Positions 1 to 64,000 of a stretch of 64,000 nt of DNA are shown here, piece by piece. A model generated the notes under the pieces. The model was not told the origin of the DNA. It did not search any database and saw only the letters and a program-made list of their open reading frames with translations. Location of the stretch: positions 9,414 to 73,413 of the forward strand of contig CAIKXD010000028.1 of the NCBI GenBank assembly GCA_903831265.1, given 5' to 3'. Within the stretch, counting starts at the first letter, position 1; every line of letters begins with the position of its first letter. The stretch comes from an uncultured Bacteroidota bacterium (GTDB taxonomy: Bacteria; Bacteroidota; Bacteroidia; UBA4408). The position numbers and the translations under genes were made by a program.

Positions 1-212
<212 letters not shown>

Positions 213-295
213 TAAAATTTAAAGACACAAAACAATAAACCTGGTAATTGAAAATACCTTTGTTATTACAAAATAAAAAAAAGCTGCTCAAATTG

Positions 296-2239
296 ATGGG
301 CATGCTTTTTTTGTTGATGATTATTTTATTTTTCTTACTTAGAAATACATTTTTAAACTGGGCAATAGAAAAAGTTGCGCTAAAGTTTAATCAAAAATAC
401 AAGGGAGAATTTCATGTACAAAAAGCAGCATTTACAGGCATAAGCAGTATATTTTTACATGATATTTGCTTAACATCGCCAGCCAAAGACACGCTTATTA
501 CCATTACGGAACTTGACGCCAAAATAAAAATCCTACCGCTTATTTTAGCGCATATAAGGTTGGATGAAGTATTTATTGACTCAACACATATTAAGATTTT
601 TAAAACGGCTAAAAAAGACAATATTTCATTTCTATTAAAGTCGAATAAAAAAGAAAAAAAAGATAGTAGCGATATACAAAAGGGAAATATTGATTTTGGA
701 AATTTAGCTTACGGTTTAATTAAAACAATTTTTGATGTAATTCCACAAAAAGTACAGGTTTTAAGCACTAATATAGAATTAGAAAGAGATACAGCCTTTT
801 TTAAAATAGCTATTGACACGATGAGTTTTACAGATGGGAAATTCCATTGTAATTTCAATACCATTGAAAGCAAAGGTAAAAGTTTATATATTTTAAATGG
901 AGAAGTAGATAAATCGGAAAGGACATTGAGCTTTAGATTATATCCCGCCAAATCGCAACAGCAAACTAGTTTTCCCATTTTAAAAAGCTTTTTAAATTTA
1001 TCTGTGAGTTTCGACACGCTTCTTGTAGCGCTTAATCAAACCGATTATGATAGCGATGTTCTAACACTAGAAGGAAAAGCATTAGTTAAAAAAGGTGCTG
1101 TAAATCATTGGCGTATTTCACCGAAAGATATTTCATTGGATTATGCTCAAATTAATTATAAATTGAATATTGGAGTGGCCGAAATAAGCTTGGATAGCAG
1201 CACCAACATTACATTAAATAAGCTATTGATAAAGCCATTTTTGCATTATCATCACAGTCCTCATAAAACATTAGCCGTAGATTTTAATATCCCATTAACG
1301 GCCTCACAAGATTTTTTTGAGTCGTTACCCAAAGGACTTTTTCAAAATTTAGAAGGTATAAAAACTAAGGGCGATTTAGGTTTTAACCTACACTTTTTTA
1401 TTGATACAAAACAGCCCGACAGCGTTCAATTTATATGCAGTATGCCTAAAAATAAATTCAAAATTTTATCCTACGGCGAAGGGCGATTAAATAAATTAAA
1501 TGAAGAATTTTTATATACAGCATTTGAAAGAGGACATGCTGTAAAAAGTTTTCTTGTTGGCCCATCCAATCCAAATTATATATCACTTGCAGCCATAAGT
1601 CCTTATTTGCAAAATGCATTAATGACTTCTGAGGATGGAAATTTTTATTGGCACAATGGCTTCAACGAAAATGCGTTTAGAAAATCAATTGCCGAAAATT
1701 ATAAGAAAGGGCGCTTTGCTAGAGGCGGCAGCACCATTAGTATGCAATTGGTAAAAAATGTTTTTTTAACCAGAAATAAAACTATTGCTAGAAAAGTTGA
1801 AGAAGCACTCATTGTTTGGTTAATTGAAAGCAATAGAATTGCAAGCAAAGAACGCATGTACGAAGTGTATTTAAACATTATTGAATGGGGGCCAGGCATT
1901 TATGGTGCTGGAGAAGCTTCGGCATACTATTTCAACAAAAAAGCTGCTGATTTAACTTTAGCAGAGAGTATTTATTTAGCCATGATTGTTCCCCGTCCGA
2001 AATGGTTCAAATATAACTTTGATGAAAGCGGAAAATTGAAACCGCATGTAGCAGATTTTTACAGAATAATTGCCAATCATCTGGTGCGAAAAGAAATTAT
2101 TTCGGAAGAACAGAAATTAGCTTTATTGCCAGATATAACCTTAACAGGGCCAGCTAAAGAATTGATTTTGATAAAAGACACTATTACTATTGATTCTCTT
2201 GGTTTACCAGAGATTGATTTGATGTTGGAAGTGGAGTAA
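296..2239 (+). CDS. Transglycosylase (GT51) domain-containing membrane protein with a large N-terminal extension
   Basis: The C-terminal third carries GT51 peptidoglycan glycosyltransferase motifs (SEDGNFYWHNG..., RGGSTISMQLVKN, IESNRIASKERMYEVYLNIIEWG). There is an N-terminal TM/signal segment. The ORF track opens at a TTG at 248; the first in-frame ATG is at 296. Confidence 0.7.
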   Translation: MGMLFLLMIILFFLLRNTFLNWAIEKVALKFNQKYKGEFHVQKAAFTGISSIFLHDICLTSPAKDTLITITELDAKIKILPLILAHIRLDEVFIDSTHIKIFKTAKKDNISFLLKSNKKEKKDSSDIQKGNIDFGNLAYGLIKTIFDVIPQKVQVLSTNIELERDTAFFKIAIDTMSFTDGKFHCNFNTIESKGKSLYILNGEVDKSERTLSFRLYPAKSQQQTSFPILKSFLNLSVSFDTLLVALNQTDYDSDVLTLEGKALVKKGAVNHWRISPKDISLDYAQINYKLNIGVAEISLDSSTNITLNKLLIKPFLHYHHSPHKTLAVDFNIPLTASQDFFESLPKGLFQNLEGIKTKGDLGFNLHFFIDTKQPDSVQFICSMPKNKFKILSYGEGRLNKLNEEFLYTAFERGHAVKSFLVGPSNPNYISLAAISPYLQNALMTSEDGNFYWHNGFNENAFRKSIAENYKKGRFARGGSTISMQLVKNVFLTRNKTIARKVEEALIVWLIESNRIASKERMYEVYLNIIEWGPGIYGAGEASAYYFNKKAADLTLAESIYLAMIVPRPKWFKYNFDESGKLKPHVADFYRIIANHLVRKEIISEEQKLALLPDITLTGPAKELILIKDTITIDSLGLPEIDLMLEVE

Positions 2240-2473
2240 AAAGTGCAAATGAATTCATATTGTATTAAACCCAAATTATGCATTTGAAACCTACTCAAAT
2301 CATTTTTATTCAATCTCAAACATATACCCCCATTTCGGATTTCATAATAGTTCACATTACTTCAATCCAAAATAGTTTGTGAGCACTTGATATTATTGAA
2401 AAATTTTGTTGCCCAACGATTGCAACTGCATAATTTGGGTTTAAGCATTATTTGATGAATTTTTATACTAAAA

Positions 2474-2505
2474 AAGGGCTTACCTGCAAATGCAAGTAAG
2501 CCCTT
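2474..2505. terminator. Intergenic hairpin (aagggcttac...gtaagccctt) flanked by A/T runs; likely bidirectional terminator
   Basis: There is a ~10-13 bp imperfect stem. On the minus strand it is followed by TTTTTT just downstream of the 2530..2727 ORF. It lies between convergent genes. Confidence 0.45.
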
Positions 2506-2529
2506 TACTTTTAAACTAAATGAATTAGT

Positions 2530-2727
2530 TTATTTTCCTTTTCTTCTGTCATTCATTTTTTTAGCACCGTAACCTGCACAAGCAGCAATTACTAGGCTAA
2601 GACCACCATCAATTGGTGTTGAAGTTGGAGGAGGACCAACTGGAGGTTGACCCATTACTGGTAAGAAAATAACTACACCAATAAAAATAAACAACAAAGT
2701 TGCTAAATTGAATTTCATATTTTTCAT
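2530..2727 (-). CDS. Small hypothetical membrane protein (65 aa) translationally coupled to the 1285-aa T9SS cargo gene
   Basis: Its ATG lies 1 nt after the TAA of the upstream giant gene. It has an N-terminal hydrophobic segment, a Pro-rich linker, a second hydrophobic segment and a basic tail (NDRRKGK). There is no recognisable family. Confidence 0.35.
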   Translation of the reverse strand: MKNMKFNLATLLFIFIGVVIFLPVMGQPPVGPPPTSTPIDGGLSLVIAACAGYGAKKMNDRRKGK

Positions 2728-2728
2728 T

Positions 2729-5700
2729 TTATTTAATAATTATTTTCTTTGTTACTAATGAATTATTTGATTGAATTTTAACCATGTAGATTCCTTGAGC
2801 TAAAGAAGGCAATTCTACAGTTGAAATTCCTTTACTTAAATTAACACCTTGTTGCATTAATAGCTTACCTGACATATCGAACAATACAACATCAGAAGCT
2901 GCTGCATCACCGTTATTGATAATACTTAATGACTCATTGTTATTAAAGAAATCAACATCATTTAAACTTACTTCGCTATCAGATAAAGCTACTTCACTAT
3001 TTTCGTAGTTTAAGTAAAATCTGTTGTTGTAAATAGAATTTGATAAAGCCACGCTGTATTTTGCACCAGTCTTTAATTTAACTTTTTTGTTGGCTTCAAC
3101 GTCTACCAAGTAAGCATTCAAATTGTTTTCAGTATTAGAAAATTCGGCCACGCTGAAAGTATAAATACCATCAACCTTAGCAATTAAATGCAATGGAATA
3201 CTTCTAGAAGGAATTAGATTTTCGAATGCCTTAATAGCAAGAATTCTGTTGTCTATAACCATACCTAACTCAGGGTGAGTTTCAGTTGGGTTATTCATCA
3301 TTTTAGCCATATCAATTTCTGGGTTGTAGTTTTCTGTACCGCCATTAACAGTACCAATTGCTAACTGATCAACACCATCTTGATTTTGAACATTTAACTT
3401 AACAATATTTTTAACAACTGCATCTCTATTGAAAGATGGCGAGTTAGAGCCATGTCTGATAGTGTTATCAGTAATTAAAGTACCACCAGCAGGAGTGCTT
3501 GTAGTAATTGCTACAGCTTGAGATGTAAAAATAGTATCAGTCATACCAAAAGTACTTAAGCCTGGAGCAGCACCGTTATAAAAACCGTAACCACTATTTG
3601 CAGCCGACCATCCATAGTATCCATTTTGCAAACTCACCTGACCTGGTAAATTTCTTAAAACCGAAAATCTAATTGGAGATGGATAAGGATTACCAATGAT
3701 ATGAAATCCACCATTTGTAGCAGGAAGTACATTTGACAATGGGCCATTATTTGCAGGACCAGTTACATCAAGTGTTCTTGCTAAAGAATTATGCAAAGTA
3801 GCAGAATATCCTACCAATGAATTTGATATTGGCTGACCAACCGCACTTTCCCAAGGAGTTACAGGAAGCGTGTTAGCTTCGTCATATGTCCAAATAGTTG
3901 GTGCATTTGGAGGCGCTGGAAGAGCCACGTTAGTTGCATAAGTATAAGGAAATAAACCTTGAACAACATAATCATCACCCCAAGCAGTTGTTGTAGTTAA
4001 GCCAGAAACTGGGCAAGAAATATATCTTGTTTTTGCTGGTGTAGCAGTAAGATATCTTTCTACAGTAACATTACCAGTTACGTTTGCAGTACCTGCACCA
4101 CTAATAATTCCTTGTCTTGTTGGGTTTGAAGATAATATCAAAAATCCATTACTATTTAAAGTTCCGTCAGTTACTGTAACAGTTCCTAAAACTTTCAAAG
4201 TTGATAAAAGCGTTGAAGTTGTAGAAGGCGTATTAATAGTTAAGTTATTAATAAAGCCATTGTTTTTTAAATTACCAACTGAACCAGAACCTGTAAAGTT
4301 AAAATTAGCATCAGTACCGAAAGAGCTAAATGATCCAGTACCAGTAATTGTCCCAGAAAAGTTAGCTGTTAAAGCAGCAGCGCCAAATTTATAACTAGCA
4401 GAACCAACCAAGTTTAAATTTACAAAACTGATATTTTTTTGTACAGTTAAAGTAACACCTGTTGAAACAGTAACAGCACCTAAAGGCAAGCTTAATAAGC
4501 TAATTGCTCCAGTTCCTGTACCACCAATTGTTCCACTACTTAAGAAGTTGATGTTACCGCTACCAGCAGTAATTGATAATGGATTATTTGAGTTATTAGT
4601 AATACCACCAGTTAAGTTTATTGCAGATGAACCAGTTCCATTTACAGTGAATTGACCAGTTGATGAAATTGTTAAACTAGTCATTGAAAGTGCGCCTGTT
4701 AAAGAAGTTGTAATAGAGGCACCAATAGTTAAGTTTCTGTATGTTCTTCCATTTACTTCAAAGCCATTAACAGTGTTAAATGTTTGGTTACTTCCTGGTC
4801 TAAATTCAACTGCACTTAAAGGTGCAAATTTTTGGAAAGGATTTTCACCACCATTATGAATGTAACTTGCTCCTGTTTCGAATTGAACTGAATTAGTTAT
4901 TGCAGTTGGACCACCAAAAGCAGCACCCAAGTAACTAACACCTGTAGTAAAAGAAGATCCAGTTTTAAATTTAACTGCACCAGCCACACTACCAATAATA
5001 CTTGAACCTGTATTTGAAATAACAGCACCAAAAATATTTGCAGTAGCATTTCCAACAAGTTTTATTGCTGAACCAACACCACCATTAATAGTTAAAGTTG
5101 AACCTGCATCTACTCTAAAATCATCGGAAGTTAATGAGTTACCATTAACTAATAATGAACTAGCGCCATCAATAAATAACGTAACGTTAGAATTATTTTG
5201 TATTTGTAGTGTACCTATAGTTTGTGCAGGTACATTGTCAATTACAGAAACTGAAGAAACTGTAGCACCAATAACTAATCTATCGTCAGCAGAAGGATTT
5301 GTTCTTGATGGTGTCCAATTTGCTGCTGTATTATAGTTGAATGGACCAGCACCAGCTTGATTCCAATTATATACAGTACCAGTATTAGAGGTAATTTGAC
5401 TTGCATTAGCTGTTGAAGAAATAAAATAGTTTTCACCTCCTGCAGCACCGTTATATTCAATGGCTCTAAAGTGATAAGTAGTATTTGGAGTTAAACCAGT
5501 TACTGTAACCACATTTCCTGTGCCATTGTTATTATAAACAACCCAATTACCTGATCCTAATTGATCACCTAAAGAGATAGCTGAATTAGCTACGTAGGTA
5601 GTTGCATCAGTTGGGTTAGTGTTTACTAAGCTACCTGATTTGATAAGCAATAATCTTTTAGCACCATTTCCACCACTCAAATTTACTTGAATTGAATTAG

Positions 5701-6586
5701 AAGAAACCGAACCAAAAGTAATAGTACCATTTGAAGTTGGCTCACCACCTAAAGTAACACCTAAATCACCTTTTAAACTAGGAATTGAAAGTTCAGCACC
5801 TGTAGGATTTAAAGCTACATAATTTCTAACTATAGTTCCAGCATCATTAGTGATTTGCAAATTTAACTCATAATGTACAGTTCCAGTAGTAGTTACCTGA
5901 CCTAAAAATACTCTGTTTGTACTTGTTGGCCCTGACATACCTGCAGTTCCTGAAGCAGCTAATACCGCAATTGAACCATTAGATAAGATAAAACTTCCAC
6001 TAGCTTGACTAACATCGCCAAAAACATTATTGATTGCCAATAAAGTTGCAGCATCAGCAGCAATTTGAACATCTTGTAAAGTACCATTAGTAAATCCATC
6101 TCTAGTGTTAAGTGTAGCACCTATAGAAGGGTCATTGTTTAACAATAAACCATTTGCATTTACTACAGTTCCAACGCCATTATCTTCTGTTTTCAAAATA
6201 CCTACTTGCGAAGTAGCTGGGTTGTTATTGTTAGTAGTAGCACCAATTGATAAATATGAATCAAGCATTACTGTATTATCAGCAGCTTGCGCTTTTGTCC
6301 AATTTGGTATTGAAGCACCTCTATCTGTATTATTGAAAAAGGTACTAGAGCTAACAAACTTTAGATCATGACCTGAAGTACCATAAACAGCTTGTAATTT
6401 AAAGCCAGTTGAAAGATCTGCAAAGAATCTATACGTAACAGATCCAACCGGTAAAGTACCCGCACTTCCTGCTGCATCAGCTGCATTAGAAACGTAGTAC
6501 TTCTCAACGATTATATTCTCTAACCCTTGCGCAAAGGAAAAACTCCCTGTTGCAACAAGCATTAGCATGATTAGTATTTTTTTCAT
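2729..6586 (-). CDS. Giant (1285 aa) T/S/N/G-rich secreted surface protein, T9SS cargo, with the conserved N-terminal 'VEKYY' paralog domain
   Basis: Signal peptide MKKILIMLMLVATGSFSFAQ. The N-terminal ~270 aa align with the 367/368/457-aa paralogs (IIVEKYY...LPVGSVTYR...NTVMLDSYLS...GILKTEDNG...TNRV...LN). A long low-complexity beta-rich body follows. The C-terminal T9SS sorting domain is ...LAQGIYMVKIQSNNSLVTKKIIIK. Confidence 0.85.
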   Translation of the reverse strand: MKKILIMLMLVATGSFSFAQGLENIIVEKYYVSNAADAAGSAGTLPVGSVTYRFFADLSTGFKLQAVYGTSGHDLKFVSSSTFFNNTDRGASIPNWTKAQAADNTVMLDSYLSIGATTNNNNPATSQVGILKTEDNGVGTVVNANGLLLNNDPSIGATLNTRDGFTNGTLQDVQIAADAATLLAINNVFGDVSQASGSFILSNGSIAVLAASGTAGMSGPTSTNRVFLGQVTTTGTVHYELNLQITNDAGTIVRNYVALNPTGAELSIPSLKGDLGVTLGGEPTSNGTITFGSVSSNSIQVNLSGGNGAKRLLLIKSGSLVNTNPTDATTYVANSAISLGDQLGSGNWVVYNNNGTGNVVTVTGLTPNTTYHFRAIEYNGAAGGENYFISSTANASQITSNTGTVYNWNQAGAGPFNYNTAANWTPSRTNPSADDRLVIGATVSSVSVIDNVPAQTIGTLQIQNNSNVTLFIDGASSLLVNGNSLTSDDFRVDAGSTLTINGGVGSAIKLVGNATANIFGAVISNTGSSIIGSVAGAVKFKTGSSFTTGVSYLGAAFGGPTAITNSVQFETGASYIHNGGENPFQKFAPLSAVEFRPGSNQTFNTVNGFEVNGRTYRNLTIGASITTSLTGALSMTSLTISSTGQFTVNGTGSSAINLTGGITNNSNNPLSITAGSGNINFLSSGTIGGTGTGAISLLSLPLGAVTVSTGVTLTVQKNISFVNLNLVGSASYKFGAAALTANFSGTITGTGSFSSFGTDANFNFTGSGSVGNLKNNGFINNLTINTPSTTSTLLSTLKVLGTVTVTDGTLNSNGFLILSSNPTRQGIISGAGTANVTGNVTVERYLTATPAKTRYISCPVSGLTTTTAWGDDYVVQGLFPYTYATNVALPAPPNAPTIWTYDEANTLPVTPWESAVGQPISNSLVGYSATLHNSLARTLDVTGPANNGPLSNVLPATNGGFHIIGNPYPSPIRFSVLRNLPGQVSLQNGYYGWSAANSGYGFYNGAAPGLSTFGMTDTIFTSQAVAITTSTPAGGTLITDNTIRHGSNSPSFNRDAVVKNIVKLNVQNQDGVDQLAIGTVNGGTENYNPEIDMAKMMNNPTETHPELGMVIDNRILAIKAFENLIPSRSIPLHLIAKVDGIYTFSVAEFSNTENNLNAYLVDVEANKKVKLKTGAKYSVALSNSIYNNRFYLNYENSEVALSDSEVSLNDVDFFNNNESLSIINNGDAAASDVVLFDMSGKLLMQQGVNLSKGISTVELPSLAQGIYMVKIQSNNSLVTKKIIIK

Positions 6587-6616
6587 ATTAATATTTTATT
6601 AAAATTATTGTAATAA

Positions 6617-8284
6617 TTAATCGCAAGATTGATTGAATTCTCCTAATAATTGAAGGAAATCTGCATTGTTTGTAACACCATCGGTATTTACATCGGTAGG
6701 GCAAGCAACAATACCTGAAGTAGCTGCAACTATATTTAAAATAGCCCAATCAGATAACCATGATTTTTTACCTGGCTCAAATGCACCTCTGTAATTTGCA
6801 GCTGTATAAAAACCATCAACTGGAGCAGCACATGTAGTAGCAACTAAATCTGGAACAGCGTCATATTTATCAGTTACAGCATTAGTAGCATAATCCATTA
6901 CATAAGTATAGTCGAAATTTGGCAAAGAAGCTACTGAAGTATTATTATCAGTTGTAAACTTTGTGTTATCTAATGCTAATGTACCGTATGTATATACAGA
7001 GTTGTTTTCTATTGCCAATGGAATTGAGCAATTTACAAAAGTATTACATTTAATTTGTAGTGTTCCGCTTGTTGCAAAACCTGCTTGCCAGTTACCATAA
7101 GCTTCGTTTGAACCATCTGATGTGTTTGCTGGAGGTCTGCTGTTTTTGATTTTATCAATAACAACACCTCTTTCATAGTTTGCAACGATGCAATTATAAA
7201 CTTCACCTTCTGTTCTTTCTTTAAAATTAAAACCAGCATCGCCAGAGTTATCAGCAGTAGCAGCACTTTGTGGTCTACCGATAAATGTTCCATTATATAA
7301 TTTTGGATGTGATCTTGGTGTAAGATTTGTAGTGTTATCATCACCATCAGCTTCAATACCATTATCAGTTAAAGTGTTACCACCATTATGTCTGTTTAGG
7401 TTAAAGAAAAATTGCACTTTACCAGTCCAACCTAAATCCCAGTCTAAAGCATCATCATCACCCCAATAAGTAGCGATATATTTTAAATTTACATTTCCAC
7501 CAAATAATTCGATACCGTCATCTGCAAAAGAGGTTACTTCAATATGATCAATAGTTGTACCTTGACCAACTGAACATAAAGTTAATGAATTTAACTCGTT
7601 ACCTGCTGCAATAATATCTCCAGCATGTCTGATAGAAATGTATCTCATGATACCTGAATTATCGTTAGCATCAGATCCACCATACCATGTTCTAGCATCT
7701 AACTCAGCATTTGAAATACCTTCTGGAGCACCTGTTCCATCTGGCTGACCTGCCACTTGTAAACCTGAAGCATTTGCAGAAGTTAAGTTGTTTGGTGCTT
7801 TACCACAAACTAAAATACCACCCCATTTACCACCATTTACACCACCTGCATTGTTATTGTAGTTACCAAGAATGTTATCGCTTGTAATATCTTCTTCAGC
7901 AGTAAAAACAATTTGACAAGTTGGTGAACCTGCTGCAATTATTTGACCACCTCTTTCAATAACTAAAGCTGATGCTTGACCACCACCTGGGTTATTTAAA
8001 TCGCGACCTAAAATAACGGTACCTGGATTAATAGTAATTGTTTTGTTGTTTGGTACGTAAATTTTTTCTTTAATCAAGTAATTGTTGTTGCAAGTTAATA
8101 CTGTATTTACAGCATTTAACTCCCCAAGAGTTGCCAATGTTGACAAGTCAACTGTTGGACGTGTGTTTACCGGAGGACAACCGCAATCAGCCCCCAAATT
8201 GTTTTGATTTTGCGCCTCGCTGCTTGTAGTTGCAAGGGTTAAAACAGCCGCTAGGCTAAGTAATTTTGATACTGTTTTTTTCAT
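6617..8284 (-). CDS. Secreted 555-aa protein, paralog of 17446..19122, from an unnamed TonB-dependent-receptor-associated family; dockerin-like C-terminus
   Basis: It has a signal peptide. Blocks shared with the 558-aa paralog include NSG.(M/L)RY.SIRH.G..IA.GNELN.LTL..VG..TTI...E...DDGIE(L/F)FGG.VN.KY...DD..DWD..WTGK.QF. The C-terminus TDVNTDGVTNNADFLQLLGEF resembles a single dockerin/EF-hand loop rather than a T9SS C-terminal sorting domain. Confidence 0.8.
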   Translation of the reverse strand: MKKTVSKLLSLAAVLTLATTSSEAQNQNNLGADCGCPPVNTRPTVDLSTLATLGELNAVNTVLTCNNNYLIKEKIYVPNNKTITINPGTVILGRDLNNPGGGQASALVIERGGQIIAAGSPTCQIVFTAEEDITSDNILGNYNNNAGGVNGGKWGGILVCGKAPNNLTSANASGLQVAGQPDGTGAPEGISNAELDARTWYGGSDANDNSGIMRYISIRHAGDIIAAGNELNSLTLCSVGQGTTIDHIEVTSFADDGIELFGGNVNLKYIATYWGDDDALDWDLGWTGKVQFFFNLNRHNGGNTLTDNGIEADGDDNTTNLTPRSHPKLYNGTFIGRPQSAATADNSGDAGFNFKERTEGEVYNCIVANYERGVVIDKIKNSRPPANTSDGSNEAYGNWQAGFATSGTLQIKCNTFVNCSIPLAIENNSVYTYGTLALDNTKFTTDNNTSVASLPNFDYTYVMDYATNAVTDKYDAVPDLVATTCAAPVDGFYTAANYRGAFEPGKKSWLSDWAILNIVAATSGIVACPTDVNTDGVTNNADFLQLLGEFNQSCD

Positions 8285-8468
8285 TGTTTTGGTTTTAAAT
8301 AATTAATTGGATTAGTAAATTTTACGTGTACAAAGATGATTTATAACCTTAAAAATAATGGTTGATTTTCTTTATGTTATCTTTACTAAAACAAATACAA
8401 AAAGACAAGAGAGTATTAACACAATGTTAATAGCAAGCGCACTTTGCTAATGAAATATTAACATTGAT

Positions 8469-8819
8469 TTATTTTGTATCTGTTCCGAAGTAAATGTGGG
8501 AATCTTGATAAAACTCGTCAAATAAATTTTTAAATTCTTGTAATTTAACCCAGTTAATTTTATAGATACTGGCTTGATTTCTTCCCACTGAAAAACGGGT
8601 AATTAAGCCTCCCTTATTTAAGGCTCTTAAATTTTTTTTTAATACAGTTACGCTAATTTGATGTTTAGCAATAAATTCATCATCGAAACAACTTTTATTT
8701 TTTGCTATACATTCAATAATGGCTACGCGAATGGGGTTGCCCATTAAGATACTTATTTTACCTATAGTAGTTTGCCTGTGCGTAAAATAGGGCAACACTC
8801 CTTTTTCTATAGAAAGCAT
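8469..8819 (-). CDS. Small winged-HTH transcriptional regulator, ArsR/SmtB-like
   Basis: The 116-aa protein contains ...GNPIRVAIIECIAK.....DEFIAKHQISVTVLKKNLRALNKGGLITRF.VGRNQ.SIYKIN, which fits an ArsR-type helix-turn-helix. The assignment is by motif only. Confidence 0.5.
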   Translation of the reverse strand: MLSIEKGVLPYFTHRQTTIGKISILMGNPIRVAIIECIAKNKSCFDDEFIAKHQISVTVLKKNLRALNKGGLITRFSVGRNQASIYKINWVKLQEFKNLFDEFYQDSHIYFGTDTK

Positions 8820-8869
8820 TTATAAAGTTGATGAAATTTTAGAAATAATTGATAATGATTAAATATACC

Positions 8870-9631
8870 TTAGTCCTTAACACATCTTACACTTAAGCCA
8901 CAGTTTTTGTAGTCTTGATGCCTAAAAACTTTAGTACTTTTATAATCAAGGTACCTGTAAAAAGCTTTGCCATTTTCAGTTGCTGTTGAAGTCCACCAAA
9001 ATCCTGTTAGTTTTAAGCCTGGTTCACCCCAAATTCCATTTTGCTTTCTGCAACTTCCGGCTAGCGCCGAAAAACCACTTTCGTTGGTTGGCCAATTTTC
9101 AACTTCAGTTAACCAACCTTTTTTGCCCTCTAACTTGAGTTTACTTCCTTGATCAGTGCCTCTCCATCCAGTTTTTTCGATATCCGTTTGGGTCATTCCT
9201 AAAGATAATTCTAAAGCTTGCCAATCTTGTTCTGTAGCAATGTGCCAGCCAGCTGGAGCAATTTTTCTATTATCATTAACAGCAAACCAATTATACAACA
9301 AGCCCGGTGAGTTAACATCATTCTTATAGCTGCAATAGCCAGCTATGGAATCTTTCCAAAATTCATCAGAGGCTGCATTTCTAATTGGCGTTCCATCATT
9401 GTATGATTTTACACTTAAATTTTCTGCCATCCACCATTGATTGCCAATTTTTACAATCTTGTAATAATTGCTATCTACATCCATAATGGAATCATAAATT
9501 GGCGAGGGCACCAATTTAATTTCATCCTTTTTACAACTAAAAGGAATAAACATAACATTACAAATTAGCAATACTATTAGCAGCGGGTAAAAAAATGATT
9601 TTAAATATTTTTCTTGAAACAATCGTAACAT
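8870..9631 (-). CDS. FISUMP (Fibrobacter succinogenes major paralogous domain, TIGR02145) lipoprotein
   Basis: There is a lipoprotein signal (FIPFSCKKD). The hallmark FISUMP motifs are present: KIGNQWWMAENL, GLLYNWFAV, APAGWHIATEQDWQALE, SGFSALAGSCR, GFWWTST. Confidence 0.8.
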   Translation of the reverse strand: MLRLFQEKYLKSFFYPLLIVLLICNVMFIPFSCKKDEIKLVPSPIYDSIMDVDSNYYKIVKIGNQWWMAENLSVKSYNDGTPIRNAASDEFWKDSIAGYCSYKNDVNSPGLLYNWFAVNDNRKIAPAGWHIATEQDWQALELSLGMTQTDIEKTGWRGTDQGSKLKLEGKKGWLTEVENWPTNESGFSALAGSCRKQNGIWGEPGLKLTGFWWTSTATENGKAFYRYLDYKSTKVFRHQDYKNCGLSVRCVKD

Positions 9632-9643
9632 GGTATTTTATAA

Positions 9644-10954
9644 TTAATTCTTGATAAAAACCTTTCTTTGTTCATTATCTCCTACTCTTAACAGAAGATA
9701 ATAAATTCCATTATTTACATCTGAAATATCAATGCTTTGAACAACATTACCATTGTAATTGCCAAGATTTGTTTCAGCCTTTACTGTATTGCCTAGTGCA
9801 TTATTTATACTATAATAAATATCAGCCGATTCATTAAGCCAAATATTTATATTTAATAAATTATTTGCTGGATTAGGGTAAACAAAAAACCTAAATTTTC
9901 CGAGTGAAAATTCTGGACACACCACAGCAATATCTCTATCATTGCAATAGCCTGGATAACAGCACAAGCTCTGCACATTAAAATTTGCTTTTGCATCATA
10001 ATTACAAGCACTAGTATCCATACATCCTAGCACAATAGGGGTTTTGCATGAATCTGGCGCATCGCAACCATAAACATTTGAGTATTCTATAAAGTTAGCA
10101 TCCCTGCAACCACATAAAAAAGGATAAGATAAAAATGGGCTCAGCTGCTCATCAGCAAACAGCGTATCGTTATTGGCCACATACTTTATTTGTAAAGTTC
10201 CTCCTGTAGGATTAGGAATTTCTACTTCAATATTTAATTTAAAAGAAAGTTCACCTGAAGTAGTTAATTGAGCAATTAAAATTTTATTATCAACAGTATT
10301 TACACCTATTGTTCCGGAGTTTTGAATACCGGCATCATAACTCATAAATTCGCTTCCTTCAACTAAAGAACCAAAAATTGTTGAATCTGTTGTGCCTGTG
10401 GGATCAACAATACCGTTGCTACCCCAATTTGTTAATTGTAAATTATAATTTATTATTCCATCAGCAAGAGTTAAAGGAATGCCCATAGCAGGATTATTGT
10501 TAGCTAGCAGTGCACTATCATTATTGCTACCACCAACAAAAGAACCATTTGTATCTTCTGTTTTTAAAATTCCATGCAAAGTAGATGCAGCATTAGAAAT
10601 TTGTCCAAGGGTTAGCCAACTATCTAAAGCTACAGTATTTTCTTTGAACCTGTTTTTATTAAAGTCTTTGGCAAAAGTTTTACCTTCTATTTTGTGATTG
10701 TAAAAGGTGGTTGTTGTTTTAAAATTTAAAGGATGATATTGATCGCCATAAACGTTTTTCAGCACTGTTCCTTCTTTTAAATCAATATAAATCCTGTAGG
10801 TTATAGATCCAGCATCTAATTGACCACCGATAGTATCAGCAATATCGTTATTATCTGCAATATAATAGGTTTCAACAATTACATTTTCAACCTGCGCTTT
10901 CACCGAAAAGGAGAAGGCTATAATTAATGCTATTAAATTAATTTTTAGTTTCAT
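9644..10954 (-). CDS. T9SS cargo protein (paralog family; conserved N-terminal domain plus Cys-rich module plus C-terminal sorting domain)
   Basis: The start was moved to the internal MKLKINLIALIIAFSFSVKAQ, 8 nt after the receptor stop. The N-terminal domain VIVETYYIADNND...GSITYRIYIDL...NTVALDSWLTLG...GILKTEDTNGS matches the paralogs. A 10-Cys cluster (CGCRDANF...CCYPGYCNDRD) is present. The T9SS C-terminal domain is VYPNPANNLLNINIW...GIYYLLLRVGDNEQRKVFIKN. Confidence 0.8.
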   Translation of the reverse strand: MKLKINLIALIIAFSFSVKAQVENVIVETYYIADNNDIADTIGGQLDAGSITYRIYIDLKEGTVLKNVYGDQYHPLNFKTTTTFYNHKIEGKTFAKDFNKNRFKENTVALDSWLTLGQISNAASTLHGILKTEDTNGSFVGGSNNDSALLANNNPAMGIPLTLADGIINYNLQLTNWGSNGIVDPTGTTDSTIFGSLVEGSEFMSYDAGIQNSGTIGVNTVDNKILIAQLTTSGELSFKLNIEVEIPNPTGGTLQIKYVANNDTLFADEQLSPFLSYPFLCGCRDANFIEYSNVYGCDAPDSCKTPIVLGCMDTSACNYDAKANFNVQSLCCYPGYCNDRDIAVVCPEFSLGKFRFFVYPNPANNLLNINIWLNESADIYYSINNALGNTVKAETNLGNYNGNVVQSIDISDVNNGIYYLLLRVGDNEQRKVFIKN

Positions 10955-10961
10955 TTTATTC

Positions 10962-13900
10962 TTATAGCTTGTATGAAATTGACAAATTATAGTTGGTTCC
11001 AAATCTGTAACGATCAAAGTCTGCAGTAAATCCTTCAGGCAATTGATAAGACCTTCTTACAGGACTATTTAAAATATCTTTAATTGTTACAGTTACAGCG
11101 AATCTCTTTCCTAATTCTTTGGCAATTCTAAAATCTAACATATGTCGCGGTAACTCAAAAACATCGGGAACAAAACCGGGTTGTGATGAAACCACAGCCA
11201 ATCTTGGACCTTGAACATTATAAGCAATTGAAGTTGATAATCTTAAACTATCCATAGTGTAACTAATTATACCATTAATTACATAGGGTGCTTGGCCCGA
11301 CATTTGTCTAGTTAAGGTATCAAATGGCTCTACAACCTTAATATTATTTTTCACATAAATATTATTTTGAATAACTTCTGTTATAGATTGCGCTAAAGTA
11401 AGATTAGCTCTAAATTCTAATCCTTTCATAATTATCTTTCTGCCATCTAATTCAATTCCTTTTACATTAGATTCATTTGCATTTTGCCAACTAAATCCTT
11501 GGGTAGTTTGCACCAATTCAATATGATTAAAGAATTTCTTGTAAAAGAAACTCACAGAAATATTATCGCCATTTTCGAAATAAGATTCTAACCTTAAATC
11601 ATAATTATGAATATCAACAGTTTTAAGGTCGGCATTTCCGAATATGAAATTTCTATACTCATAGTCAAAAATTGTTGTTTCTGTTAACTCTCTTACACTT
11701 GGTCTAGCTATAGTTTTACTATAGTTTACTCTCAAGTTAATAGGGCTTGTTTCTAAATTTCTTAATTTGCAAATCACATTTAGGCTTGGCAATAAATTTG
11801 CTTGATTAATGGCCCCTGGATTTACCATAAACGCATCACCCGGCTGAAATCTTCGTTCATCAAAGGCTTCATATCCTATTGAGTCGAACTTAAATACATC
11901 GGCATAAATATTTGTATATTCTATTCTTGCGCCTGCTGATGCTCTTAAACGAGGAACGATGGTATAATCAAGAAGTGCATAACCTGAGTATATGTTAGTT
12001 CTTCCAATAGTATGATAGGAGTCTAAGTCGACCGCCAAATAAGATTTATTTATGGTCGTTTCTGGCAATCCACTTAAGTTAGTTTGCTCACTAAATTCAT
12101 ATTCAGAAAGATTGAAAAAACCCTGCAAATCTTCATTTTCAAAACCTGAAGCTGTAAAAGGTCCAGCAGAGTAAAAATATTCATACTGACGACTATCGCG
12201 TATGGTATTTAAAAAGCTACCACCAAATTTAAGTTTACGCGCTAAGTTCGGTTTTTCAAACAATGGCACTTCTATTTTAATGTTGGCATCTAGCAAATCT
12301 TCATTTAAATACCTGTAAAATCTACGGATAGGAAAGCCACCACCAATTGCATTTTGATTATTTGGAAGTAGGGCATAAGCTAAGCTTTTAAAATCGGGTG
12401 CCACACTTTTACCATTGGTGTACGATAAATTAAAGTTTAGTTTTGATTTAATAGTTGGAAAGTAATGTTGTGTTTTTGCCTGATAAACCAATTGCCTTCT
12501 TTGCTCATAAAATTGATCTTTTACAACAACATTATTTACCCCATTGGCAGAATCTAAAAAGGTTCTAACATTATTTACACCCAAGAAATTAGGCATAAAT
12601 AAAAATCCAATGGTATGATTGGGATGAACTTTGTAGGTTAATTGCAGCAAGCCACTGAGCCCGTTTGTTTCTTTTGTGGATTGCTGTTTTGCATTTAAAA
12701 TAAATGTTTGCGGCCCATTTACATCTGCAGGAAGCAATCTGTTTATATCCGAAACAGAATCATATTGCACAGCACTTGAATAGCGGAAGCCACCAATAAT
12801 TCCGAGAGGTCTTTTAAAAAGATTTACCTGGTTACCAATGCTAAAGCTTTGGCTAAAATTGAGCGGCGCTACTCTATACTTTGTATCCCAATTGTTTGGC
12901 AATGATTTACCAAATGCTGATGCTTTTGAATTGATGGCCCTGTAGGCTTTATTTCTATTTTCATTGTTTGAATTAAATGTATTTTTAGCAGCATTTACGG
13001 CCTCCAAATCATTAAACTGTCCTTTGTCTAATAAACCCAATTGCACCAAACCTAACTTAAAATAATCATCACTCCAAGGTGTATCTTTATTTACTCCAAT
13101 GGCGTTATAAAAATCTTCCAATCCTAAAACAACTAGCTGCTGATAAACTGTTGGTTCTTCAATAACAGGTTGATATGCCAAATGATCAATATCTCTTAGA
13201 TCACTATCATAACCTAACCATTCTGTTGAACTTCGCTCACTCGATACATATTGTCTAAAAGTACTTTGGCTATTGTAACCCACGGTACTTTCAACATTTA
13301 CCATTAATCTATCAGGAAAATCTTTTGTTTCTAAAGAGATGAGCGCCCCTGAAAAATCGCCTGCTAAATCTGCACTAGCTGTTTTGGTAATAAAAATATT
13401 ATCTAATAAACTAGAAGGAAATAAATCTAATTTAATGTTATTGGTTAAGGGATCCAAAGTAGGAATTACTAAACCATTTATTTGAGTTTTAACATATCTA
13501 TCGCCAATACCACGCACCGTAATAAAGGAACCACTAGATGACACTCCCGAAACTCTTGCAACGGCAGCTGCAGCAGTTGCATCACCTGTTTTTTTGATGG
13601 TTTCTGATGAAACAAAATCTATAGATGTAACAGAGTTTATTTTCATTTTATCAAGGTAGTAATCCTTTGCACGGTTTGCCTTTGCCTCTACTACTAATTC
13701 TTTTATTTCCTTAGTGCTTGATTTTAAGTCAAAATTCTTAATTAATATTTGACCATTTTTTAATGATATATTTTCCTCTACAGTAAGATATCCAATATAA
13801 GAAACAACAACAATTTGTGAAGTACTATCGGGTATTTTTATAGCATAATTTCCATCTAAATCGGTTGATGAGGCTATTAGTTTATTATTTTTTAATACTA

Positions 13901-14021
13901 CTAAACCACCGATCACTGGTTCCCCATTCTCATCAGTAACCTTTCCTCTAAGCGTACCTTGAGCTTTTATATTAATGATATTACTAATTAATATTATTAA
14001 TACGATGCAAAACCTTTTCAT
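10962..14021 (-). CDS. TonB-dependent outer-membrane receptor (1019 aa) with an N-terminal CarboxypepD_reg-like domain
   Basis: Signal peptide, then GKVTDENGEPVIGGLVV...TDLDGNYAI (carboxypeptidase-regulatory-like fold). A plug region follows (TAAAAVARVSGV...ITVRGIGDRY...INGL) and then a long beta-barrel ending in an aromatic-rich C-terminus. It is a paralog of 19212..22268. Confidence 0.9.
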   Translation of the reverse strand: MKRFCIVLIILISNIINIKAQGTLRGKVTDENGEPVIGGLVVLKNNKLIASSTDLDGNYAIKIPDSTSQIVVVSYIGYLTVEENISLKNGQILIKNFDLKSSTKEIKELVVEAKANRAKDYYLDKMKINSVTSIDFVSSETIKKTGDATAAAAVARVSGVSSSGSFITVRGIGDRYVKTQINGLVIPTLDPLTNNIKLDLFPSSLLDNIFITKTASADLAGDFSGALISLETKDFPDRLMVNVESTVGYNSQSTFRQYVSSERSSTEWLGYDSDLRDIDHLAYQPVIEEPTVYQQLVVLGLEDFYNAIGVNKDTPWSDDYFKLGLVQLGLLDKGQFNDLEAVNAAKNTFNSNNENRNKAYRAINSKASAFGKSLPNNWDTKYRVAPLNFSQSFSIGNQVNLFKRPLGIIGGFRYSSAVQYDSVSDINRLLPADVNGPQTFILNAKQQSTKETNGLSGLLQLTYKVHPNHTIGFLFMPNFLGVNNVRTFLDSANGVNNVVVKDQFYEQRRQLVYQAKTQHYFPTIKSKLNFNLSYTNGKSVAPDFKSLAYALLPNNQNAIGGGFPIRRFYRYLNEDLLDANIKIEVPLFEKPNLARKLKFGGSFLNTIRDSRQYEYFYSAGPFTASGFENEDLQGFFNLSEYEFSEQTNLSGLPETTINKSYLAVDLDSYHTIGRTNIYSGYALLDYTIVPRLRASAGARIEYTNIYADVFKFDSIGYEAFDERRFQPGDAFMVNPGAINQANLLPSLNVICKLRNLETSPINLRVNYSKTIARPSVRELTETTIFDYEYRNFIFGNADLKTVDIHNYDLRLESYFENGDNISVSFFYKKFFNHIELVQTTQGFSWQNANESNVKGIELDGRKIIMKGLEFRANLTLAQSITEVIQNNIYVKNNIKVVEPFDTLTRQMSGQAPYVINGIISYTMDSLRLSTSIAYNVQGPRLAVVSSQPGFVPDVFELPRHMLDFRIAKELGKRFAVTVTIKDILNSPVRRSYQLPEGFTADFDRYRFGTNYNLSISYKL

Positions 14022-14067
14022 AATAAAGTTAATGAATGTGTATGTATATTTCTGTGTAAATTAATTT

Positions 14068-15171
14068 TTATAGCTTAATTAATTTCTTTGTAGAAACCAC
14101 TCCATTTAAATTAATTTGCATAAAATAAATTCCTTTATTTAAGCGACTTAAATCAATGGTATCGCTATAATTACTATTTAATGTAGGAATTGAATTGGCG
14201 ATTACCTCTTTACCCTCCATGCTATAAATAGTATAAAACATATATTGTTTTTTGTTATCAGCATTGGATGACTTTACTTCAATATTTAAATTATCTTTAA
14301 TTGGATTGGGATAAATTTTGTAAACAGCACCTGTAGGGTTTAAATCTTGTAAGTTTGTTAAGTTACCCGAATCGTAAACTAATGCTGGGTGTTGAAATTG
14401 AGAGCCAGTAGGATTTTCAGCAACATATTGCTCTGTTCCTCCACCTGGTGTTCCTAATTGCAAATTAAGTTTAAAAGTTAAAACGCCATCTGTTGTTAAC
14501 TGAGCAATTAATACCCTGTTGGTATTTGCATCAGGACCAGTAGCACCACCCAAGGCTGCCCATGAACCATTATCTGTAGAAAACAAATTGCCAATAGTAC
14601 TATTACCAAATACATTAATTACTGAACTAATTCCAACTGCAGTAACAGAAACAGGCGTTCCTGCTAATAATCCATCCTGAGTTGATAAAGGAATACCTGC
14701 ATCAACATTTGCACTTTGTAAAATTGAACTAACATTGCATCCTGAACATGAATTAACATTGGTATTTAAACCATCGTCATCTGTTTTTAAAACGCCAAAA
14801 TAACCATTGCAAGCACCTCCTACAGACAACCATGAATCAAGCATCACCGTGTTTTTAGCTGAATTGTTTTTAGAAAAAGTTGGAGATGTACTTCCATAAT
14901 CCATATTGTTAAAAAACTGGGTGGTAGTTTCTATCCTTAATTCTTGACCTTGTAACCCAAAAGCCGCTTGAAACGTGTATCCTGCTGCCATATCTACATA
15001 AACTCTGTATGTTGTAGAACCTACAGGAAGAATTCCTCCAACAACATTCGCATTCGTATCATTAGCTTCAGAGATATAATATTTTTCAACGATGATATCT
15101 TCTAATCCATTTTGTGCTTGCGCATAAAAACATGCAAATAATAAAGGTAGTGCTAGTAACGTTTTTTTCAT
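14068..15171 (-). CDS. T9SS cargo protein (367 aa) of the 'VEKYY' N-terminal-domain paralog family
   Basis: Signal peptide ...FYAQAQ. The conserved N-terminal domain is present (DIIVEKYYISEAND...LPVGSTTYRVYVDM...NTVMLDSWLSVG...GVLKTDDDG...TNRVLIAQLTTDG). The T9SS C-terminal domain is ...IYPNPIKDNLNIEV...GIYFMQINLNGVVSTKKLIKL. Confidence 0.85.
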   Translation of the reverse strand: MKKTLLALPLLFACFYAQAQNGLEDIIVEKYYISEANDTNANVVGGILPVGSTTYRVYVDMAAGYTFQAAFGLQGQELRIETTTQFFNNMDYGSTSPTFSKNNSAKNTVMLDSWLSVGGACNGYFGVLKTDDDGLNTNVNSCSGCNVSSILQSANVDAGIPLSTQDGLLAGTPVSVTAVGISSVINVFGNSTIGNLFSTDNGSWAALGGATGPDANTNRVLIAQLTTDGVLTFKLNLQLGTPGGGTEQYVAENPTGSQFQHPALVYDSGNLTNLQDLNPTGAVYKIYPNPIKDNLNIEVKSSNADNKKQYMFYTIYSMEGKEVIANSIPTLNSNYSDTIDLSRLNKGIYFMQINLNGVVSTKKLIKL

Positions 15172-15198
15172 TTTTTTAAAATTTAAAATCTTTAATAT

Positions 15199-16305
15199 TT
15201 AGTGATTAACAATTAATTTCTTTGAGAAGCTATGAGTTGCATCTTCTATTTTTATAAGATATATTCCCGATTCGATGCCTTGCATAGAAAACTGATATCC
15301 ATCTTTAGAAACTGCACCAACTTTGCGCTGATCTAAAAGCACACCGCGGCTATCATAAAGTGAAATCAAACTGTTTTGCTCCATTTTAATCTTAGGTTTA
15401 ATGGTCAATATTTCATCGGTCAATGGATTGGGAAATATATCAATACCATTATTTTTTTCGAAGATTGCAATATCCTTTAATGAAGAAGGAGTGCTTACAG
15501 AATCGTTTAGCGCTGCCAATAAAATTGAACTAGTATCACCAGGCAAAGCCTCTGCTACATAGCGCTCAACCCCACCCGTAGGTGTACCTATTTGAACATT
15601 TAATTTATATTTTAGGCTACCGTTGGTAGTAATTTGAGCAATCAACACTTTATTTATTGCGCTATCTGCGCCAGTGGCACCAGACAAACAATACCATGAA
15701 CCATTTGTGGTGCTAAAAACTGGACCATTAGTTCCATCATTTTGGCTCCCAAAAACACCAATCTCTGTATCAATACCTATGCTTCCAAAAACACCTGGAT
15801 TACCTAATTGCAAGCCATCTTGTGTATTGATTGGAATGCCGCAGTTAACATCATCGTTTTGTAATACTTGAGGAGTTTCGGCGTTAACAACCGTTGCGTT
15901 GCTATCTGTATCTTCTGTTTTTAACACCCCAAAATTACCAATACACGCAGCGCCAGAAGACAGCCAAGAATCTAGCATCACCGTATTGTCTTTTGCATTA
16001 GCTTTTGTGTAATTAGGTTGAACATCACCTCTGTCTTCATTATTAAAAAATAAAGTTGATGTTTCTATTCTAAGCTCGTGACCCGGCAAACCATAAGCAG
16101 CTTGAAACTTGTAGTTAGGTAATAAATCTAAATAAAATCTATACGTAACAGACCCAACGGGCAGCTTACCTCCTACATCATTTACTGTAGTATCGTTGTT
16201 ATTGGATTTATAATACTTTTCAACGATTAAACCCTCTAATCCGTTTTGGGCTAAACTAATTTTAAGAAATAAAAAAAATAGTAGAATTGTAGCTTTACCT
16301 TTCAT
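15199..16305 (-). CDS. T9SS cargo protein (368 aa) of the 'VEKYY' N-terminal-domain paralog family
   Basis: It is a tandem paralog of 14068..15171 (GLIVEKYYKSNNND...LPVGSVTYRFYLDL...NTVMLDSWLSSG...GVLKTEDTD). The T9SS C-terminal domain is ...IFPNPLTDEILTI...GIYLIKIEDATHSFSKKLIVNH. Confidence 0.85.
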   Translation of the reverse strand: MKGKATILLFFLFLKISLAQNGLEGLIVEKYYKSNNNDTTVNDVGGKLPVGSVTYRFYLDLLPNYKFQAAYGLPGHELRIETSTLFFNNEDRGDVQPNYTKANAKDNTVMLDSWLSSGAACIGNFGVLKTEDTDSNATVVNAETPQVLQNDDVNCGIPINTQDGLQLGNPGVFGSIGIDTEIGVFGSQNDGTNGPVFSTTNGSWYCLSGATGADSAINKVLIAQITTNGSLKYKLNVQIGTPTGGVERYVAEALPGDTSSILLAALNDSVSTPSSLKDIAIFEKNNGIDIFPNPLTDEILTIKPKIKMEQNSLISLYDSRGVLLDQRKVGAVSKDGYQFSMQGIESGIYLIKIEDATHSFSKKLIVNH

Positions 16306-16638
16306 GAAATGCGTTGTTAAATTTGAAAGTGCAAAAGAAGCACTATTGTCGCGTTTGATAGATATATAAATTGTTACTATTACGTTAAAGCTACAAGAAA
16401 AAATTAGCCATACTAAGTGACAAATTATTTATTTAAAAATTAGAGCAAACACATGTATTTCAGACATTTTAAAAACAATTAGGTACTGTTTAAGAAAATG
16501 CAATAAACAACTTAATAACACTAAATTAACCATTTAATTATTTTGATATGTTTTTAGAGGAAATAAATAATTAAAAGTGCACAGTTAAAACTTTACAATT
16601 ACTTAACCCAACTGTACTTTATTGTAATTTTATGGATG

Positions 16639-16646
16639 TAATTTTG
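16639..16646 (+). promoter_or_regulatory. Candidate Bacteroidota sigma-A -7 element (TAATTTTG) upstream of the PIG-L deacetylase gene
   Basis: It matches the TAnnTTTG consensus ~20 nt upstream of the TTG start at 16666. The upstream TTG at 16622-24 has suboptimal spacing. Confidence 0.3.
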
Positions 16647-16665
16647 AGGACTCAAAATTGTTTTC

Positions 16666-17292
16666 TTGAATAAAAAAGTATTAATTATTGCGCCTCATTT
16701 AGATGATGGAAAATTAGGTTGTGGAGGCACTATTACAAAGCTTTTAGACCAAGGCATGTTTATTTATTATGTGGCATTTTCTATTGGCAATATTGTTGAT
16801 GAGCATAATGTTAATGCTAATATTTTGTTAACTGAATGTAAAGATGCATGCAAAACTTTAGGAATTACTGATGATAAATTAATTATTAAACTATTTCCAT
16901 TTAGAAAGCTAAACGAGCACAGGCAAGAAATTCTGGAGATTTTAATTGATTTAAAGCGTAAAATAAACCCTGATATCGTATTTATGCCCTCCAGCCAATC
17001 AATACACCAAGACCACAAAGCTGTATACCAAGAAGGAATTAGAGCATTTAAACACAAAACTTGTTATGGCTATGATTTACCATGGGATACAGATAATTTC
17101 AAAACTTCATGTTTTTTTACTTTAGATAAAAGACAGCTTAACTTAAAAATAGCTTCCCTTAAAATGTATGCTTCATTAAAGCATAAAACCTACATGGAAG
17201 AAAACTTTCTAAAAGGTTTGGCGCGTGTTAGAGGCACTCAAATAAATGTTGAATTTGCAGAAGCATTCGAAGCCATTCGCACTGTAGTTTAA
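16666..17292 (+). CDS. PIG-L/LmbE family N-acetylglucosaminyl deacetylase
   Basis: It has the LIIAPHLDDG...GCGG metal-binding signature and a downstream HQDH motif. It is 208 aa. The apparent start is a TTG; there is no in-frame ATG before the catalytic motif. Confidence 0.8.
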   Translation: MNKKVLIIAPHLDDGKLGCGGTITKLLDQGMFIYYVAFSIGNIVDEHNVNANILLTECKDACKTLGITDDKLIIKLFPFRKLNEHRQEILEILIDLKRKINPDIVFMPSSQSIHQDHKAVYQEGIRAFKHKTCYGYDLPWDTDNFKTSCFFTLDKRQLNLKIASLKMYASLKHKTYMEENFLKGLARVRGTQINVEFAEAFEAIRTVV

Positions 17293-17412
17293 CTTCAAAA
17301 AAACGATCAACCAATCTAGATTTATTTCAATATTAAATTAATGTTAACTACCTGCTTTGCTTTAATAACAATGATTTAACTAGTAAGTAATATTCAAGGA
17401 ATTTTGAGAGTA

Positions 17413-17420
17413 TAGTTTTG
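17413..17420 (+). promoter_or_regulatory. Candidate -7 promoter element (TAGTTTTG) upstream of the 558-aa gene
   Basis: It matches TAnnTTTG 26 nt before the ATG at 17446. No convincing -33 TTG is seen. Confidence 0.25.
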
Positions 17421-17445
17421 CACCAACAAAAACAACACACAAACT

Positions 17446-19122
17446 ATGAAAAAATTCTACACAATTGCAGCAAGCTTGCTTTTTGGTTTTACAAGCCTAC
17501 AAGCACAAAGCATTATTAACATTGTTGATGCCGACTTAGTAGGCGGTCAAACATACAATTGGACCAAAAACAACGTTTATGTTTTAGATGGCGTTGTATT
17601 TCTTGAAGATGGCGGCACTTTAAATATTGAAGCTGGCACAGTAATTAAATTTACCCCTAGAGCTGATGTTGGTAATCCATCTGCATTAGTTATTTGTCGT
17701 GGTGCTAAAATTTACGCAACTGGCACCGTGGCTGAACCAATTATTTTTACAGCAGAAGATGATGACATGGCAGATGGAACTGATTTAGGTCCAACAGACA
17801 ATGCACTTTGGGGTGGTGTTGTATTATTGGGAAAAGCTTTTACCGTAAAAAATGGCAACAATGAAGTAAATGTTGAAGGTATTCCTACAACTGAACCAAG
17901 AGGTGTTTATGGTATGCCAGCTGGAGCAAATATTGACAATGATAACTCAGGTGTTTTACGTTATGTTTCTATACGTCATGGAGGTCGTCAAATTGCGAGT
18001 GGTAGTGAATTAAACGGATTAACCTTAGGTGCTGTGGGTAGCGCTACAACAGTAGAATATGTTGAAATATATGCTAACTCTGATGATGGCATCGAATTTT
18101 TTGGGGGAACAGTAAATGTAAAATATGCTGCTGTTGCATTTACCGAAGATGATAGTTTTGATTGGGATGAAAGTTGGACTGGAAAAGGTCAGTTTTGGTT
18201 CTCTATCCAAAGAGATGATATTGCTGATGCTGGTTGGGAATGCGATGGAAGTACACCTAATGATTTAACACCTGCTTCTGATCCAATTGTATTTAATGGA
18301 ACACATATTGGTTCAGGTGCAGCTGCTGCTGCGGCCAATCCAATTGGATGGTTATTCCGTGCAGGTACTAAAGGCTATGTTGCAAATAGTATTGTAAGCG
18401 AAATGAAAGGTAAAGGAATTGAAGTTCAAGATAGCCCTTCAAATAGCAATGATGCTTATGCTCAATTAATCGCAGGAGAATTAATTATCAAAAACAATTT
18501 ATTCCACAATATTGGAAGTACAACAGTAATTGATGGAAGTGCTAATGGCATAATCAGAATCACTGCAAGTGCCGATGATGCAACTGCTGCGGCTTTAATT
18601 TCTCACTTAACTACAAACAGCAATCAAATAGCTAATCCTGCCCTTTATAATGTTAGCAGAACTCAAGATGGTTTGCTAGACCCACGCCCAAGTGGAACTG
18701 GAGCAGCTTATACAACTGCTTTAGACGCTTATCCTGCAGGTGATGCTTTCTTTACAGCAGTTAATTACAAAGGTGCTTTTTCAACTGCGTCAACCGACTT
18801 ATGGCTATCTAGCTGGTCGAGTTTAGCCAAAAACGGACATTTAGTAAATGTTACTGGGATCAATGAATATAACAATGTTGTAAATTCATTAATGCTATAT
18901 CCAAATCCAACCAAAGGAAATTTAAATATCGCTTACGAGTCAAATAAAAATGTATTGGTTCAAATTATCAATACACAAGGGCAAGTGGTAAAAACATTAA
19001 ACAACAAACCTTCAGTTGGTGCACCACAAACAGTGGATGTTTCTGACTTAAGTAAAGGATTGTATTTCATAAGCTTTACAAACGGTGATAATCAATTCAG
19101 TAAGAAATTAATTATTGAATAA
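17446..19122 (+). CDS. Secreted 558-aa T9SS cargo protein, paralog of 6617..8284 (unnamed TonB-dependent-receptor-associated family)
   Basis: Signal peptide ...TSLQAQ. It shares conserved blocks with the 555-aa paralog (see that entry). The T9SS C-terminal domain is LYPNPTKGNLNIAYES...GLYFISFTNGDNQFSKKLIIE. Confidence 0.85.
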   Translation: MKKFYTIAASLLFGFTSLQAQSIINIVDADLVGGQTYNWTKNNVYVLDGVVFLEDGGTLNIEAGTVIKFTPRADVGNPSALVICRGAKIYATGTVAEPIIFTAEDDDMADGTDLGPTDNALWGGVVLLGKAFTVKNGNNEVNVEGIPTTEPRGVYGMPAGANIDNDNSGVLRYVSIRHGGRQIASGSELNGLTLGAVGSATTVEYVEIYANSDDGIEFFGGTVNVKYAAVAFTEDDSFDWDESWTGKGQFWFSIQRDDIADAGWECDGSTPNDLTPASDPIVFNGTHIGSGAAAAAANPIGWLFRAGTKGYVANSIVSEMKGKGIEVQDSPSNSNDAYAQLIAGELIIKNNLFHNIGSTTVIDGSANGIIRITASADDATAAALISHLTTNSNQIANPALYNVSRTQDGLLDPRPSGTGAAYTTALDAYPAGDAFFTAVNYKGAFSTASTDLWLSSWSSLAKNGHLVNVTGINEYNNVVNSLMLYPNPTKGNLNIAYESNKNVLVQIINTQGQVVKTLNNKPSVGAPQTVDVSDLSKGLYFISFTNGDNQFSKKLIIE

Positions 19123-19141
19123 AAACAAATAACATAATCAG

Positions 19142-19180
19142 AAATAGCAGGGGGCAAACGTCTCCTGCTATTTGTGTTTA
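19142..19180 (+). terminator. Hairpin (aaatagcagg...cctgctattt) followed by a partial T-run; possible terminator/attenuator between the 558-aa gene and the receptor gene
   Basis: It has a 10-bp perfect stem and a 12-nt loop, followed by GTGTTTAAC. It sits in the 89-nt gap before the receptor gene on the same strand. Confidence 0.4.
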
Positions 19181-19211
19181 ACAGACTGGCTAAAACAACT
19201 ACACAATTAAA

Positions 19212-22200
19212 ATGAAAAATTACTGCTTTAAATCACTTTTATTTACATTCTTTTTACTGCAAATTAGTGCACATGTTTACTCACAAAACGGAAATATATC
19301 TGGTAAAATAATTGACAAATTAACCGGTGAAGAAATCATTGGAGCTGTTGTAAAAATAGACAGCACAAATACTGCTACTTCAACTGATTTAAGTGGCAAC
19401 TACAATTTAAAAGTACCCGCAGGCAACCATACAATTGTATGCAACTTTATAAGTTACAGAAAAATTATTGTAAAAAATGTATCAGTTAAAGCAGGAGAAA
19501 GCATCACACTTGATTTTACTTTAGAATCTGATAATGTAGAAATTAAAGAAGTAGTAATTGAAGCTGTGCAACAAAGAAACACAGATGCATCTTTAATCTC
19601 CATTCAAAAAAAATCATTCGCTGTGCAAGATGGTATTTCGGCACAACAAATGGCACGCACGGGCAGCAGCAATGCTGCAGAATCAATGAAACAAATGACT
19701 GGCGCCAATGTAGAAGATGGCAAATTTATGGTAATGCGCGGGCTAGGCGATAGATATTCTATTGCACAATTAAACGGACTTCCAATTCCAAGTAGTGACC
19801 CTTATCGCAATGCATCTAGTTTAGATTTAATTCCTTCATCATTTGTTGACAATATTGTTACCACAAAAACCTTTACGCCAGATCAACCGGGCAATTTTGC
19901 AGGAGGAAATTTAAATATTAGCACTAAAAGTTTTCCTGAAAAACCTTATGTAACTGTAAACATTTCACAATCAATGAATACGCTTTCTTCTATGAATGGC
20001 GATTTTCTTAGTTATCAAGGTGGAAGCACAGACTGGAGAGGAGTTGATGATGATACTAGAAAAGTACCTTTGATTGCTTTAAATGATTCGATCAGAGATA
20101 TGATTAATTCAAGTTTATACCTTGATGCACGCAAAAAAAGCAAAGACTTTGAAATAGAAAGACAACTGTTTAATAGCTCGGCTAAAGTTTTTAGCAATGA
20201 ATTTATTGCAGAAAAAACTGGTGAAGCAAATAACGAAAGCGGTGTGGGATATCAATTAAGGCAAGCATTTGGTTTAAATAATAATTATAATAAAACCCCC
20301 TTAAACAACAACTACAGCCTTGCAGCTGGACAAAGGTATGTGATTGGAAAAACCGAAATTGGGATGACAATTGGAGGAAATTATCAAAGAAATTTTACAC
20401 ATTATAACGATGGAGAAATAAATACCTTCATCAACACCAATACCGAAAAATTATTTGCGTACCAAGCACTTAAAGAAACTAAAAGTATTGATAATCCTCA
20501 ACTTGGAGGACTAGCTAATTTAGCAGTAAAGATTGCTAAAAAACACACAATCGGTATAACTGGTATTTACAGCAATGATGCAGAAAAAGTTGCACGTCAG
20601 CAATCTGGTACTTTTATGGGACAAGTATCAGATTCACGCGCTCAATTTAATACCAATGTATTAGAATTTACACAAAGAGAATTAAAGACACTTGTTGTTA
20701 ATGGAAGCCACAGTTTTAAACTATTAAATGGTTTAGATATCGATTGGTCGGCAAGTAATACCAATACACGCCAATACGAGCCAGATTTGCGTTATTTTGC
20801 TTATACCTCTGTTAAAGATACTGCCGATTCGGTTGGTGCAAATGGTGATTTAGTAAGATACCTCGATACTGCTTATTACATGAACAATGCTGAGTTTGCA
20901 TTTCCATATCACTTTTATAGAGATTTAAAAGATAGTCAACAACAAGCAAAAATTGATTTTACATTAAACATTAATAAGTCGCAAAGCTTTAAAATAAAGT
21001 GGGGTGGATATTACAGTTCAACTAAAAGAAAATTCGAGGAGTATCGCTTTCAAATGAACAACTCGGGCATTCAATCTTCACAAAAGTTATTGTTAGATAA
21101 TTACAATGGCGATTTAAATGCATTTTTAGATAGTGATAATTTTGGCATTACCGATACAACTAGAAACTCGCAAGGTGCTATCACAAGATATGCTACAGGC
21201 TGGCATTACATCAATCAAGTTAACAACAGAAACTTTTATACGGGCCAACAAGATATTACTGCAGCCTACGCCATGACAGTATTTTCACCACTTAAAAATT
21301 TAAAAATAATTACAGGTGCGCGCATCGAAAGTACCAACTTAAATGTAGCAAGCCGCGATACAAATGCCATATTTTATTCAATTAATGGCGATAGTATTAT
21401 CGATCCAGGTAAGCTAAAATTATTAGATCTTTTACCATCTATAAATACTGTTTATGCTTTAACCGAAAAATCTAACTTAAGATTGGCATTTAGTCAAACA
21501 ATTGCACGTCCAAACATGAGAGAATTAGCTCCTTTCGAGCAGTTTGATACAAAAAATGGTTTTTACAACGTGGGTAATCCAGGCTTAAAAAGAACCTTAA
21601 TTAATAACTTCGATATTCGTTATGAGTTTTACACACGTCCTGGAGAAATAATTGCCGTAAGTGCTTACTATAAAACCTTTAAAGATCCTATCATTAGAGC
21701 ATTTAATCCTAAGGCAACTATACCAGAGCTTAGCTTTGTAAATGTTGATAAAGCAGAAGTATTAGGTGCCGAATTCGAATTCAGAAAAAGCTTAGATTTT
21801 ATTTCCCCTTTCTTGCACGATTTTTACATAAATACCAACTTAACTTTAATCAATTCTCGTGTTGATATTCCAGTAAAAGAAATTGAAAATTCTAAAAATG
21901 TTGACTCAACTTATGCTGTAGAAAGCCGCCCGTTTCAAGGACAAGCGCCTTACATTGTAAATGCTATTTTAACCTATGCCAATCCTAAAATTGGTCACGA
22001 AAGTTCACTATCATTCAACGTATCTGGACCAAAATTATACAGCATTTCATTATTTGCCACGCCCGATATTTATGAATCACCAGTGCCATTTTTAAATTTT
22101 AAAACCACTCAAAATGTGGGTAAATACTGGCAATTTTCGCTAGTTATGCGCAATTTATTAAACGCAAAAGTGTCTAAAACGCAAGTTTACCGTGGCCAAA

Positions 22201-22268
22201 CCTATTATGCCGAAACATTTCAAATTGGAAGAACATTTGGCTTAGGAGTAAGCTTTAAAATCAAATAA
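19212..22268 (+). CDS. TonB-dependent outer-membrane receptor (1018 aa) with an N-terminal CarboxypepD_reg-like domain
   Basis: Signal peptide, then GKIIDKLTGEEIIGAVVKIDST...TDLSGNYNL. A plug region follows (MKQMTGANVEDGKFMVMRGLGDRYS...LNGLPIP) and then a C-terminal barrel (...GRTFGLGVSFKIK). It is a paralog of 10962..14021. Confidence 0.9.
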   Translation: MKNYCFKSLLFTFFLLQISAHVYSQNGNISGKIIDKLTGEEIIGAVVKIDSTNTATSTDLSGNYNLKVPAGNHTIVCNFISYRKIIVKNVSVKAGESITLDFTLESDNVEIKEVVIEAVQQRNTDASLISIQKKSFAVQDGISAQQMARTGSSNAAESMKQMTGANVEDGKFMVMRGLGDRYSIAQLNGLPIPSSDPYRNASSLDLIPSSFVDNIVTTKTFTPDQPGNFAGGNLNISTKSFPEKPYVTVNISQSMNTLSSMNGDFLSYQGGSTDWRGVDDDTRKVPLIALNDSIRDMINSSLYLDARKKSKDFEIERQLFNSSAKVFSNEFIAEKTGEANNESGVGYQLRQAFGLNNNYNKTPLNNNYSLAAGQRYVIGKTEIGMTIGGNYQRNFTHYNDGEINTFINTNTEKLFAYQALKETKSIDNPQLGGLANLAVKIAKKHTIGITGIYSNDAEKVARQQSGTFMGQVSDSRAQFNTNVLEFTQRELKTLVVNGSHSFKLLNGLDIDWSASNTNTRQYEPDLRYFAYTSVKDTADSVGANGDLVRYLDTAYYMNNAEFAFPYHFYRDLKDSQQQAKIDFTLNINKSQSFKIKWGGYYSSTKRKFEEYRFQMNNSGIQSSQKLLLDNYNGDLNAFLDSDNFGITDTTRNSQGAITRYATGWHYINQVNNRNFYTGQQDITAAYAMTVFSPLKNLKIITGARIESTNLNVASRDTNAIFYSINGDSIIDPGKLKLLDLLPSINTVYALTEKSNLRLAFSQTIARPNMRELAPFEQFDTKNGFYNVGNPGLKRTLINNFDIRYEFYTRPGEIIAVSAYYKTFKDPIIRAFNPKATIPELSFVNVDKAEVLGAEFEFRKSLDFISPFLHDFYINTNLTLINSRVDIPVKEIENSKNVDSTYAVESRPFQGQAPYIVNAILTYANPKIGHESSLSFNVSGPKLYSISLFATPDIYESPVPFLNFKTTQNVGKYWQFSLVMRNLLNAKVSKTQVYRGQTYYAETFQIGRTFGLGVSFKIK

Positions 22269-22282
22269 ATTAGTTTCCCCAA

Positions 22283-22365
22283 CCTGAGCAAAGCTAAAGA
22301 GGGCAATCCCATCGCTTTGCTCAGGGCCGGGCCATCCGCGCTACACGGTAGCTTGCTCCTGTCCC
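22283..22365 (+). repeat. GC-rich structured intergenic element, copy A (hairpin plus conserved tail); second copy at 48775..48855
   Basis: The inverted repeat is cctgagcaaagc-N19-gctttgctcagg, followed by gccgggccatccgcgctacacggtagcttgctcctgtccc. This is ~70% identical to the tail of copy B and shares the tgagcaaagc arm. It is a GC island in AT-rich DNA just downstream of the receptor gene. Confidence 0.5.
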
Positions 22366-22779
22366 TATTGCAAATCAATTAACACAACACAATAAATATT
22401 CTGGCGCGAGTCATCTGAGACTTGTGCCTATTCAAATTATACCAGCACAAGTCTTCAGGCTCATATACCCATTACATTTTCAATTTAGTCCAATTGCGGC
22501 CAAGCCTTATTGTACTAGTTTCAAGTTGTATCGGCATTAACCATTGTAAATTTATTAAACAGCTTTGGGCTATTTAATAAATACAATCGGTATTATACCA
22601 TTACTTGCGTAAAATTAGTCCAATCCGTTTCTTCTACAATGCACATAGAGTAGCTCTTATGGCGTAATTCATTGAACTATTTCAGTAAACACATAGGTAT
22701 TAATTTGCAATTAAAAAAATAGACCTAATTTATTCCCTAATTTTTAGTATTTTTGAGAATCAAAACTTATTTAACCCAA

Positions 22780-24024
22780 ATGAAAAAAATATTTACACTA
22801 GTATTGCTAGCATTAGCATTTGAAAATTCAAATGCACAAAATTGTATCGAAAACACCAATAGCATTAGCTTTGATGGTTTTAGCACGAGTGCTACATCTA
22901 GCAGTCAAAGCAACCTGAATATTACCGATTCCATTACTGTAGAAGCATGGATCAATCCAAATTCCTTTGGCTTTAATTCGGCTCAAAACTCTATTGTTTG
23001 CAAACACGGATGGAGCAGTGGCGAAGGTGGCTTTGTATTACGCTGTGGTGGTTCTGGTGAATTAGCTTTTAATATTGCTGGCCTTGATATCAATCAAAAT
23101 CCAACAAGTTGGAAAGAAGTATTTACACCAACTAACGCTTTAACACTTAATACCTGGACTCATGTTGCTGGTTCATACGATGGTCAAAATTTAAGGGTGT
23201 TTGTTAATGGTGTTGAACAAAATATTGCACCTTTTGCAGGAAGTATTGCAAATTCGCAAAATTATCCAATAACCTTAGGCAAACTAAGCGACCCTAACCA
23301 GTTTGCTCAACGCTTCTTCGATGGAAAAATGGATGAAGTACGCATTTGGCACCGTGCGCTAACAGCCAATGAATTAATGGCTAATATGAATAAACATATT
23401 GATCCTACAACAGCAGTTAACTTAGTTTCTTATTGGCGTTTTAATGAAGGTACAGGAAATACTAGTATTGACTTACAAAGTACAAACGATTTAACCGTTA
23501 ATGGTAATAATTGGGATATTTCGGTTCCTTTTAATCAAGTTCCTCCTACCCCTGTAATTTCTTTTAATGGCTTTGAATTAATTGCATCAACCACAGGTGG
23601 AAATTGGTATTTAAATGGCAACATAATTCCTAATGCTATTGATAGCAATTATACACCTGCAGTAAATGGTGATTATACTTTTACAACCAATCCAAATAGC
23701 GATGGATGCACCAATACTAGTTTAATTTACACTCTAACAAGTGTGGGTATGCAAAATCTAAATTTCAATATCACGGCAAATGTTTTCCCTAATCCAATAA
23801 TAGATGAAGCAACACTTGCAGTAAATTCAAATGTAATATTAAACAATAGCATTTTGGTTATTACCGATATCGCAGGTCGAAAAGTTTATGCTGAAAATAC
23901 CGCTTTAAAACAAGGCTTAAATCAAGTAAAGATTTCCAAAAACAACTTAAATTCAGGCGTCTATTTTTACGAAATTTTAAATAATAGCCAAAGTTTAACC
24001 AAAGGCAAATTGATGTTAAAATAA
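22780..24024 (+). CDS. LamG-like (concanavalin A-like lectin/glucanase) jellyroll domain protein, T9SS cargo
   Basis: Laminin_G_3-type motifs are present: ITDSITVEAWINPNSF, NTWTHVAGSYDGQNLRVFVNGVEQ, GKMDEVRIWHRALTANEL. The T9SS C-terminal domain is VFPNPIIDEATL...GVYFYEILNNSQSLTKGKLMLK. The likely start is MKKIF at 22780; the ORF opens at 22753. Confidence 0.8.
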   Translation: MKKIFTLVLLALAFENSNAQNCIENTNSISFDGFSTSATSSSQSNLNITDSITVEAWINPNSFGFNSAQNSIVCKHGWSSGEGGFVLRCGGSGELAFNIAGLDINQNPTSWKEVFTPTNALTLNTWTHVAGSYDGQNLRVFVNGVEQNIAPFAGSIANSQNYPITLGKLSDPNQFAQRFFDGKMDEVRIWHRALTANELMANMNKHIDPTTAVNLVSYWRFNEGTGNTSIDLQSTNDLTVNGNNWDISVPFNQVPPTPVISFNGFELIASTTGGNWYLNGNIIPNAIDSNYTPAVNGDYTFTTNPNSDGCTNTSLIYTLTSVGMQNLNFNITANVFPNPIIDEATLAVNSNVILNNSILVITDIAGRKVYAENTALKQGLNQVKISKNNLNSGVYFYEILNNSQSLTKGKLMLK

Positions 24025-24046
24025 TAAATAGTTAATTCTTATACAT

Positions 24047-24082
24047 AAAAGCGCTTTGTAAATCTTAGCGCTTTTATTTTTT
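24047..24082. terminator. Rho-independent terminator hairpin (aaaagcgct...agcgctttt plus TATTTTTT) between convergent genes
   Basis: It has a 9-bp stem, an 11-nt loop and a T-run on the plus strand. There is an A-run on the other side, so it can act bidirectionally. Confidence 0.55.
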
Positions 24083-24241
24083 CCTTACATAGGGTTTTAC
24101 TTTTTATACCAATGTAATACCAATTGCATTAATTTTTTAGTCCAACTAAAAATAAATTTGCAATGTTTAATGTCAATACTATTTGGAATTAGCACAATAA
24201 GGCTTTAATACAATTCGTCTAAGTTGAAAGTGTAATCGGCA

Positions 24242-26230
24242 TTACATCTCAAAAACTTTCTTCCACACCGCAAAAGCAATAAACTTAAAAGTTCTGGTAT
24301 CATCAGGACCCAAATTATTACTAAACATTTGATCAAAATCGCGGTTTATTTTGTGCATATCAAAGTAATCTTTTAAACTATCATCAAAATATGGGCGCAC
24401 CGCATCTTTTATATTTTTAATCCATTGCGAGTTAGGGGTGGCAAAACCCATTTTATCTTTTCTGTTTAAAATAATATCGGGTACCACACCTCGCATCGAT
24501 TCGCGCAGTATGTGCTTGTTAACTCCATTTTTTATTTTGTAAGATGAAGGCAATTGAAAAGCATATTCAATTAAATTTATATCATCGGCAAAGGGTGTGC
24601 GCGACTCTACGCTATGCCACATACTACAACGGTCTTCGCACTTTAAATAAGCTTTTAAACGTGTATTGGTAAATTCCTGCATCAACATTTTATTGAGATT
24701 TTTTGGCACAGGTTCGCTTTGCAAACGATTTTTATTTTCGTTTAAAAATTGCGAATTTAAATAATATAAATCGCCAAAATAATTTCTATTTATTTGGTAC
24801 TGCACAAAGGCAGGTAACCTACGAATGGTAGAAAAACGCAAATGTTGTTTAGCAAAAAAGCTGTAGCGTAAATGCCAAGGCAAAAAACCTTTCATTTCAC
24901 TGTGTAATTTACCAAATTTAAATTGCTTTAAAATTTCGGCCCAATAGTTATACATGTAGCTGTGATAGCCACCAAACAATTCATCTCCACCTTGGCCATC
25001 TAAAACTACTTTAACACCTGCTTCTTTGGCCTTTTGCATTACTCTGTATTGCGCATAAGTACTGGTGCTCCAAATAGGTACATCCTGACAATAAATTAAA
25101 TTTTCAAGATCGCTAACTAATTCATCAGAATTAGGAAAAACACGGTAAAAAGCGCTATTAGTTTGCTCTGCCACGCGCGCTGCAAATGGACTTTCATCAA
25201 TAGTAATATCATTAAAAGAGGCGGTAAACAAGTTAATTTTTTCTTTAACACCACTTTCTTTATTTAAATTATCCATCAACGAAACAATGGCGCTACTATC
25301 AATTCCTCCACTCAAACATGCACCCACACTAACATCGGCTCTAAGGCGGAGTTTTACGGCATTGATTAGAAGCTCAGCTACCCGATCTTTTGCTACAATA
25401 AATTTTTCTTCTTCATAACTTTCATACCTGGCATTTGTTTCTAAAACATAATATCTATCAACATTAAAGTTACCCGTATTTACATGCAATTCAAAACTAT
25501 GTGCTGGAAAAAGTTCATTAATGTGTTTAAAAAAACTCAATGTTTCATATTCTATTTCACCTTTTACGAAGTAGTCGTAAACGGCTTCTTGCCTTATGCC
25601 TGTTTGTATGAATGGCATTTTTACTAAAGCTTTTTGCTCTGAGGCAAAGGCAAAAACATCTTTATCTTTATAGTAATAAAATGGCTTAACTCCAAAGCGA
25701 TCGCGTGCGCCAAAAAGTATATTTTTTGTTTTGTCGAAAATTACAAAAGCCCACATTCCATTGAACTTCTGTAAGCATTTTTTACCCCAAACTTTATAGG
25801 CAAAAAGTACCACTTCGGTATCGCTTTCTGATTTAAAAATACAACCTTTATCTTGGAGTTCTTTTCTAATTTCAATGTAGTTGTATATCTCGCCATTAAA
25901 GGTAATCCACAAATTGCCCTCATCAATACACATAGGTTGATGCCCGCTTGCATTTAAATCAATAATCGAAAGTCTGCGATGAAGCAACACCATATCGTAA
26001 GCCTCATTAGCTTCATTAATATTAATCTGCGAAGCGTAATCTAATTGATTTTGAATACATGCTTGTGGGGTATCATTACCAAAGGCTGTTGTTGTTTTTT
26101 GTTGGTGATGCAATAAATAGCCTTCACCATCAGGTCCACGGTGCGCAATCAATTTATTTAATAAAATAGCCGATGATTTGATATCATTTACTTGCTTATT
26201 AAATCTTACTATGCCGCCAATACCACACAT
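24242..26230 (-). CDS. Asparagine synthase (glutamine-hydrolysing) family amidotransferase
   Basis: The N-terminal MCGIGG matches the Ntn glutaminase Cys2. The protein is 662 aa and carries a PP-loop SGGIDSS. Its end is 2 nt from the stop of an adjacent flippase-like gene. Confidence 0.85.
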   Translation of the reverse strand: MCGIGGIVRFNKQVNDIKSSAILLNKLIAHRGPDGEGYLLHHQQKTTTAFGNDTPQACIQNQLDYASQININEANEAYDMVLLHRRLSIIDLNASGHQPMCIDEGNLWITFNGEIYNYIEIRKELQDKGCIFKSESDTEVVLFAYKVWGKKCLQKFNGMWAFVIFDKTKNILFGARDRFGVKPFYYYKDKDVFAFASEQKALVKMPFIQTGIRQEAVYDYFVKGEIEYETLSFFKHINELFPAHSFELHVNTGNFNVDRYYVLETNARYESYEEEKFIVAKDRVAELLINAVKLRLRADVSVGACLSGGIDSSAIVSLMDNLNKESGVKEKINLFTASFNDITIDESPFAARVAEQTNSAFYRVFPNSDELVSDLENLIYCQDVPIWSTSTYAQYRVMQKAKEAGVKVVLDGQGGDELFGGYHSYMYNYWAEILKQFKFGKLHSEMKGFLPWHLRYSFFAKQHLRFSTIRRLPAFVQYQINRNYFGDLYYLNSQFLNENKNRLQSEPVPKNLNKMLMQEFTNTRLKAYLKCEDRCSMWHSVESRTPFADDINLIEYAFQLPSSYKIKNGVNKHILRESMRGVVPDIILNRKDKMGFATPNSQWIKNIKDAVRPYFDDSLKDYFDMHKINRDFDQMFSNNLGPDDTRTFKFIAFAVWKKVFEM

Positions 26231-26232
26231 TT

Positions 26233-27525
26233 TTACCTCAGTTTATTTTTAAATTTTTCAAAAACTAATTTTACATCTGCTTTATTTGGAAGTAATTGAT
26301 GCGCTTTCCAGTGGTGCTCTTTTAAAAACAAACGTACAAAATAAATCATTGCCACTATGGCGCTGGCACTTATGATGAAGCCTGGCAATAGTATTGATGA
26401 AGTTTTTAAATAAAGTATCCCAGCAAAAATAGAAACAGCCAATGATAGAAATCCTACCGCTGCATTTATTTTAAACTTACCTAATCCCGAATAATAATGA
26501 CTAATTACCTGGCTAATACTGTTTGCTAATGCACCTGGAATAAGTGTAAGAATTATAATTTTAATTCCGCTAAAATCTTTTCCAAAGATAGTACTCATTA
26601 AAGTTTCGGGAAAAACACTTAATACAAAAAGGATCACAAATGATATAAGTAACGATAACTTAATTAGTTTAAGGGCAGTGCTTGCGGCTTTTAATTTATC
26701 GGTTTCATTAGATACAGTGCTTGCCGTAATTAAAGCCACGCTGCTACTAAATAACATAGCAGCCTCAGTGATAGATAACGCTGTGCTTAACACACCTACA
26801 AAAGCCAACGATAAAAAGTGACTCGAAAAATAAAAGGTAACTCTGCTGCTCATTAAATGTGTTAAGCTAGCCAACTGCGTAAGTATGCCGTTGTTAAATA
26901 AAATTTTAAGCGTTGGTTTTTGAGTTATATTTTCATCATTTTTCCATACAAAAGAAGTATATTTTAATCCTAATAAAAATGCAGCAGCATAAGCAATAAG
27001 CAAGGCGTAGAAATAACTTTGAATTTGGTATTGCTTTTGAAAAATGAAGCTCATAAAAACTAAAAATAATATTACACTTTGGATTAAAGCAATGCTATTA
27101 AAAGCTTTTATTTTTTGATGGCCAAGTAAAATAAATTGATGAATGGAACCTAAACAGAGCATCAAGCTGCACGCAGCAACCAATGGAAAAAACTGAACAT
27201 CATAAAAGTTAAATAGACCTAAAAGCAAACTCGATAAAACACTTATAACTACCGCCCACAAGTAAGCGTATTTTGCAATACTACTATTGTTGAAACGTGG
27301 CACAAGATATACCACTGCCGGGCCACCAATAATTTCGTTAATTAAACCAGCAATAGCAACGGCTAACATACACAAACTAATACTTCCCCTTATTTCTGCG
27401 CCCATTAATTTGGCGGTAATTATAATAATAGCAAAGTTCAAAACAGACACTATTATCCTTGTGAAAAAAGTGCCCGTAATATTTTTTAGCATGCGTTTTT
27501 GTTGTGATAAATAATAATAACGCAA
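26233..27525 (-). CDS. Oligosaccharide flippase (Wzx/MOP superfamily) polytopic membrane protein
   Basis: It is a 430-aa hydrophobic protein with ~12 predicted TM segments. The N-terminal region is typical of polysaccharide biosynthesis/MATE-like flippases. Confidence 0.65.
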   Translation of the reverse strand: MRYYYLSQQKRMLKNITGTFFTRIIVSVLNFAIIIITAKLMGAEIRGSISLCMLAVAIAGLINEIIGGPAVVYLVPRFNNSSIAKYAYLWAVVISVLSSLLLGLFNFYDVQFFPLVAACSLMLCLGSIHQFILLGHQKIKAFNSIALIQSVILFLVFMSFIFQKQYQIQSYFYALLIAYAAAFLLGLKYTSFVWKNDENITQKPTLKILFNNGILTQLASLTHLMSSRVTFYFSSHFLSLAFVGVLSTALSITEAAMLFSSSVALITASTVSNETDKLKAASTALKLIKLSLLISFVILFVLSVFPETLMSTIFGKDFSGIKIIILTLIPGALANSISQVISHYYSGLGKFKINAAVGFLSLAVSIFAGILYLKTSSILLPGFIISASAIVAMIYFVRLFLKEHHWKAHQLLPNKADVKLVFEKFKNKLR

Positions 27526-27612
27526 AAAAAGACAATTTCTTTAACAGTGTGCGCATTATGTAGCTTTAATTTAGCGAATAAAACTAATTTTGCCAAATAT
27601 TGATTAAATAAT

Positions 27613-28755
27613 ATGTCATTTAAAACTACAACTTTAGGTATTTTAGGCGGTGGGCAACTTGGTAAAATGCTTATACAGGAAGCTGTGAACTTAAATATTG
27701 AATTATTTGTTTTGGATCCCGACCAACATGCGCCTTGTAAACATTTAGTTCCTCATTTTACTTGTGGCAGTTTGCAGGATTTTAATACAGTTTATGAATT
27801 TGGCAAACAGGTAGAAGTGCTTACCATTGAAATTGAGCACGTAAATGTGGACGCACTTTTTAAATTGGAAGAAGAAGGCGTTAAAGTTTTTCCACAGCCT
27901 AAGGTGTTGAAAATGGTTCAAGATAAAGGCGCACAAAAAGTATTTTATAAAGAAAATAATATACCAACAGCCCCATTTTTTTTAACGAACGATAAAGCTG
28001 AAAGTTTGCAAATATGGCAACAACAAGGCAAAGCATTTATGCAAAAGTTGCGCAAAGGCGGTTACGATGGAAAAGGAGTAACTAAACTCAGCCATGAGGC
28101 TGATTTGCAAAATGCATTTGATGCACCATGCGTAATGGAACTGTTGGTTAATTTTAAAAAAGAAATTGCAGTTATTGTTGCTCGCAATACCAAAGGCGAA
28201 TTGGCTGTTTATGATGTGGTAGAAATGGACTTTAATCCACAACAAAATTTGGTAGAGTTTTTACAAATGCCTGCCAATGTTTCTAAATCTGTTGAAAGTG
28301 AAGCTAAAGCAATTGCGCAAAAAGTTGCAGAAAAGGCGGATATTATTGGCATTTTGGCCGTAGAAATGTTTTTAACACATGATGATGAAATTTTAGTAAA
28401 TGAAATTGCACCACGTGCACACAACAGTGGCCATCAAACCATAGAAGGCTGCAGAACATCGCAATACGCGCAACATTTACGCGCTATTTTAAATTTACCA
28501 TTAGGTAATACCACATGCCATACGCCATCTATTATGGTAAATTTACTGGGCGCAGCAGGTCAAACAGGTGATGCTATTTATGAAGGTTTGGAAGAAGCAA
28601 TGCAATTACCAAATGTATATGTACATTTATATGGAAAAAAAACTACCAAACCATACCGTAAAATGGGCCATGTAACTATTTTGCATGAAAACATTGAGGA
28701 GGCCATAAAAAATGCACGATTGGTTCAAAGTATATTAAAAGTTACATCTTTGTAA
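27613..28755 (+). CDS. purK: N5-carboxyaminoimidazole ribonucleotide synthase
   Basis: TLGILGGGQLGKML is the ATP-grasp N-terminus. The protein is 380 aa and lies immediately upstream of purE. Confidence 0.9.
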   Translation: MSFKTTTLGILGGGQLGKMLIQEAVNLNIELFVLDPDQHAPCKHLVPHFTCGSLQDFNTVYEFGKQVEVLTIEIEHVNVDALFKLEEEGVKVFPQPKVLKMVQDKGAQKVFYKENNIPTAPFFLTNDKAESLQIWQQQGKAFMQKLRKGGYDGKGVTKLSHEADLQNAFDAPCVMELLVNFKKEIAVIVARNTKGELAVYDVVEMDFNPQQNLVEFLQMPANVSKSVESEAKAIAQKVAEKADIIGILAVEMFLTHDDEILVNEIAPRAHNSGHQTIEGCRTSQYAQHLRAILNLPLGNTTCHTPSIMVNLLGAAGQTGDAIYEGLEEAMQLPNVYVHLYGKKTTKPYRKMGHVTILHENIEEAIKNARLVQSILKVTSL

Positions 28756-28773
28756 AAAATTAAACATAAAACA

Positions 28774-29286
28774 ATGCAAGCAAAAGTTGGTATTATTATG
28801 GGAAGTCAGTCTGACTGGCCAGTAATGGAAGCAGCGGCAAAAATTTTGGAGGAATTTCAAATTCCTTTTGAAGTGCAAATTGTATCGGCACACCGTACAC
28901 CTGATTTGTTGATGGAATACGCTTCAAATGCACACAACAGAGGCATTCAGGCAATTATTGCGGGTGCTGGTGGTGCAGCGCACTTACCGGGAATGGTAGC
29001 ATCAAAAAGTCCTTTACCAGTAATTGGCGTTCCTGTAAAATCTAGCAATTCAATTGATGGTTGGGATTCTGTTTTATCTATTTTGCAAATGCCAACTGGC
29101 GTTCCTGTAGCCACTGTAGCGCTCAATGGTGCTGCAAATGCCGGAATTTTAGCAGCTCAAATTATTGGAGCAAATAATAAAGAAGTTTTAGCTAAAGTAA
29201 TGAGCTACAAAATTAATTTAGCCGATAAGGTGTTGAACAGTAAAATTCCGTTTCCTGATTTTAAATTTAGAGTAGATAGGAACTAG
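28774..29286 (+). CDS. purE: N5-carboxyaminoimidazole ribonucleotide mutase
   Basis: VGIIMGSQSDWPVM...IIAGAGGAAHLPGMVA is the classic PurE signature. The protein is 170 aa. Confidence 0.9.
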   Translation: MQAKVGIIMGSQSDWPVMEAAAKILEEFQIPFEVQIVSAHRTPDLLMEYASNAHNRGIQAIIAGAGGAAHLPGMVASKSPLPVIGVPVKSSNSIDGWDSVLSILQMPTGVPVATVALNGAANAGILAAQIIGANNKEVLAKVMSYKINLADKVLNSKIPFPDFKFRVDRN

Positions 29287-29287
29287 T

Positions 29288-30088
29288 TTATTTCACCAAC
29301 ACATCATTTTTGTAGTTCTGTGTGCTAATTATTTTGCCAGTTTTATCATACTCTTTCCACGCGCCATTTTTTTTATCGTTTAAATAAGGACCAACAATCT
29401 TAATTGTTTTTCCATCCTCAAAATACTCTACATAATCGCCATTCATGGCGTTGCCTTTATAAATTGTTACCGTATTTAAAGCACCATCTTCGCCAAAATA
29501 TGTCTTTTGCGGACCTTCTAAACTTCCTGAAACATAATTATATTCTATGCTTAACTTACCTTTATCGGTATACCATTTTGTTACACCATTTCGCTTATCA
29601 TTAATATAAATGGTTTCTTCCTGCAATTTACCGTTTTGATAAAAAACTTTTTTTGGACCATTCATTACTCCGTTTAAATACTCTTGCTCCATCTCTACTT
29701 TTCCGTGATCAAAATAAAGTTTGTATGAGCCGTCAATCTTATCATTCTTATAAAAGCATTGTTTTCTAATTTTTCCACCGGCTTTTATATCAACGCTTAA
29801 TCCATTTTTTAAACCGGCATCATATTCTTCTAGTTTGTTAAGCATGCCATCAGCAAAATAAGTTTTAAAAGCGCCTTGTTTTTTATCATTCACATAAAAT
29901 CCATCTGTTTTAACATTGCCTACAATTTCGCGCCAAAAGCCCTGTTTTAAGCCATTTTTATCTATTTTATTGATACTGGTATCTGTAGTTGTTTTAATAT
30001 TGTTTGCCTCATTAACTGCAGTTGGCGTTTGAGCATAAGCAGCGCCAGCCACAAAAATTATTGTTGCAATTGAGCATAACTTTTTCAT
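29288..30088 (-). CDS. MORN-variant repeat (YwqK-like) secreted protein
   Basis: It has a signal peptide and repeated G.W..Y..GK...E..Y.NGK..G units (about seven). The protein is 266 aa. Confidence 0.65.
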   Translation of the reverse strand: MKKLCSIATIIFVAGAAYAQTPTAVNEANNIKTTTDTSINKIDKNGLKQGFWREIVGNVKTDGFYVNDKKQGAFKTYFADGMLNKLEEYDAGLKNGLSVDIKAGGKIRKQCFYKNDKIDGSYKLYFDHGKVEMEQEYLNGVMNGPKKVFYQNGKLQEETIYINDKRNGVTKWYTDKGKLSIEYNYVSGSLEGPQKTYFGEDGALNTVTIYKGNAMNGDYVEYFEDGKTIKIVGPYLNDKKNGAWKEYDKTGKIISTQNYKNDVLVK

Positions 30089-30119
30089 ATCAATACATTT
30101 AAATTATTTAAACAAAAAA

Positions 30120-30827
30120 TTACTTTGAAAATCTCATTTGAATAACGCCTAAAATGGCTTCTTTAAAGATACCTTTACTCATTTTAGATTCACCAGCAGT
30201 GCGATCGGTAAAGGTTATTGGAACTTCTTTTATTTTAAAACCTGCTTTTTTCACTTTGTATTTCATCTCAATTTGAAAAGCATAACCTATAAATTTTATG
30301 GCATCCAAATTAATTGATTCTAACACATTTCTTTTGTAACATTTAAATCCTGCAGTAGTGTCGTGTATATTAATCCATAAAACAATACGAACATATAAAG
30401 AAGCAAAATAGCTCATCAATATGCGATCTATAGGCCAATTAACAACTTTTCCTCCTTTAACATATCTTGAACCAATCGATAAGTCGGCACCATCTTTTGC
30501 ACACGCATTAAACAGGTTTACTAAATCATCAGGATTATGAGAAAAATCACAATCCATTTCAAAAATATAATCGAATTTGTGCTCAATAGCATACTTGAAC
30601 CCTGCAATATAGGCAGTGCCTAAACCAAGTTTACCTTTTCTTTCTAATAGGTGAAGTTTTTTTCCAAACTCGTTTTGCAGATTTTGTACAATTTGCGCAG
30701 TTCCATCTGGCGAGCCATCATCAACAATCAACAATTCAAAAGCCACAGGTAGCGAAAACACTTTACGCACCATGCGTTCTATGTTTTCTTTTTCGTTGTA
30801 GGTTGGTATAATTACCAGATTGCTCAA
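30120..30827 (-). CDS. GT2 polyprenol-phosphate (dolichyl-phosphate) mannosyltransferase-like glycosyltransferase
   Basis: VIIPTYNEKENI...LLIVDDGSPDGT...DCDFSH is the DPM1-like GT2 signature. The protein is 235 aa. Confidence 0.8.
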   Translation of the reverse strand: MSNLVIIPTYNEKENIERMVRKVFSLPVAFELLIVDDGSPDGTAQIVQNLQNEFGKKLHLLERKGKLGLGTAYIAGFKYAIEHKFDYIFEMDCDFSHNPDDLVNLFNACAKDGADLSIGSRYVKGGKVVNWPIDRILMSYFASLYVRIVLWINIHDTTAGFKCYKRNVLESINLDAIKFIGYAFQIEMKYKVKKAGFKIKEVPITFTDRTAGESKMSKGIFKEAILGVIQMRFSK

Positions 30828-30926
30828 TTGGTGCTAATTTAGTTTTTACAAACCTATATTAATTCACATAATTAAACAATAGAAAAAAAATCTTTTTAGG
30901 AATATTAACGTACAATTACTATCTTT

Positions 30927-31322
30927 ATGGTAATGAAGCCTATTTTAATCATAGTTTATACGTTATTGTTTGCACCATTTTATGAACGGGATGTTTTGCC
31001 CACGCAACAAAAAACACAAAGTTTATATCAGGCAAAAGGAAAGGCCAGCTACTACGCCGATAAATTTAATGGCAGAAAAACTTCTAGTGGTGAAAGATTT
31101 AATAATGATAGCTTAACTGCCGCGCACAAATACCTGCCATTTGGCACTTTAGTAATTGTTACAAACCTTAAAAATGATTCGGTAGTGGTGGTAAGAATTA
31201 ACGACCGCTTGCCAAAAAAATCGACAAGAACTATTGATCTAACCAAAGCTGCAGCGCGCAAACTTAACTTTATAAGTAGTGGTATAACACAAGTTTATAT
31301 TAAGGAAAAAGTAAAATATTAA
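30927..31322 (+). CDS. RlpA-like double-psi beta-barrel (septal ring lytic transglycosylase RlpA family) protein
   Basis: GKASYYADKFNGRKTSSGERF...AAHKYLPFGTLVIVTNLKNDSVVVVRINDRLP is the DPBB/RlpA signature. Confidence 0.75.
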   Translation: MVMKPILIIVYTLLFAPFYERDVLPTQQKTQSLYQAKGKASYYADKFNGRKTSSGERFNNDSLTAAHKYLPFGTLVIVTNLKNDSVVVVRINDRLPKKSTRTIDLTKAAARKLNFISSGITQVYIKEKVKY

Positions 31323-31409
31323 CTTTATTAACTATGTGCTTTTAATTAATTATTTAAATACACAAAACAGGATTGTATAATTGAATTACCTTGCTGCTAT
31401 ATTTTTTTA

Positions 31410-34043
31410 ATGAAAAACCCTAATTTAAAAACCTTTTCTAAAAGTATTATTTGCAGTTTTCTTTTGACTATTTCTATGTTTACGTGGAATTGTAAAAGCA
31501 TAAGACACGGAAATGAAAAAGGAAAATTAAATGCTTATATTGATACTACAGACCTCGATTATCAATCTAGTTTTCCAATATACCGCGAAACTCCAAAACG
31601 AGTTAACGATATTATTCATACAAAACTCGATTTAAAATTTGATATGCCTAAGGCCGTTGTTTATGGGAAGGCTACAATTACGTTTAAACCATATTTTTAT
31701 AGCGTATCAACTATTGAATTAAATGCTATTGGATTTCAAATTAACAACATTGCCGGTTTGGGCCAGTTAAGTGGCAAAGATTTGAAATACAATTATGATG
31801 GTAAAAATTTAATTATTGATTTAGGTAAAACATATACTTCAAAAGACACTCTAAGTATTTTTATTGATTATGTTGCTAAACCTGATGAGCAAATGCAAGG
31901 CGCCAGTGATGCAATTGTTAGCGATAAAGGATTATATTTTATTAATAAAGATGGCAGCCAACCGGGGTTTCCTACCCAAATTTGGTCGCAAGGCGAAACA
32001 CAGGCCAATAGCAAATGGTTTCCTACTATTGATGCGCCCAACGAGCGTATGACCCAAGAAATATTATTAACTGTAAATAAAAAATACACCACCCTTTCAA
32101 ACGGATTGTTGCTTTCTCAAAAAGAAAATGAAGATGGCACACGTACTGATTATTGGAAACAATCTTTACCTGCTGCGCCCTATTTAACAATGATAGCAGT
32201 AGGCGAATATGGAATTGTTAAGGACAGGTATAAAAACATAGAAGTTTCTTATTATTTAGAGCCTCAGTATGTAAAGTATGCCAAACAAATTTTTGGTGAT
32301 ACCCCAGAAATGATTTCGTATTTTTCTAATTTATTAGGTGTTGAATATCCATGGGAAAAGTATGCGCAAATTGCGGTGCGAGATTATGTGTCTGGCGCCA
32401 TGGAAAATACAACCGCAACGGTGTTTGGCGATGATATTCAAAGAACAGAAAAAGAACTTTTAGATGCCACTGGGGTGGATATTATTGCACATGAACTTTT
32501 TCACCAATGGTTTGGAAATTTGGTAACCTGCGAAAGCTGGAGTAACTTACCATTGAATGAATCATTCGCTAATTACTCTGAGTATATCTGGCTTTCACAT
32601 AAATATGGTAAAGATGAAGGCGATGAACATTTGCAAAAAGACCTAGAAATTTATCTTAACGAGTCAAAGATGAAACAGGCCAACCTTATTCGTTTTTATT
32701 ATAATGATAAAGAGGAAATGTTTGATGGACACAGTTATAGCAAAGGCGGTAGAGTGCTACACATGCTTAGAAATTATGTTGGCGATGAAGCCTTTTTTGC
32801 ATCCTTAAAATTATATTTAAATACTAAAAGATTTAACTCAGCAGAAATAGCTGATTTAAGATTGGCCTTTGAATCAGTAACTGGCGAAGACCTCAATTGG
32901 TTTTTTGACCAATGGTTTATGTCAAGTGGCCACCCAGAAATTGCTGTTAATAGTTACTATAATGATACCACAAAACAAATTGTATTAAACGTTCGTCAAA
33001 ATCAAAACTTTTCGTTTGCACCTTTGTATAAAATTCCACTTGTTGTTGATGTATACAGTGCTAATGGCAAAGTAAGACATCCAATTACAATCTCTAAACA
33101 GGAAGAAATTTTTTACTTCGATTCAAAGGTTAAACCCAATTTAGTTGAATTTGATGCAGAGCACATGCTACTTGCAGTAATTAGTGAAGTTAAATCAAAC
33201 GAAGAGTGGATTTATCAATATAAAAATTGCCCTACTTTTTTTGCAAGAAGCGAAGCCATAAAAAATTTAAGTGGGCAAAAAGGAAAGCAGATTTACGATT
33301 GTATTTTAAGTGCTACAAATGATAAATATCATGGCATTAGAGCGCAAGCTGCAGAGGCTTTGTCGGAAAATTTTACGAAAGAAAATACAACACAATTAAA
33401 GCAAACTTTTTTAACTATGGCTTTAAAGGAAGAAAAGTCGTATTTAAGGTCTTATGCGCTAAAATATTGGTATAAGCTTGCAAAAGAGGATGAGAATATA
33501 AAAGAAATACTTGTAAACGCCACTAATGATAAATCTTTTTTAGTGCAAACTATGGCACTGTCTTTATTAAATAAAACAGATCAGGATTTGGGCTTTGAAA
33601 TGGCCAAGAAATTTGAGAGTGAAACCAATACGAACATGGTAAGCGAAATTTCGAGAATTTATGCCGATTTAGGCTCTGATAAAGAAAACGAATACTTTGT
33701 AAAAAACTATAATAGAATTTCTGGTTTTGAAAAGTATGACTTCATAGAACTTTACGGAAAATATCTTTTAGGCAGAAGTGATGATGTAATTAATATTGGG
33801 GTTAAGCTTTTAGAGCGCGAAGCCCGCAACAATAATATTTGGTTTATAAAATTAAATGCGGTAAACAAACTAAATCAAATTATTGATATGTATACACAGC
33901 GCGAGCAAGAATTGAAAGATAAAACAGATAAGCAAAACCTGTATCAATCAACTATCCTGCAAAAAGAGAAAATTAAAAATATACTCTCCGATATTAAGAA
34001 GGCCGAAAACAACGAAAATTTGATTAAGATTTATAAGAATTAG
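31410..34043 (+). CDS. M1 family aminopeptidase (aminopeptidase N-like)
   Basis: It carries a GAMEN-like exopeptidase motif and the HELFHQWFGNLVT...18x...ESFANYSE gluzincin zinc site. The C-terminus is HEAT/ARM-like. The protein is 877 aa. Confidence 0.9.
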   Translation: MKNPNLKTFSKSIICSFLLTISMFTWNCKSIRHGNEKGKLNAYIDTTDLDYQSSFPIYRETPKRVNDIIHTKLDLKFDMPKAVVYGKATITFKPYFYSVSTIELNAIGFQINNIAGLGQLSGKDLKYNYDGKNLIIDLGKTYTSKDTLSIFIDYVAKPDEQMQGASDAIVSDKGLYFINKDGSQPGFPTQIWSQGETQANSKWFPTIDAPNERMTQEILLTVNKKYTTLSNGLLLSQKENEDGTRTDYWKQSLPAAPYLTMIAVGEYGIVKDRYKNIEVSYYLEPQYVKYAKQIFGDTPEMISYFSNLLGVEYPWEKYAQIAVRDYVSGAMENTTATVFGDDIQRTEKELLDATGVDIIAHELFHQWFGNLVTCESWSNLPLNESFANYSEYIWLSHKYGKDEGDEHLQKDLEIYLNESKMKQANLIRFYYNDKEEMFDGHSYSKGGRVLHMLRNYVGDEAFFASLKLYLNTKRFNSAEIADLRLAFESVTGEDLNWFFDQWFMSSGHPEIAVNSYYNDTTKQIVLNVRQNQNFSFAPLYKIPLVVDVYSANGKVRHPITISKQEEIFYFDSKVKPNLVEFDAEHMLLAVISEVKSNEEWIYQYKNCPTFFARSEAIKNLSGQKGKQIYDCILSATNDKYHGIRAQAAEALSENFTKENTTQLKQTFLTMALKEEKSYLRSYALKYWYKLAKEDENIKEILVNATNDKSFLVQTMALSLLNKTDQDLGFEMAKKFESETNTNMVSEISRIYADLGSDKENEYFVKNYNRISGFEKYDFIELYGKYLLGRSDDVINIGVKLLEREARNNNIWFIKLNAVNKLNQIIDMYTQREQELKDKTDKQNLYQSTILQKEKIKNILSDIKKAENNENLIKIYKN

Positions 34044-35079
34044 CAATGACCTTTGCTCCTATCTTCATAAAATAAAGTTCAAAGTATTTATGTACCAATT
34101 TACTAATAACAAGTGTTAGCGTAATGCCTAGCATAATCAGTAAAGTATTATCGTTAGGAAAAATATAATAAGGCTGAAGCTTTCTAATTAAAATACATAA
34201 CAGCTGGTAAACAATGGGATGTAAAAGGTAAACACCAAAACTTATTTCTCCTAATTGTTGCAGTGTTTGATCAAGTAGTTTGGGCAATGCCAATTCTATT
34301 TTATAAAACCCAATGCAAATGAGAATAGCGCCTATGGTAAAAATCCAACGTTTTAAGCCATACAACAAATGAATACCATCTTTACCAGATGGAAAGCAAA
34401 ACAACATTATTGCTCCAATTAAAATAGCCAAAACAGCGGTAGTGTTTACTATTTTTTGTTTAAATAACACCGGAATTAATAACCCCACATAAAATAAAAA
34501 CAAATGATTTAGAGGGTTTACATAATTAGTCCACTGGTTATGCAAGCTATCATTTGGATTAAATATATAAAACGCAAAATAATGATAGATAAGCATAAAA
34601 ATTACCCCAATCAGGCTAAAATAAATGCGACTTTTATTCAATAAAAAAATTAAAAACGGAAAGAAAAGATAAAACACTAATTCATTACCAATACTCCATG
34701 AACCTGCGGCAATGTATCCATCCCATAAAAAAATACTAAACACACCGCTAACATTCAAAAGTAATTTTGCGACACTTACTTTTTTTAATGCTACTATTAA
34801 AGAGAGGGCAATACTCAACCAAAACAATGGAAAAATTCTAAAAAAACGTTTCGTAAAATAATTTGCTAAAGATGTTTTTTTGAGATCTAAATTGGCATTG
34901 TAAACATGAAATAAGGTAATACCGCTTAGTATATAAAATATCTCAACACCGTATACACTTAATCTGCCAATAAAAGATTGCGCGCCATCGTATACATGTA
35001 ACCATTTCATAAAATGATAGCACATAATGCTTAAGGCTGCAAGACCTCTTAAATAATCAAGTTCCTTTATTCTAACCAT
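34024..35079 (-). CDS. Acyltransferase family 3 (OafA-like) integral membrane protein
   Basis: It is a 351-aa polytopic membrane protein. The N-terminal ...LDYLRGLAALSIM...H motif matches acyltransferase_3. Its 3' end overlaps the aminopeptidase gene by 20 nt (convergent). Confidence 0.65.
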   Translation of the reverse strand: MVRIKELDYLRGLAALSIMCYHFMKWLHVYDGAQSFIGRLSVYGVEIFYILSGITLFHVYNANLDLKKTSLANYFTKRFFRIFPLFWLSIALSLIVALKKVSVAKLLLNVSGVFSIFLWDGYIAAGSWSIGNELVFYLFFPFLIFLLNKSRIYFSLIGVIFMLIYHYFAFYIFNPNDSLHNQWTNYVNPLNHLFLFYVGLLIPVLFKQKIVNTTAVLAILIGAIMLFCFPSGKDGIHLLYGLKRWIFTIGAILICIGFYKIELALPKLLDQTLQQLGEISFGVYLLHPIVYQLLCILIRKLQPYYIFPNDNTLLIMLGITLTLVISKLVHKYFELYFMKIGAKVIANSYKS

Positions 35080-35242
35080 TAAAACAAATACAAGTTAACA
35101 CCAATAGTTTAAAACACGAAGCTATTAAAATGAAGTGAATAATTGTGTTTAAAAATTATCAATTACTTAACATACAATTGAGTCAATTACTTTAAATTTA
35201 GGGTGTTCTTAATTATAATATTTACCAACCATTTAAAACTAC

Positions 35243-36577
35243 ATGGCAATGGCTAAAAAGAAAGAAAAAAAAGTGTTTGTATTAGACACTTCCGTTTTGC
35301 TTTTTGATCACCGATCAATTAAAAACTTTGCCGAGCATGATGTGGCAATTCCAATAACAGTTTTAGAAGAAGTTGACCGTTTTAAAAAAGGCAATGATGT
35401 TATTAATTTCGAAGCACGTGAATTTATTCGCATGCTAGATGAGCTATCGCAAAGTAACTCTTTGCAAGATTGGTTGCCCATTAACGGAACAGCGAAAGGC
35501 AAATTTAAAGTGCAGATGAATGAAAAAAGCCGGAAAGATGCTAATCAAATTTTTGGAGAGAAAAAAGCAGACCACAATATTTTGAATGCCGCCATGCAGC
35601 TGGCAGAAGAGCGCAGCGATTGCACAGTAATTTTAGTAACTAAAGATATTAATTTGCGCTTAAAAGCACGCTCTTTAAATATTGTTGCCGAAGATTATGA
35701 AACTGGAAAAGTAAAAGATATCGACCAGCTTTATAAAGGTAACACCACATTAAGTGTTGCGCAAAGCACCATCACAAAAATTTATACTGCCGGCTATTGC
35801 TCACTTAAAGATGTAAAACTTAAAAGTGCTATTGCTAATCATTTTTACACCTTAAAAAATGGTGATGCTTCGGCCATTGTTTATTATAACGATGATACAA
35901 AGCAATTGGAGCGTATTAATAAAGAAAATGCTTATGGCATAAAGCCTAGAAATGTAGAGCAAGCTTTTGCCTTGCATGCTGTGTTAAATCCTAAAGTACT
36001 TTTAGTAACTATTCAAGGTATTGCGGGTACAGGTAAAACCTTGCTGGCATTGGCCGGTGCAATGGCACAAAAACAAAATTTTCATCAAATATATTTAGCA
36101 CGACCAATTGTTCCATTAAGCAACAAGGATATTGGATTTTTACCTGGCGATATAAAGGCCAAAATAAATCCATACATGGAGCCACTTTGGGATAATTTAA
36201 AATTGATACAAAATCAATTTAAGGAAACGGATAAAGAGTACCAAAAAATTAGGGAAATGGTAGAAAAAGAAAAGTTGCATATTACTCCACTGGCCTATAT
36301 AAGAGGCAGAAGTTTAAGCAACATTATTTTTATTATAGATGAGGCGCAAAACCTAACACCGCATGAGGTTAAGACCATTATTACTAGAGCAGGAGAAAAT
36401 ACAAAAATTATCTTTACAGGAGATATTTTTCAAATAGATACCCCATACTTGGATACACATAGTAATGGACTTTCTTATTTAATTGATAAAATGAAAAATC
36501 ATCCTTTGTATGCACACATGACCCTTGAAAAAGGCGAACGCTCAGAATTGGCCAATGTTGCTAGTTTAATGCTGTAA
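35243..36577 (+). CDS. PhoH-like ATPase with an N-terminal PIN domain (YlaK-like)
   Basis: The N-terminal VFVLDTSVLL is PIN-like. A Walker A motif is present (GIAGTGKTLLALA) with a PhoH C-terminal region. The protein is 444 aa. Confidence 0.85.
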   Translation: MAMAKKKEKKVFVLDTSVLLFDHRSIKNFAEHDVAIPITVLEEVDRFKKGNDVINFEAREFIRMLDELSQSNSLQDWLPINGTAKGKFKVQMNEKSRKDANQIFGEKKADHNILNAAMQLAEERSDCTVILVTKDINLRLKARSLNIVAEDYETGKVKDIDQLYKGNTTLSVAQSTITKIYTAGYCSLKDVKLKSAIANHFYTLKNGDASAIVYYNDDTKQLERINKENAYGIKPRNVEQAFALHAVLNPKVLLVTIQGIAGTGKTLLALAGAMAQKQNFHQIYLARPIVPLSNKDIGFLPGDIKAKINPYMEPLWDNLKLIQNQFKETDKEYQKIREMVEKEKLHITPLAYIRGRSLSNIIFIIDEAQNLTPHEVKTIITRAGENTKIIFTGDIFQIDTPYLDTHSNGLSYLIDKMKNHPLYAHMTLEKGERSELANVASLML

Positions 36578-36652
36578 TTTAATGATTTGGTTTTATTGAA
36601 TATATTACCTTTGCACCCTAAACAAAAATGCAAATAATTTGCTTATTGGGGT

Positions 36653-39600
36653 ATGGATATTGAATCGTTAAAGCAAATATATAGTAAGAGCAATCAGGTT
36701 TCAGAACTAGCAGCTTATCTTAAAAATAGTGCGCAATGCAATGTGCAGTTAAAGGGATTGGCAGGAAGTGCTATTGCTTTTATTGGCAATGCAGTAATCG
36801 AAACCCTTCAAGGAACTCATCTTTTTATTTTACCTGATAAGGAGCAAGCAGCTTACGTTTTTAACGATTTAGAAAATTTAATTGGCAAAGAAAAAGTATT
36901 GTTTTTTCCAATGAGTTATAAAAAACCATACGAGCCAGAAACAATTGACAATGCCAATGTTTTATTCAGGTCAGAGGTATTAAACCATCTTACAAATATT
37001 CATCAAACCTCTATTATAGTTACTTATCCGCACGCACTGTTCGAAAAAGTAGTTACCAAAAAACATTTAACCGAAAACACTTTTCATCTCAAACGAAAAG
37101 AAAAAGTTGATTTAGATTTTATGTTCTCTTTTTTAGAAGAGTATGGCTTCGATAGAGTAGATTTTGTGGTTCAACCGGGCGAATTTAGTGTACGCGGTGG
37201 TATTATTGATGTATTTTCTTTTAGTAATGATTATCCTTATCGTATCGAGTTTTTTGATGACGAGGTAGAAAGCATAAGAACCTTTGATACCGCCTCACAA
37301 TTATCTGTGGCGCATTTCGATTTTATAAGTATCATTCCTAATATCAGCGAAAAGTTATTGATTGAAAGAAGGGCTTCTTTTTTAGAATTTATTTCATCAG
37401 AAACTGCTATTTGGGTAAGTCATTTAGATCACTCAGCTGATTTATTGCAAAAGTCTTTTGAAGCCGCTGAAGCTGCGCATTTAAAGGCAGAGCAAGGCAT
37501 TATAAAGCAATTGCCACCGCATGAATTATTTATTGATAAAGCTATTTTTCTTGAATCAATAACAAGATTTAGAAACATAGAATTTGGAAATCAAAGTGTA
37601 CTTAATTTCGATAAAGTATTTGAATTTAGTTTTTCGCCACAACCTAGCTTTAATAAAAATTTTGAACTACTTATTTCTAATTTAAAAAGCAATTTAGAAC
37701 AAAAAATTACCAATTTGCTTTTTGCAGATACACCTAAGCAAACAGAACGTTTATTAAGTATTTTAGAAGATGTAAATGCATCGCAAGGCAAGCGATTTTC
37801 GAGCGATGAAGTAACGCCAATTTTACTTTCTTTAAGCGAGGGTTTTATTGATAACAATTTAAAAATTGCTTGTTACACCGATCACCAAATATTTAATCGA
37901 TATCATCGATATAAATTAAAAGACCAGTTTAAAAGCAAGAGCGAAGCACTTACATTAAAAGAGCTTAAATCGCTTAATCCTGGCGACTTTGTAACTCATA
38001 TCGACCATGGTGTTGGTCGCTTTGCTGGGCTCGAAAAAATTGATGTTAACGGAAAACAACAAGAAGCCATAAGATTGGTTTATCGCGACAATGATATTTT
38101 ATATGTAAGCATTCAATCTTTGCATCGTATTGCTAAATATAGTGGTCAAGAAGGCACGCTTCCTAAGTTAAATAAGCTTGGCAGTAACACATGGAATGCA
38201 TTAAAACAAAAAACTAAATCTAAAGTAAAAGAAATAGCTTATGATTTAATTAAACTATATGCTAAAAGAAAATCTCAGCAAGGCTTTGAATTTAGTCCTG
38301 ATACTTACCTGCAAACAGAACTTGAAGCTTCTTTTTTATATGAAGATACTCCTGATCAAGTAAAGTCAACTGCTGCTGTTAAAAAGGATATGGAAGCTCC
38401 ATTCCCTATGGACAGATTGATTTGTGGCGATGTTGGTTTTGGAAAAACTGAAATTGCTGTAAGAGCCGCCTTTAAAGCCGTTTGTGATAGTAAACAAGTT
38501 GTAATTTTAGTGCCTACCACTATTCTTGCATTGCAACATTATAAAACATTTAAAGAAAGGTTAAAAGATTTCCCTTGTAATGTTGATTATATCAATCGTT
38601 TTAGAAGCCCTAAAGAACAAAAGGATACGCTTAAAAGAGTGGAAGAGGGCAAAGTTGATATTCTTATAGGCACGCATCGTATTGTAGGAAAAGATGTAAA
38701 GTTTAAAGATCTTGGTTTAATGATTATTGACGAAGAGCAAAAGTTTGGTGTGGCGGTAAAAGACAAACTTAAAACCATCAAATCAAATATTGATACTTTA
38801 ACATTAACTGCAACGCCAATACCGCGTACCCTGCAATTTAGTATGATGGGCGCGCGCGATTTATCAGTTATTGTAACACCGCCACCAAATAGGTATCCTG
38901 TTCAAACTGAGTTGCACACTTTTAACGAAGAAGTAATTCGCGATGCTGTTGCTTACGAAATTTCAAGAGGTGGTCAGGTTTTCTTTGTGCATAATAGAGT
39001 GCAAAATATTCAAGAAGTGGCTGGCATGATTCAACGTTTATGCCCCGATGCACGCGTAATTATTGCACATGGACAAATGGAAGGCGACAAGTTGGAGCAA
39101 GCTATGATGAGTTTTGTAGATGGTTTGTATGATGTACTTGTGGCTACTACTATTATTGAAGCGGGCTTAGATATTAGTAATGCAAACACTATTATTATTA
39201 ATGGCGCCAATTTATTTGGATTAAGCGATTTACATCAAATGCGTGGACGTGTGGGCCGAAGCAATAAAAAGGCTTTTTGTTATTTACTAGCTCCGCCTGC
39301 CAGCATGCTCACCACCGAAGCAAGAAAAAGATTGAAAGCTATTGAAGAGTTTGCCGATTTGGGTTCAGGCTTTAATATTGCTTTGCGCGATTTAGATATT
39401 AGAGGCGCAGGTAATTTACTAGGTGGCGAACAAAGCGGTTTTATTGCCGAAATTGGGTTCGAAATGTATATGAAAATTTTAAATGAAGCCATTGAGGAGC
39501 TAAAAGAAACAGAGTTTAAAAACTTATATGAAGATAGTGATAGCGCACATCAAATGATGCGCAAAGCAGGTGTTAGCGGAGGCAATTTTATAAAAGATTG

Positions 39601-40045
39601 CCAAGTGGATACCGATATGGAAATACTATTTTCTGATGAGTATATTGCCAATATCACCGAAAGAATGAGTTTGTATAAAGAACTCGATGATATGGAAACA
39701 GAAGAACAATTGCAGCTATATGAGAAAAATTTAATTGATAGATTTGGACCTCTGCCAAAACAAGCTAAAGAACTACTTAACGCCATTCGTTTAAGATGGA
39801 TATCCATTGAAATAGGCTTCGAAAAAGTAGTCTTAAAAAACAATAGAATGGTAGGTTTTTTTATTGCTAAACAGGACAGCCCTTTTTATGAAAGTCCAGC
39901 ATTTCATAGAGTAATTGATTTTATGAAGCAACAACCGCATGCCGCAAGACTAAAGGAAACACCTGGCAATAAATTAACAATGGTGTTTGACAGGGTTAGT
40001 AATTTAAATGAAGCGTTACAAGTTTGTAAAAAGATAATTACCTAA
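36653..40045 (+). CDS. mfd: Transcription-repair coupling factor
   Basis: The 1130-aa protein has a UvrB-homology N-terminal region and superfamily 2 helicase motifs (GDVGFGKTEIA, DEEQKFG, HQMRGRVGR). It ends in a TRCF C-terminal domain. Confidence 0.92.
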   Translation: MDIESLKQIYSKSNQVSELAAYLKNSAQCNVQLKGLAGSAIAFIGNAVIETLQGTHLFILPDKEQAAYVFNDLENLIGKEKVLFFPMSYKKPYEPETIDNANVLFRSEVLNHLTNIHQTSIIVTYPHALFEKVVTKKHLTENTFHLKRKEKVDLDFMFSFLEEYGFDRVDFVVQPGEFSVRGGIIDVFSFSNDYPYRIEFFDDEVESIRTFDTASQLSVAHFDFISIIPNISEKLLIERRASFLEFISSETAIWVSHLDHSADLLQKSFEAAEAAHLKAEQGIIKQLPPHELFIDKAIFLESITRFRNIEFGNQSVLNFDKVFEFSFSPQPSFNKNFELLISNLKSNLEQKITNLLFADTPKQTERLLSILEDVNASQGKRFSSDEVTPILLSLSEGFIDNNLKIACYTDHQIFNRYHRYKLKDQFKSKSEALTLKELKSLNPGDFVTHIDHGVGRFAGLEKIDVNGKQQEAIRLVYRDNDILYVSIQSLHRIAKYSGQEGTLPKLNKLGSNTWNALKQKTKSKVKEIAYDLIKLYAKRKSQQGFEFSPDTYLQTELEASFLYEDTPDQVKSTAAVKKDMEAPFPMDRLICGDVGFGKTEIAVRAAFKAVCDSKQVVILVPTTILALQHYKTFKERLKDFPCNVDYINRFRSPKEQKDTLKRVEEGKVDILIGTHRIVGKDVKFKDLGLMIIDEEQKFGVAVKDKLKTIKSNIDTLTLTATPIPRTLQFSMMGARDLSVIVTPPPNRYPVQTELHTFNEEVIRDAVAYEISRGGQVFFVHNRVQNIQEVAGMIQRLCPDARVIIAHGQMEGDKLEQAMMSFVDGLYDVLVATTIIEAGLDISNANTIIINGANLFGLSDLHQMRGRVGRSNKKAFCYLLAPPASMLTTEARKRLKAIEEFADLGSGFNIALRDLDIRGAGNLLGGEQSGFIAEIGFEMYMKILNEAIEELKETEFKNLYEDSDSAHQMMRKAGVSGGNFIKDCQVDTDMEILFSDEYIANITERMSLYKELDDMETEEQLQLYEKNLIDRFGPLPKQAKELLNAIRLRWISIEIGFEKVVLKNNRMVGFFIAKQDSPFYESPAFHRVIDFMKQQPHAARLKETPGNKLTMVFDRVSNLNEALQVCKKIIT

Positions 40046-40134
40046 TTGCATCAATTATTTTTTAACCCAAATTATGCAGCTAGAATCGTTGATCAAAAAG
40101 ATTTTTCAATGATATAAAAAGCTTGCACTGTAAG

Positions 40135-42786
40135 TTAACCACCTACCATCTTTTTTATTTCGTGGAGTTTCATAAGCGCCTCCACAGGTGTTAGCGTGTT
40201 AATGTCTGTCTTCAACAACTCCTCTTTTATATTGCTTAATACAGGATCATCTAATTGAAAAAAGCTCAATTGAAAATCTTGTTTTGGCAAACTCATTTTC
40301 TTTTGCTTGCCCGTAGTATCTTGCTGTTTATGCAAACGCTCTAAATGCGCTAATATTTGGTTAGCTCTTTCCAACACCAATTTTGGCATGCCAGCCATAC
40401 GCGCCACATGAATACCAAAGCTGTGCTCGCTGCCGCCTGCAGTAAGTTTGCGCAAAAACAATACTTTATTCTCGAGCTCTTTTACCGATACATTATAATT
40501 TTTTATGCGCTTAAAACGATCTGCCATTTCATTCAATTCATGATAATGAGTGGCAAACAATGTTTTGGCTTTAAATTGTTTGTGTTCGTGAATATATTCT
40601 GCAATACTCCATGCAATAGAAATACCATCGTAAGTGCTCGTACCTCTACCAATTTCATCTAATAAAATTAAACTACGGTTCGATAAATTATTTAAGATAC
40701 TGGCAGTTTCATTCATCTCCACCATAAAAGTTGATTCGCCTGAATTGATGTTATCAGAAGCACCAACACGCGTAAACACTTTGTCAACTAAACCAATTTG
40801 CGCATGTTTGGCGGGCACATAACAACCAATTTGTGCTAAAATTACAATCAAAGCCGTTTGCCTCAACACCGCAGATTTACCCGACATGTTAGGCCCTGTA
40901 ATAACAATAATTTGTTGTGTTTGATCATCCAAATAAATATCATTGCTTACATATTGTTCGCCTGGTGGTAATAATTTTTCAATTACCGGGTGTCTACCTT
41001 CTGTAATGCTCAATACCAAATCATTACTCACTTCGGGCTTCACATAATTGTTTTGTGTGGCACACTGTGCAAAGCCAAGCAAACAATCTACACGCGCTAC
41101 TAACGATGCATTTAACTGCACAGGCTGAATGTAGTCCATTAAGCTAATCACCAAATCGTTGTAGAGTTGTGTTTCTAGTGCTAAAATTTTTTCTTCGGCA
41201 CCTAAAATTTTTTCTTCGTATTCTTTTAGCTCTGGTGTAATATAGCGCTCGGCATTGGTCAAGGTTTGTTTCCTAATCCAATCGGTAGGCACTTTATTTT
41301 TATGGGTGTTGGTTACTTCTAGGTAATAGCCAAACACATTGTTGAATGAAATTTTTAAAGACGGAATACCTGTTTTTTCGGCTTCTTTTACTTGCATTTG
41401 CAACAAATAATCTTTGCCTTTAAAGGCTAAATTTCTGAGTTCATCCAAATCATGATTAACACCAGTACTAATTACATCTCCCTTATTAACCAAAGCAGGC
41501 GGATTAGGATTAATTTCTTTCTCTAAGCGCTCAGCAATAAGCAAGCAAGGATTCAGTTGCTCTCCAATTTTTTTGAGGTGATTATTGGTACTCTGTAGGC
41601 AAATTTCTTTTAAGTTTTTAATTTCAAAAAGTGCGTTTTTTAATTGTACTAATTCGCGTGGTGAGACCCTATTTACAGCCACTTTAGCAATCAAGCGTTC
41701 TAAATCGCCCATGCTTTTTATTTGACTTTGCATGGTTTCGGCTGTGTTGGCTTGATGCATAAAAAGTTCAACCAAATCTAACCTTTCTTTTATAGGCAAT
41801 AAATCTTTTAATGGCATGCCCACCCAACGCTTCAACATGCGCGAGCCCATTGATGAAACGGTATAATCAATAATATCAACTAACGATTTTCCTTTTTGAC
41901 CTTCGCCATAACCCGAGGGTTGAAACAACTCTAAGTTACGAATGGTAAAACGATCGAGCCATACGAAGCGTTCTTCATCAATACGCGTAAGATGACTTAT
42001 ATGATCAACTTTATCATGTTGCGTTTCGGCAAGGTAATGCAAAGCCGCACCAGCAGCAATAATACCAAGTGGCAATTGTTCTACTCCAAATCCTTTGAGC
42101 GAAGTGGTGCCAAAATGTTTTAATAAAATATCATTCGCGTAGTCAGTTGTAAAAACCCATTCATCAAGCGGAAACGAATAAAATCGCGACCCAAAATGCG
42201 CTGTAAAATCTTTGCGCAAGCTTTTCTGAAAAAGCACTTCACTTGGCTTTAAATTTTGAATTAATTTATCGGCATAATCCCAGGTGCCTTCAGCAACAAA
42301 AAACTCACCCGTTGAAATATCCAAAAACGATAATCCTGCTTTGTTTCCTTGCAAAAAAACCGCTGCTAAAAAATTATTGGAATGATTATCTAACACTTTA
42401 TCGTTGTAGGAAACGCCTGGTGTAACTAACTCTGTTACGCCTCTTTTTACTATAGTTTTGGTAAGTTTTGGATCTTCTAACTGATCGCAAATAGCAACAC
42501 GATGCCCGGCTCTCACTAATTTGGGCAAATAGGAATCAAGTGAGTGATGCGGAAAGCCTGCCAATTCAATATAAGCTGCGGCACCATTGGCTCTTTTAGT
42601 AAGTACAATGCCTAAAATACCTGAAGCCTTTATGGCATCTTCTCCAAAAGTTTCGTAAAAATCGCCCACACGAAACAACAAAAGCGCATCAGGATATTTT
42701 GCCTTAATGGTGTTGTATTGCTTCATGAGTGGGGTTTCTACCACACCATTTACACTTTTAGTTTCTTTATTTGCCTTTCCCGCCAT
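40135..42786 (-). CDS. mutS: DNA mismatch repair protein MutS
   Basis: The N-terminus [34 protein letters not shown] is the mismatch-binding motif. A Walker A motif TGPNMSGKS is present. The protein is 883 aa. Confidence 0.92.
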
Positions 42787-43019
42787 AAGTGCTCAAAGTT
42801 AAAATTTAGCCGCTAATTTTTTTAACTTGTTGAAAAAGAAGTTTTGTTTTATTGAAATGTTTAAGGATTTACAAAACAAACCAAGTTACCTTACATAATA
42901 CATCAAAAAAACAATCAAATATTTACTCAACCACAATTCACTTCATTAAACTACCATCTATATCCCATTTCTTCAAACAAATTACCCCATAATTTGTTAT
43001 ATAGCTAGCAATTCAAGAG

Positions 43020-44516
43020 ATGCAGCAACAAGAAATAAATATTGTTTGGTTTAAACGTGATTTACGATTTACAGATCATGAACCGCTATATTATGCGCAA
43101 AAATCAGGTTTGCCTGTATTGTTACTTTATATTTTTGAACCTTCGGTAATGGCCTACCACGACAGTGATGTAAGACATTGGCGCTTTGTTTACGAATCAT
43201 TACAAGAAATGAATGGCAAATTAAATGCATTGCAAACACAAGTATATATATGCCAACACGAAGCAGCCTTTGTTTTTAGCACTTTGTTTAAATTTTTTAA
43301 TGTAAAAAACATTTATTCATCGCAGGAAATAGGCAATGGTCTTACCTTTGAACGTGATATTCAAATGCAAAAACTATTTGCTGCAAATAAAATTAGTTGG
43401 CATGAGTTTCAAACAAATGGTGTTGTTCGAAAATTAAAAAGCAGGCAACATTGGGAAAAAATGTGGGAAACCACCATGACCTCAACACCCAAAATTATTG
43501 ATGAAGAGGCATGGCAATTTGTAAATATATCCGAAGAAATTCATCAAAAAATTAAAGGACCAACACTTGCAAATGAAATAACAGCAAGAAATAAAAACTT
43601 TCAAGAAGGTGGCGAGTACTGGGCTTGGCGTTATTTAAACAGTTTTTTAAAAGAACGTTACGTTAACTACAGCAAACACATTAGCAAACCATTATTGAGT
43701 AGAAAAGGCTGCAGTAGACTATCTCCGTATCTGACATATGGCAATATTAGTATGCGCATGGTGTATCAATACACAAGGCAACATTATGCTAATTCAAACA
43801 ACAAAAGAGCTTTATCAAATTTCATCTCAAGGTTACACTGGCATTGTCATTTTATACAAAAATTTGAAGATGAATGCAGGTACGAATATGAAAATATTAA
43901 TAGCGCCTACAACGCGCTTATAAAGCCTAAAAACCAAAATTATATTGATGCTTGGCAGCAAGGTAAAACAGGAGTTCCTATTGTTGATGCCTGCATGCGT
44001 TGCTTAGTTGCCACTGGCTATATCAATTTTAGAATGCGCGCCATGGTAGTATCTTTTTTTGTGTTTAATCTTTGGCAAGATTGGAGTGAGTTACACTTTT
44101 TAGCAAAGCAGTTTTTAGATTACGAACCTGGCATTCATTACCCACAATTGCAAATGCAAAGCGGCACTACAGGTATCAATACCATTAGAATTTATAATCC
44201 TATAAAAAATTCTGAAGAGCACGATCCCGAAGGTTCATTTATAAAACAATGGATTCCAGCGCTAAAAAATATACCTCCACATCTTATTCATGAGCCACAA
44301 AAATTAACGCAAATAGATCAGCAACTTTATGGCTGCACCATTGGAAAAGATTACCCCTACCCTATTGTTGATATAGAAGAAACAAGAAAGAATGCCAGCG
44401 ATATTGTTTGGCAGTACAGAAAAACTGCTGCTGTAAAAATTGAAGGAAAACGAATATTAGCAAAGCATGTAAACAATCCAAAATCTTTTCTAACACAAAA
44501 TGAAAAAAGGAGCTAA
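43020..44516 (+). CDS. Photolyase/cryptochrome family FAD-binding protein (class-I CPD photolyase-like)
   Basis: The N-terminus is [16 protein letters not shown]. The FAD-binding block [30 protein letters not shown] resembles E. coli Phr TGYPIVDAAMRQL..GWMHNRLRM..ASF. Confidence 0.85.
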
Positions 44517-44964
44517 ATTAAGTGTATCAATTCTATTGCCTTTAATTATTGGAGGTATATCGGGCTATTATACCGCAGCAAATATTCAAAGTTGGTATGT
44601 AACATTAATTAAGCCCTCTTTTAACCCACCAAACTATTTGTTTGGACCCGTTTGGACAAGTTTGTACATCATAATGGGTATTTCATTTTATATGATTTGG
44701 AGCAGCACAAAATCTAATAAAAATAAATTAATTGGTATTTACCTCTTTCAGCTTGTGTTAAATTTTTTGTGGAGTTTTATTTTCTTTAAATATCATGCTA
44801 TAGGTATTGCCGCCATAGAAATTGTTGTTTTATGGTTAAGTATTTTAACCATGATTATGATGTTTTATAAAAACAACAAATGGGCAGCATTCATTAACAT
44901 TCCGTATTTGTTGTGGGTAAGTTTTGCGAGTGTTTTAAACATAAGTATTTACCTCTTAAACTAA
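44500..44964 (+). CDS. tspO: TspO/MBR family tryptophan-rich sensory protein
   Basis: It is a 154-aa protein with five TM segments and Trp-rich motifs ([22 protein letters not shown]...FLWSFIFF). It overlaps the photolyase stop by 17 nt. Confidence 0.8.
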
Positions 44965-44969
44965 TTTTA

Positions 44970-45683
44970 ATGAACACGTTTTTAAACGCAAAATGGAGCA
45001 ATTTAATTATGGCCAATTATGAAATTGATCCAAACTTGCTAATGCCTTTTCTCCCAAAAGGTGTGGAACTCGACTATTACCAAGGTAAATGCTATGTGAG
45101 CTTAGTTGGATTTTTATTTGAAAATACACATATTTTTAAAATTCCTATTCCCGTTTGGGGAACTTTTGAAGAAGTAAATTTAAGATTTTATGTGGTGCGA
45201 AAAGTGGATGGCGAAACAAGGCGCGGTGTAGTTTTTATTAATGAAACTGTACCCAATAAAATAGTGGCCTTTATTGCAAACAAATTGTATAAAGAACATT
45301 ATACAGCCGTTCCCACCAAATACAGCTGGCAAATAAATGAAGCGCAAAAGCAAATTGAATATCACTGGAAAGTAAAACAAACTTGGAACAGTATTAAAGT
45401 TAATGCTTCAGCCGAAAAAGAAAAAATGAAACAAGGCAGCTTTGAAGAGTTCATATTTGAACATTATTATGGCTACACTAAAGTAAATGATCATAAAACT
45501 TTGGAGTATAAAGTTGAACATCCTAGCTGGGAAATAAATAAAATAAACAACTATCAAATCAATTGCGATTTTAAACTATTTTATGGTGCGCCTTTTAAAG
45601 TATTAAATGATTCAAAACCTTATTCGGTAATGCTTGCCGAGGGTTCTGATGTGCGTGTAAAATGGAAAAGAAATGAAATTTAA
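44970..45683 (+). CDS. DUF2071-like (YqjF-type) protein
   Basis: It begins at [21 protein letters not shown]..., right after the tspO stop. The ORF track's longer start overlaps tspO. The family assignment is from memory of the N-terminal motif only. Confidence 0.5.
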
Positions 45684-45700
45684 AATGCTTTAAAACAACA

Positions 45701-45838
45701 ATGAAAGGGGTAAAAAAAGAAAATCTTCCGGCCAAAATTTGCATGCATTGCAACAAACCTTTTAGCTGGCGAAAAAAATGGGAAAAAAATTGGAATGAAG
45801 TAAAATACTGCAGCGACAGATGCAGAAAACAAAAATGA
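45701..45838 (+). CDS. DUF2256-like small Cys-rich protein (45 aa), missed by the ORF track
   Basis: The translation is [45 protein letters not shown], with 4 Cys in a C..C...C...C arrangement. It sits in the 160-nt gap between photolyase-family genes. DUF2256 proteins are known photolyase neighbours. Confidence 0.5.
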
Positions 45839-45844
45839 TAAAGA

Positions 45845-47389
45845 ATGAATAAAAGTAAAATAGTTAGATTAATTCTTGGCGATCAGCTCAATATAAATCA
45901 CTCATGGTTTTGCGAGGTAAATAATGATGTTACTTACGTGTTGATGGAAATTCAATCGGAAACCAATTACGCACAACATCACATTCAAAAAGTGCTTGCT
46001 TTTTTTGCAGCCATGCAGCAGTTTGCAGCACATCTTAAATCGTTAAAGCACCAAGTAATTTATTATAAACTAAACGATAAAAATAATTTACAAAGCTTTG
46101 ATAAAAATATACAATCATTAATTAATACACATGGTTTTACGCACTTCGAATACCTGCTGCCCGATGAGTACCGTGTTGATGAACATTTATTGTTGCTTAC
46201 TAAAAATCTTAAAATTACGCATCGCGCCTACGATACCGAACATTTTTACACTGAACGCAACGAGTTAGGTAATTTTTTTAAAGGTAAAAAAACATACCTT
46301 ATGGAAAGCTTCTACAGGTACATGCGTAAAAAACACCAAGTGCTTGTGGTAAATGGCGATCAGCCACTTCATGGCCAATGGAATTTTGATGGAGACAATA
46401 GAGAAAAACTACCAAAAAATCATCATCCCATTGCACCTCTTTTATTTTCGAATGATGTAAGTGAAATTGAAAAAGAAATTATAGAAGCCAATGTAAAAAC
46501 CATTGGAACCGTTAATTCCAACAACTTTATATGGCCTGTAAATAGAGCGCAATCGATCGAATTACTTAATTTTTTTGTTGAGCATTGCTTAGCGCTATTT
46601 GGTACTTTTCAAGATGCAATGGCACCAAACGAGTGGTCCTTATATCACTCACGATTATCATTTGCAATGAATATAAAAATGATATCGCCACAAGAAGTAA
46701 TTGAAAAAGCCATTGAAGCTTATCAAAAAGCACCTGATAAAATCCAATACAATCAACTAGAGGGTTTTGTGCGTCAAATTATTGGTTGGCGAGAGTATAT
46801 GCGAGGCATCTATTGGGAAAAAATGCCACAATATGCGCAGTTTAATTACTTTGAGCATCATGAAAAATTACCTGATTATTTTTGGACAGGCAAAACAAAA
46901 ATGAATTGCTTAAAAAATGCCATACAACAATCATTACAATTTGCCTATGCGCATCATATTCAACGTTTAATGATTACTGGTAATTTTGCACTCTTAGCAG
47001 GCGTTCATCCCGATGAAGTTGATGCCTGGTATTTAGGTATTTATATTGATGCATTAGAGTGGGTAGAAATTACCAATACGCGCGGTATGAGTCAGTTTGC
47101 AGATGGTGGCATTGTAGGTTCAAAACCTTATGTAAGTTCGGCAACCTATATCAATAAAATGAGTTCTTATTGCACAGGATGTTATTACAATAAAGCAAAA
47201 AAAACAGGCGATAAAGCTTGTCCGTTTAATAGTTTGTATTGGAATTTTTACGATAAACATGAAAGCAAATTGGCTAAAAATCCTCGCATTGGCATGATGT
47301 ACAATGTATGGCGAAGAATGCAACCTAATGATAAAACTGAACTACTTACACAAGCCGAATATTATTTAAAACATATAAACGAACTATAA
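45845..47389 (+). CDS. Fe-S cluster-containing cryptochrome/(6-4) photolyase-like protein (FeS-BCP / PhrB-CryB family, COG3046)
   Basis: The N-terminus IVRLILGDQLN is characteristic of 'deoxyribodipyrimidine photolyase-related protein'. A C-terminal 4-Cys cluster is present (YCTGCYYNKAKKTGDKACPFNSLYW). The protein is 514 aa. Confidence 0.85.
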   Translation: MNKSKIVRLILGDQLNINHSWFCEVNNDVTYVLMEIQSETNYAQHHIQKVLAFFAAMQQFAAHLKSLKHQVIYYKLNDKNNLQSFDKNIQSLINTHGFTHFEYLLPDEYRVDEHLLLLTKNLKITHRAYDTEHFYTERNELGNFFKGKKTYLMESFYRYMRKKHQVLVVNGDQPLHGQWNFDGDNREKLPKNHHPIAPLLFSNDVSEIEKEIIEANVKTIGTVNSNNFIWPVNRAQSIELLNFFVEHCLALFGTFQDAMAPNEWSLYHSRLSFAMNIKMISPQEVIEKAIEAYQKAPDKIQYNQLEGFVRQIIGWREYMRGIYWEKMPQYAQFNYFEHHEKLPDYFWTGKTKMNCLKNAIQQSLQFAYAHHIQRLMITGNFALLAGVHPDEVDAWYLGIYIDALEWVEITNTRGMSQFADGGIVGSKPYVSSATYINKMSSYCTGCYYNKAKKTGDKACPFNSLYWNFYDKHESKLAKNPRIGMMYNVWRRMQPNDKTELLTQAEYYLKHINEL

Positions 47390-48694
47390 ATGAAAACTTC
47401 AATTGTTTGGTTCAAAACCGATTTAAGATTACACGACAACGAAACATTAGTAAATGCGATAGCGCAGAGCGATTCTATTATTCCAGTATATTGTTTTGAT
47501 GAAGCTCACTTTAACAAAACTGCTTTTGGTTTCCAAAAAACTGGTGCATTTAGAGCACAATTTTTACTTGAATCATTGCTTAATTTGGATAAAAATTTAC
47601 GCCAATTAGGTTCAGGATTAATACTTTTACACGGCATACCTGCTCTTGAAATTGCTAAGCTTGCGCAAAAATATAAAGCCACAAAAGTATTTGCTAAGAA
47701 AGAAGTGGCAAGTGAAGAAATAAAAACACACCAAGCGGTGGAAGCAGCACTTTGGAAAATGCAAATACCACTTGAAACATTTAGCACAAGCACTTTATAT
47801 CACGCTAAGGATTTACCTTTTCCCTTAAAAGATATTCCCGAAATATTTACGCAGTTTAGAAAAAAAGTTGAAACAGAATCAGAAATCAGAAAGGCATTTG
47901 AAAAGCCAACTTCCATAAAATCTCCGGTAATAGAAAACATATGTTTGCCCACTTTAAAATCGTTAGGACTTAAAACGCCCAAATATGATTGCAGGGCGGC
48001 TATTGAATTTAAAGGAGGCGAAAGTGCCGCACTTGAAAGGCTAAATCATTATTTCACCGAAACGCAAGCCATATCAAGATATAAAGAAACAAGAAATGGA
48101 ATGATTGGTGCCAATTACTCCAGCAAATTGGCTCCATGGATGGCACAGGGCTGCATATCGCCTCGCAGCATATACTATCAATTAAAAAATTATGAATCTA
48201 TTTATGGTGCAAATGAGTCAACGTATTGGTTGGTTTTTGAGTTACTTTGGCGCGATTACTTTAGGTTTATGATGAAAAAACACCAAACACAATTTTTTCT
48301 TCAACAAGGTTTAAAGGGCGCAACTAGTAGCGCATACAAACACAACGTTAGCAAATTTGAAGCCTGGAAAAATGGCAAAACGGGTGTAGATTTTATTGAT
48401 GCCAACATGCTCGAATTAAAGCATACTGGTTTTATGAGTAACAGAGGAAGACAAAATGTAGCCAGTTATTTATGTCATAATTTAAAGCTCGATTGGCGCT
48501 ATGGCGCTGCCTATTTTGAAGAGCAGTTGATAGATTATGATGTTAGCAGCAACTGGGGCAATTGGTCTTATATAGCCGGTGTAGGAAACGATCCCAGAGA
48601 AAACAGGGTGTTTAATATCGAAAAACAAGCCCTTACCTACGATAAGAATAAATCGTACAGACAACTGTGGCTAGAGGATGAAATGATTAGCTGA
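47390..48694 (+). CDS. DASH-family cryptochrome
   Basis: The N-terminus SIVWFKTDLRLHDNETL and the protein's 434-aa length, plus FAD-binding region motifs, fit the DASH family. Its start abuts the stop of the upstream gene. Confidence 0.85.
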   Translation: MKTSIVWFKTDLRLHDNETLVNAIAQSDSIIPVYCFDEAHFNKTAFGFQKTGAFRAQFLLESLLNLDKNLRQLGSGLILLHGIPALEIAKLAQKYKATKVFAKKEVASEEIKTHQAVEAALWKMQIPLETFSTSTLYHAKDLPFPLKDIPEIFTQFRKKVETESEIRKAFEKPTSIKSPVIENICLPTLKSLGLKTPKYDCRAAIEFKGGESAALERLNHYFTETQAISRYKETRNGMIGANYSSKLAPWMAQGCISPRSIYYQLKNYESIYGANESTYWLVFELLWRDYFRFMMKKHQTQFFLQQGLKGATSSAYKHNVSKFEAWKNGKTGVDFIDANMLELKHTGFMSNRGRQNVASYLCHNLKLDWRYGAAYFEEQLIDYDVSSNWGNWSYIAGVGNDPRENRVFNIEKQALTYDKNKSYRQLWLEDEMIS

Positions 48695-48774
48695 TTAGCA
48701 AATTAGCTGATTAAATTAATGTGCCAATTTTATAATTTATTAGCGTTTTTTAATTAAGTATTTTTAGGGCAAAC

Positions 48775-48855
48775 CCTTTCGTTATTTGAGCAAAGCCTTG
48801 CTCAAATAACGAAAGGTCGGGCTGTGCGCGGTACAAGGTACCTTGCTTCCATCCC
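48775..48855 (+). repeat. GC-rich structured intergenic element, copy B (19-bp perfect hairpin plus conserved tail)
   Basis: The hairpin is cctttcgttatttgagcaa-agcc-ttgctcaaataacgaaagg, followed by tcgggctgtgcgcggtacaaggtaccttgcttccatccc. This tail is homologous to that of copy A and contains a nested palindrome caaggtaccttg. Confidence 0.5.
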
Positions 48856-49029
48856 TTTTGCATAGGTGTAGTGTTAAAATGAAACAACTGCCTATTTCCA
48901 AGGCTTTAGCTGCAAACTAGTTAATTAAACCCCAACATTTTAACAGTTGGCGCTAACACTAAAGGTTTAATTAGCGTACTATTAAAGAAAGTACTAATTT
49001 AGCTATATCAAAATGGTGATTTTTTAACA

Positions 49030-49599
49030 TTGCAAATAATAGTAGATCATAACATAATAGAAGGTTGTTTAAAAGGCAATCGTTTGTCGCAACAGCAGTT
49101 GTACAAGCATTGCTTTGACTTTTTAATACGTATTTGCAGGCGTTACGTTAGTAATAATGATGATGCGGTAGACCTCATCAATCAAAGCTTTTTAAAAATA
49201 TTAAACAACCTGGCCACCTTTAGAAAAAACGAAAATTTTGAAGCCTGGATAAGCACCATTGCAGTGCACACCGCCATAGATCATATTAGAAAAAACAAAA
49301 GATACAGAGAGCGTGTGGCCCTTAGCGATGATTATAAAATTGAATTGTTTGATTATAATCAAATAAGTATGAATGTGGCAGCAGATAAAATGATGGCCGA
49401 TGATATCATGAAAATGATACAACAGCTGCCCATTTTAACCCGCGAAGTATTAAATTTAAATGTAATTGAAGGATACCATCATAAAGAAATTGGAGAAATG
49501 CTTGGCATTTCAGAAGAAGCATCGAGATGGCATTTGCACAAAGCCCGTCAAATATTAAAAGAAAAATTATTAGTAAATAAAAAAGTAAAAGTAGCGTAA
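49030..49599 (+). CDS. RNA polymerase sigma-70 family (ECF-type) sigma factor
   Basis: Region 2 is DLINQSFLKILNNLATFRKNENFEAWISTIAVHTAIDHIRK. The region 4 HTH is LPILTREVLNLNVIEGYHHKEIGEMLGISEEASRWHLHKARQILKEKL. Confidence 0.85.
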   Translation: MQIIVDHNIIEGCLKGNRLSQQQLYKHCFDFLIRICRRYVSNNDDAVDLINQSFLKILNNLATFRKNENFEAWISTIAVHTAIDHIRKNKRYRERVALSDDYKIELFDYNQISMNVAADKMMADDIMKMIQQLPILTREVLNLNVIEGYHHKEIGEMLGISEEASRWHLHKARQILKEKLLVNKKVKVA

Positions 49600-49600
49600 C

Positions 49601-50938
49601 ATGGTAGATACAGAAGATAACTTTAATGAGTTTTTAAAACAAAAAGTGGAAGAAAGCCACTTTGAGTACAATGAGGCTTATTGGCTAAAAGCAGAAAAAC
49701 TGATAGAAAATGCTGAACCAAAAAGAAAGCCATTTTGGTTTGGCTTTGCTTGGGGCGCATTATCATTAGCCTTGGTTGGTGGCATTGCCGCAATGGTTTT
49801 AAATCTTAACCAACCAAAAAACAAATTGGCGCAAACGACTCAAAAGAGCAATGTTGGATTAATTACTAATGCAAGTGCGCAAGAAACAAATACGCAAAAA
49901 ACGCAAGCTGTAATAGCAGCTAGCCAATTAAACTCCAAAGCCAATCATGTGCAATCCAAAAAAATAACTGGCGCTAAAGTGGCTGTGCAAAATAAAACCT
50001 ATGCTAATGCATTGGCCAGCAACAACAATAAAAGTGGCATAAAAAATTCAATTGTGCATAGCAATGTAAATGAAAAAAGTAAGCAATCAAATACCAATAT
50101 CACCGCAAGTGTCAACAATCGTTATAAAGGCAGTTTTAGCCAGGTAAAGAGTTTATCGTTGCCAAAATTGCCTAAAAGCACCGTAATTGAAAATGAAGAT
50201 GATGATGTAGCAGAAGATCATAAAGTAATAACAATTGCAGAACCTGTAATTATTAGGGCAAAAGCGCCTTCAGTTAAAGATATTGATGTAAATATAGTAG
50301 CCGCTTGCGAAAATAAAAACAAGCATGAATGGATGTTTAATATACTTGCAGGCGTTAGCGACAGCAGAGGTTTTGAAGGTAATACTGCTACAACTTCAAG
50401 AATTGGATTTGGTTATTTTGGTGGATTTAGATTAGGATATAAAATTGATAAAAATTGGTTTGTAGGTGTGCAACCCTTAATATACAACAGGGGTGCAATA
50501 AATACAAGTATTCAAACACAAAAAACAGCTTACGATTTTGGTGCCAATGCCGACGAATTTATAGTAAAAAACAAAGCCTTGTTATTTGCCGAAATGCCTG
50601 TTTCTGTTGGGTACAGAGTACAACGTCATCAAATAAGTGTAGGTGCCGGATTTGAATATTTGGTAAATGTAAAAAGTGATGTAAAAGATTTTGGCACTGC
50701 AGCTTATACACCCAACCAATGGGGCTACACCAATGGCTTTAACCGCTTTGGAACCATTGCAATATTTAATTATGCATTTAATGTTTACAACCAACTATGG
50801 TTAACCATGATGGTGCAAAAAGGATTTACCGATTTAACAAAAGCAGATTATTTTACTACCAATAGCAAAGACAAAAATTTAAACCTACGAATTGGTGTAC
50901 AATACCAATTTAACAATCAAAAAAAGAAAGGAAAATAA
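49601..50938 (+). CDS. Putative anti-sigma factor / membrane protein with a C-terminal outer-membrane-beta-barrel-like domain
   Basis: Its start is 1 nt after the sigma gene stop. There is a short cytoplasmic N-terminus, one TM segment (FWFGFAWGALSLALVGGIAAMVL), an N/S/K-rich linker, and a C-terminal ~200 aa with alternating hydrophobic beta-strand patterning. Confidence 0.5.
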   Translation: MVDTEDNFNEFLKQKVEESHFEYNEAYWLKAEKLIENAEPKRKPFWFGFAWGALSLALVGGIAAMVLNLNQPKNKLAQTTQKSNVGLITNASAQETNTQKTQAVIAASQLNSKANHVQSKKITGAKVAVQNKTYANALASNNNKSGIKNSIVHSNVNEKSKQSNTNITASVNNRYKGSFSQVKSLSLPKLPKSTVIENEDDDVAEDHKVITIAEPVIIRAKAPSVKDIDVNIVAACENKNKHEWMFNILAGVSDSRGFEGNTATTSRIGFGYFGGFRLGYKIDKNWFVGVQPLIYNRGAINTSIQTQKTAYDFGANADEFIVKNKALLFAEMPVSVGYRVQRHQISVGAGFEYLVNVKSDVKDFGTAAYTPNQWGYTNGFNRFGTIAIFNYAFNVYNQLWLTMMVQKGFTDLTKADYFTTNSKDKNLNLRIGVQYQFNNQKKKGK

Positions 50939-50939
50939 G

Positions 50940-52103
50940 ATGATGAAAGTATTTTACAAATTTACAATCTTACTACTTACTGTATGCAGCTTATCTGCTT
51001 GCAAAAAAAAGGATTTACCGGCAGTTGAAGAGGGTACTCCAGTATTTATGATAGATAGTAAAGTAAACGGAAGTGCAGTAAACATTGCTGCAGGTAAAGC
51101 AGATTATTTTATGTTTACCTCACATAATTTAGACGGCTTGGGCATTAATGTACTAAGCGGAACATTAAGCAACAAACAATGCGAAAACTGCAATCATGTC
51201 TTTACTATTTCATATAGAGATAGTTATTATAGAAACAATCTTATGATTAATAATATTGAATCTGTTTTAAAGCCGGGTAACTTTAATTTTTACAATGGGG
51301 TTGATACTTTAGGCAATAATACCGTTCAGGGAACTGTAGTTAATTTTACCGCCTATGCCCCCGCTGGCACCAACTATACTTACAGTTGGAATTTTGGTGA
51401 TGGCGGAACCTCAACGCTTGCTAACCCAACACATCAATATACCGAGCCAGCCGATTACAATGTTTGTTTAACAGTAAGCAGTGCAGGTTATCCATCAAAA
51501 ACAATTTGCAATACCATTGCCATGGATACCATGTGCCGATTTCAGTTTAACCAAAGTGCCAGTCAAAATTATGTTAACTTTTTTACCATCGGCAACGCTA
51601 ATTCTTATGCATGGAATTTTGGCGATACTGTTGGTTTTTCTGTGAGTGGGCAAACAACCTCACATACCTACAACCAGGCGGGTATTTATAGAGTTACACT
51701 AAAAGATACTTTAGCTGGTTTAAGTTGTAATAATGTTTTTGAAAAAGATTTATTGATTGGTAATTTTACGGGCAATGAAGTGGCTGCAGGATTTAATTAC
51801 AACTATGCTACTATTACTCCAATGGCTCCGTTGCCTGCTGACAGTGGTTTTGGAAAAGTAGTGGTGAACTACACTGCGCCAAATGGAAATAAATATAGTA
51901 CTTACAATGCTTTTGTTGCACACAATCAAATAAACAATAACTTTGTAGTAAGCAAAGCAAGTCCCTATCAAAACAATAGTTTAGGCCAAAAAACCTACAA
52001 AATGGAAGGTAGTTTTAAAGCTTGGTTTTATAATGTAAACAATGCAAACGATTCAATATTCATAGAAACATCTAAATTTATTATGGGAGTAGCTTTCCCT
52101 TAA
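50940..52103 (+). CDS. PKD domain-containing lipoprotein
   Basis: The lipoprotein signal is LTVCSLSACKKK. PKD-type motifs are present (YSWNFGDGGTSTLANPTHQYTEPADYNVCLTV and a second WNFGDT...HTYNQAGIYRVTL). The start was moved to MMKVF. Confidence 0.75.
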   Translation: MMKVFYKFTILLLTVCSLSACKKKDLPAVEEGTPVFMIDSKVNGSAVNIAAGKADYFMFTSHNLDGLGINVLSGTLSNKQCENCNHVFTISYRDSYYRNNLMINNIESVLKPGNFNFYNGVDTLGNNTVQGTVVNFTAYAPAGTNYTYSWNFGDGGTSTLANPTHQYTEPADYNVCLTVSSAGYPSKTICNTIAMDTMCRFQFNQSASQNYVNFFTIGNANSYAWNFGDTVGFSVSGQTTSHTYNQAGIYRVTLKDTLAGLSCNNVFEKDLLIGNFTGNEVAAGFNYNYATITPMAPLPADSGFGKVVVNYTAPNGNKYSTYNAFVAHNQINNNFVVSKASPYQNNSLGQKTYKMEGSFKAWFYNVNNANDSIFIETSKFIMGVAFP

Positions 52104-52127
52104 ATTAACTTTTAAAACCAATACACC

Positions 52128-54827
52128 ATGAAAAAAAGATTTACTTTATCTGTTTTAGCAACATGTTTTATAATGTTGCTATTTAATTTAAAACTTCAAG
52201 CACAAAGCTGTGAAGCAGGTTTTAGTTATACGCCGCCAGATCCAAATGGAGTAGTTGTTTTTCAGGATACTTCGTGGTCGCAAGATCCAATACTTACTTG
52301 GCAATGGGATTTTGGCAATGGTACCGTAGGTCAAGGTCCAATTTGCACTGTGCAATATACTGCCAATGGCACTTACCAAGTTTGTTTAATTATTGAAAGT
52401 GCTACTTGTATTGATACAGTTTGTCAGTATGTTGCGGTAACATTGGCCAACCCTTGTACATTAAATGGAGCAGTTTATTTAATTGGTCCACCACCACAAA
52501 ATACCCTTTCGGCCGATTTTACAGGAGGCACACCGCCTTATTCTTACTCGTGGAACAATGCTGCCAATACACAAATAATTACCGCTACAGGATATATGAA
52601 CTACTGTGTTACAGTTACTGATGCTGCAGGTTGTAGTTCAACTGCTTGTTATAATTACACTTCAAACTGCAATTTAGTTGGAGTAATTTCTTACGACTCT
52701 TTAGCTAATACTTTAAGTGCAGTTGCAACACTTGGTCAACCACCTTACACCTATTCATGGACAAATGGTTCAACACAGCCTGTGATAAGCCCTGTAATAG
52801 CGGGCAATTACTGTGTTATAATTACTGATGCCCAAGGGTGTAATTTTACCACATGCTACAATTATGCGCCATTTGGATGTAATAGTGTGTTTACTTATAC
52901 TATGATTTCGCCTGGTGAATATGCTTTTTACTCTAATGCAGCGCCAACAGCACAAACCATTTGGGACTTTGGTGATGGTTCGCCTGTTGATACCATTATT
53001 GGCAACCAAATTACACATACATATTTATCTACAATGACTTACCAAGTTTGTATGACTGAGCTTGGATGTGCTCCTTATTGCGCTCCAATTTATGCACAAG
53101 GCAATCCAACATCTGTATTATGCGGCACCGTTTTTAACGATGCCAATGGCAATAGTATTATCGACACCACTGAAACTGGCTTAGGCGGCATTTACTTATT
53201 TATTTACGGTGCTGGAACGCAACAAACAGTTTTCAGCGATAGTATTACAGGTAATTTTTCATTTAATCTACCGGCCGGTACTTATACCGTTCAATTGTGT
53301 TCGAGTGGCAGTTTACTTCAAAATTCAATTATTACAGTGCCAGCACCTTTGCCTACTGTGCCACCAAATAATTGCGCTTCTTATAATGTTACTATTGGTG
53401 CTAATGATACCATTTGTGGCTTAAACTTTGGCGTATTTACAAATGCCTCAACGGTTTCGGGCACTTTATTTTATGATATCAATAATAACGGCATATTGGA
53501 TGGTAGCGAAACAGGTTTGCCTTATCAAATAGTGCAAATAGGTGCATACACGGCTTACACCGATGCCAATGGTTTTTACAGTATTTCTTTACCTATAGGT
53601 AATTATACTATTTCATACACGCCAACAGGTTACTATAGTTCTGGAACAATAACCACAAGCAATGTAGTAGCCAATGTTACTCAAAATGGCCAAACTTATG
53701 GCAACAATAACATTGGTTTATATATGACCCCTGGGCAAGTAGATTTAGGAATTACAATATCTCCAAGTACCACTGTTACCCCTGGTTTTGGTGCATGGTA
53801 CAGTATAAATGTTTGCAATAATGGTACAACTCCAACAGGTGCCACTGTATTGATGCAGTATGATGCGGTTTTAACACCAAACTATCAAAGCCCAGCCGGT
53901 TCAAGTGTAAATACAACCAATAATTTAATTACTTGGAATGTGGCTAATATTAACCCAGGGGCATGCTATTATATTTGGGTATCTTTTAACGCATTGCTTA
54001 GTGCACAATTAGGCGCAAGCACTATTGAATTTGTAAGTGTTAATCCTACAACTGGTATTGATAATAATGCAAGCAACAATACAGATACCATTCATCAAAT
54101 TGTGGTTGGCTCTTGGGATCCAAACAATAAGTTAGTTGCATACAGCAATACCAATGATCCTAATTTTCAAATGGTGGCTAGTACCACGCCAAATCAGGAA
54201 ATACGTTATACAGTTAACTTTCAAAATACAGGCACTGCACCGGCATATAACGTAGTTGTAGTTGATGAAATGTCGAGCAATTTAGATGTAAATTCATATC
54301 AATTTATTGGCGCTAGTCATAATTGCCAAATTATTAGAAATGGCAATACTACTACTTATAAATTTATGGGAATTATGTTGCCCGATTCAACCAACAACGA
54401 GCCAGAAAGTCATGGTTCAATTACCTATAAATTAAACGCATTAAGCAGTTTAAACATTGGTGATCAAATAATTGATTATGCCAACATCTACTTTGATTTT
54501 AATGCACCTGTGTTAACCGAAGATGCCGTGATTACTATTGTTGGCCCAACTGCAGCAGGTTCAATTTTGAATAATAATCAAGTGTATGTTTATCCAAATC
54601 CGGCAGAAGAATTTGTAAATTTAAATGTACAAGCGCAAGCAGATGGCAATGTGGCTATCAACATTACGGATGCTACCGGAAAAGTTTGTTTACAACAACA
54701 AAGAACCTTAAAGGCGGGTTATAATAAATTGCTGATAAACACAGCTGAGCTAAGCCAGGGCATTTACTTTGTGCAAACAACTACAAATGATGGAGTAGTT
54801 AAAACTGCTAAGTTGAGTATTAAATAA
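52128..54827 (+). CDS. Large multi-domain surface protein: PKD-like, SprB repeats, SdrD-B/Cna-B-like and 'conserved repeat domain' (DUF11-like), T9SS cargo
   Basis: SprB-repeat motifs are present (GGTPPYSYSWNNAAN...GYMNYCVTVTDAAGC; GQPPYTYSWTNGST...GNYCVIITDAQGC). GT..D.N.NG..D segments are Cna-B-like, and there is a DUF11-like block. The T9SS C-terminal domain is VYVYPNPAEEFVNLN...GIYFVQTTTNDGVVKTAKLSIK. Confidence 0.8.
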   Translation: MKKRFTLSVLATCFIMLLFNLKLQAQSCEAGFSYTPPDPNGVVVFQDTSWSQDPILTWQWDFGNGTVGQGPICTVQYTANGTYQVCLIIESATCIDTVCQYVAVTLANPCTLNGAVYLIGPPPQNTLSADFTGGTPPYSYSWNNAANTQIITATGYMNYCVTVTDAAGCSSTACYNYTSNCNLVGVISYDSLANTLSAVATLGQPPYTYSWTNGSTQPVISPVIAGNYCVIITDAQGCNFTTCYNYAPFGCNSVFTYTMISPGEYAFYSNAAPTAQTIWDFGDGSPVDTIIGNQITHTYLSTMTYQVCMTELGCAPYCAPIYAQGNPTSVLCGTVFNDANGNSIIDTTETGLGGIYLFIYGAGTQQTVFSDSITGNFSFNLPAGTYTVQLCSSGSLLQNSIITVPAPLPTVPPNNCASYNVTIGANDTICGLNFGVFTNASTVSGTLFYDINNNGILDGSETGLPYQIVQIGAYTAYTDANGFYSISLPIGNYTISYTPTGYYSSGTITTSNVVANVTQNGQTYGNNNIGLYMTPGQVDLGITISPSTTVTPGFGAWYSINVCNNGTTPTGATVLMQYDAVLTPNYQSPAGSSVNTTNNLITWNVANINPGACYYIWVSFNALLSAQLGASTIEFVSVNPTTGIDNNASNNTDTIHQIVVGSWDPNNKLVAYSNTNDPNFQMVASTTPNQEIRYTVNFQNTGTAPAYNVVVVDEMSSNLDVNSYQFIGASHNCQIIRNGNTTTYKFMGIMLPDSTNNEPESHGSITYKLNALSSLNIGDQIIDYANIYFDFNAPVLTEDAVITIVGPTAAGSILNNNQVYVYPNPAEEFVNLNVQAQADGNVAINITDATGKVCLQQQRTLKAGYNKLLINTAELSQGIYFVQTTTNDGVVKTAKLSIK

Positions 54828-54846
54828 CAAGTAAAGTGTAATAAGG

Positions 54847-54876
54847 AAAAGCGCTGCTTCGGTGGCGCTTTTTTTA
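54847..54876. terminator. Rho-independent terminator (aaaagcgctgcttcggtggcgcttttttt)
   Basis: It has a GC stem with a TTCG-containing loop followed by a 7-T run. It is shared by the convergent 52128..54827 (+) and 54874..56493 (-) genes. Confidence 0.65.
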
Positions 54877-56493
54877 TGCTTGTAAATGAGTCAAATTAAA
54901 ATTAACCCCATCAAATAATCCTTTATCACTCAGTTTCAAGGCAGGAATAACCAACAAGGCCATAAACGATAAACTCATAAAAGGTGCATCTAATTTGCAA
55001 CCCAATTCTTTGGCTTTATAGTGCAGCGATTGATAACCTGCGGCCACTTCATCAACCGATTTATTGCTCATGATACCCGCTACTGGCAAAGGAAGCACAT
55101 CTTTACCATGTTGGTGCGCTACTGAAATGCCCCCTTTACTTTCGATAATTAAATTGATGGCTTGGGCTAATGATTCATCATCAACACCTACGGCCACAAT
55201 ATTATGGCTATCGTGTGCAATACAACTAGCAATGGCGCCTTCTTTTAAACCAAAATTCTTTATAAATGCTACTGATGGTGGCGCATTAAAATAGCGATTT
55301 ACCACCACAATTTTTAAAATATCTTTGGTGATATCGGTAGTTAAAACACCTTCAATAATAGGCAACGTATCAACAACACAGGCAGTAATTAATTGCCTAT
55401 TAAAAGCTTCTATAATTTTTATTTTTCCGTTGCTTGATTTTAACTCCAATTGCTTTGCTGTGATGGCATGGCAGTTAAATTGGTTAATAATATGAAAGGG
55501 TTTGGTTTCGATATTACTGATATGATTTTGCGCTACACAATTCCCTTTGATGTAGGTTTGCTTTACTTTAAATTCTTTTAAATTATTGATCACAATAAAA
55601 TCGGCATCATCATTTACTTTGAGTTGGCCAACTGGCAGTTTATAATGCTTTACAGGCAAAATACAAGCAGCATGTAACACATCATACAAGTCGTAACCTT
55701 GATTAATGGCGCGCAATACCAATTGGTTGATATGGCCTAATAATAAATCATCGGGATGTTTATCATCAGAACAAAACATAATTTGCTTTGGAAAAACTTT
55801 TAACAAAGGAATTAATGCATCAAAGTTTTTAGCGGCACTGCCTTCTCTAATGATGACTTTCATGCCTAATTTTAATTTTTCGAGACCTTCGTTATAGGTA
55901 AAACACTCATGATCGGTGCTGATGCCTGCGCTGATGTATTGCTCTAAATCGTTTCCTGTAAGGCCTGGTGCATGGCCATCTACAGGTTTGTTTACTTTGT
56001 GTGCTGCACTTACTTTCTGCATTATTTCTGCATCGCGGTGAATGACTGCGGGGTAATTCATTACCTCGGCCAAATACCAAATATCTTTTGATTGCATTAA
56101 TGCTTCAATACCTTTAGCATCAATGCTTGCACCTGCTGTTTCAAAGGAAGTAGCAGGAACACAACTTGGCGCACCAAAAAAGAAATTGAATGGCACTGTT
56201 TTGCTATTTTCGATCACGTAATTTACTCCATCAATGCCCATTACATTAGCTATTTCGTGCGGATCGCTTACTGTGCCCACTGTGCCATGTAATACGGCTA
56301 CTTTAGCAAATTCTGAAGGCAATACCATACTGCTTTCGATATGGATATGTGCATCAATAAAACCAGGAAGTATATAATCTTCTAGTTCTTCATCAATGGC
56401 TTGCACCGTAACTATTTTAGATCCATCTATAGTGATGGCCGCTGCATATATATTACGATTCTCAATATCGATGTAATTGGCTTTTATAATCAA
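54874..56493 (-). CDS. ade: Adenine deaminase
   Basis: PGFIDAHIHIESSMV is the metal-binding amidohydrolase motif. The protein's 539-aa length and domain order are typical of Ade. Confidence 0.85.
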   Translation of the reverse strand: MIIKANYIDIENRNIYAAAITIDGSKIVTVQAIDEELEDYILPGFIDAHIHIESSMVLPSEFAKVAVLHGTVGTVSDPHEIANVMGIDGVNYVIENSKTVPFNFFFGAPSCVPATSFETAGASIDAKGIEALMQSKDIWYLAEVMNYPAVIHRDAEIMQKVSAAHKVNKPVDGHAPGLTGNDLEQYISAGISTDHECFTYNEGLEKLKLGMKVIIREGSAAKNFDALIPLLKVFPKQIMFCSDDKHPDDLLLGHINQLVLRAINQGYDLYDVLHAACILPVKHYKLPVGQLKVNDDADFIVINNLKEFKVKQTYIKGNCVAQNHISNIETKPFHIINQFNCHAITAKQLELKSSNGKIKIIEAFNRQLITACVVDTLPIIEGVLTTDITKDILKIVVVNRYFNAPPSVAFIKNFGLKEGAIASCIAHDSHNIVAVGVDDESLAQAINLIIESKGGISVAHQHGKDVLPLPVAGIMSNKSVDEVAAGYQSLHYKAKELGCKLDAPFMSLSFMALLVIPALKLSDKGLFDGVNFNLTHLQA

Positions 56494-56494
56494 A

Positions 56495-57025
56495 TTATAG
56501 GGTATTATTATCGTTTTTAAACCAAGTGCTGTACATTAAATAATTGTTGGCAATACGCTGCACTTCGCCTTTAAATAGTTCTTCGCTTAATTGTTTTACT
56601 TTTTTTGCAGGAATACCAGCATAAACAGAACCTGCCTCAACCACTGTATTTTCGAGTACTACTGCACCCGCGGCTATAATACAATTTTCATGTATAACAA
56701 CATTATCCATAATGATAGCACCCATGCCAATGAGCACATTATCATGCACGGTGCAACCATGCACAATGGCATTATGCCCAATGGAAACATTATTGCCTAA
56801 TACCACTTTTGTTTTTTGATAGGTGCAATGAATGACAGCACCATCCTGTACGTTTACTTTATTGCCCATGGTAATGCTATTTACATCGCCTCTTACCACG
56901 GCATTGAACCAAAAGCTACAATCATTTCCCGCAACTACTTGGCCCACAATGGTGGCGTTAGGTGCAATAAAACAATTTTCACCAAACTGCGGGCTAACGC
57001 CATTTACAGGTAAAATAACACTCAT
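56495..57025 (-). CDS. Gamma-carbonic anhydrase family / hexapeptide-repeat (YrdA/PaaY-like) protein
   Basis: It is a left-handed beta-helix hexapeptide repeat protein (FIAPNATIVGQV..G..CSFWFNAVVRGDVN.I..G...NVQDGAVIH). The protein is 176 aa. Confidence 0.85.
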   Translation of the reverse strand: MSVILPVNGVSPQFGENCFIAPNATIVGQVVAGNDCSFWFNAVVRGDVNSITMGNKVNVQDGAVIHCTYQKTKVVLGNNVSIGHNAIVHGCTVHDNVLIGMGAIIMDNVVIHENCIIAAGAVVLENTVVEAGSVYAGIPAKKVKQLSEELFKGEVQRIANNYLMYSTWFKNDNNTL

Positions 57026-57046
57026 ATTAATATTTTTAGGAGATAA

Positions 57047-58300
57047 CTATTCTAAAATTTTAAGTTCCAGCAAATCAATTTTATTGCCTGCCACTTGTTT
57101 TATGGTAAAAGAAAAAGGATGTAACTCTATCACTTCATTTAATTGTGGTACACTGCCGTGATATTGCAAAATTAATCCTGCTAATGTTTCGTATTCTTCG
57201 CCAATAGGCAATTCAAGTTGATATTTATTATTGATATAATCTACTTCTAACCTGCCCGAAAGTATATATTCTATGTCTGAAATTTTCTTATCAATCAAAT
57301 CTTGTTTATCGTGTTCATCATCAATTTCTCCAAATATTTCTTCCATCACATCTTCAATGGTAAGCATACCGGCTGTGCCACCAAACTCGTCTACAACCAC
57401 GGCAACACTTCTTCTTTGTTGTTTTAGTAAAGTAAGAATTTCGCGCGCGTGCATCGTTTCGGGCACAATAGAAATGGGCAACAACACTTCTCTTATTGTT
57501 TTTGGGCGTTTAAACATTTCTGATGAATGCACGTAACCAATAATGTTATCAATACTTTCATCATAAATTAATATTTTAGAAAGATGCGTTTCTGCAAACA
57601 TTTTTTGCAAATCTGCAATTTCCTCATTTACTTCCATGCCAATCAATTCGGGGCGCGGAATCATACATTCGCGTGCTTTTACACTTCCAAATTCAAGTGC
57701 ATTCTGAAAGATTTGAATCTCATGATCATAATCATCTCTATGCGCATTAGAGGTGGTAAATTGTTTTACATAGTTATCTAAATCAATCCTGCCAAAGGTT
57801 ACCGCATTTTGCTCTACATTAATGCGAAAGCCATATTTCAATAAAAATTCTGCAAAACCTAAGGTGATATAAACTACTGGAAAAAGTAAAAAATAGATCA
57901 CTGCAAAAGGAATGGCCAAAAAGTTGAGCATTGCATTAGGATTGATGCTGAAAAGCGCTTTTGGAATAAACTCTGCCGTTACCACAATGATAAATGTGGA
58001 AATAAGTACACTTAAAATTAAGACCCCAAACTGCGAGTGAATATATTGATGAAAGAATGGCTCCAAAATAGCTGCAGTATATATTCCATAAATAACCAAA
58101 GTAGTATTATTGCCAACTAATGTTGCTGCAATAAAACGTTGCGGATTACGCATAAAAAATGAAATAATTTTAGCGGGAAAAAAACCCTGATTACTTTCTA
58201 ACTCCACTCTTAATTTATTGGAAGTAAGAAAAGCAATTTCGATACCCGAAAAAAATGCAGAAGATAAAATGGCAATTAATATGATGCTTAATGAGCTCAA
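57047..58300 (-). CDS. CNNM/CorC-HlyC family membrane protein (DUF21 + CBS pair + CorC_HlyC); GldE-like
   Basis: It has N-terminal 4-TM DUF21, a CBS pair and a C-terminal transporter-associated domain. The protein is 417 aa. Flavobacterial GldE belongs to this family, but orthology is not established here. Confidence 0.8.
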   Translation of the reverse strand: MSSLSIILIAILSSAFFSGIEIAFLTSNKLRVELESNQGFFPAKIISFFMRNPQRFIAATLVGNNTTLVIYGIYTAAILEPFFHQYIHSQFGVLILSVLISTFIIVVTAEFIPKALFSINPNAMLNFLAIPFAVIYFLLFPVVYITLGFAEFLLKYGFRINVEQNAVTFGRIDLDNYVKQFTTSNAHRDDYDHEIQIFQNALEFGSVKARECMIPRPELIGMEVNEEIADLQKMFAETHLSKILIYDESIDNIIGYVHSSEMFKRPKTIREVLLPISIVPETMHAREILTLLKQQRRSVAVVVDEFGGTAGMLTIEDVMEEIFGEIDDEHDKQDLIDKKISDIEYILSGRLEVDYINNKYQLELPIGEEYETLAGLILQYHGSVPQLNEVIELHPFSFTIKQVAGNKIDLLELKILE

Positions 58301-58302
58301 GG

Positions 58303-58518
58303 TTATGGTATATTGGTTATATTTTCTTGGGTGTTAACAGAAATATTTTTTATTCTTTTTTTATTTACGCCATACATATAAGCGCCTATGAAGGTAATGG
58401 CTAAAAAAATACCAGCTTCGGGCAACTTGTTGCTAGATGCATTAATAACCGCGCCAATAAGTGCGCCAATAGCAGCAATGAGCCAAATAACCTGAAGCGT
58501 TTTAAACATGTTTTTCAT
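58303..58518 (-). CDS. Small (71 aa) two-TM membrane protein
   Basis: It is tightly packed between the two flanking genes, with 4-nt and 2-nt gaps. It has two hydrophobic helices. There is no family assignment. Confidence 0.4.
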   Translation of the reverse strand: MKNMFKTLQVIWLIAAIGALIGAVINASSNKLPEAGIFLAITFIGAYMYGVNKKRIKNISVNTQENITNIP

Positions 58519-58522
58519 GTTT

Positions 58523-59095
58523 CTATTTTTTTAAATTAATGGTGCCCTTCATTTTTTTAATCTTATATTTTGTAAAGCTTTGATTACTTTCTAAACCTTC
58601 GCCCATAATTATTTCATCTTTGGTGGTTATGGTTACATAAGCGTCAGAAACAATGGTTTCTTCTTTTTGATTCCATACCAAATGCTCTGTGTTCAATGTT
58701 TCGTTTTTTTCGTTTACCACAACTACTTTTCTTTTTGCTTCCATAATATTATTATCAGGAAACTGTAATACTTTAGCGTATTCTGCTGTTAAAGTAGAAT
58801 TCACTTTTTGATTGCCATCGTAAAAATACATTTTTATTCCTTTAGGCATTTCAATGTAAGGTTGTTTTTCGGCAAATCGGTTTAGTTCTTTAGCCAATAA
58901 TCGTGCTTTAATTTTTGCAGAGTCGCTGTAAAGAATTTCTACACCCTTTCCTTTCTCTAATGGCATCGCCTTTTTACTTGTAATAATTTTAACCTTTTCG
59001 ATATCATTTTCGCAAGAAACCATTGTTAAAACAGCAAGGCAAAGCATACAAAATAAATTTACCTTAGCTACGCTCCAAAACCTATTTGCATCCAT
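58523..59095 (-). CDS. Lipoprotein (190 aa), possibly LptC/OstA-like periplasmic protein
   Basis: The lipobox is LTMVSC. The protein's 190-aa size and its position upstream of a CorC-like gene suggest this. The LptC assignment is tentative. Confidence 0.5.
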   Translation of the reverse strand: MDANRFWSVAKVNLFCMLCLAVLTMVSCENDIEKVKIITSKKAMPLEKGKGVEILYSDSAKIKARLLAKELNRFAEKQPYIEMPKGIKMYFYDGNQKVNSTLTAEYAKVLQFPDNNIMEAKRKVVVVNEKNETLNTEHLVWNQKEETIVSDAYVTITTKDEIIMGEGLESNQSFTKYKIKKMKGTINLKK

Positions 59096-59108
59096 CTTTA
59101 GGTCTTAA

Positions 59109-60413
59109 TTAATCGTATTTAGTTTTAATAAACCAACGGTCGTTGATAGTAAAACCAACATTAATCATAAAGTAATTTTCTTTTACCAAGTTAGCTAAAG
59201 TAGTTCCCCTTCTTCCTATTTCCATTCCAATATTTACTGTTGAAACCGCTTTTCTTAAAGGAAATCCGGCACCTAAAGTAAATGCGTTTTCTAAAATTTG
59301 AGTGTCGTTTAAATAATAGGGCAAGGCTGTATTTTTATATCCAAAACGGTAATAAGTATGTCCTAAAATTCCATCGGGCGATTGACTATTAGGAAAATAT
59401 TGCAAACCAGCCGCAATAGTTCTGCTGTTTTTTAAATTACTTTGCACCCCGCTGATACTATCGGAACCCCAGTTAACCACTTTATACTCTACACTATAAT
59501 TTACCTTTGGTCCCATTTGCACATTAAACCCAAAAGTATACTGACTTGGTAAATAAGCAAAAACAGTATTCGACTCGCTATAATAAGCGGTATCTACAAG
59601 GCTCGAAGCCAAATTTGTATTGAAATATCTTTCGGAATTGATGCTTTCATCAATATTTAAATTGCCTTTAAATCCGTAACTAAATCCAAGCGTAATTTTT
59701 GTTTCATCATTAACATTAAGAGTATGCTGCAAACCTAATAAAAAGGAAAAGCCTCTCATCATTTGATACTTGGTATTTAATATATTTAAGTAGTAGCTTG
59801 TATCATTACCAATAAAACTTTTATACTCTTCGTTGGTGGTATTTCCGAAAGTAAACTCCGAATTAACACCAATGGCAAAGCCTTTCATAAGGCTATCGCT
59901 AAAAATTTTAAATGGATTGAAGCCATTGGCTATGTACAATTTATTTAAACCACCTGAACCCTTGTAGGTATTTACTATTTCTCGTTTGCCAAAAGTGGTA
60001 GTATCAGCAACTTTGTATCCTACTCCAGAATAGGGTATAATTCCGAATGAAAGTCCCCACCATTTTGTGATAGGAAAACCTACCGCTAAATAACCAAAAG
60101 AACCATTTTTATTTACAATAGTATCAGTAGTGTTGAGCTGTTGCGTAAAATTTGCGCTAATACCTGCATTAAAAGCAGTTAGCTTTAGTGCTACATTTGA
60201 TGCAGGATTATTGTAATTTAAATGAAAGGGGCCTTTTTGTGCTACTCCAGTGCCTCCAAGGGCAATATTTTGAGCAAATCCCTTAAACACTTCGGTGCCA
60301 TAACCATATCTAGAGTATATAGAGTTGGTAATGTTTTGGGCTTGCGTAAATTGCACCCACATGGCACACAAAATAAGCAGAGCAACTTTATATTTTTTAA
60401 TATTTTCTTCCAT
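59109..60413 (-). CDS. Predicted outer-membrane beta-barrel protein (unnamed family)
   Basis: The start was moved to MEENIKKYKVALLILCAMWVQFTQAQ (signal peptide). It shows amphipathic beta-strand periodicity throughout, and the C-terminal residue is aromatic (...WFIKTKYD). Confidence 0.5.
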   Translation of the reverse strand: MEENIKKYKVALLILCAMWVQFTQAQNITNSIYSRYGYGTEVFKGFAQNIALGGTGVAQKGPFHLNYNNPASNVALKLTAFNAGISANFTQQLNTTDTIVNKNGSFGYLAVGFPITKWWGLSFGIIPYSGVGYKVADTTTFGKREIVNTYKGSGGLNKLYIANGFNPFKIFSDSLMKGFAIGVNSEFTFGNTTNEEYKSFIGNDTSYYLNILNTKYQMMRGFSFLLGLQHTLNVNDETKITLGFSYGFKGNLNIDESINSERYFNTNLASSLVDTAYYSESNTVFAYLPSQYTFGFNVQMGPKVNYSVEYKVVNWGSDSISGVQSNLKNSRTIAAGLQYFPNSQSPDGILGHTYYRFGYKNTALPYYLNDTQILENAFTLGAGFPLRKAVSTVNIGMEIGRRGTTLANLVKENYFMINVGFTINDRWFIKTKYD

Positions 60414-60464
60414 TCTTAAACGCTGCCGACTTATTTTAAAGAGCAAGTCTCGGGCTAATATTTT

Positions 60465-61181
60465 TTATTGTTGATAGTTTAAAATACTGTTTAATCCTTT
60501 TAAAATTAAATCAGGGTCGGCAAAGATGCCATTTTTTAATCCTTTTTGCAAAAAAGCAGCATCGCCCCCTGTTAAAACTATGTTAACAGCCTCATCCATT
60601 TGCCTGTATTGCTCAATAATACCTTTTACTTCGGCTATCATTCCTAATTGCGCGCCCATTTTTAATGAACTTTGCGTGTTGTTGCCAATAAGCTCGTGAT
60701 AATTTTCATCAAAAGATATTAAAGGTAATTTATTGGTAAATTTATGCATGGCTTTAAAACGCATGGCTAAGCCCGGAGAGATGCCACCACCCAAAAAATT
60801 TCCATTTTTATCGGTATAATTATATTTGATACAAGTACCTGCATCAATTACTAAAAATGCTGTTCCTTTAAATTGTTGATAGGCCCCACAAGCTGCAGCT
60901 AGACGATCGCTGCCAAGTGTATTTACAGATTGATAAAAATTGCTAATTGGCGTTGGTGTAGTGGACTGAAAAAACTGGGGTTTCCCTAATTTTTCAATAT
61001 GTTTTATAGTTTCCTCGGGCAATTCAACCACAGTGGCCACAAGTATTTTATCAATTTCAAATTGTTTCAGAAAGTCAATTACGACAGCAATATTGGTTTC
61101 TACAAACCGCTTTTTGAGTATATCTTTCTCAAATAAGCCTGCCTTTATTCGGGTATTACCAAAATCTAAAACTAAGTTCAT
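60465..61181 (-). CDS. coaX: Type III pantothenate kinase
   Basis: MNLVLDFGNTRIKAGLF is the CoaX N-terminal phosphate-1 motif. The protein is 238 aa. Confidence 0.88.
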   Translation of the reverse strand: MNLVLDFGNTRIKAGLFEKDILKKRFVETNIAVVIDFLKQFEIDKILVATVVELPEETIKHIEKLGKPQFFQSTTPTPISNFYQSVNTLGSDRLAAACGAYQQFKGTAFLVIDAGTCIKYNYTDKNGNFLGGGISPGLAMRFKAMHKFTNKLPLISFDENYHELIGNNTQSSLKMGAQLGMIAEVKGIIEQYRQMDEAVNIVLTGGDAAFLQKGLKNGIFADPDLILKGLNSILNYQQ

Positions 61182-61568
61182 ATTGCAAAACTAATAAAGA
61201 CTTGCAATATAGACTAAATTTGGTTTAAATAAGCCTTAAGCTTAGAGCAAAAAAGCCCAAATGCCCATTCCAATAAGTAAAATCCTTAATCCAACAAAAA
61301 GATCTATCATTTGATGTACAAAATACTTGCGGATATTTTTGTTGAAAGACCAATTGAATTTACCTTTGCTTTTTACGCGATAAATTTGTTGCGTGTTGGA
61401 GTTAAAATAGTGCAATGAGTTTAACATGATTTCTATTTTTATTTGATGACAAATTTAAACAGGTGTTATTAGTGGATAATTAAGGATGTGTTAAGGATTT
61501 GTTTAATTTGAGATTTTAAATAAATATCTTTTGATCTAATTATTTACTTTTACAGAAAATAAAAACAA

Positions 61569-62015
61569 ATGAAAAAAAACTTTATAGCTATTATAGCGCT
61601 TGGTTTAAGCCTATCTAATGATGTTTTAGCACAAAGTAATCATGAAGAAATATTACCTCCGGCAGAAAAGCCTGCAGTTGTAGAACAAGAAAAAGATGTA
61701 CCGTTTGTTTTAGTAGAGCAAATGCCCAAATTTCCGGGGGGCGAAAATGCTATGTTCAAATATATTAGCGATAATATTGTGTATCCAAAAGCTGCGCAAA
61801 AATCTGGTATTGCTGGCACAGTTTACATTTTTTTTATTATTGATAAAAAAGGGAATGTTACTAGCACCGAAGTAAGGAGAGGTGTGAAAGGCGGTGAAGA
61901 GTTAAATGCTGAAGCTTTAAGAGTGATTAAGGAAATGCCTCAATGGGAACCAGGATATCAAAATGGCAAACCTGTGAGCGTGCAGTTGACAGTTCCCATT
62001 AAATTTACCTTATAG
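61569..62015 (+). CDS. Secreted TonB C-terminal domain protein (energy transducer TonB family)
   Basis: Signal peptide, then a TonB_C fold (VEQMPKFPGGENAMFKYISDNIVYPKAAQKSGIAGTVYIFFIIDKKGNVTSTEVRRGV...). It is 148 aa, with no Pro-rich spacer or N-terminal anchor. Confidence 0.8.
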   Translation: MKKNFIAIIALGLSLSNDVLAQSNHEEILPPAEKPAVVEQEKDVPFVLVEQMPKFPGGENAMFKYISDNIVYPKAAQKSGIAGTVYIFFIIDKKGNVTSTEVRRGVKGGEELNAEALRVIKEMPQWEPGYQNGKPVSVQLTVPIKFTL

Positions 62016-62035
62016 GATTTACAATTACACAAATA

Positions 62036-62497
62036 ATGAAAAACATTTTTTTAGTGGTCGCCATACTTTTAGGAAGCCGAATTTCAATAGCACAAACACA
62101 AGATTCGGAGCAACTTATACAAGCGCCAAAAGCTGTTGAAGAATCTCCTCAAGAGGAAACTTTTGTGATTGTGGAAAAAATGCCAGAGTTTCCGGGTGGA
62201 CAAGCGGCATTAATGCACTATTTAAACAGTAAAATAAAATATCCCGAAGAATGCCGTAAAATGGGTGTTGAAGGAAAAGTGTTTGTAAAATTTATTGTGG
62301 ACGCCACAGGCAATATAATCAATGTTCAAGTATTGCGTGGTGTTGTAGATGGAAAATTACTTGAAAAAGAAGCGATAAGAGTGGTTGAGTCAATGCCAAA
62401 TTGGAAACCAGGAACACAAGGAGGAAAAGCTGTAAGCGTATATTTTACGTTGCCTATTTCGTTTAAATTAGATGCCGTTTCAGAAGAAAATAAGTAA
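62036..62497 (+). CDS. Secreted TonB C-terminal domain protein, tandem paralog
   Basis: It has the same architecture as the upstream gene (VEKMPEFPGGQAALMHYLNSKIKYPEECRKMGVEGKVFVKFIVDATGNIINVQVLRGV...). Confidence 0.8.
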   Translation: MKNIFLVVAILLGSRISIAQTQDSEQLIQAPKAVEESPQEETFVIVEKMPEFPGGQAALMHYLNSKIKYPEECRKMGVEGKVFVKFIVDATGNIINVQVLRGVVDGKLLEKEAIRVVESMPNWKPGTQGGKAVSVYFTLPISFKLDAVSEENK

Positions 62498-62516
62498 TCA
62501 GTTTTACATACTATAA

Positions 62517-63380
62517 TTGAAATTTAATTCCTTTTCATTTTTATTTTTCTTGATTAGCATTACACTCTTAAGTGCATGCTATGGCAAGTTTACCATGAAC
62601 AACAAGGAGCTTAAAGCCTATTACAAAACGCATCAACCAACTCCTAATTTTTTACAATATGATACACTAGGTCATGCTGTTTTTTATGCGCATGCAGGCG
62701 CTAAAGAATTACCCTTATTGTTATTTATACATGGTGCTCCAGGCCGATGGTATGGCTACATCGACTATTTAAGCGATAGCACTTTATTAAAAAACTTTCA
62801 AATGATTTCTATAGACCGAGCTGGCTATGGCAACTCTACTAAAGGAGGTACAGTAACATCTATTGCGCAACAAGCATTACTCTTACAACCTATTATTGAC
62901 AAATACAGCAAGGTGCCTATTATAATTATTGGACGCAGTTACGGTGGCCCAATTGCTTCGTATTTAGCAGCATTAAACAAAGTAAAAGTAAAAGCACTTT
63001 TGCTTATTTCAAACGCTGCCGATCCCAAGTTAGAAAAGTTTTGGTGGTTTTCGAAACCGGTACAAAGTAGCCTTGGAAAATTACTATTTAAAAAGCCAAT
63101 TAATGTATCAAGCGATGAAAAATTTGCGCATCAAAAAGAACTTGAAAAAATGACACCGTTGTGGAAGGAAATTATTCAGCCTACAATTATTTTACAGGGT
63201 GGAAAAGATTACATCATTTATCCCCAAAACGGAAAATATACTGATAGTGTTTTAGTGAATGCACCGCATCAATATATATTTCTTCCTAACAATGGACATT
63301 TAATCTCAAACGAGCAGCCCTCGCTGGTAAAAAATTGCTTGTTTGATTTGATAAATCAAGTATGTATTTCTCCTAACTAA
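62517..63380 (+). CDS. Alpha/beta hydrolase fold lipoprotein
   Basis: The lipobox is LSAC. There is an HG oxyanion motif (LLFIHGAPG) and a nucleophile elbow GRSYGG. The protein is 287 aa. Confidence 0.75.
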   Translation: MKFNSFSFLFFLISITLLSACYGKFTMNNKELKAYYKTHQPTPNFLQYDTLGHAVFYAHAGAKELPLLLFIHGAPGRWYGYIDYLSDSTLLKNFQMISIDRAGYGNSTKGGTVTSIAQQALLLQPIIDKYSKVPIIIIGRSYGGPIASYLAALNKVKVKALLLISNAADPKLEKFWWFSKPVQSSLGKLLFKKPINVSSDEKFAHQKELEKMTPLWKEIIQPTIILQGGKDYIIYPQNGKYTDSVLVNAPHQYIFLPNNGHLISNEQPSLVKNCLFDLINQVCISPN

Positions 63381-63450
63381 AAGCACAGAAATCGATTTGG
63401 CTCTAAACTATTAGCCCTTATTTTTGTTTGCAAATTATACTTTATAAAAA

Positions 63451-64000
63451 TTGAACGCTACGCCCATCATTCAAACCACACAGTTAAGTAAACAATTCGA
63501 CAAGTTTACAGCGGTAAATAAGTTAGATTTAACTATATACCAAGGCGATGTATATGGCTTTTTAGGACCAAATGGCGCAGGCAAAAGCACCACCATAAGA
63601 ATGTTGATGAGCTTAATATTTCCGAGTGCTGGCAGTATTTCCATTTTTGGTAAAGAATTAAAAGATAATCGTGAACATATTTTAAGTCGTATTGGCGCTA
63701 TTATTGAAAAGCCCGATTTTTATAATTACCTCACTGCGCTTCAAAATTTAGAAATGCTAAACAAGTTGCAATCTGCCCGATTAAGCAAAGATAAATTGTA
63801 TGAAATATTAGAGCTTGTTGGATTAAAAGGGAGAGAAAAAAGCAAGGTAAAAACATTTTCGCAAGGGATGAAACAACGCTTAGGTTTTGCGCAAGCCTTG
63901 ATGCATAATCCTGATTTAATTATTTTAGATGAGCCCACCAATGGACTTGATCCACAAGGCGTAAAAGATGTGCGCGATTTAATTTTAAAGCTCAACAAAG
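63451..64000 (+). CDS. ABC transporter ATP-binding protein (3' end runs off the window)
   Basis: The Walker A motif is GPNGAGKST, the Q-loop, signature (FSQGMKQRLGFAQAL) and Walker B (LIILDEPT) are present. The start is probably a TTG at 63451, after the in-frame stop at 63445. The minus-strand ORF 63741..63998 is antisense noise. Confidence 0.85.
   Translation, partial: MNATPIIQTTQLSKQFDKFTAVNKLDLTIYQGDVYGFLGPNGAGKSTTIRMLMSLIFPSAGSISIFGKELKDNREHILSRIGAIIEKPDFYNYLTALQNLEMLNKLQSARLSKDKLYEILELVGLKGREKSKVKTFSQGMKQRLGFAQALMHNPDLIILDEPTNGLDPQGVKDVRDLILKLNK

Follow-up and report, generated by a model that had tools for sequence, protein, structure and literature searches.

The window analyzed here is a 64,000-nucleotide stretch of a contig from an uncultured Bacteroidota bacterium. 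It contains a non-coding gap of 484 bp (22269–22752) with a TonB-dependent receptor gene upstream (19212–22268) and, downstream, a gene whose LamG-domain product bears a type IX secretion sorting tail. The original prediction described in this gap a GC-rich structured block with a 12-bp stem, a second hairpin and a pair of TTAGTCCAAT direct repeats, and proposed that the block was a small RNA or a REP/MITE-like element and that the gap might hold regulatory sites for the LamG gene. All of these features are present at or near the positions predicted for them. The receptor ORF ends at 22268 and adjoins the block, GC content rises to 60% at 22280–22359 relative to ~21–49% in neighboring 80-nt windows, and the two arms of the 12-bp stem (22283–22294 and 22314–22325) are 100% complementary. 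The tail of the block recurs elsewhere in the window as predicted, and the likeness put at ~70% comes to 75% column identity when the two copies are aligned. The second hairpin has a 10-bp perfect core and an RNA fold z of −5.1. Exactly two copies of TTAGTCCAAT occur in the window (22485 and 22615), although their spacing is 130 nt rather than ~125. The extent of the GC-rich element required revision as well, since its conserved part spans 22301–22371 and the upstream arm of the 12-bp stem falls outside it. The features, with the GC-rich element named according to the reading argued below, are as follows.

22283–22294, plus strand: upstream arm CCTGAGCAAAGC, which pairs with 22314–22325 inside the P2 segment to give the 12-bp stem
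22301–22371, read on the plus strand: copy A of the repeat read here as short Flavo-1-type (R1 65.3 bits, E = 1.4e-14; exact tail pattern), consisting of GG, the P1 5′ strand GCAAT (22303–22307), P2 (22309–22327), P3 (22329–22365), T, and the P1 3′ strand ATTGC (22367–22371)
22340–22352: inner hairpin of P3 in copy A, GCTAC-ACG-GTAGC
22415–22458, plus strand: second hairpin, with a ~13-bp stem and a 17-nt loop
22464–22597, plus strand: MITE-like repeat of ~134 nt with terminal inverted repeats (TA)TACCCATTAC... and ...CAATCGGTAT(TA), holding the first TTAGTCCAAT
22594–22626, plus strand: partial tandem copy (~31 nt) of the 5′ end of the MITE-like repeat, TATACCATTAC..AAATTAGTCCAAT, holding the second TTAGTCCAAT
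24111–24245, minus strand: diverged inverted copy of the MITE-like repeat (~75% identity), on the far side of the LamG gene
48767–48861: copy B of the same repeat as copy A (R1 65.6 bits), consisting of GGGCAAA, a 19-bp P2 hairpin, TC, P3 (48819–48855), T, and TTTGC

The tail shared by the two copies follows the pattern GGGC N4 CGCG N TACA N GGTA N CTTGCT N C N3 CCC, which has two exact matches in the window (22329–22365 and 48819–48855) and none in 100 shuffles. A covariance model built from thirteen ungapped copies (R1) likewise found exactly these two copies in the window. A third, weak R1 match at 56955–57002 lies inside a hexapeptide-transferase gene and was set aside as chance. Copy B follows a photolyase gene and precedes one for an ECF sigma factor, and when it is folded as DNA each strand gives exactly the family structure (z = −6.1 and −7.8). 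Copy A on its own folds no better than shuffled sequence (z = 0.14), and its parts were parsed jointly with 98 unique relatives. No tRNA or tmRNA gene was found in the window by ARAGORN, and a tandem repeat search returned nothing.

The 12-bp stem that drew attention to copy A is not a property of these relatives. The CCTGAGCAAAGC arm is absent from the members of the same subfamily (L060, L082, L083, L096, and L098), which have the P2 segment in common with copy A, and the orthologous sites in L131–L133 have not conserved it. As the arm is missing in relatives and unconserved in orthologues, the 12-bp stem is, judging from these comparisons, a local peculiarity of this lineage that lies outside the repeat family. 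It encloses the 5′ strand of P1 and so competes with the family fold in predicted folds.

Relatives of the two window copies are numerous. A pattern derived from both copies also matched the same tail in viral contigs, and a pattern scan of one genome per species returned at least 118 loci, nearly all of them in Bacteroidota. Among the matches listed are Flavobacteriaceae, Chitinophagaceae-like MAGs, Cyclobacteriaceae, and Ekhidna, and a few matches in GC-rich coding DNA of other phyla were dismissed as chance. The family has at least 110 distinct members in Bacteroidota genomes; copies turn up on five or more contigs of one MAG, and the window has 2 in 64 kb. The GC-rich block is thus one copy of a phylum-wide, structured, extragenic repeat family of Bacteroidota, and the REP/MITE-like option of the original prediction is borne out to the extent that the block belongs to a multi-copy, structured, extragenic repeat with many relatives. 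Literature string searches for the P3 core returned nothing relevant.

The 98 unique copies parse into one frame, in the order of a TTWGG lead-in, a 5-bp P1, P2, a two-base linker, a 37-nt P3, a T, and the 3′ strand of P1. P1 is most often GCGTT/AACGC. P2 is a hairpin of free sequence and length that usually begins with CC and finishes with GG. P3 has the form GGGC-NN-NN-CGCG-NNNC-ANG-GNNN-CTTGCT-NC-NN-TCCC. In it, three mismatches are fixed, pyrimidine against pyrimidine on this strand and purine against purine on the other, and the tip is 5-bp/3-nt. Tip variants include CTAC/GTAG, GTAC/GTAC, CTGC/GCAG, GTGC/GCAC, and TTAC/GTAA, and Watson–Crick pairing is kept in all of them. In several genomes, though not in all, every copy bears one tip variant, and the same subfamily is found at unrelated loci in related genomes. 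The same frame also bears other tips and an optional arm of ~47 nt. Four apparent 3′ truncations (L019, L023, L037, and L078) proved to be this extra arm inside P3 rather than insertions of another element. R1 gave 114 matches in 779 kb of loci, including close inverted pairs of a REPIN-like kind in L052 and L086.

Support for the fold comes from covariation. In an alignment fitted to model R1, pairing holds in 98.4% of cells, covariation is seen at 18 of the 20 pairs, and 279 changes are double-sided, values that none of 500 shuffles reached; controls in which the pairing partner was slid gave pairing of only 33–48%. Part of the fixed lettering of P3 stems from the search pattern, which did not extend to P1, P2, or the 3′ half of P3, and the pattern-free pairs (4–32, 5–31, 12–22, 13–21, and 14–20) contain one non-pair in 490 cells. 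Pairs 12–22, 13–21, and 14–20 have zero mismatches across the 98 copies.

Flavo-1 (RF01705) is listed among the most abundant ‘sRNA’ families and, to our knowledge, has been an orphan motif with no known function since 2010. Rfam gave no match in the window at gathering threshold (42 bits), nor a Flavo-1 match at E ≤ 10 in regions 22200–22800 and L013 500–800, the latter a canonical copy. Three Rfam matches to Flavo-1 were nonetheless found in the collected loci (L016, L112, and L127), with the short type present in the same genomes. On the opposite strand, these three sites have the same lead-in, P1, variable P2, linker, and P3 base as the family described above. All three Rfam matches inspected carry P1 GCGTT/AACGC, a variable P2, and the GA/TC linker, and R1 matches the L016 site at 33.6 bits. 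The Flavo-1 P3 base on the Rfam strand, GGG-A-UU-GAA-GC ... GC-GGA-AA-G-CCC, is also the base of the short type. Accordingly oriented, the reverse complement of the family-consensus P3, GGGAUUGAAGC...GCGGAAAGCCC, has the Flavo-1 hairpin base with its purine-rich internal loops, and the window copies are covarying variants of this base; the Rfam orientation of copy A would be on the minus strand. The two types differ distally. The Flavo-1 distal part, AAUCC-UUUU...AAAA-GAUUG followed by a terminal stem, is missing from the short type, which has a mini-hairpin, GCUAC-CGU-GUAGC (5-bp/3-nt), in place of the distal two thirds of the Flavo-1 hairpin. Both types are found in Bacteroidota in many copies.

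Given the common P1/P2 frame and P3 base at the three inspected sites, in our reading the element belongs to a modular Flavo-1 superfamily as a short variant, one missed by the Rfam model, which covers P3 only and leaves P1 and P2 outside. A match to a known Rfam family, according to the original prediction, would have made the element known rather than novel. There is no such match, but the frame is that of Flavo-1, and the element is therefore best regarded as a short variant rather than as wholly new. The Rfam model would on this account be incomplete, describing one module of a larger three-helix frame, and pipelines that rely on it will miss the common short form. The orphan Flavo-1 family is enlarged and reframed by these results, which reveal no new system. 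With a covariance model and ~110 distinct copies now at hand, the question of its function becomes testable.

Strand symmetry and position relative to genes bear on that function. The stem cells comprise 2030 Watson–Crick, 21 G-T, and 14 A-C combinations; because G-T is as rare as A-C, the constraint appears to be on complementarity itself, with no preferred strand. Orientation relative to genes is balanced too. In position counts that rest on crude ORF calls and omit 35 copies (23 overlapping a called ORF and 12 without a neighbor on one side), tandem gene contexts hold 29 copies that point with the genes and 22 that point against them (p = 0.40), with a further 12 copies between divergent genes and 9 between convergent genes. 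By the same calls, 39 of the 51 tandem-context copies are nearer the preceding stop codon than the next start (p = 0.0002), and the two orientations have median gaps of 6 and 28 nt. The TAG or TAA stop itself frequently comes from the TTWGG lead-in. Family flanks are T-rich before the element and A-rich after it. Some copies lie inside the trp operon, between trpE and trpG, and others behind it, with a position behind trpB conserved in three genera. When 769 ORFs were clustered, no protein family proved enriched near copies. No terminator-like sites were found in 22000–23000, and promoter and terminator scans gave nothing above chance. An intrinsic terminator was considered and rejected, as no T-run follows the element and the 3′ flank of the family is A-rich.

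Orthologous sites indicate how individual copies fare over time. Receptor orthologues in L132, L131, and L133 (91%, 89%, and 87% protein identity) all have the element at the same place. At the copy A site it remains recognizable in L133 (49 bits); in L132, where a 15-nt insertion is present, it scores 13.9 bits and, as in L131, has decayed. Decay at these two sites implies that not every copy is needed. The orthologue of copy B in L134, behind a photolyase that is 85% identical, scores 53 bits. Six base pairs differ between it and copy B, three each in P3 and in the copy-specific P2; all six are fully compensated, and zero stem changes are uncompensated. Where orthologous pairs have diverged further, the non-coding flank next to the element is usually less conserved than the element itself. 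Some copies are thus, as far as these alignments tell, held by selection on the fold and others left to decay. Since copies persist at orthologous sites across species, mobility must be slow at best. No empty site was seen among the closest relatives, with L131–L134 carrying the element and the L135 neighborhood rearranged. L129 and L130 represent the same strain as the window and are hence uninformative on empty sites. No target duplication was seen in the flanks of the GC-rich element. A MITE identity for this element was rejected because it has only the 5-bp P1 as a terminal inverted repeat and its flanks lack a duplication.

Beyond the GC-rich element, the gap contains a distinct hairpin and the remnant of a MITE-like transposon. 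The first TTAGTCCAAT lies within the 5′ part of the ~134-nt MITE-like repeat, whose ends were defined by a five-copy alignment; a 97.6% identical copy is present at an unrelated locus (L040), and more copies occur in L060 and L096. The L040 contig and L131 come from one MAG (GCA_945872355.1), and the L131 receptor is only 89% identical in protein. The partial tandem copy that holds the second TTAGTCCAAT has a local alignment score of 26 versus 17.9 ± 2.8 for shuffles, with 7 of 500 shuffles scoring as high. With one mismatch allowed, TTAGTCCAAT occurs 10 times in the window where 7.5 are expected, which is chance level, so the pair is meaningful only through its context. The TTAGTCCAAT repeats are, on alignment, the 5′ ends of the 134-nt MITE-like repeat and of its partial tandem copy. 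Their proposed role as regulatory sites of the LamG gene is not upheld, as they are pieces of a MITE-like repeat and nothing marks them as regulatory. Because the direct repeats are explained by a small transposon-like repeat, the gap is an assembly of several genomic repeats and not a private regulatory site. In annotation of the window, the 484 bp would be better treated as repeat DNA than as a bespoke regulatory region.

The second hairpin is unique in the window and in all loci but the same-strain L129 and L130. At the equivalent place in L132 there is an unrelated 10-bp hairpin, and no T-run follows the hairpin in the window. It may form where the receptor transcript ends. The -7 promoter consensus of Bacteroidetes is TAnnTTTG. 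By eye, TATTTTTG at 22748–22755 fits this consensus and, as a candidate LamG promoter, is located ~25 nt ahead of the ATG at 22781, so that the LamG promoter probably falls within the final 60 nt of the gap, outside the repeats.

Taken together, these observations lead us to favor, with moderate confidence, the explanation that the element is a short Flavo-1-type, REP-like structural repeat that acts through its fold and that, having spread, has been kept at some sites and has decayed at others. Since the Watson–Crick constraint is equal on both strands, the fold would be required in one of two settings: DNA that is single-stranded or extruded, or transcripts coming from either direction. Copies behind stop codons most likely act like REP/BIME elements, in one or more of three ways: they may give the message a stable 3′-end structure, serve as a barrier between transcription units, or provide a putative binding site for a conserved protein. 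New copies would probably be made by a trans-acting enzyme, which is putative and was not found in the loci, and selection would subsequently retain some copies while others decay. The occurrence of a single tip variant in several genomes, together with a single subfamily at unrelated loci, is what we read as spread by an enzyme. This mobility half is the weakest part of the explanation.

No mobilizing enzyme was found in the loci or in the window. In ~0.8 Mb of loci plus the window there is no arrangement in which a Y1 (HUH) gene is flanked by inverted copies. A motif scan of all loci detected a single Y1 gene family, RAYT-like and present in L050 and L074, and it is flanked by different palindromes of its own. 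The genes that lie between inverted copies (L016, L070, and L109) encode an IS1595 transposase, an HNH protein, and ordinary proteins, with no common enzyme among them.

A more ambitious form of the preferred reading is that Flavo-1 and its variants, instead of being small RNA genes, constitute a modular, phylum-wide, strand-symmetric gene-boundary signal for 3′-end formation or insulation, which Bacteroidota would set right after stop codons and maintain through compensatory change, and in which the invariant P3 would be read by a conserved Bacteroidota protein. We regard this as unlikely. The promoter consensus of Bacteroidota differs from the standard bacterial one, and if the proposal were true this phylum, with its already unusual promoter consensus, would also have a new kind of gene-boundary signal.

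The alternative that survives best is an RNA element that serves the upstream gene in cis, as a factor-dependent terminator or by stabilizing the 3′ end, and that is selected at each site and does not move. Adjacency to stop codons is what such an element would show, as are the compensatory changes that copy B has undergone in place, three of them in its copy-specific P2, the conservation above that of the flanks, and the conserved position behind trpB. A terminator sits poorly with the missing U-tract, however, and also with the copy between trpE and trpG, where strong termination within the operon would be harmful. The 12 copies between divergent genes have no obvious place in this account, the copy A site has decayed in two relatives, and a simple hairpin does not require a P3 sequence that is nearly invariant across a phylum. 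We consider a purely cis-acting, non-mobile element improbable, with a real minority chance. The cis-acting RNA reading overlaps with the functional half of the REP-like explanation.

The element might instead be a classical REP mobilized by a RAYT (a Y1 HUH transposase), the Bacteroidota counterpart of E. coli REP/BIME. The extragenic, structured, multi-copy character of the family, a constraint that fits DNA, and the REPIN-like close inverted pairs in L052 and L086 are consistent with this, and Bacteroidetes are known to have RAYT subclasses with ‘atypical’ repeats (PMC6006769). However, a GT[AG]G foot is missing, the palindrome on either side of the RAYT-like gene in L050 and L074 is a different one, and Y1 motifs are absent from the window and from the neighborhood of every copy. 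No sequence resembling P3 appears among the repeats tabulated for Bacteroidetes RAYT subclass 2.6 (supplementary table, PMC6006769). Phylum-wide sequence conservation would also be unusual for a REP, and mobilization by a RAYT is unlikely on these grounds.

A small trans-acting RNA gene, as Rfam types Flavo-1 (‘Gene; sRNA’), was the other option of the original prediction for the block. A conserved, covarying structure would be expected of such a gene, and on the Rfam strand the internal loops are purine-rich (GAA/GGA) and resemble RNA motifs. Flavo-1 was discovered computationally and was listed by Weinberg et al. 2010 as likely RNA and not cis-regulatory (PMC2864571). Yet copies stand in both orientations beside stop codons, wobble pairs are as rare as A-C mismatches with no strand asymmetry, and promoter-like or terminator-like sites were not found. 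Genomes contain many copies, each with a free P2, and the decay of an orthologous site is a further difficulty. Flavo-1 sites in F. psychrophilum are sense, antisense, or outside transcribed regions (PMC9723704). The present evidence does not support the Rfam typing, and a small RNA gene is very unlikely. On the rarity of wobble pairs, the use of both orientations, and the adjacency to stop codons, a REP-like structural repeat appears to fit better than a small RNA gene. The original interpretation is thus partly supported, in that a REP/MITE-like repeat is present and neither a small RNA nor regulatory direct repeats are indicated. Finally, two chance terminator hairpins with chance direct repeats, a reading to which the chance-level frequency of TTAGTCCAAT with one mismatch and the shuffled-like fold of copy A alone might lend some color, can be dismissed, being already refuted by the tail pattern (0 expected, 2 observed), by the family scan with its many homologous, covarying copies, and by the covariation itself, with the direct repeats lying inside a repeat that has a 97.6% identical copy elsewhere.

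Among the repeats of the gap, only the 134-nt repeat resembles IS630/Tc1-mariner MITEs in its size (~130 bp), in terminal inverted repeats of ~11 bp flanked by TA, and in the near-identical copies at unrelated loci of related genomes; five copies, inspected by eye, are the basis for the TA duplication, and no transposase could be assigned to the repeat. The GC-rich element resembles a Rho-independent terminator in being a GC-rich hairpin just behind a stop codon, but such terminators have a T-run, which is missing here, and a simple terminator needs no conserved sequence. Integron attC sites and the ends of IS200/IS605 and PATE elements are alike in keeping structure over sequence, as part of the element does. 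Folded single-strand DNA sites in general are alike in their fixed unpaired or mismatched bases, and the near absence of wobble pairs is as a DNA fold expects. Unlike attC, the element is without core sites in the right order and has no integrase nearby. The ends of IS200/IS605 resemble each other, whereas the element’s two hairpins do not, and no TnpA is found nearby. REPs and REPINs consist of one imperfect palindrome in contrast to the element’s three helices, and REPs carry the GT[AG]G foot of the RAYT system, where the element has a TTWGG lead-in and a GCGTT foot. The element’s P3 is also nearly invariant across the phylum, and no cognate RAYT was found. In other respects, REP/BIME elements and REPINs are alike to the element: they are short, structured, extragenic, and multi-copy, they are found behind genes and inside operons in both orientations, their variants tend to be lineage-specific, and they occasionally form close inverted pairs.

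The LamG/T9SS cargo gene of the window (22753-24024) is bracketed by an inverted pair of MITE-like repeats of 134 nt:

window 22464-22597, MITE-like repeat
window 24111-24245, MITE-like repeat, inverted relative to the first

One of these shares 97.6% identity with a repeat copy found at an unrelated locus of another MAG, whose receptor protein is just 89% identical to that of the window. Such a discrepancy between repeat and receptor identity suggests that the MITE-like repeat was recently active or transferred. The region downstream of the TonB-dependent receptor gene is a variable spot, as seen behind the receptor orthologues of three comparison loci:

L131 6558-6804, OmpA-family gene in the place of the LamG gene
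L133 6558-6793, acetyltransferase gene in that place
L132 7090-8334, LamG gene, as in the window

The Bacteroidetes -7 promoter consensus is TAnnTTTG, and by eye it is matched by TATTTTTG at window 22748-22755, a candidate LamG promoter ~25 nt ahead of the gene's ATG (22781).

Relatives in the subfamily of copy A, the Flavo-1-type repeat behind the receptor gene, form a longer repeated unit, with ~25 nt conserved downstream (AAATGTTCTAAG..A..AC.CTCA):

L060 3309-3335, downstream extension
L096 3625-3650, downstream extension
L098 1060-1086, downstream extension

Within this subfamily an upstream ATTGGCACATTG motif also recurs before the L082 (minus strand), L083 and L096 copies; the window copy has neither the AAATGTTCTAAG extension nor the ATTGGCACATTG motif. 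A different variant, found at four loci (L019, L023, L037 and L078), carries an extra arm of ~47 nt with a small stem of its own (TTCAC..GTGAAGTA), inserted in the 3' strand of the P3 hairpin immediately ahead of ATCCC and ~45-55 nt past CTTGCTNCAA.

Across different genera the repeat recurs in the tryptophan operon at two places, immediately 3' of a trpE-like gene within the operon and immediately 3' of a trpB-like gene, where the TTWGG lead-in forms the TAG stop:

L025 3409-3470, copy 3' of the trpE-like gene
L064 475-536, copy 3' of the trpE-like gene
L030 6658-6718, copy 3' of the trpB-like gene
L050 3418-3488, copy 3' of the trpB-like gene
L074 3481-3552, copy 3' of the trpB-like gene

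MAGs labelled Saccharibacteria (L016, L024, L085 and L062) and Dehalococcoidia (L069) contain typical copies, and the flanks of these copies are Bacteroidota-like. Binning contamination is the most likely source of these copies in MAGs assigned to other phyla, and transfer is less likely. In five viral-labelled IMG/VR contigs (L001-L005), the repeat lies no more than ~20 nt from the end of one and the same conserved gene, whose fragments (392-556 aa) had no Pfam match.

Ahead of the trpB-like gene, L050 and L074 also encode an IS200-like, RAYT-type Y1 transposase, whose gene has palindromes of its own (AGACCTCACAGGTTTTGAAAACCTGTGAGGTCT) on either side:

L050 1548-2099, Y1 transposase gene
L074 1608-2162, Y1 transposase gene

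This gene and its palindromes are a REP-like system separate from the Flavo-1-type repeat in the same genomes. At L016, genes for an IS1595-family transposase (4907-5866) and an HNH endonuclease (6589-6945) are enclosed by two repeats in inverted orientation, one a short-type copy and the other a classical Flavo-1 copy. Inverted copies of the repeat lie close together at two loci:

L052 5121-5181 (plus) and 5239-5298 (minus), inverted pair, spacing 58 nt
L086 5168-5228 (plus) and 5383-5443 (minus), inverted pair, spacing 155 nt

In these two cases, the closely spaced inverted pairs resemble REPIN dimers.

Follow-up and report, generated by a model that had tools for sequence, protein, structure and literature searches.

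What is the GC-rich palindromic sequence that separates a gene of the photolyase/cryptochrome fold (ORF 47390–48694, DNA_photolyase and FAD_binding_7 domains) from an ECF sigma operon in the window, the whole 64-kb stretch of DNA analysed here, and does it act as DNA or as RNA? The earlier note had placed an element at 48695–49029 and read it as a hairpin followed by a conserved tail. The element is real, but its true span is 48767–48863, running from the 5′ GGG to the base after the 3′ strand of its closing helix (copy B in the table). Hairpin and tail are both present as well, but they are not separate units: the 97-nt sequence folds into a three-way junction of P1, P2 and P3–P4, in which the hairpin forms the P2 arm and the supposed tail combines the long arm with the 3′ strand of P1. 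The label GC-rich holds against the window only (about 50% GC in copy B and 62% in the second copy, A, compared with 34% for the window).

The hairpin of copy B is a perfect 19-bp stem, as had been claimed, and it is the longest and the sole perfect long hairpin in the 64-kb window; its inverted repeat was reproduced in 0 of 100 shuffles. The region folds with a z-score of −5.1 and an energy of −44.5 kcal/mol on the plus strand versus −43.7 on the opposite strand, and its P2, at −27.2 kcal/mol, is the most stable P2 arm among the 76 full-length copies compared. From 5′ to 3′, the long arm comprises C, GGG, a C·U mismatch, TG, the loop TGC, GC, the tip GGTAC-AAG-GTACC, a TT bulge, GC, the loop TTC, CA, T and CCC. 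Two candidates exist for the 5′ partner of P1, GGGCAAAC at 48767 and GAGCAAAG at 48788, and they score about equally (61.5 bits for the start at 48767 and 59.6 bits for the register from 48788). The palindrome CAAGGTACCTTG that had been noticed in the tail is indeed there, although by itself it is near chance, a match with at most one mismatch arising in 10 of 100 shuffles; it is a by-product of the P4 tip hairpin, GGUAC-AAG-GUACC.

Table. Positions of the two copies of the element, their helices and neighbouring repeats in the window.
Feature	Position	Strand	Basis or remark
Copy A, whole element	22301–22373	+	cmsearch, 66.6 bits, E = 1 × 10⁻¹⁵
Copy A, P1 (GCAAT / ATTGC)	22303–22307 / 22367–22371	+	
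Copy A, P2 (CCC...GGG)	22308–22326	+	
Copy A, long arm, tip GCTAC-ACG-GTAGC	22328–22365	+	
Segment 5′ of copy A, CCTGAGCAAAGC	22283–22294	+	perfectly complementary to P2 loop region 22314–22325
Copy B, whole element (5′ GGG to base after P1 3′ strand)	48767–48863	+	cmsearch, model R1: 61.5 bits, E = 3 × 10⁻¹³, full model
Copy B, P1 5′ strand (GCAAA)	48769–48773	+	read from sequence; partner TTTGC at 48857–48861
Copy B, P1 3′ strand (TTTGC)	48857–48861	+	sequence and covariance model
Copy B, P2, variable arm: perfect 19-bp hairpin, loop AGCC (arms 48775–48793 / 48798–48816)	48775–48816	+	
Copy B, P3–P4, conserved long arm (contains palindrome 48834–48845)	48818–48855	+	sequence, folding, covariance model
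10-bp inverted repeat TGTTAAAATG / CATTTTAACA, 54-nt spacer, outside the element	48872–48881 / 48936–48945		chance level

The window holds exactly two copies. A covariance model of the element (R1, described below), run with filters off, scored copy A at 66.6 bits and copy B at about 60 bits, the next match reaching 13.9 bits. Copy A was located by scanning for GC-rich 40-mers, which marked a patch at 22293–22368; it had escaped direct-repeat and BLAST searches that used the hairpin or the tail as query, and a 13-nt match at 20227, inside a coding region, was discarded as a chance match. Copy A lies just 3′ of a plus-strand ORF (19212–22268) encoding a TonB-dependent receptor, so that both copies follow plus-strand genes in the same orientation, as the earlier note had observed. 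That they are copies of one structured element was confirmed by the covariance model and by their 49-nt tails, which align without gaps (22325–22373 in A and 48817–48865 in B). Differences between these tails fall in pairs that preserve base pairing, both in the tips (GCTAC-ACG-GTAGC in A versus GGTAC-AAG-GTACC in B) and in the stems (GGGCCA/TGTCCC versus GGGCTG/CATCCC). The additional segment 5′ of copy A has TGAGCAAAGC in common with the P2 arm of copy B and is absent from the A-like relatives found in other genomes (loci L070, L103, L115 and L118); it may be the remnant of an inverted partial copy. The window also contains, nearby, a MITE-like repeat with 12-nt TIRs, and it encodes proteins with T9SS sorting domains, which together with its relatives point to a Bacteroidetes host.

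The element is not unique to these two sites. Scanning one genome per species with the pattern CGCGSTACANGGTASCTTGCT yielded at least 118 further sites that match the core, and almost all of the matches listed are in Bacteroidota: the hosts among them include Flavobacterium, Tenacibaculum, Aquimarina, Joostella, Gillisia, Arenibacter, Chryseobacterium, Chitinophagaceae, Ekhidna and many MAGs. A literature search with the core sequence string found no paper. From 5′ to 3′, the copies share the architecture TTWGG-GCGTT (P1), CCC..GGG (P2, of any length), U-CGGGCUNUC (P3), CGCGCUACANGGUAGCUUGCU (P4), NCNAUCCC (P3′) and U-AACGC (P1′). P1 is a 5-bp closing helix whose sequence varies by lineage, and P2 is a hairpin free in length and sequence (0–45 nt, median 11.5, mode 9, across 76 full-length copies), which in copy B has grown into the perfect 19-bp stem. 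P3–P4 is near-invariant in its C·U mismatch, its 3 × 3 pyrimidine loop (UYC/UNC), its GC/GC step, its UU bulge and its 5-bp tip with an ANG triloop. The tip reads GCUAC-ANG-GUAGC in copy A and most relatives, and this non-palindromic GCUAC/GUAGC pairing occurs in 97 of 107 copies. Flavobacterium commonly has a second form, type II, with the sequence AGGAGC-(short linker)-UCCCGCU...AUCGGGGCUA; here P3 is flipped, with CCCG/CGGG in place of GGG/CCC, and P2 is usually absent.

The earlier note had proposed covariation between copies as a check, and the analysis bore the structure out. We built R1 by hand, from nine equal-length natural copies and a hand-written structure, because automatic P1 detection and constrained folding were unreliable and MAFFT split P1 in the mixed alignment. 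Run over the window and 99 loci, R1 aligned 108 copies. In this alignment, itself fitted to the model, standard pairs filled 98.6% of pair cells, compared with 80.5% after shuffling and 30–50% when partners were slid by 1–3 columns; 15 of 20 pairs showed changes on both sides, all five P1 pairs covaried, and the covariation score of 0.318, versus 0.071, was exceeded by none of 500 shuffles. The invariance of P4 is overstated because its core was fixed by the search pattern, but copies found by the model alone still vary compensatorily there (GCTGC/GCAGC and GATAC/GTATC on a phage contig). Furthermore, orthologous copies in three Aquimarina species underwent the compensatory change from CGGG/CCCT to CAGG/CCTT while the adjoining non-coding DNA diverged. 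These observations show that the three-way-junction fold is conserved under purifying selection; new here is that P1, which covaries, and the free arm P2 close the hairpin of this short-tip subfamily to give such a junction.

On sequence grounds, we identify the element as a short-armed relative of the Flavo-1 RNA motif (Rfam RF01705). The Rfam Flavo-1 scaffold appears when its long arm is read in reverse complement, and in the element the conserved 5-bp tip replaces the long A/U-rich distal arm of Flavo-1. Rfam 15 at gathering thresholds gave no match in the window, nor at the element in 18 loci, and even at E ≤ 10 copies A and B drew no Flavo-1 match, only noise such as miRNA families; A, B and the tested relatives all stay below the Flavo-1 gathering threshold of 42 bits. 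Run on short stretches, the Rfam model gave 36.4 bits (E = 1 × 10⁻⁶) for a type II copy (L080) and 15 bits for a canonical type I copy (L027). Both alignments use the opposite strand from R1 and fit the consensus uuuUAGCCccGAUuGaAGc[...]gCGgAaAGCggGA at each position of the scaffold. True Flavo-1 matches elsewhere in the same loci have the same outer scaffold in reverse complement. The Flavo-1 family is wider than the Rfam model detects, with a short-tip subfamily in more than 100 genomes and both window copies missed.

Several features connect the two. Read on the Rfam strand, both have a basal helix of 3–4 bp (GGG/CCC or CCG/CGG), an A·G mismatch, two covarying pairs, a 3 × 3 loop GNA/GGA and a GC/GC step, all of these scaffold features being present in A and B; the flank, GCGUUAGGGAU or UAGCCCCGAU, is identical; and the Bacteroidetes range, the multicopy habit and the lack of a consistent gene association or orientation are shared. 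The published seed alignment holds both scaffold types, GCGUUAGGGAUU... and UAGCCCCGAUU..., with distal arms that range from a few nucleotides to about 100, and one of its members, NZ_AAMP01000001.1/75896-75953, has a short GUUAC-CGUG-UAAC tip (PMC2864571). A variable distal stem above the scaffold is characteristic of Flavo-1, and here that stem is 5 bp. The elements differ in that ours has a conserved, GC-rich 5-bp tip with a triloop and a 2-nt bulge, whereas Flavo-1 has a long A/U-rich distal arm, and in that the window copies possess P1 and the inserted arm P2, both outside the Rfam model, which ends at ...GCCCGACC and therefore omits P2 and the partner strand of P1. The strand favoured by our evidence, moreover, is opposite to that of Rfam. 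Flavo-1 itself is a presumed sRNA (Rfam; Weinberg et al. 2010, PMC2864571) and one of Rfam's most abundant "sRNA" families (PMC9029176); in F. psychrophilum, its matches lie sense or antisense to transcribed regions, and many are not transcribed (PMC9723704).

All copies were intergenic. Between co-directional genes, 35 copies lay in sense and 23 in antisense, a weak orientation bias; 15 copies lay between divergent genes and eight between convergent genes. A new finding is the clustering of copies at stop codons. Among 52 copies in sense with the gene before them, the distance from the stop of that gene to the element is at most 15 nt in 20 and at most 2 nt in 10, and the stop codon often falls inside the conserved TTWGG flank. 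Across 71 copies (60 nt 5′ and 50 nt 3′), the conserved flanks consist just of TTWGG at −5 to −1 and a purine at +1. The flanking genes are unrelated housekeeping genes (such as trpE/trpG, mgtE, a queD-like PTPS gene, rplT and ruvB), and no enriched family was found among 41 downstream same-strand genes, whose 82 Pfam families each occur in at most three genes. Some copies are inside operons, such as an Aquimarina copy within the trp operon, between trpE and trpG and 3′ of a Bacteroid-trp leader. Relatives resembling copy B (L039, L061 and L067) and those resembling copy A encode, at their loci, no homologues of the window genes adjoining A or B. Lineage-specific P1 and tip variants are common to copies at different loci of related genomes, and orthologous-site copies across genera, for example after queD (L048, L095 and L076), carry compensatory changes. 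Inverted pairs (L051, L052, L018 and L103) bracket single housekeeping genes, with no transposase between them, and several copies occur where contigs end, a position to be expected if the repeat interrupts assembly. The suggestion of a mobile palindromic element thus came close to these repeat-like traits, namely many copies, both orientations, contig breaks and inverted pairs.

The core pattern also occurs in seven IMG/VR contigs, each with full-length copies. One phage contig (L125) carries three copies along with NinB and primase/helicase PHROG matches, and another phage copy lies 3′ of a gene that weakly matches the terminase large subunit. The phage copies number nine and represent five independent loci; every one is sense to its flanking genes and begins 0–2 nt from the upstream stop codon. 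Phage tips show the compensatory pairs GCTGC/GCAGC or GATAC/GTATC.

Which strand carries the signal was assessed from pairing asymmetry. In the R1 orientation, G·U pairs outnumbered A·C pairs by 27 to 9 (binomial p = 0.004), nearly all of them in P1 and P2, and the phage copies agree with this strand. Wobble-pair asymmetry and phage copies both favour the strand opposite to the annotated Flavo-1 strand, which is new. The conserved irregularities give a conflicting signal: on the R1 strand they are pyrimidine–pyrimidine mismatches, unusual for an RNA recognition motif, whereas the Rfam strand has G·A pairs and a bulge of two A residues in their place, which look more like an RNA module. Such conflicting signals are compatible with recognition of one DNA strand.

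Several known classes were considered and set aside. A riboswitch or cis-regulatory leader does not fit an element that has no consistent position upstream of functionally related genes, and a MITE, with TIRs of about 10 nt or more and a target-site duplication, does not fit a P1 of just 5 bp that varies by lineage, with 5′ and 3′ flanks that hold no common repeat. By inspection, integron attC sites were rejected on the wrong order of the core sites and the lack of an array, tRNA-like elements on the missing T-loop, and a K-turn on the symmetry of the loop. The junction is too small for a hammerhead or other known ribozyme, and there was no Rfam match. A Bacteroidetes −7 promoter box in the TTWGG flank was likewise rejected, as its upstream positions misfit TAnnTTTG.

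On a reading along the lines of the earlier note, the hairpin would be an intrinsic terminator for cry-DASH or would give rise to a terminator-derived sRNA, and the 10-bp inverted repeat would be an operator for autoregulation of the ECF sigma operon. Both window copies stand in sense 3′ of plus-strand genes and the hairpin is very stable, which speaks for this view. We regard this view as very improbable indeed. A terminator scan found no terminator-like site in 48500–49200, and T runs are missing after the hairpin and after the element, as they are from the 3′ flanks of 71 copies, which begin with a purine; some copies (L030, L058 and L078 among them) start 5–10 nt 3′ of a canonical terminator distinct from the element, and the family also occurs in antisense (23 of 58 copies in co-directional contexts) and between divergent genes. 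An sRNA gene with its own promoter is equally at odds with the 71 copies, in which neither a Bacteroidetes promoter (−33 TTTG / −7 TAnnTTTG) nor a downstream terminator was found at a fixed distance. The inverted repeat does exist, at the positions in the table and not at 48873–48882 / 48927–48936 as first given, but its frequency is not beyond chance: the window has 38 perfect 10-mer inverted repeats with spacers of at most 100 nt, versus 25.8 ± 6.4 in Markov-1 simulations, and 13% of simulated 335-nt regions of this composition hold one. Autoregulation of the sigma factor through a repeat at chance frequency is not supported, and ECF sigma promoters are recognised via −35/−10 elements (AAC / CGT type), not palindromes. 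The element is not a Rho-independent terminator, nor does it regulate the ECF sigma operon. A search for relatives of the cry-DASH–ECF sigma region gave solely window-identical contigs (L001 and L002). A trans-acting sRNA, or an RNA of the opposite strand as Rfam annotates, in which the G·A pairs and AA bulge would form a protein or ligand module or even a ribozyme core, strikes us as quite improbable too. Rfam and Weinberg et al. (2010) model Flavo-1 on that strand and class it as an sRNA, its purine-rich irregularities (GNA/GGA loop, A·G mismatch and AA bulge) resemble many RNA tertiary modules, and copy B folds about equally well there. Against this stand the excess of G·U pairs on the other strand, the phage copies, all of which would be antisense to transcripts, the lack of a promoter or terminator at a fixed distance on either side of the 71 copies, and transcriptome data without consistent expression (PMC9723704).

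A stronger competitor, in our judgement still somewhat unlikely, places the element at the DNA level, as a REP-like repeat whose single-stranded hairpin is recognised, cut and copied by an HUH Y1 transposase (a RAYT, for example of Bacteroidetes subclass 2.6) or by another recombinase; conservation would then reflect enzyme specificity, and any RNA effect would be incidental. The repeat-like traits described above, including the inverted pairs, the contig ends, the P1 and tip variants common to non-orthologous sites within a lineage and the presence of phage copies, argue for it, as do the many untranscribed Flavo-1 matches; the TTWGG flank recalls a target or cleavage site, and a preference for one replication strand could account equally well for the sense orientation of the phage copies. 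REP/BIME elements of Proteobacteria (E. coli TnpA-REP, PDB 4ER8) are also short, GC-rich imperfect palindromes with many intergenic or intercistronic copies in either orientation, inverted pairs and a structure kept by compensatory changes. They differ from our element, which forms a three-way junction with a core conserved phylum-wide and has the foot TTWGG-GCGTT in place of the canonical GT[AG]G (GTAG occurs only within the P4 tip of most copies, GTAC in B); no RAYT was found near any copy in the roughly 1 Mb sampled. A profile HMM of 120 RAYTs and a motif regex, applied to 2,841 ORFs in 1.0 Mb around about 145 copies, gave a best E of 0.02 and no regex hit, respectively, although this is a weak test because a genome has only one or a few such genes, which would rarely fall there; a homologue search seeded with E. 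coli TnpA-REP returned Enterobacteriaceae only. Subclass 2.6 RAYTs are flanked by "atypical" REP-like structures (Quentin et al. 2018, PMC6006769), which resemble our element in phylum, in being non-canonical hairpins that lack a GTAG foot and in having further copies elsewhere in the genome, but the motifs listed are simple 8–10-bp hairpins with GCTAG or GCTGG feet, none with this core. They are a lead, not a match; an F. johnsoniae RAYT-flanking motif was rejected as a scaffold relative when hand alignment had it pairing through the position of the 3 × 3 loop. GC-IGR repeat candidates such as MRSC-65-2 are likewise GC-rich, structured and intergenic; they covary strongly, reach dozens of copies per genome and lack a consistent orientation, and the survey reads such motifs as selfish elements (Narunsky et al. 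2024, PMC11109978). MRSC-65-2 differs in being a single long stem from other phyla, and neither Bacteroidetes nor Flavobacteria turned up in a text search of the paper. Further points against a DNA-level repeat are the housekeeping genes between inverted pairs, the occurrence of the same 21-nt core in several Bacteroidota classes, as REPs normally co-diverge with their RAYT, and the orthologous-site copies after queD, kept across genera with compensatory changes.

The reading we tentatively prefer, at somewhat less than an even chance, is that A and B belong to a phylum-wide Bacteroidota family of structured repeats, the short-armed Flavo-1 variant, whose invariant arm is recognised by a conserved factor and which acts in cis in transcripts, in the manner of REPs, as a 3′-end barrier or processing module. 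REP elements are known to protect mRNA 3′ ends and to have effects when close to a stop codon. The invariant arm would be the putative recognition site of the conserved trans-acting factor, and P1 and P2 would merely hold it in shape. Having neither promoter nor terminator of its own, the element would be carried passively in any transcript that crosses it. On the given strand (plus in the window), it would present a very stable structure directly 3′ of the upstream cistron, often from the stop codon onwards, and could thereby act as a 3′-end barrier or as a processing or stability module for the upstream message; antisense or untranscribed copies would be tolerated relics of the spread of the repeat. 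The bias of G·U over A·C pairs, the sense phage copies at stop codons, the genomic sense copies close to upstream stops and the copies within operons are consistent with such an RNA acting in cis. They have to be set against the weak orientation bias of 35 sense to 23 antisense copies, the F. psychrophilum matches that are antisense or not transcribed (PMC9723704), the pyrimidine–pyrimidine irregularities of the favoured strand, a core invariance inflated by the search pattern, and traits (contig ends, variants shared at non-orthologous sites, inverted pairs) that fit a DNA-level selfish element as well.

A bolder version, which we consider distinctly unlikely, is that Flavo-1-type elements, including the short-tip subfamily, are a phylum-wide "punctuation" of transcripts, in which a conserved factor recognises the arm at stop codons and defines, processes or protects cistron 3′ ends, a signal that phages have adopted. 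Bacteroidota are not known to have Hfq or ProQ, and they make little use of Shine–Dalgarno pairing; punctuation would therefore be a new post-transcriptional layer, comparable, if true, to REP elements or to mitochondrial tRNA punctuation. The findings make the question testable, in that they single out a strand for probing, an arm for mutation and loci that could serve as reporters (for example, trpE–trpG and the phage copies). For annotation, the element accounts for islands of high GC and for breaks between contigs in Bacteroidota assemblies of low GC.

Full-length copies of the Flavo-1-type element, the structured three-way-junction repeat of the window, were found on the phage or prophage contigs L121–L124, L125, L126 and L127 (IMG/VR). 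In all of them, the element lies sense to the neighbouring genes and starts at the upstream stop codon. On L125, three such copies lie within 4 kb of a replication/recombination module (NinB, primase/helicase). Canonical Flavo-1 matches (Rfam RF01705) scored 66.8 bits at L047 7908-7988 and 58.4 bits at L080 4080-4259, and these same 8-kb Flavobacterium loci also carry short-tip copies, the 5-bp tip form described for the window; therefore, one genome houses both forms.

Two copies resembling copy B of the window lie ~430 nt apart in another locus (L067, 5832-5908 and 6262-6332). Because their 45-nt upstream flanks are nearly identical to each other, sequence comparison indicates a local tandem duplication whose unit includes the Flavo-1-type element. 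At copy A of the window, an upstream segment (22283-22294) pairs perfectly over 12 bp with the loop of the P2 arm (22314-22325), and the TGAGCAAAGC motif of this pairing is also present in the 19-bp arm of copy B. A-like copies of other genomes lack this upstream segment, and the pairing may be a remnant of an inverted partial duplication.

Coordinates of features in the window and in phage contig L125
Feature	Position	Strand	Details
MITE-like element	22464-22595	-	~132 nt; 12-nt terminal inverted repeats TAATACCRATTG ... GTAATCGGTATTA
MITE-like element, other window copy	24111-24242	+	~132 nt; 12-nt terminal inverted repeats TAATACCRATTG ... GTAATCGGTATTA
DPRP (photolyase-related) protein gene	45845-47389		first of two adjacent photolyase-family genes (45845-48694)
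ECF sigma factor gene	49030-49599		TTG start as listed; annotated start uncertain
L125 Flavo-1-type copy	3033-3099	-	
L125 Flavo-1-type copy	6029-6094	-	
L125 Flavo-1-type copy	6751-6807	-	

Upstream of copy B, the stop codon of the DPRP gene abuts the start of the DNA_photolyase/FAD_binding_7 gene, termed cry-DASH in the earlier note. On the other side, a 445-aa ORF that had no Pfam match and putatively encodes an anti-sigma factor begins 1 nt after the ECF sigma gene. It is followed, with a 47-nt overlap, by the gene of a PKD-domain protein (sigma-to-PKD region, 49030-52103). Two short metagenome contigs of ~2.75 kb (ENA ERZ18653855 and ERZ27313511) were 100% identical to the window over the cry-DASH gene and the entire intergenic region, including copy B. 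Such identical contigs stem from two or more separate metagenome assemblies, so one strain has been sampled repeatedly.

The MITE-like element constitutes a second repeat family in the window. Its two copies there, mutually inverted, flank an ORF with Laminin_G_3 and T9SS sorting domains (22753-24024). Elsewhere, a copy with 96% identity occurs at L039 942-1073, a locus with a B-like element, and further copies occur in L070 and L115. Both in the window and in L070, an A-like Flavo-1-type element lies 90-160 nt from the MITE-like element.
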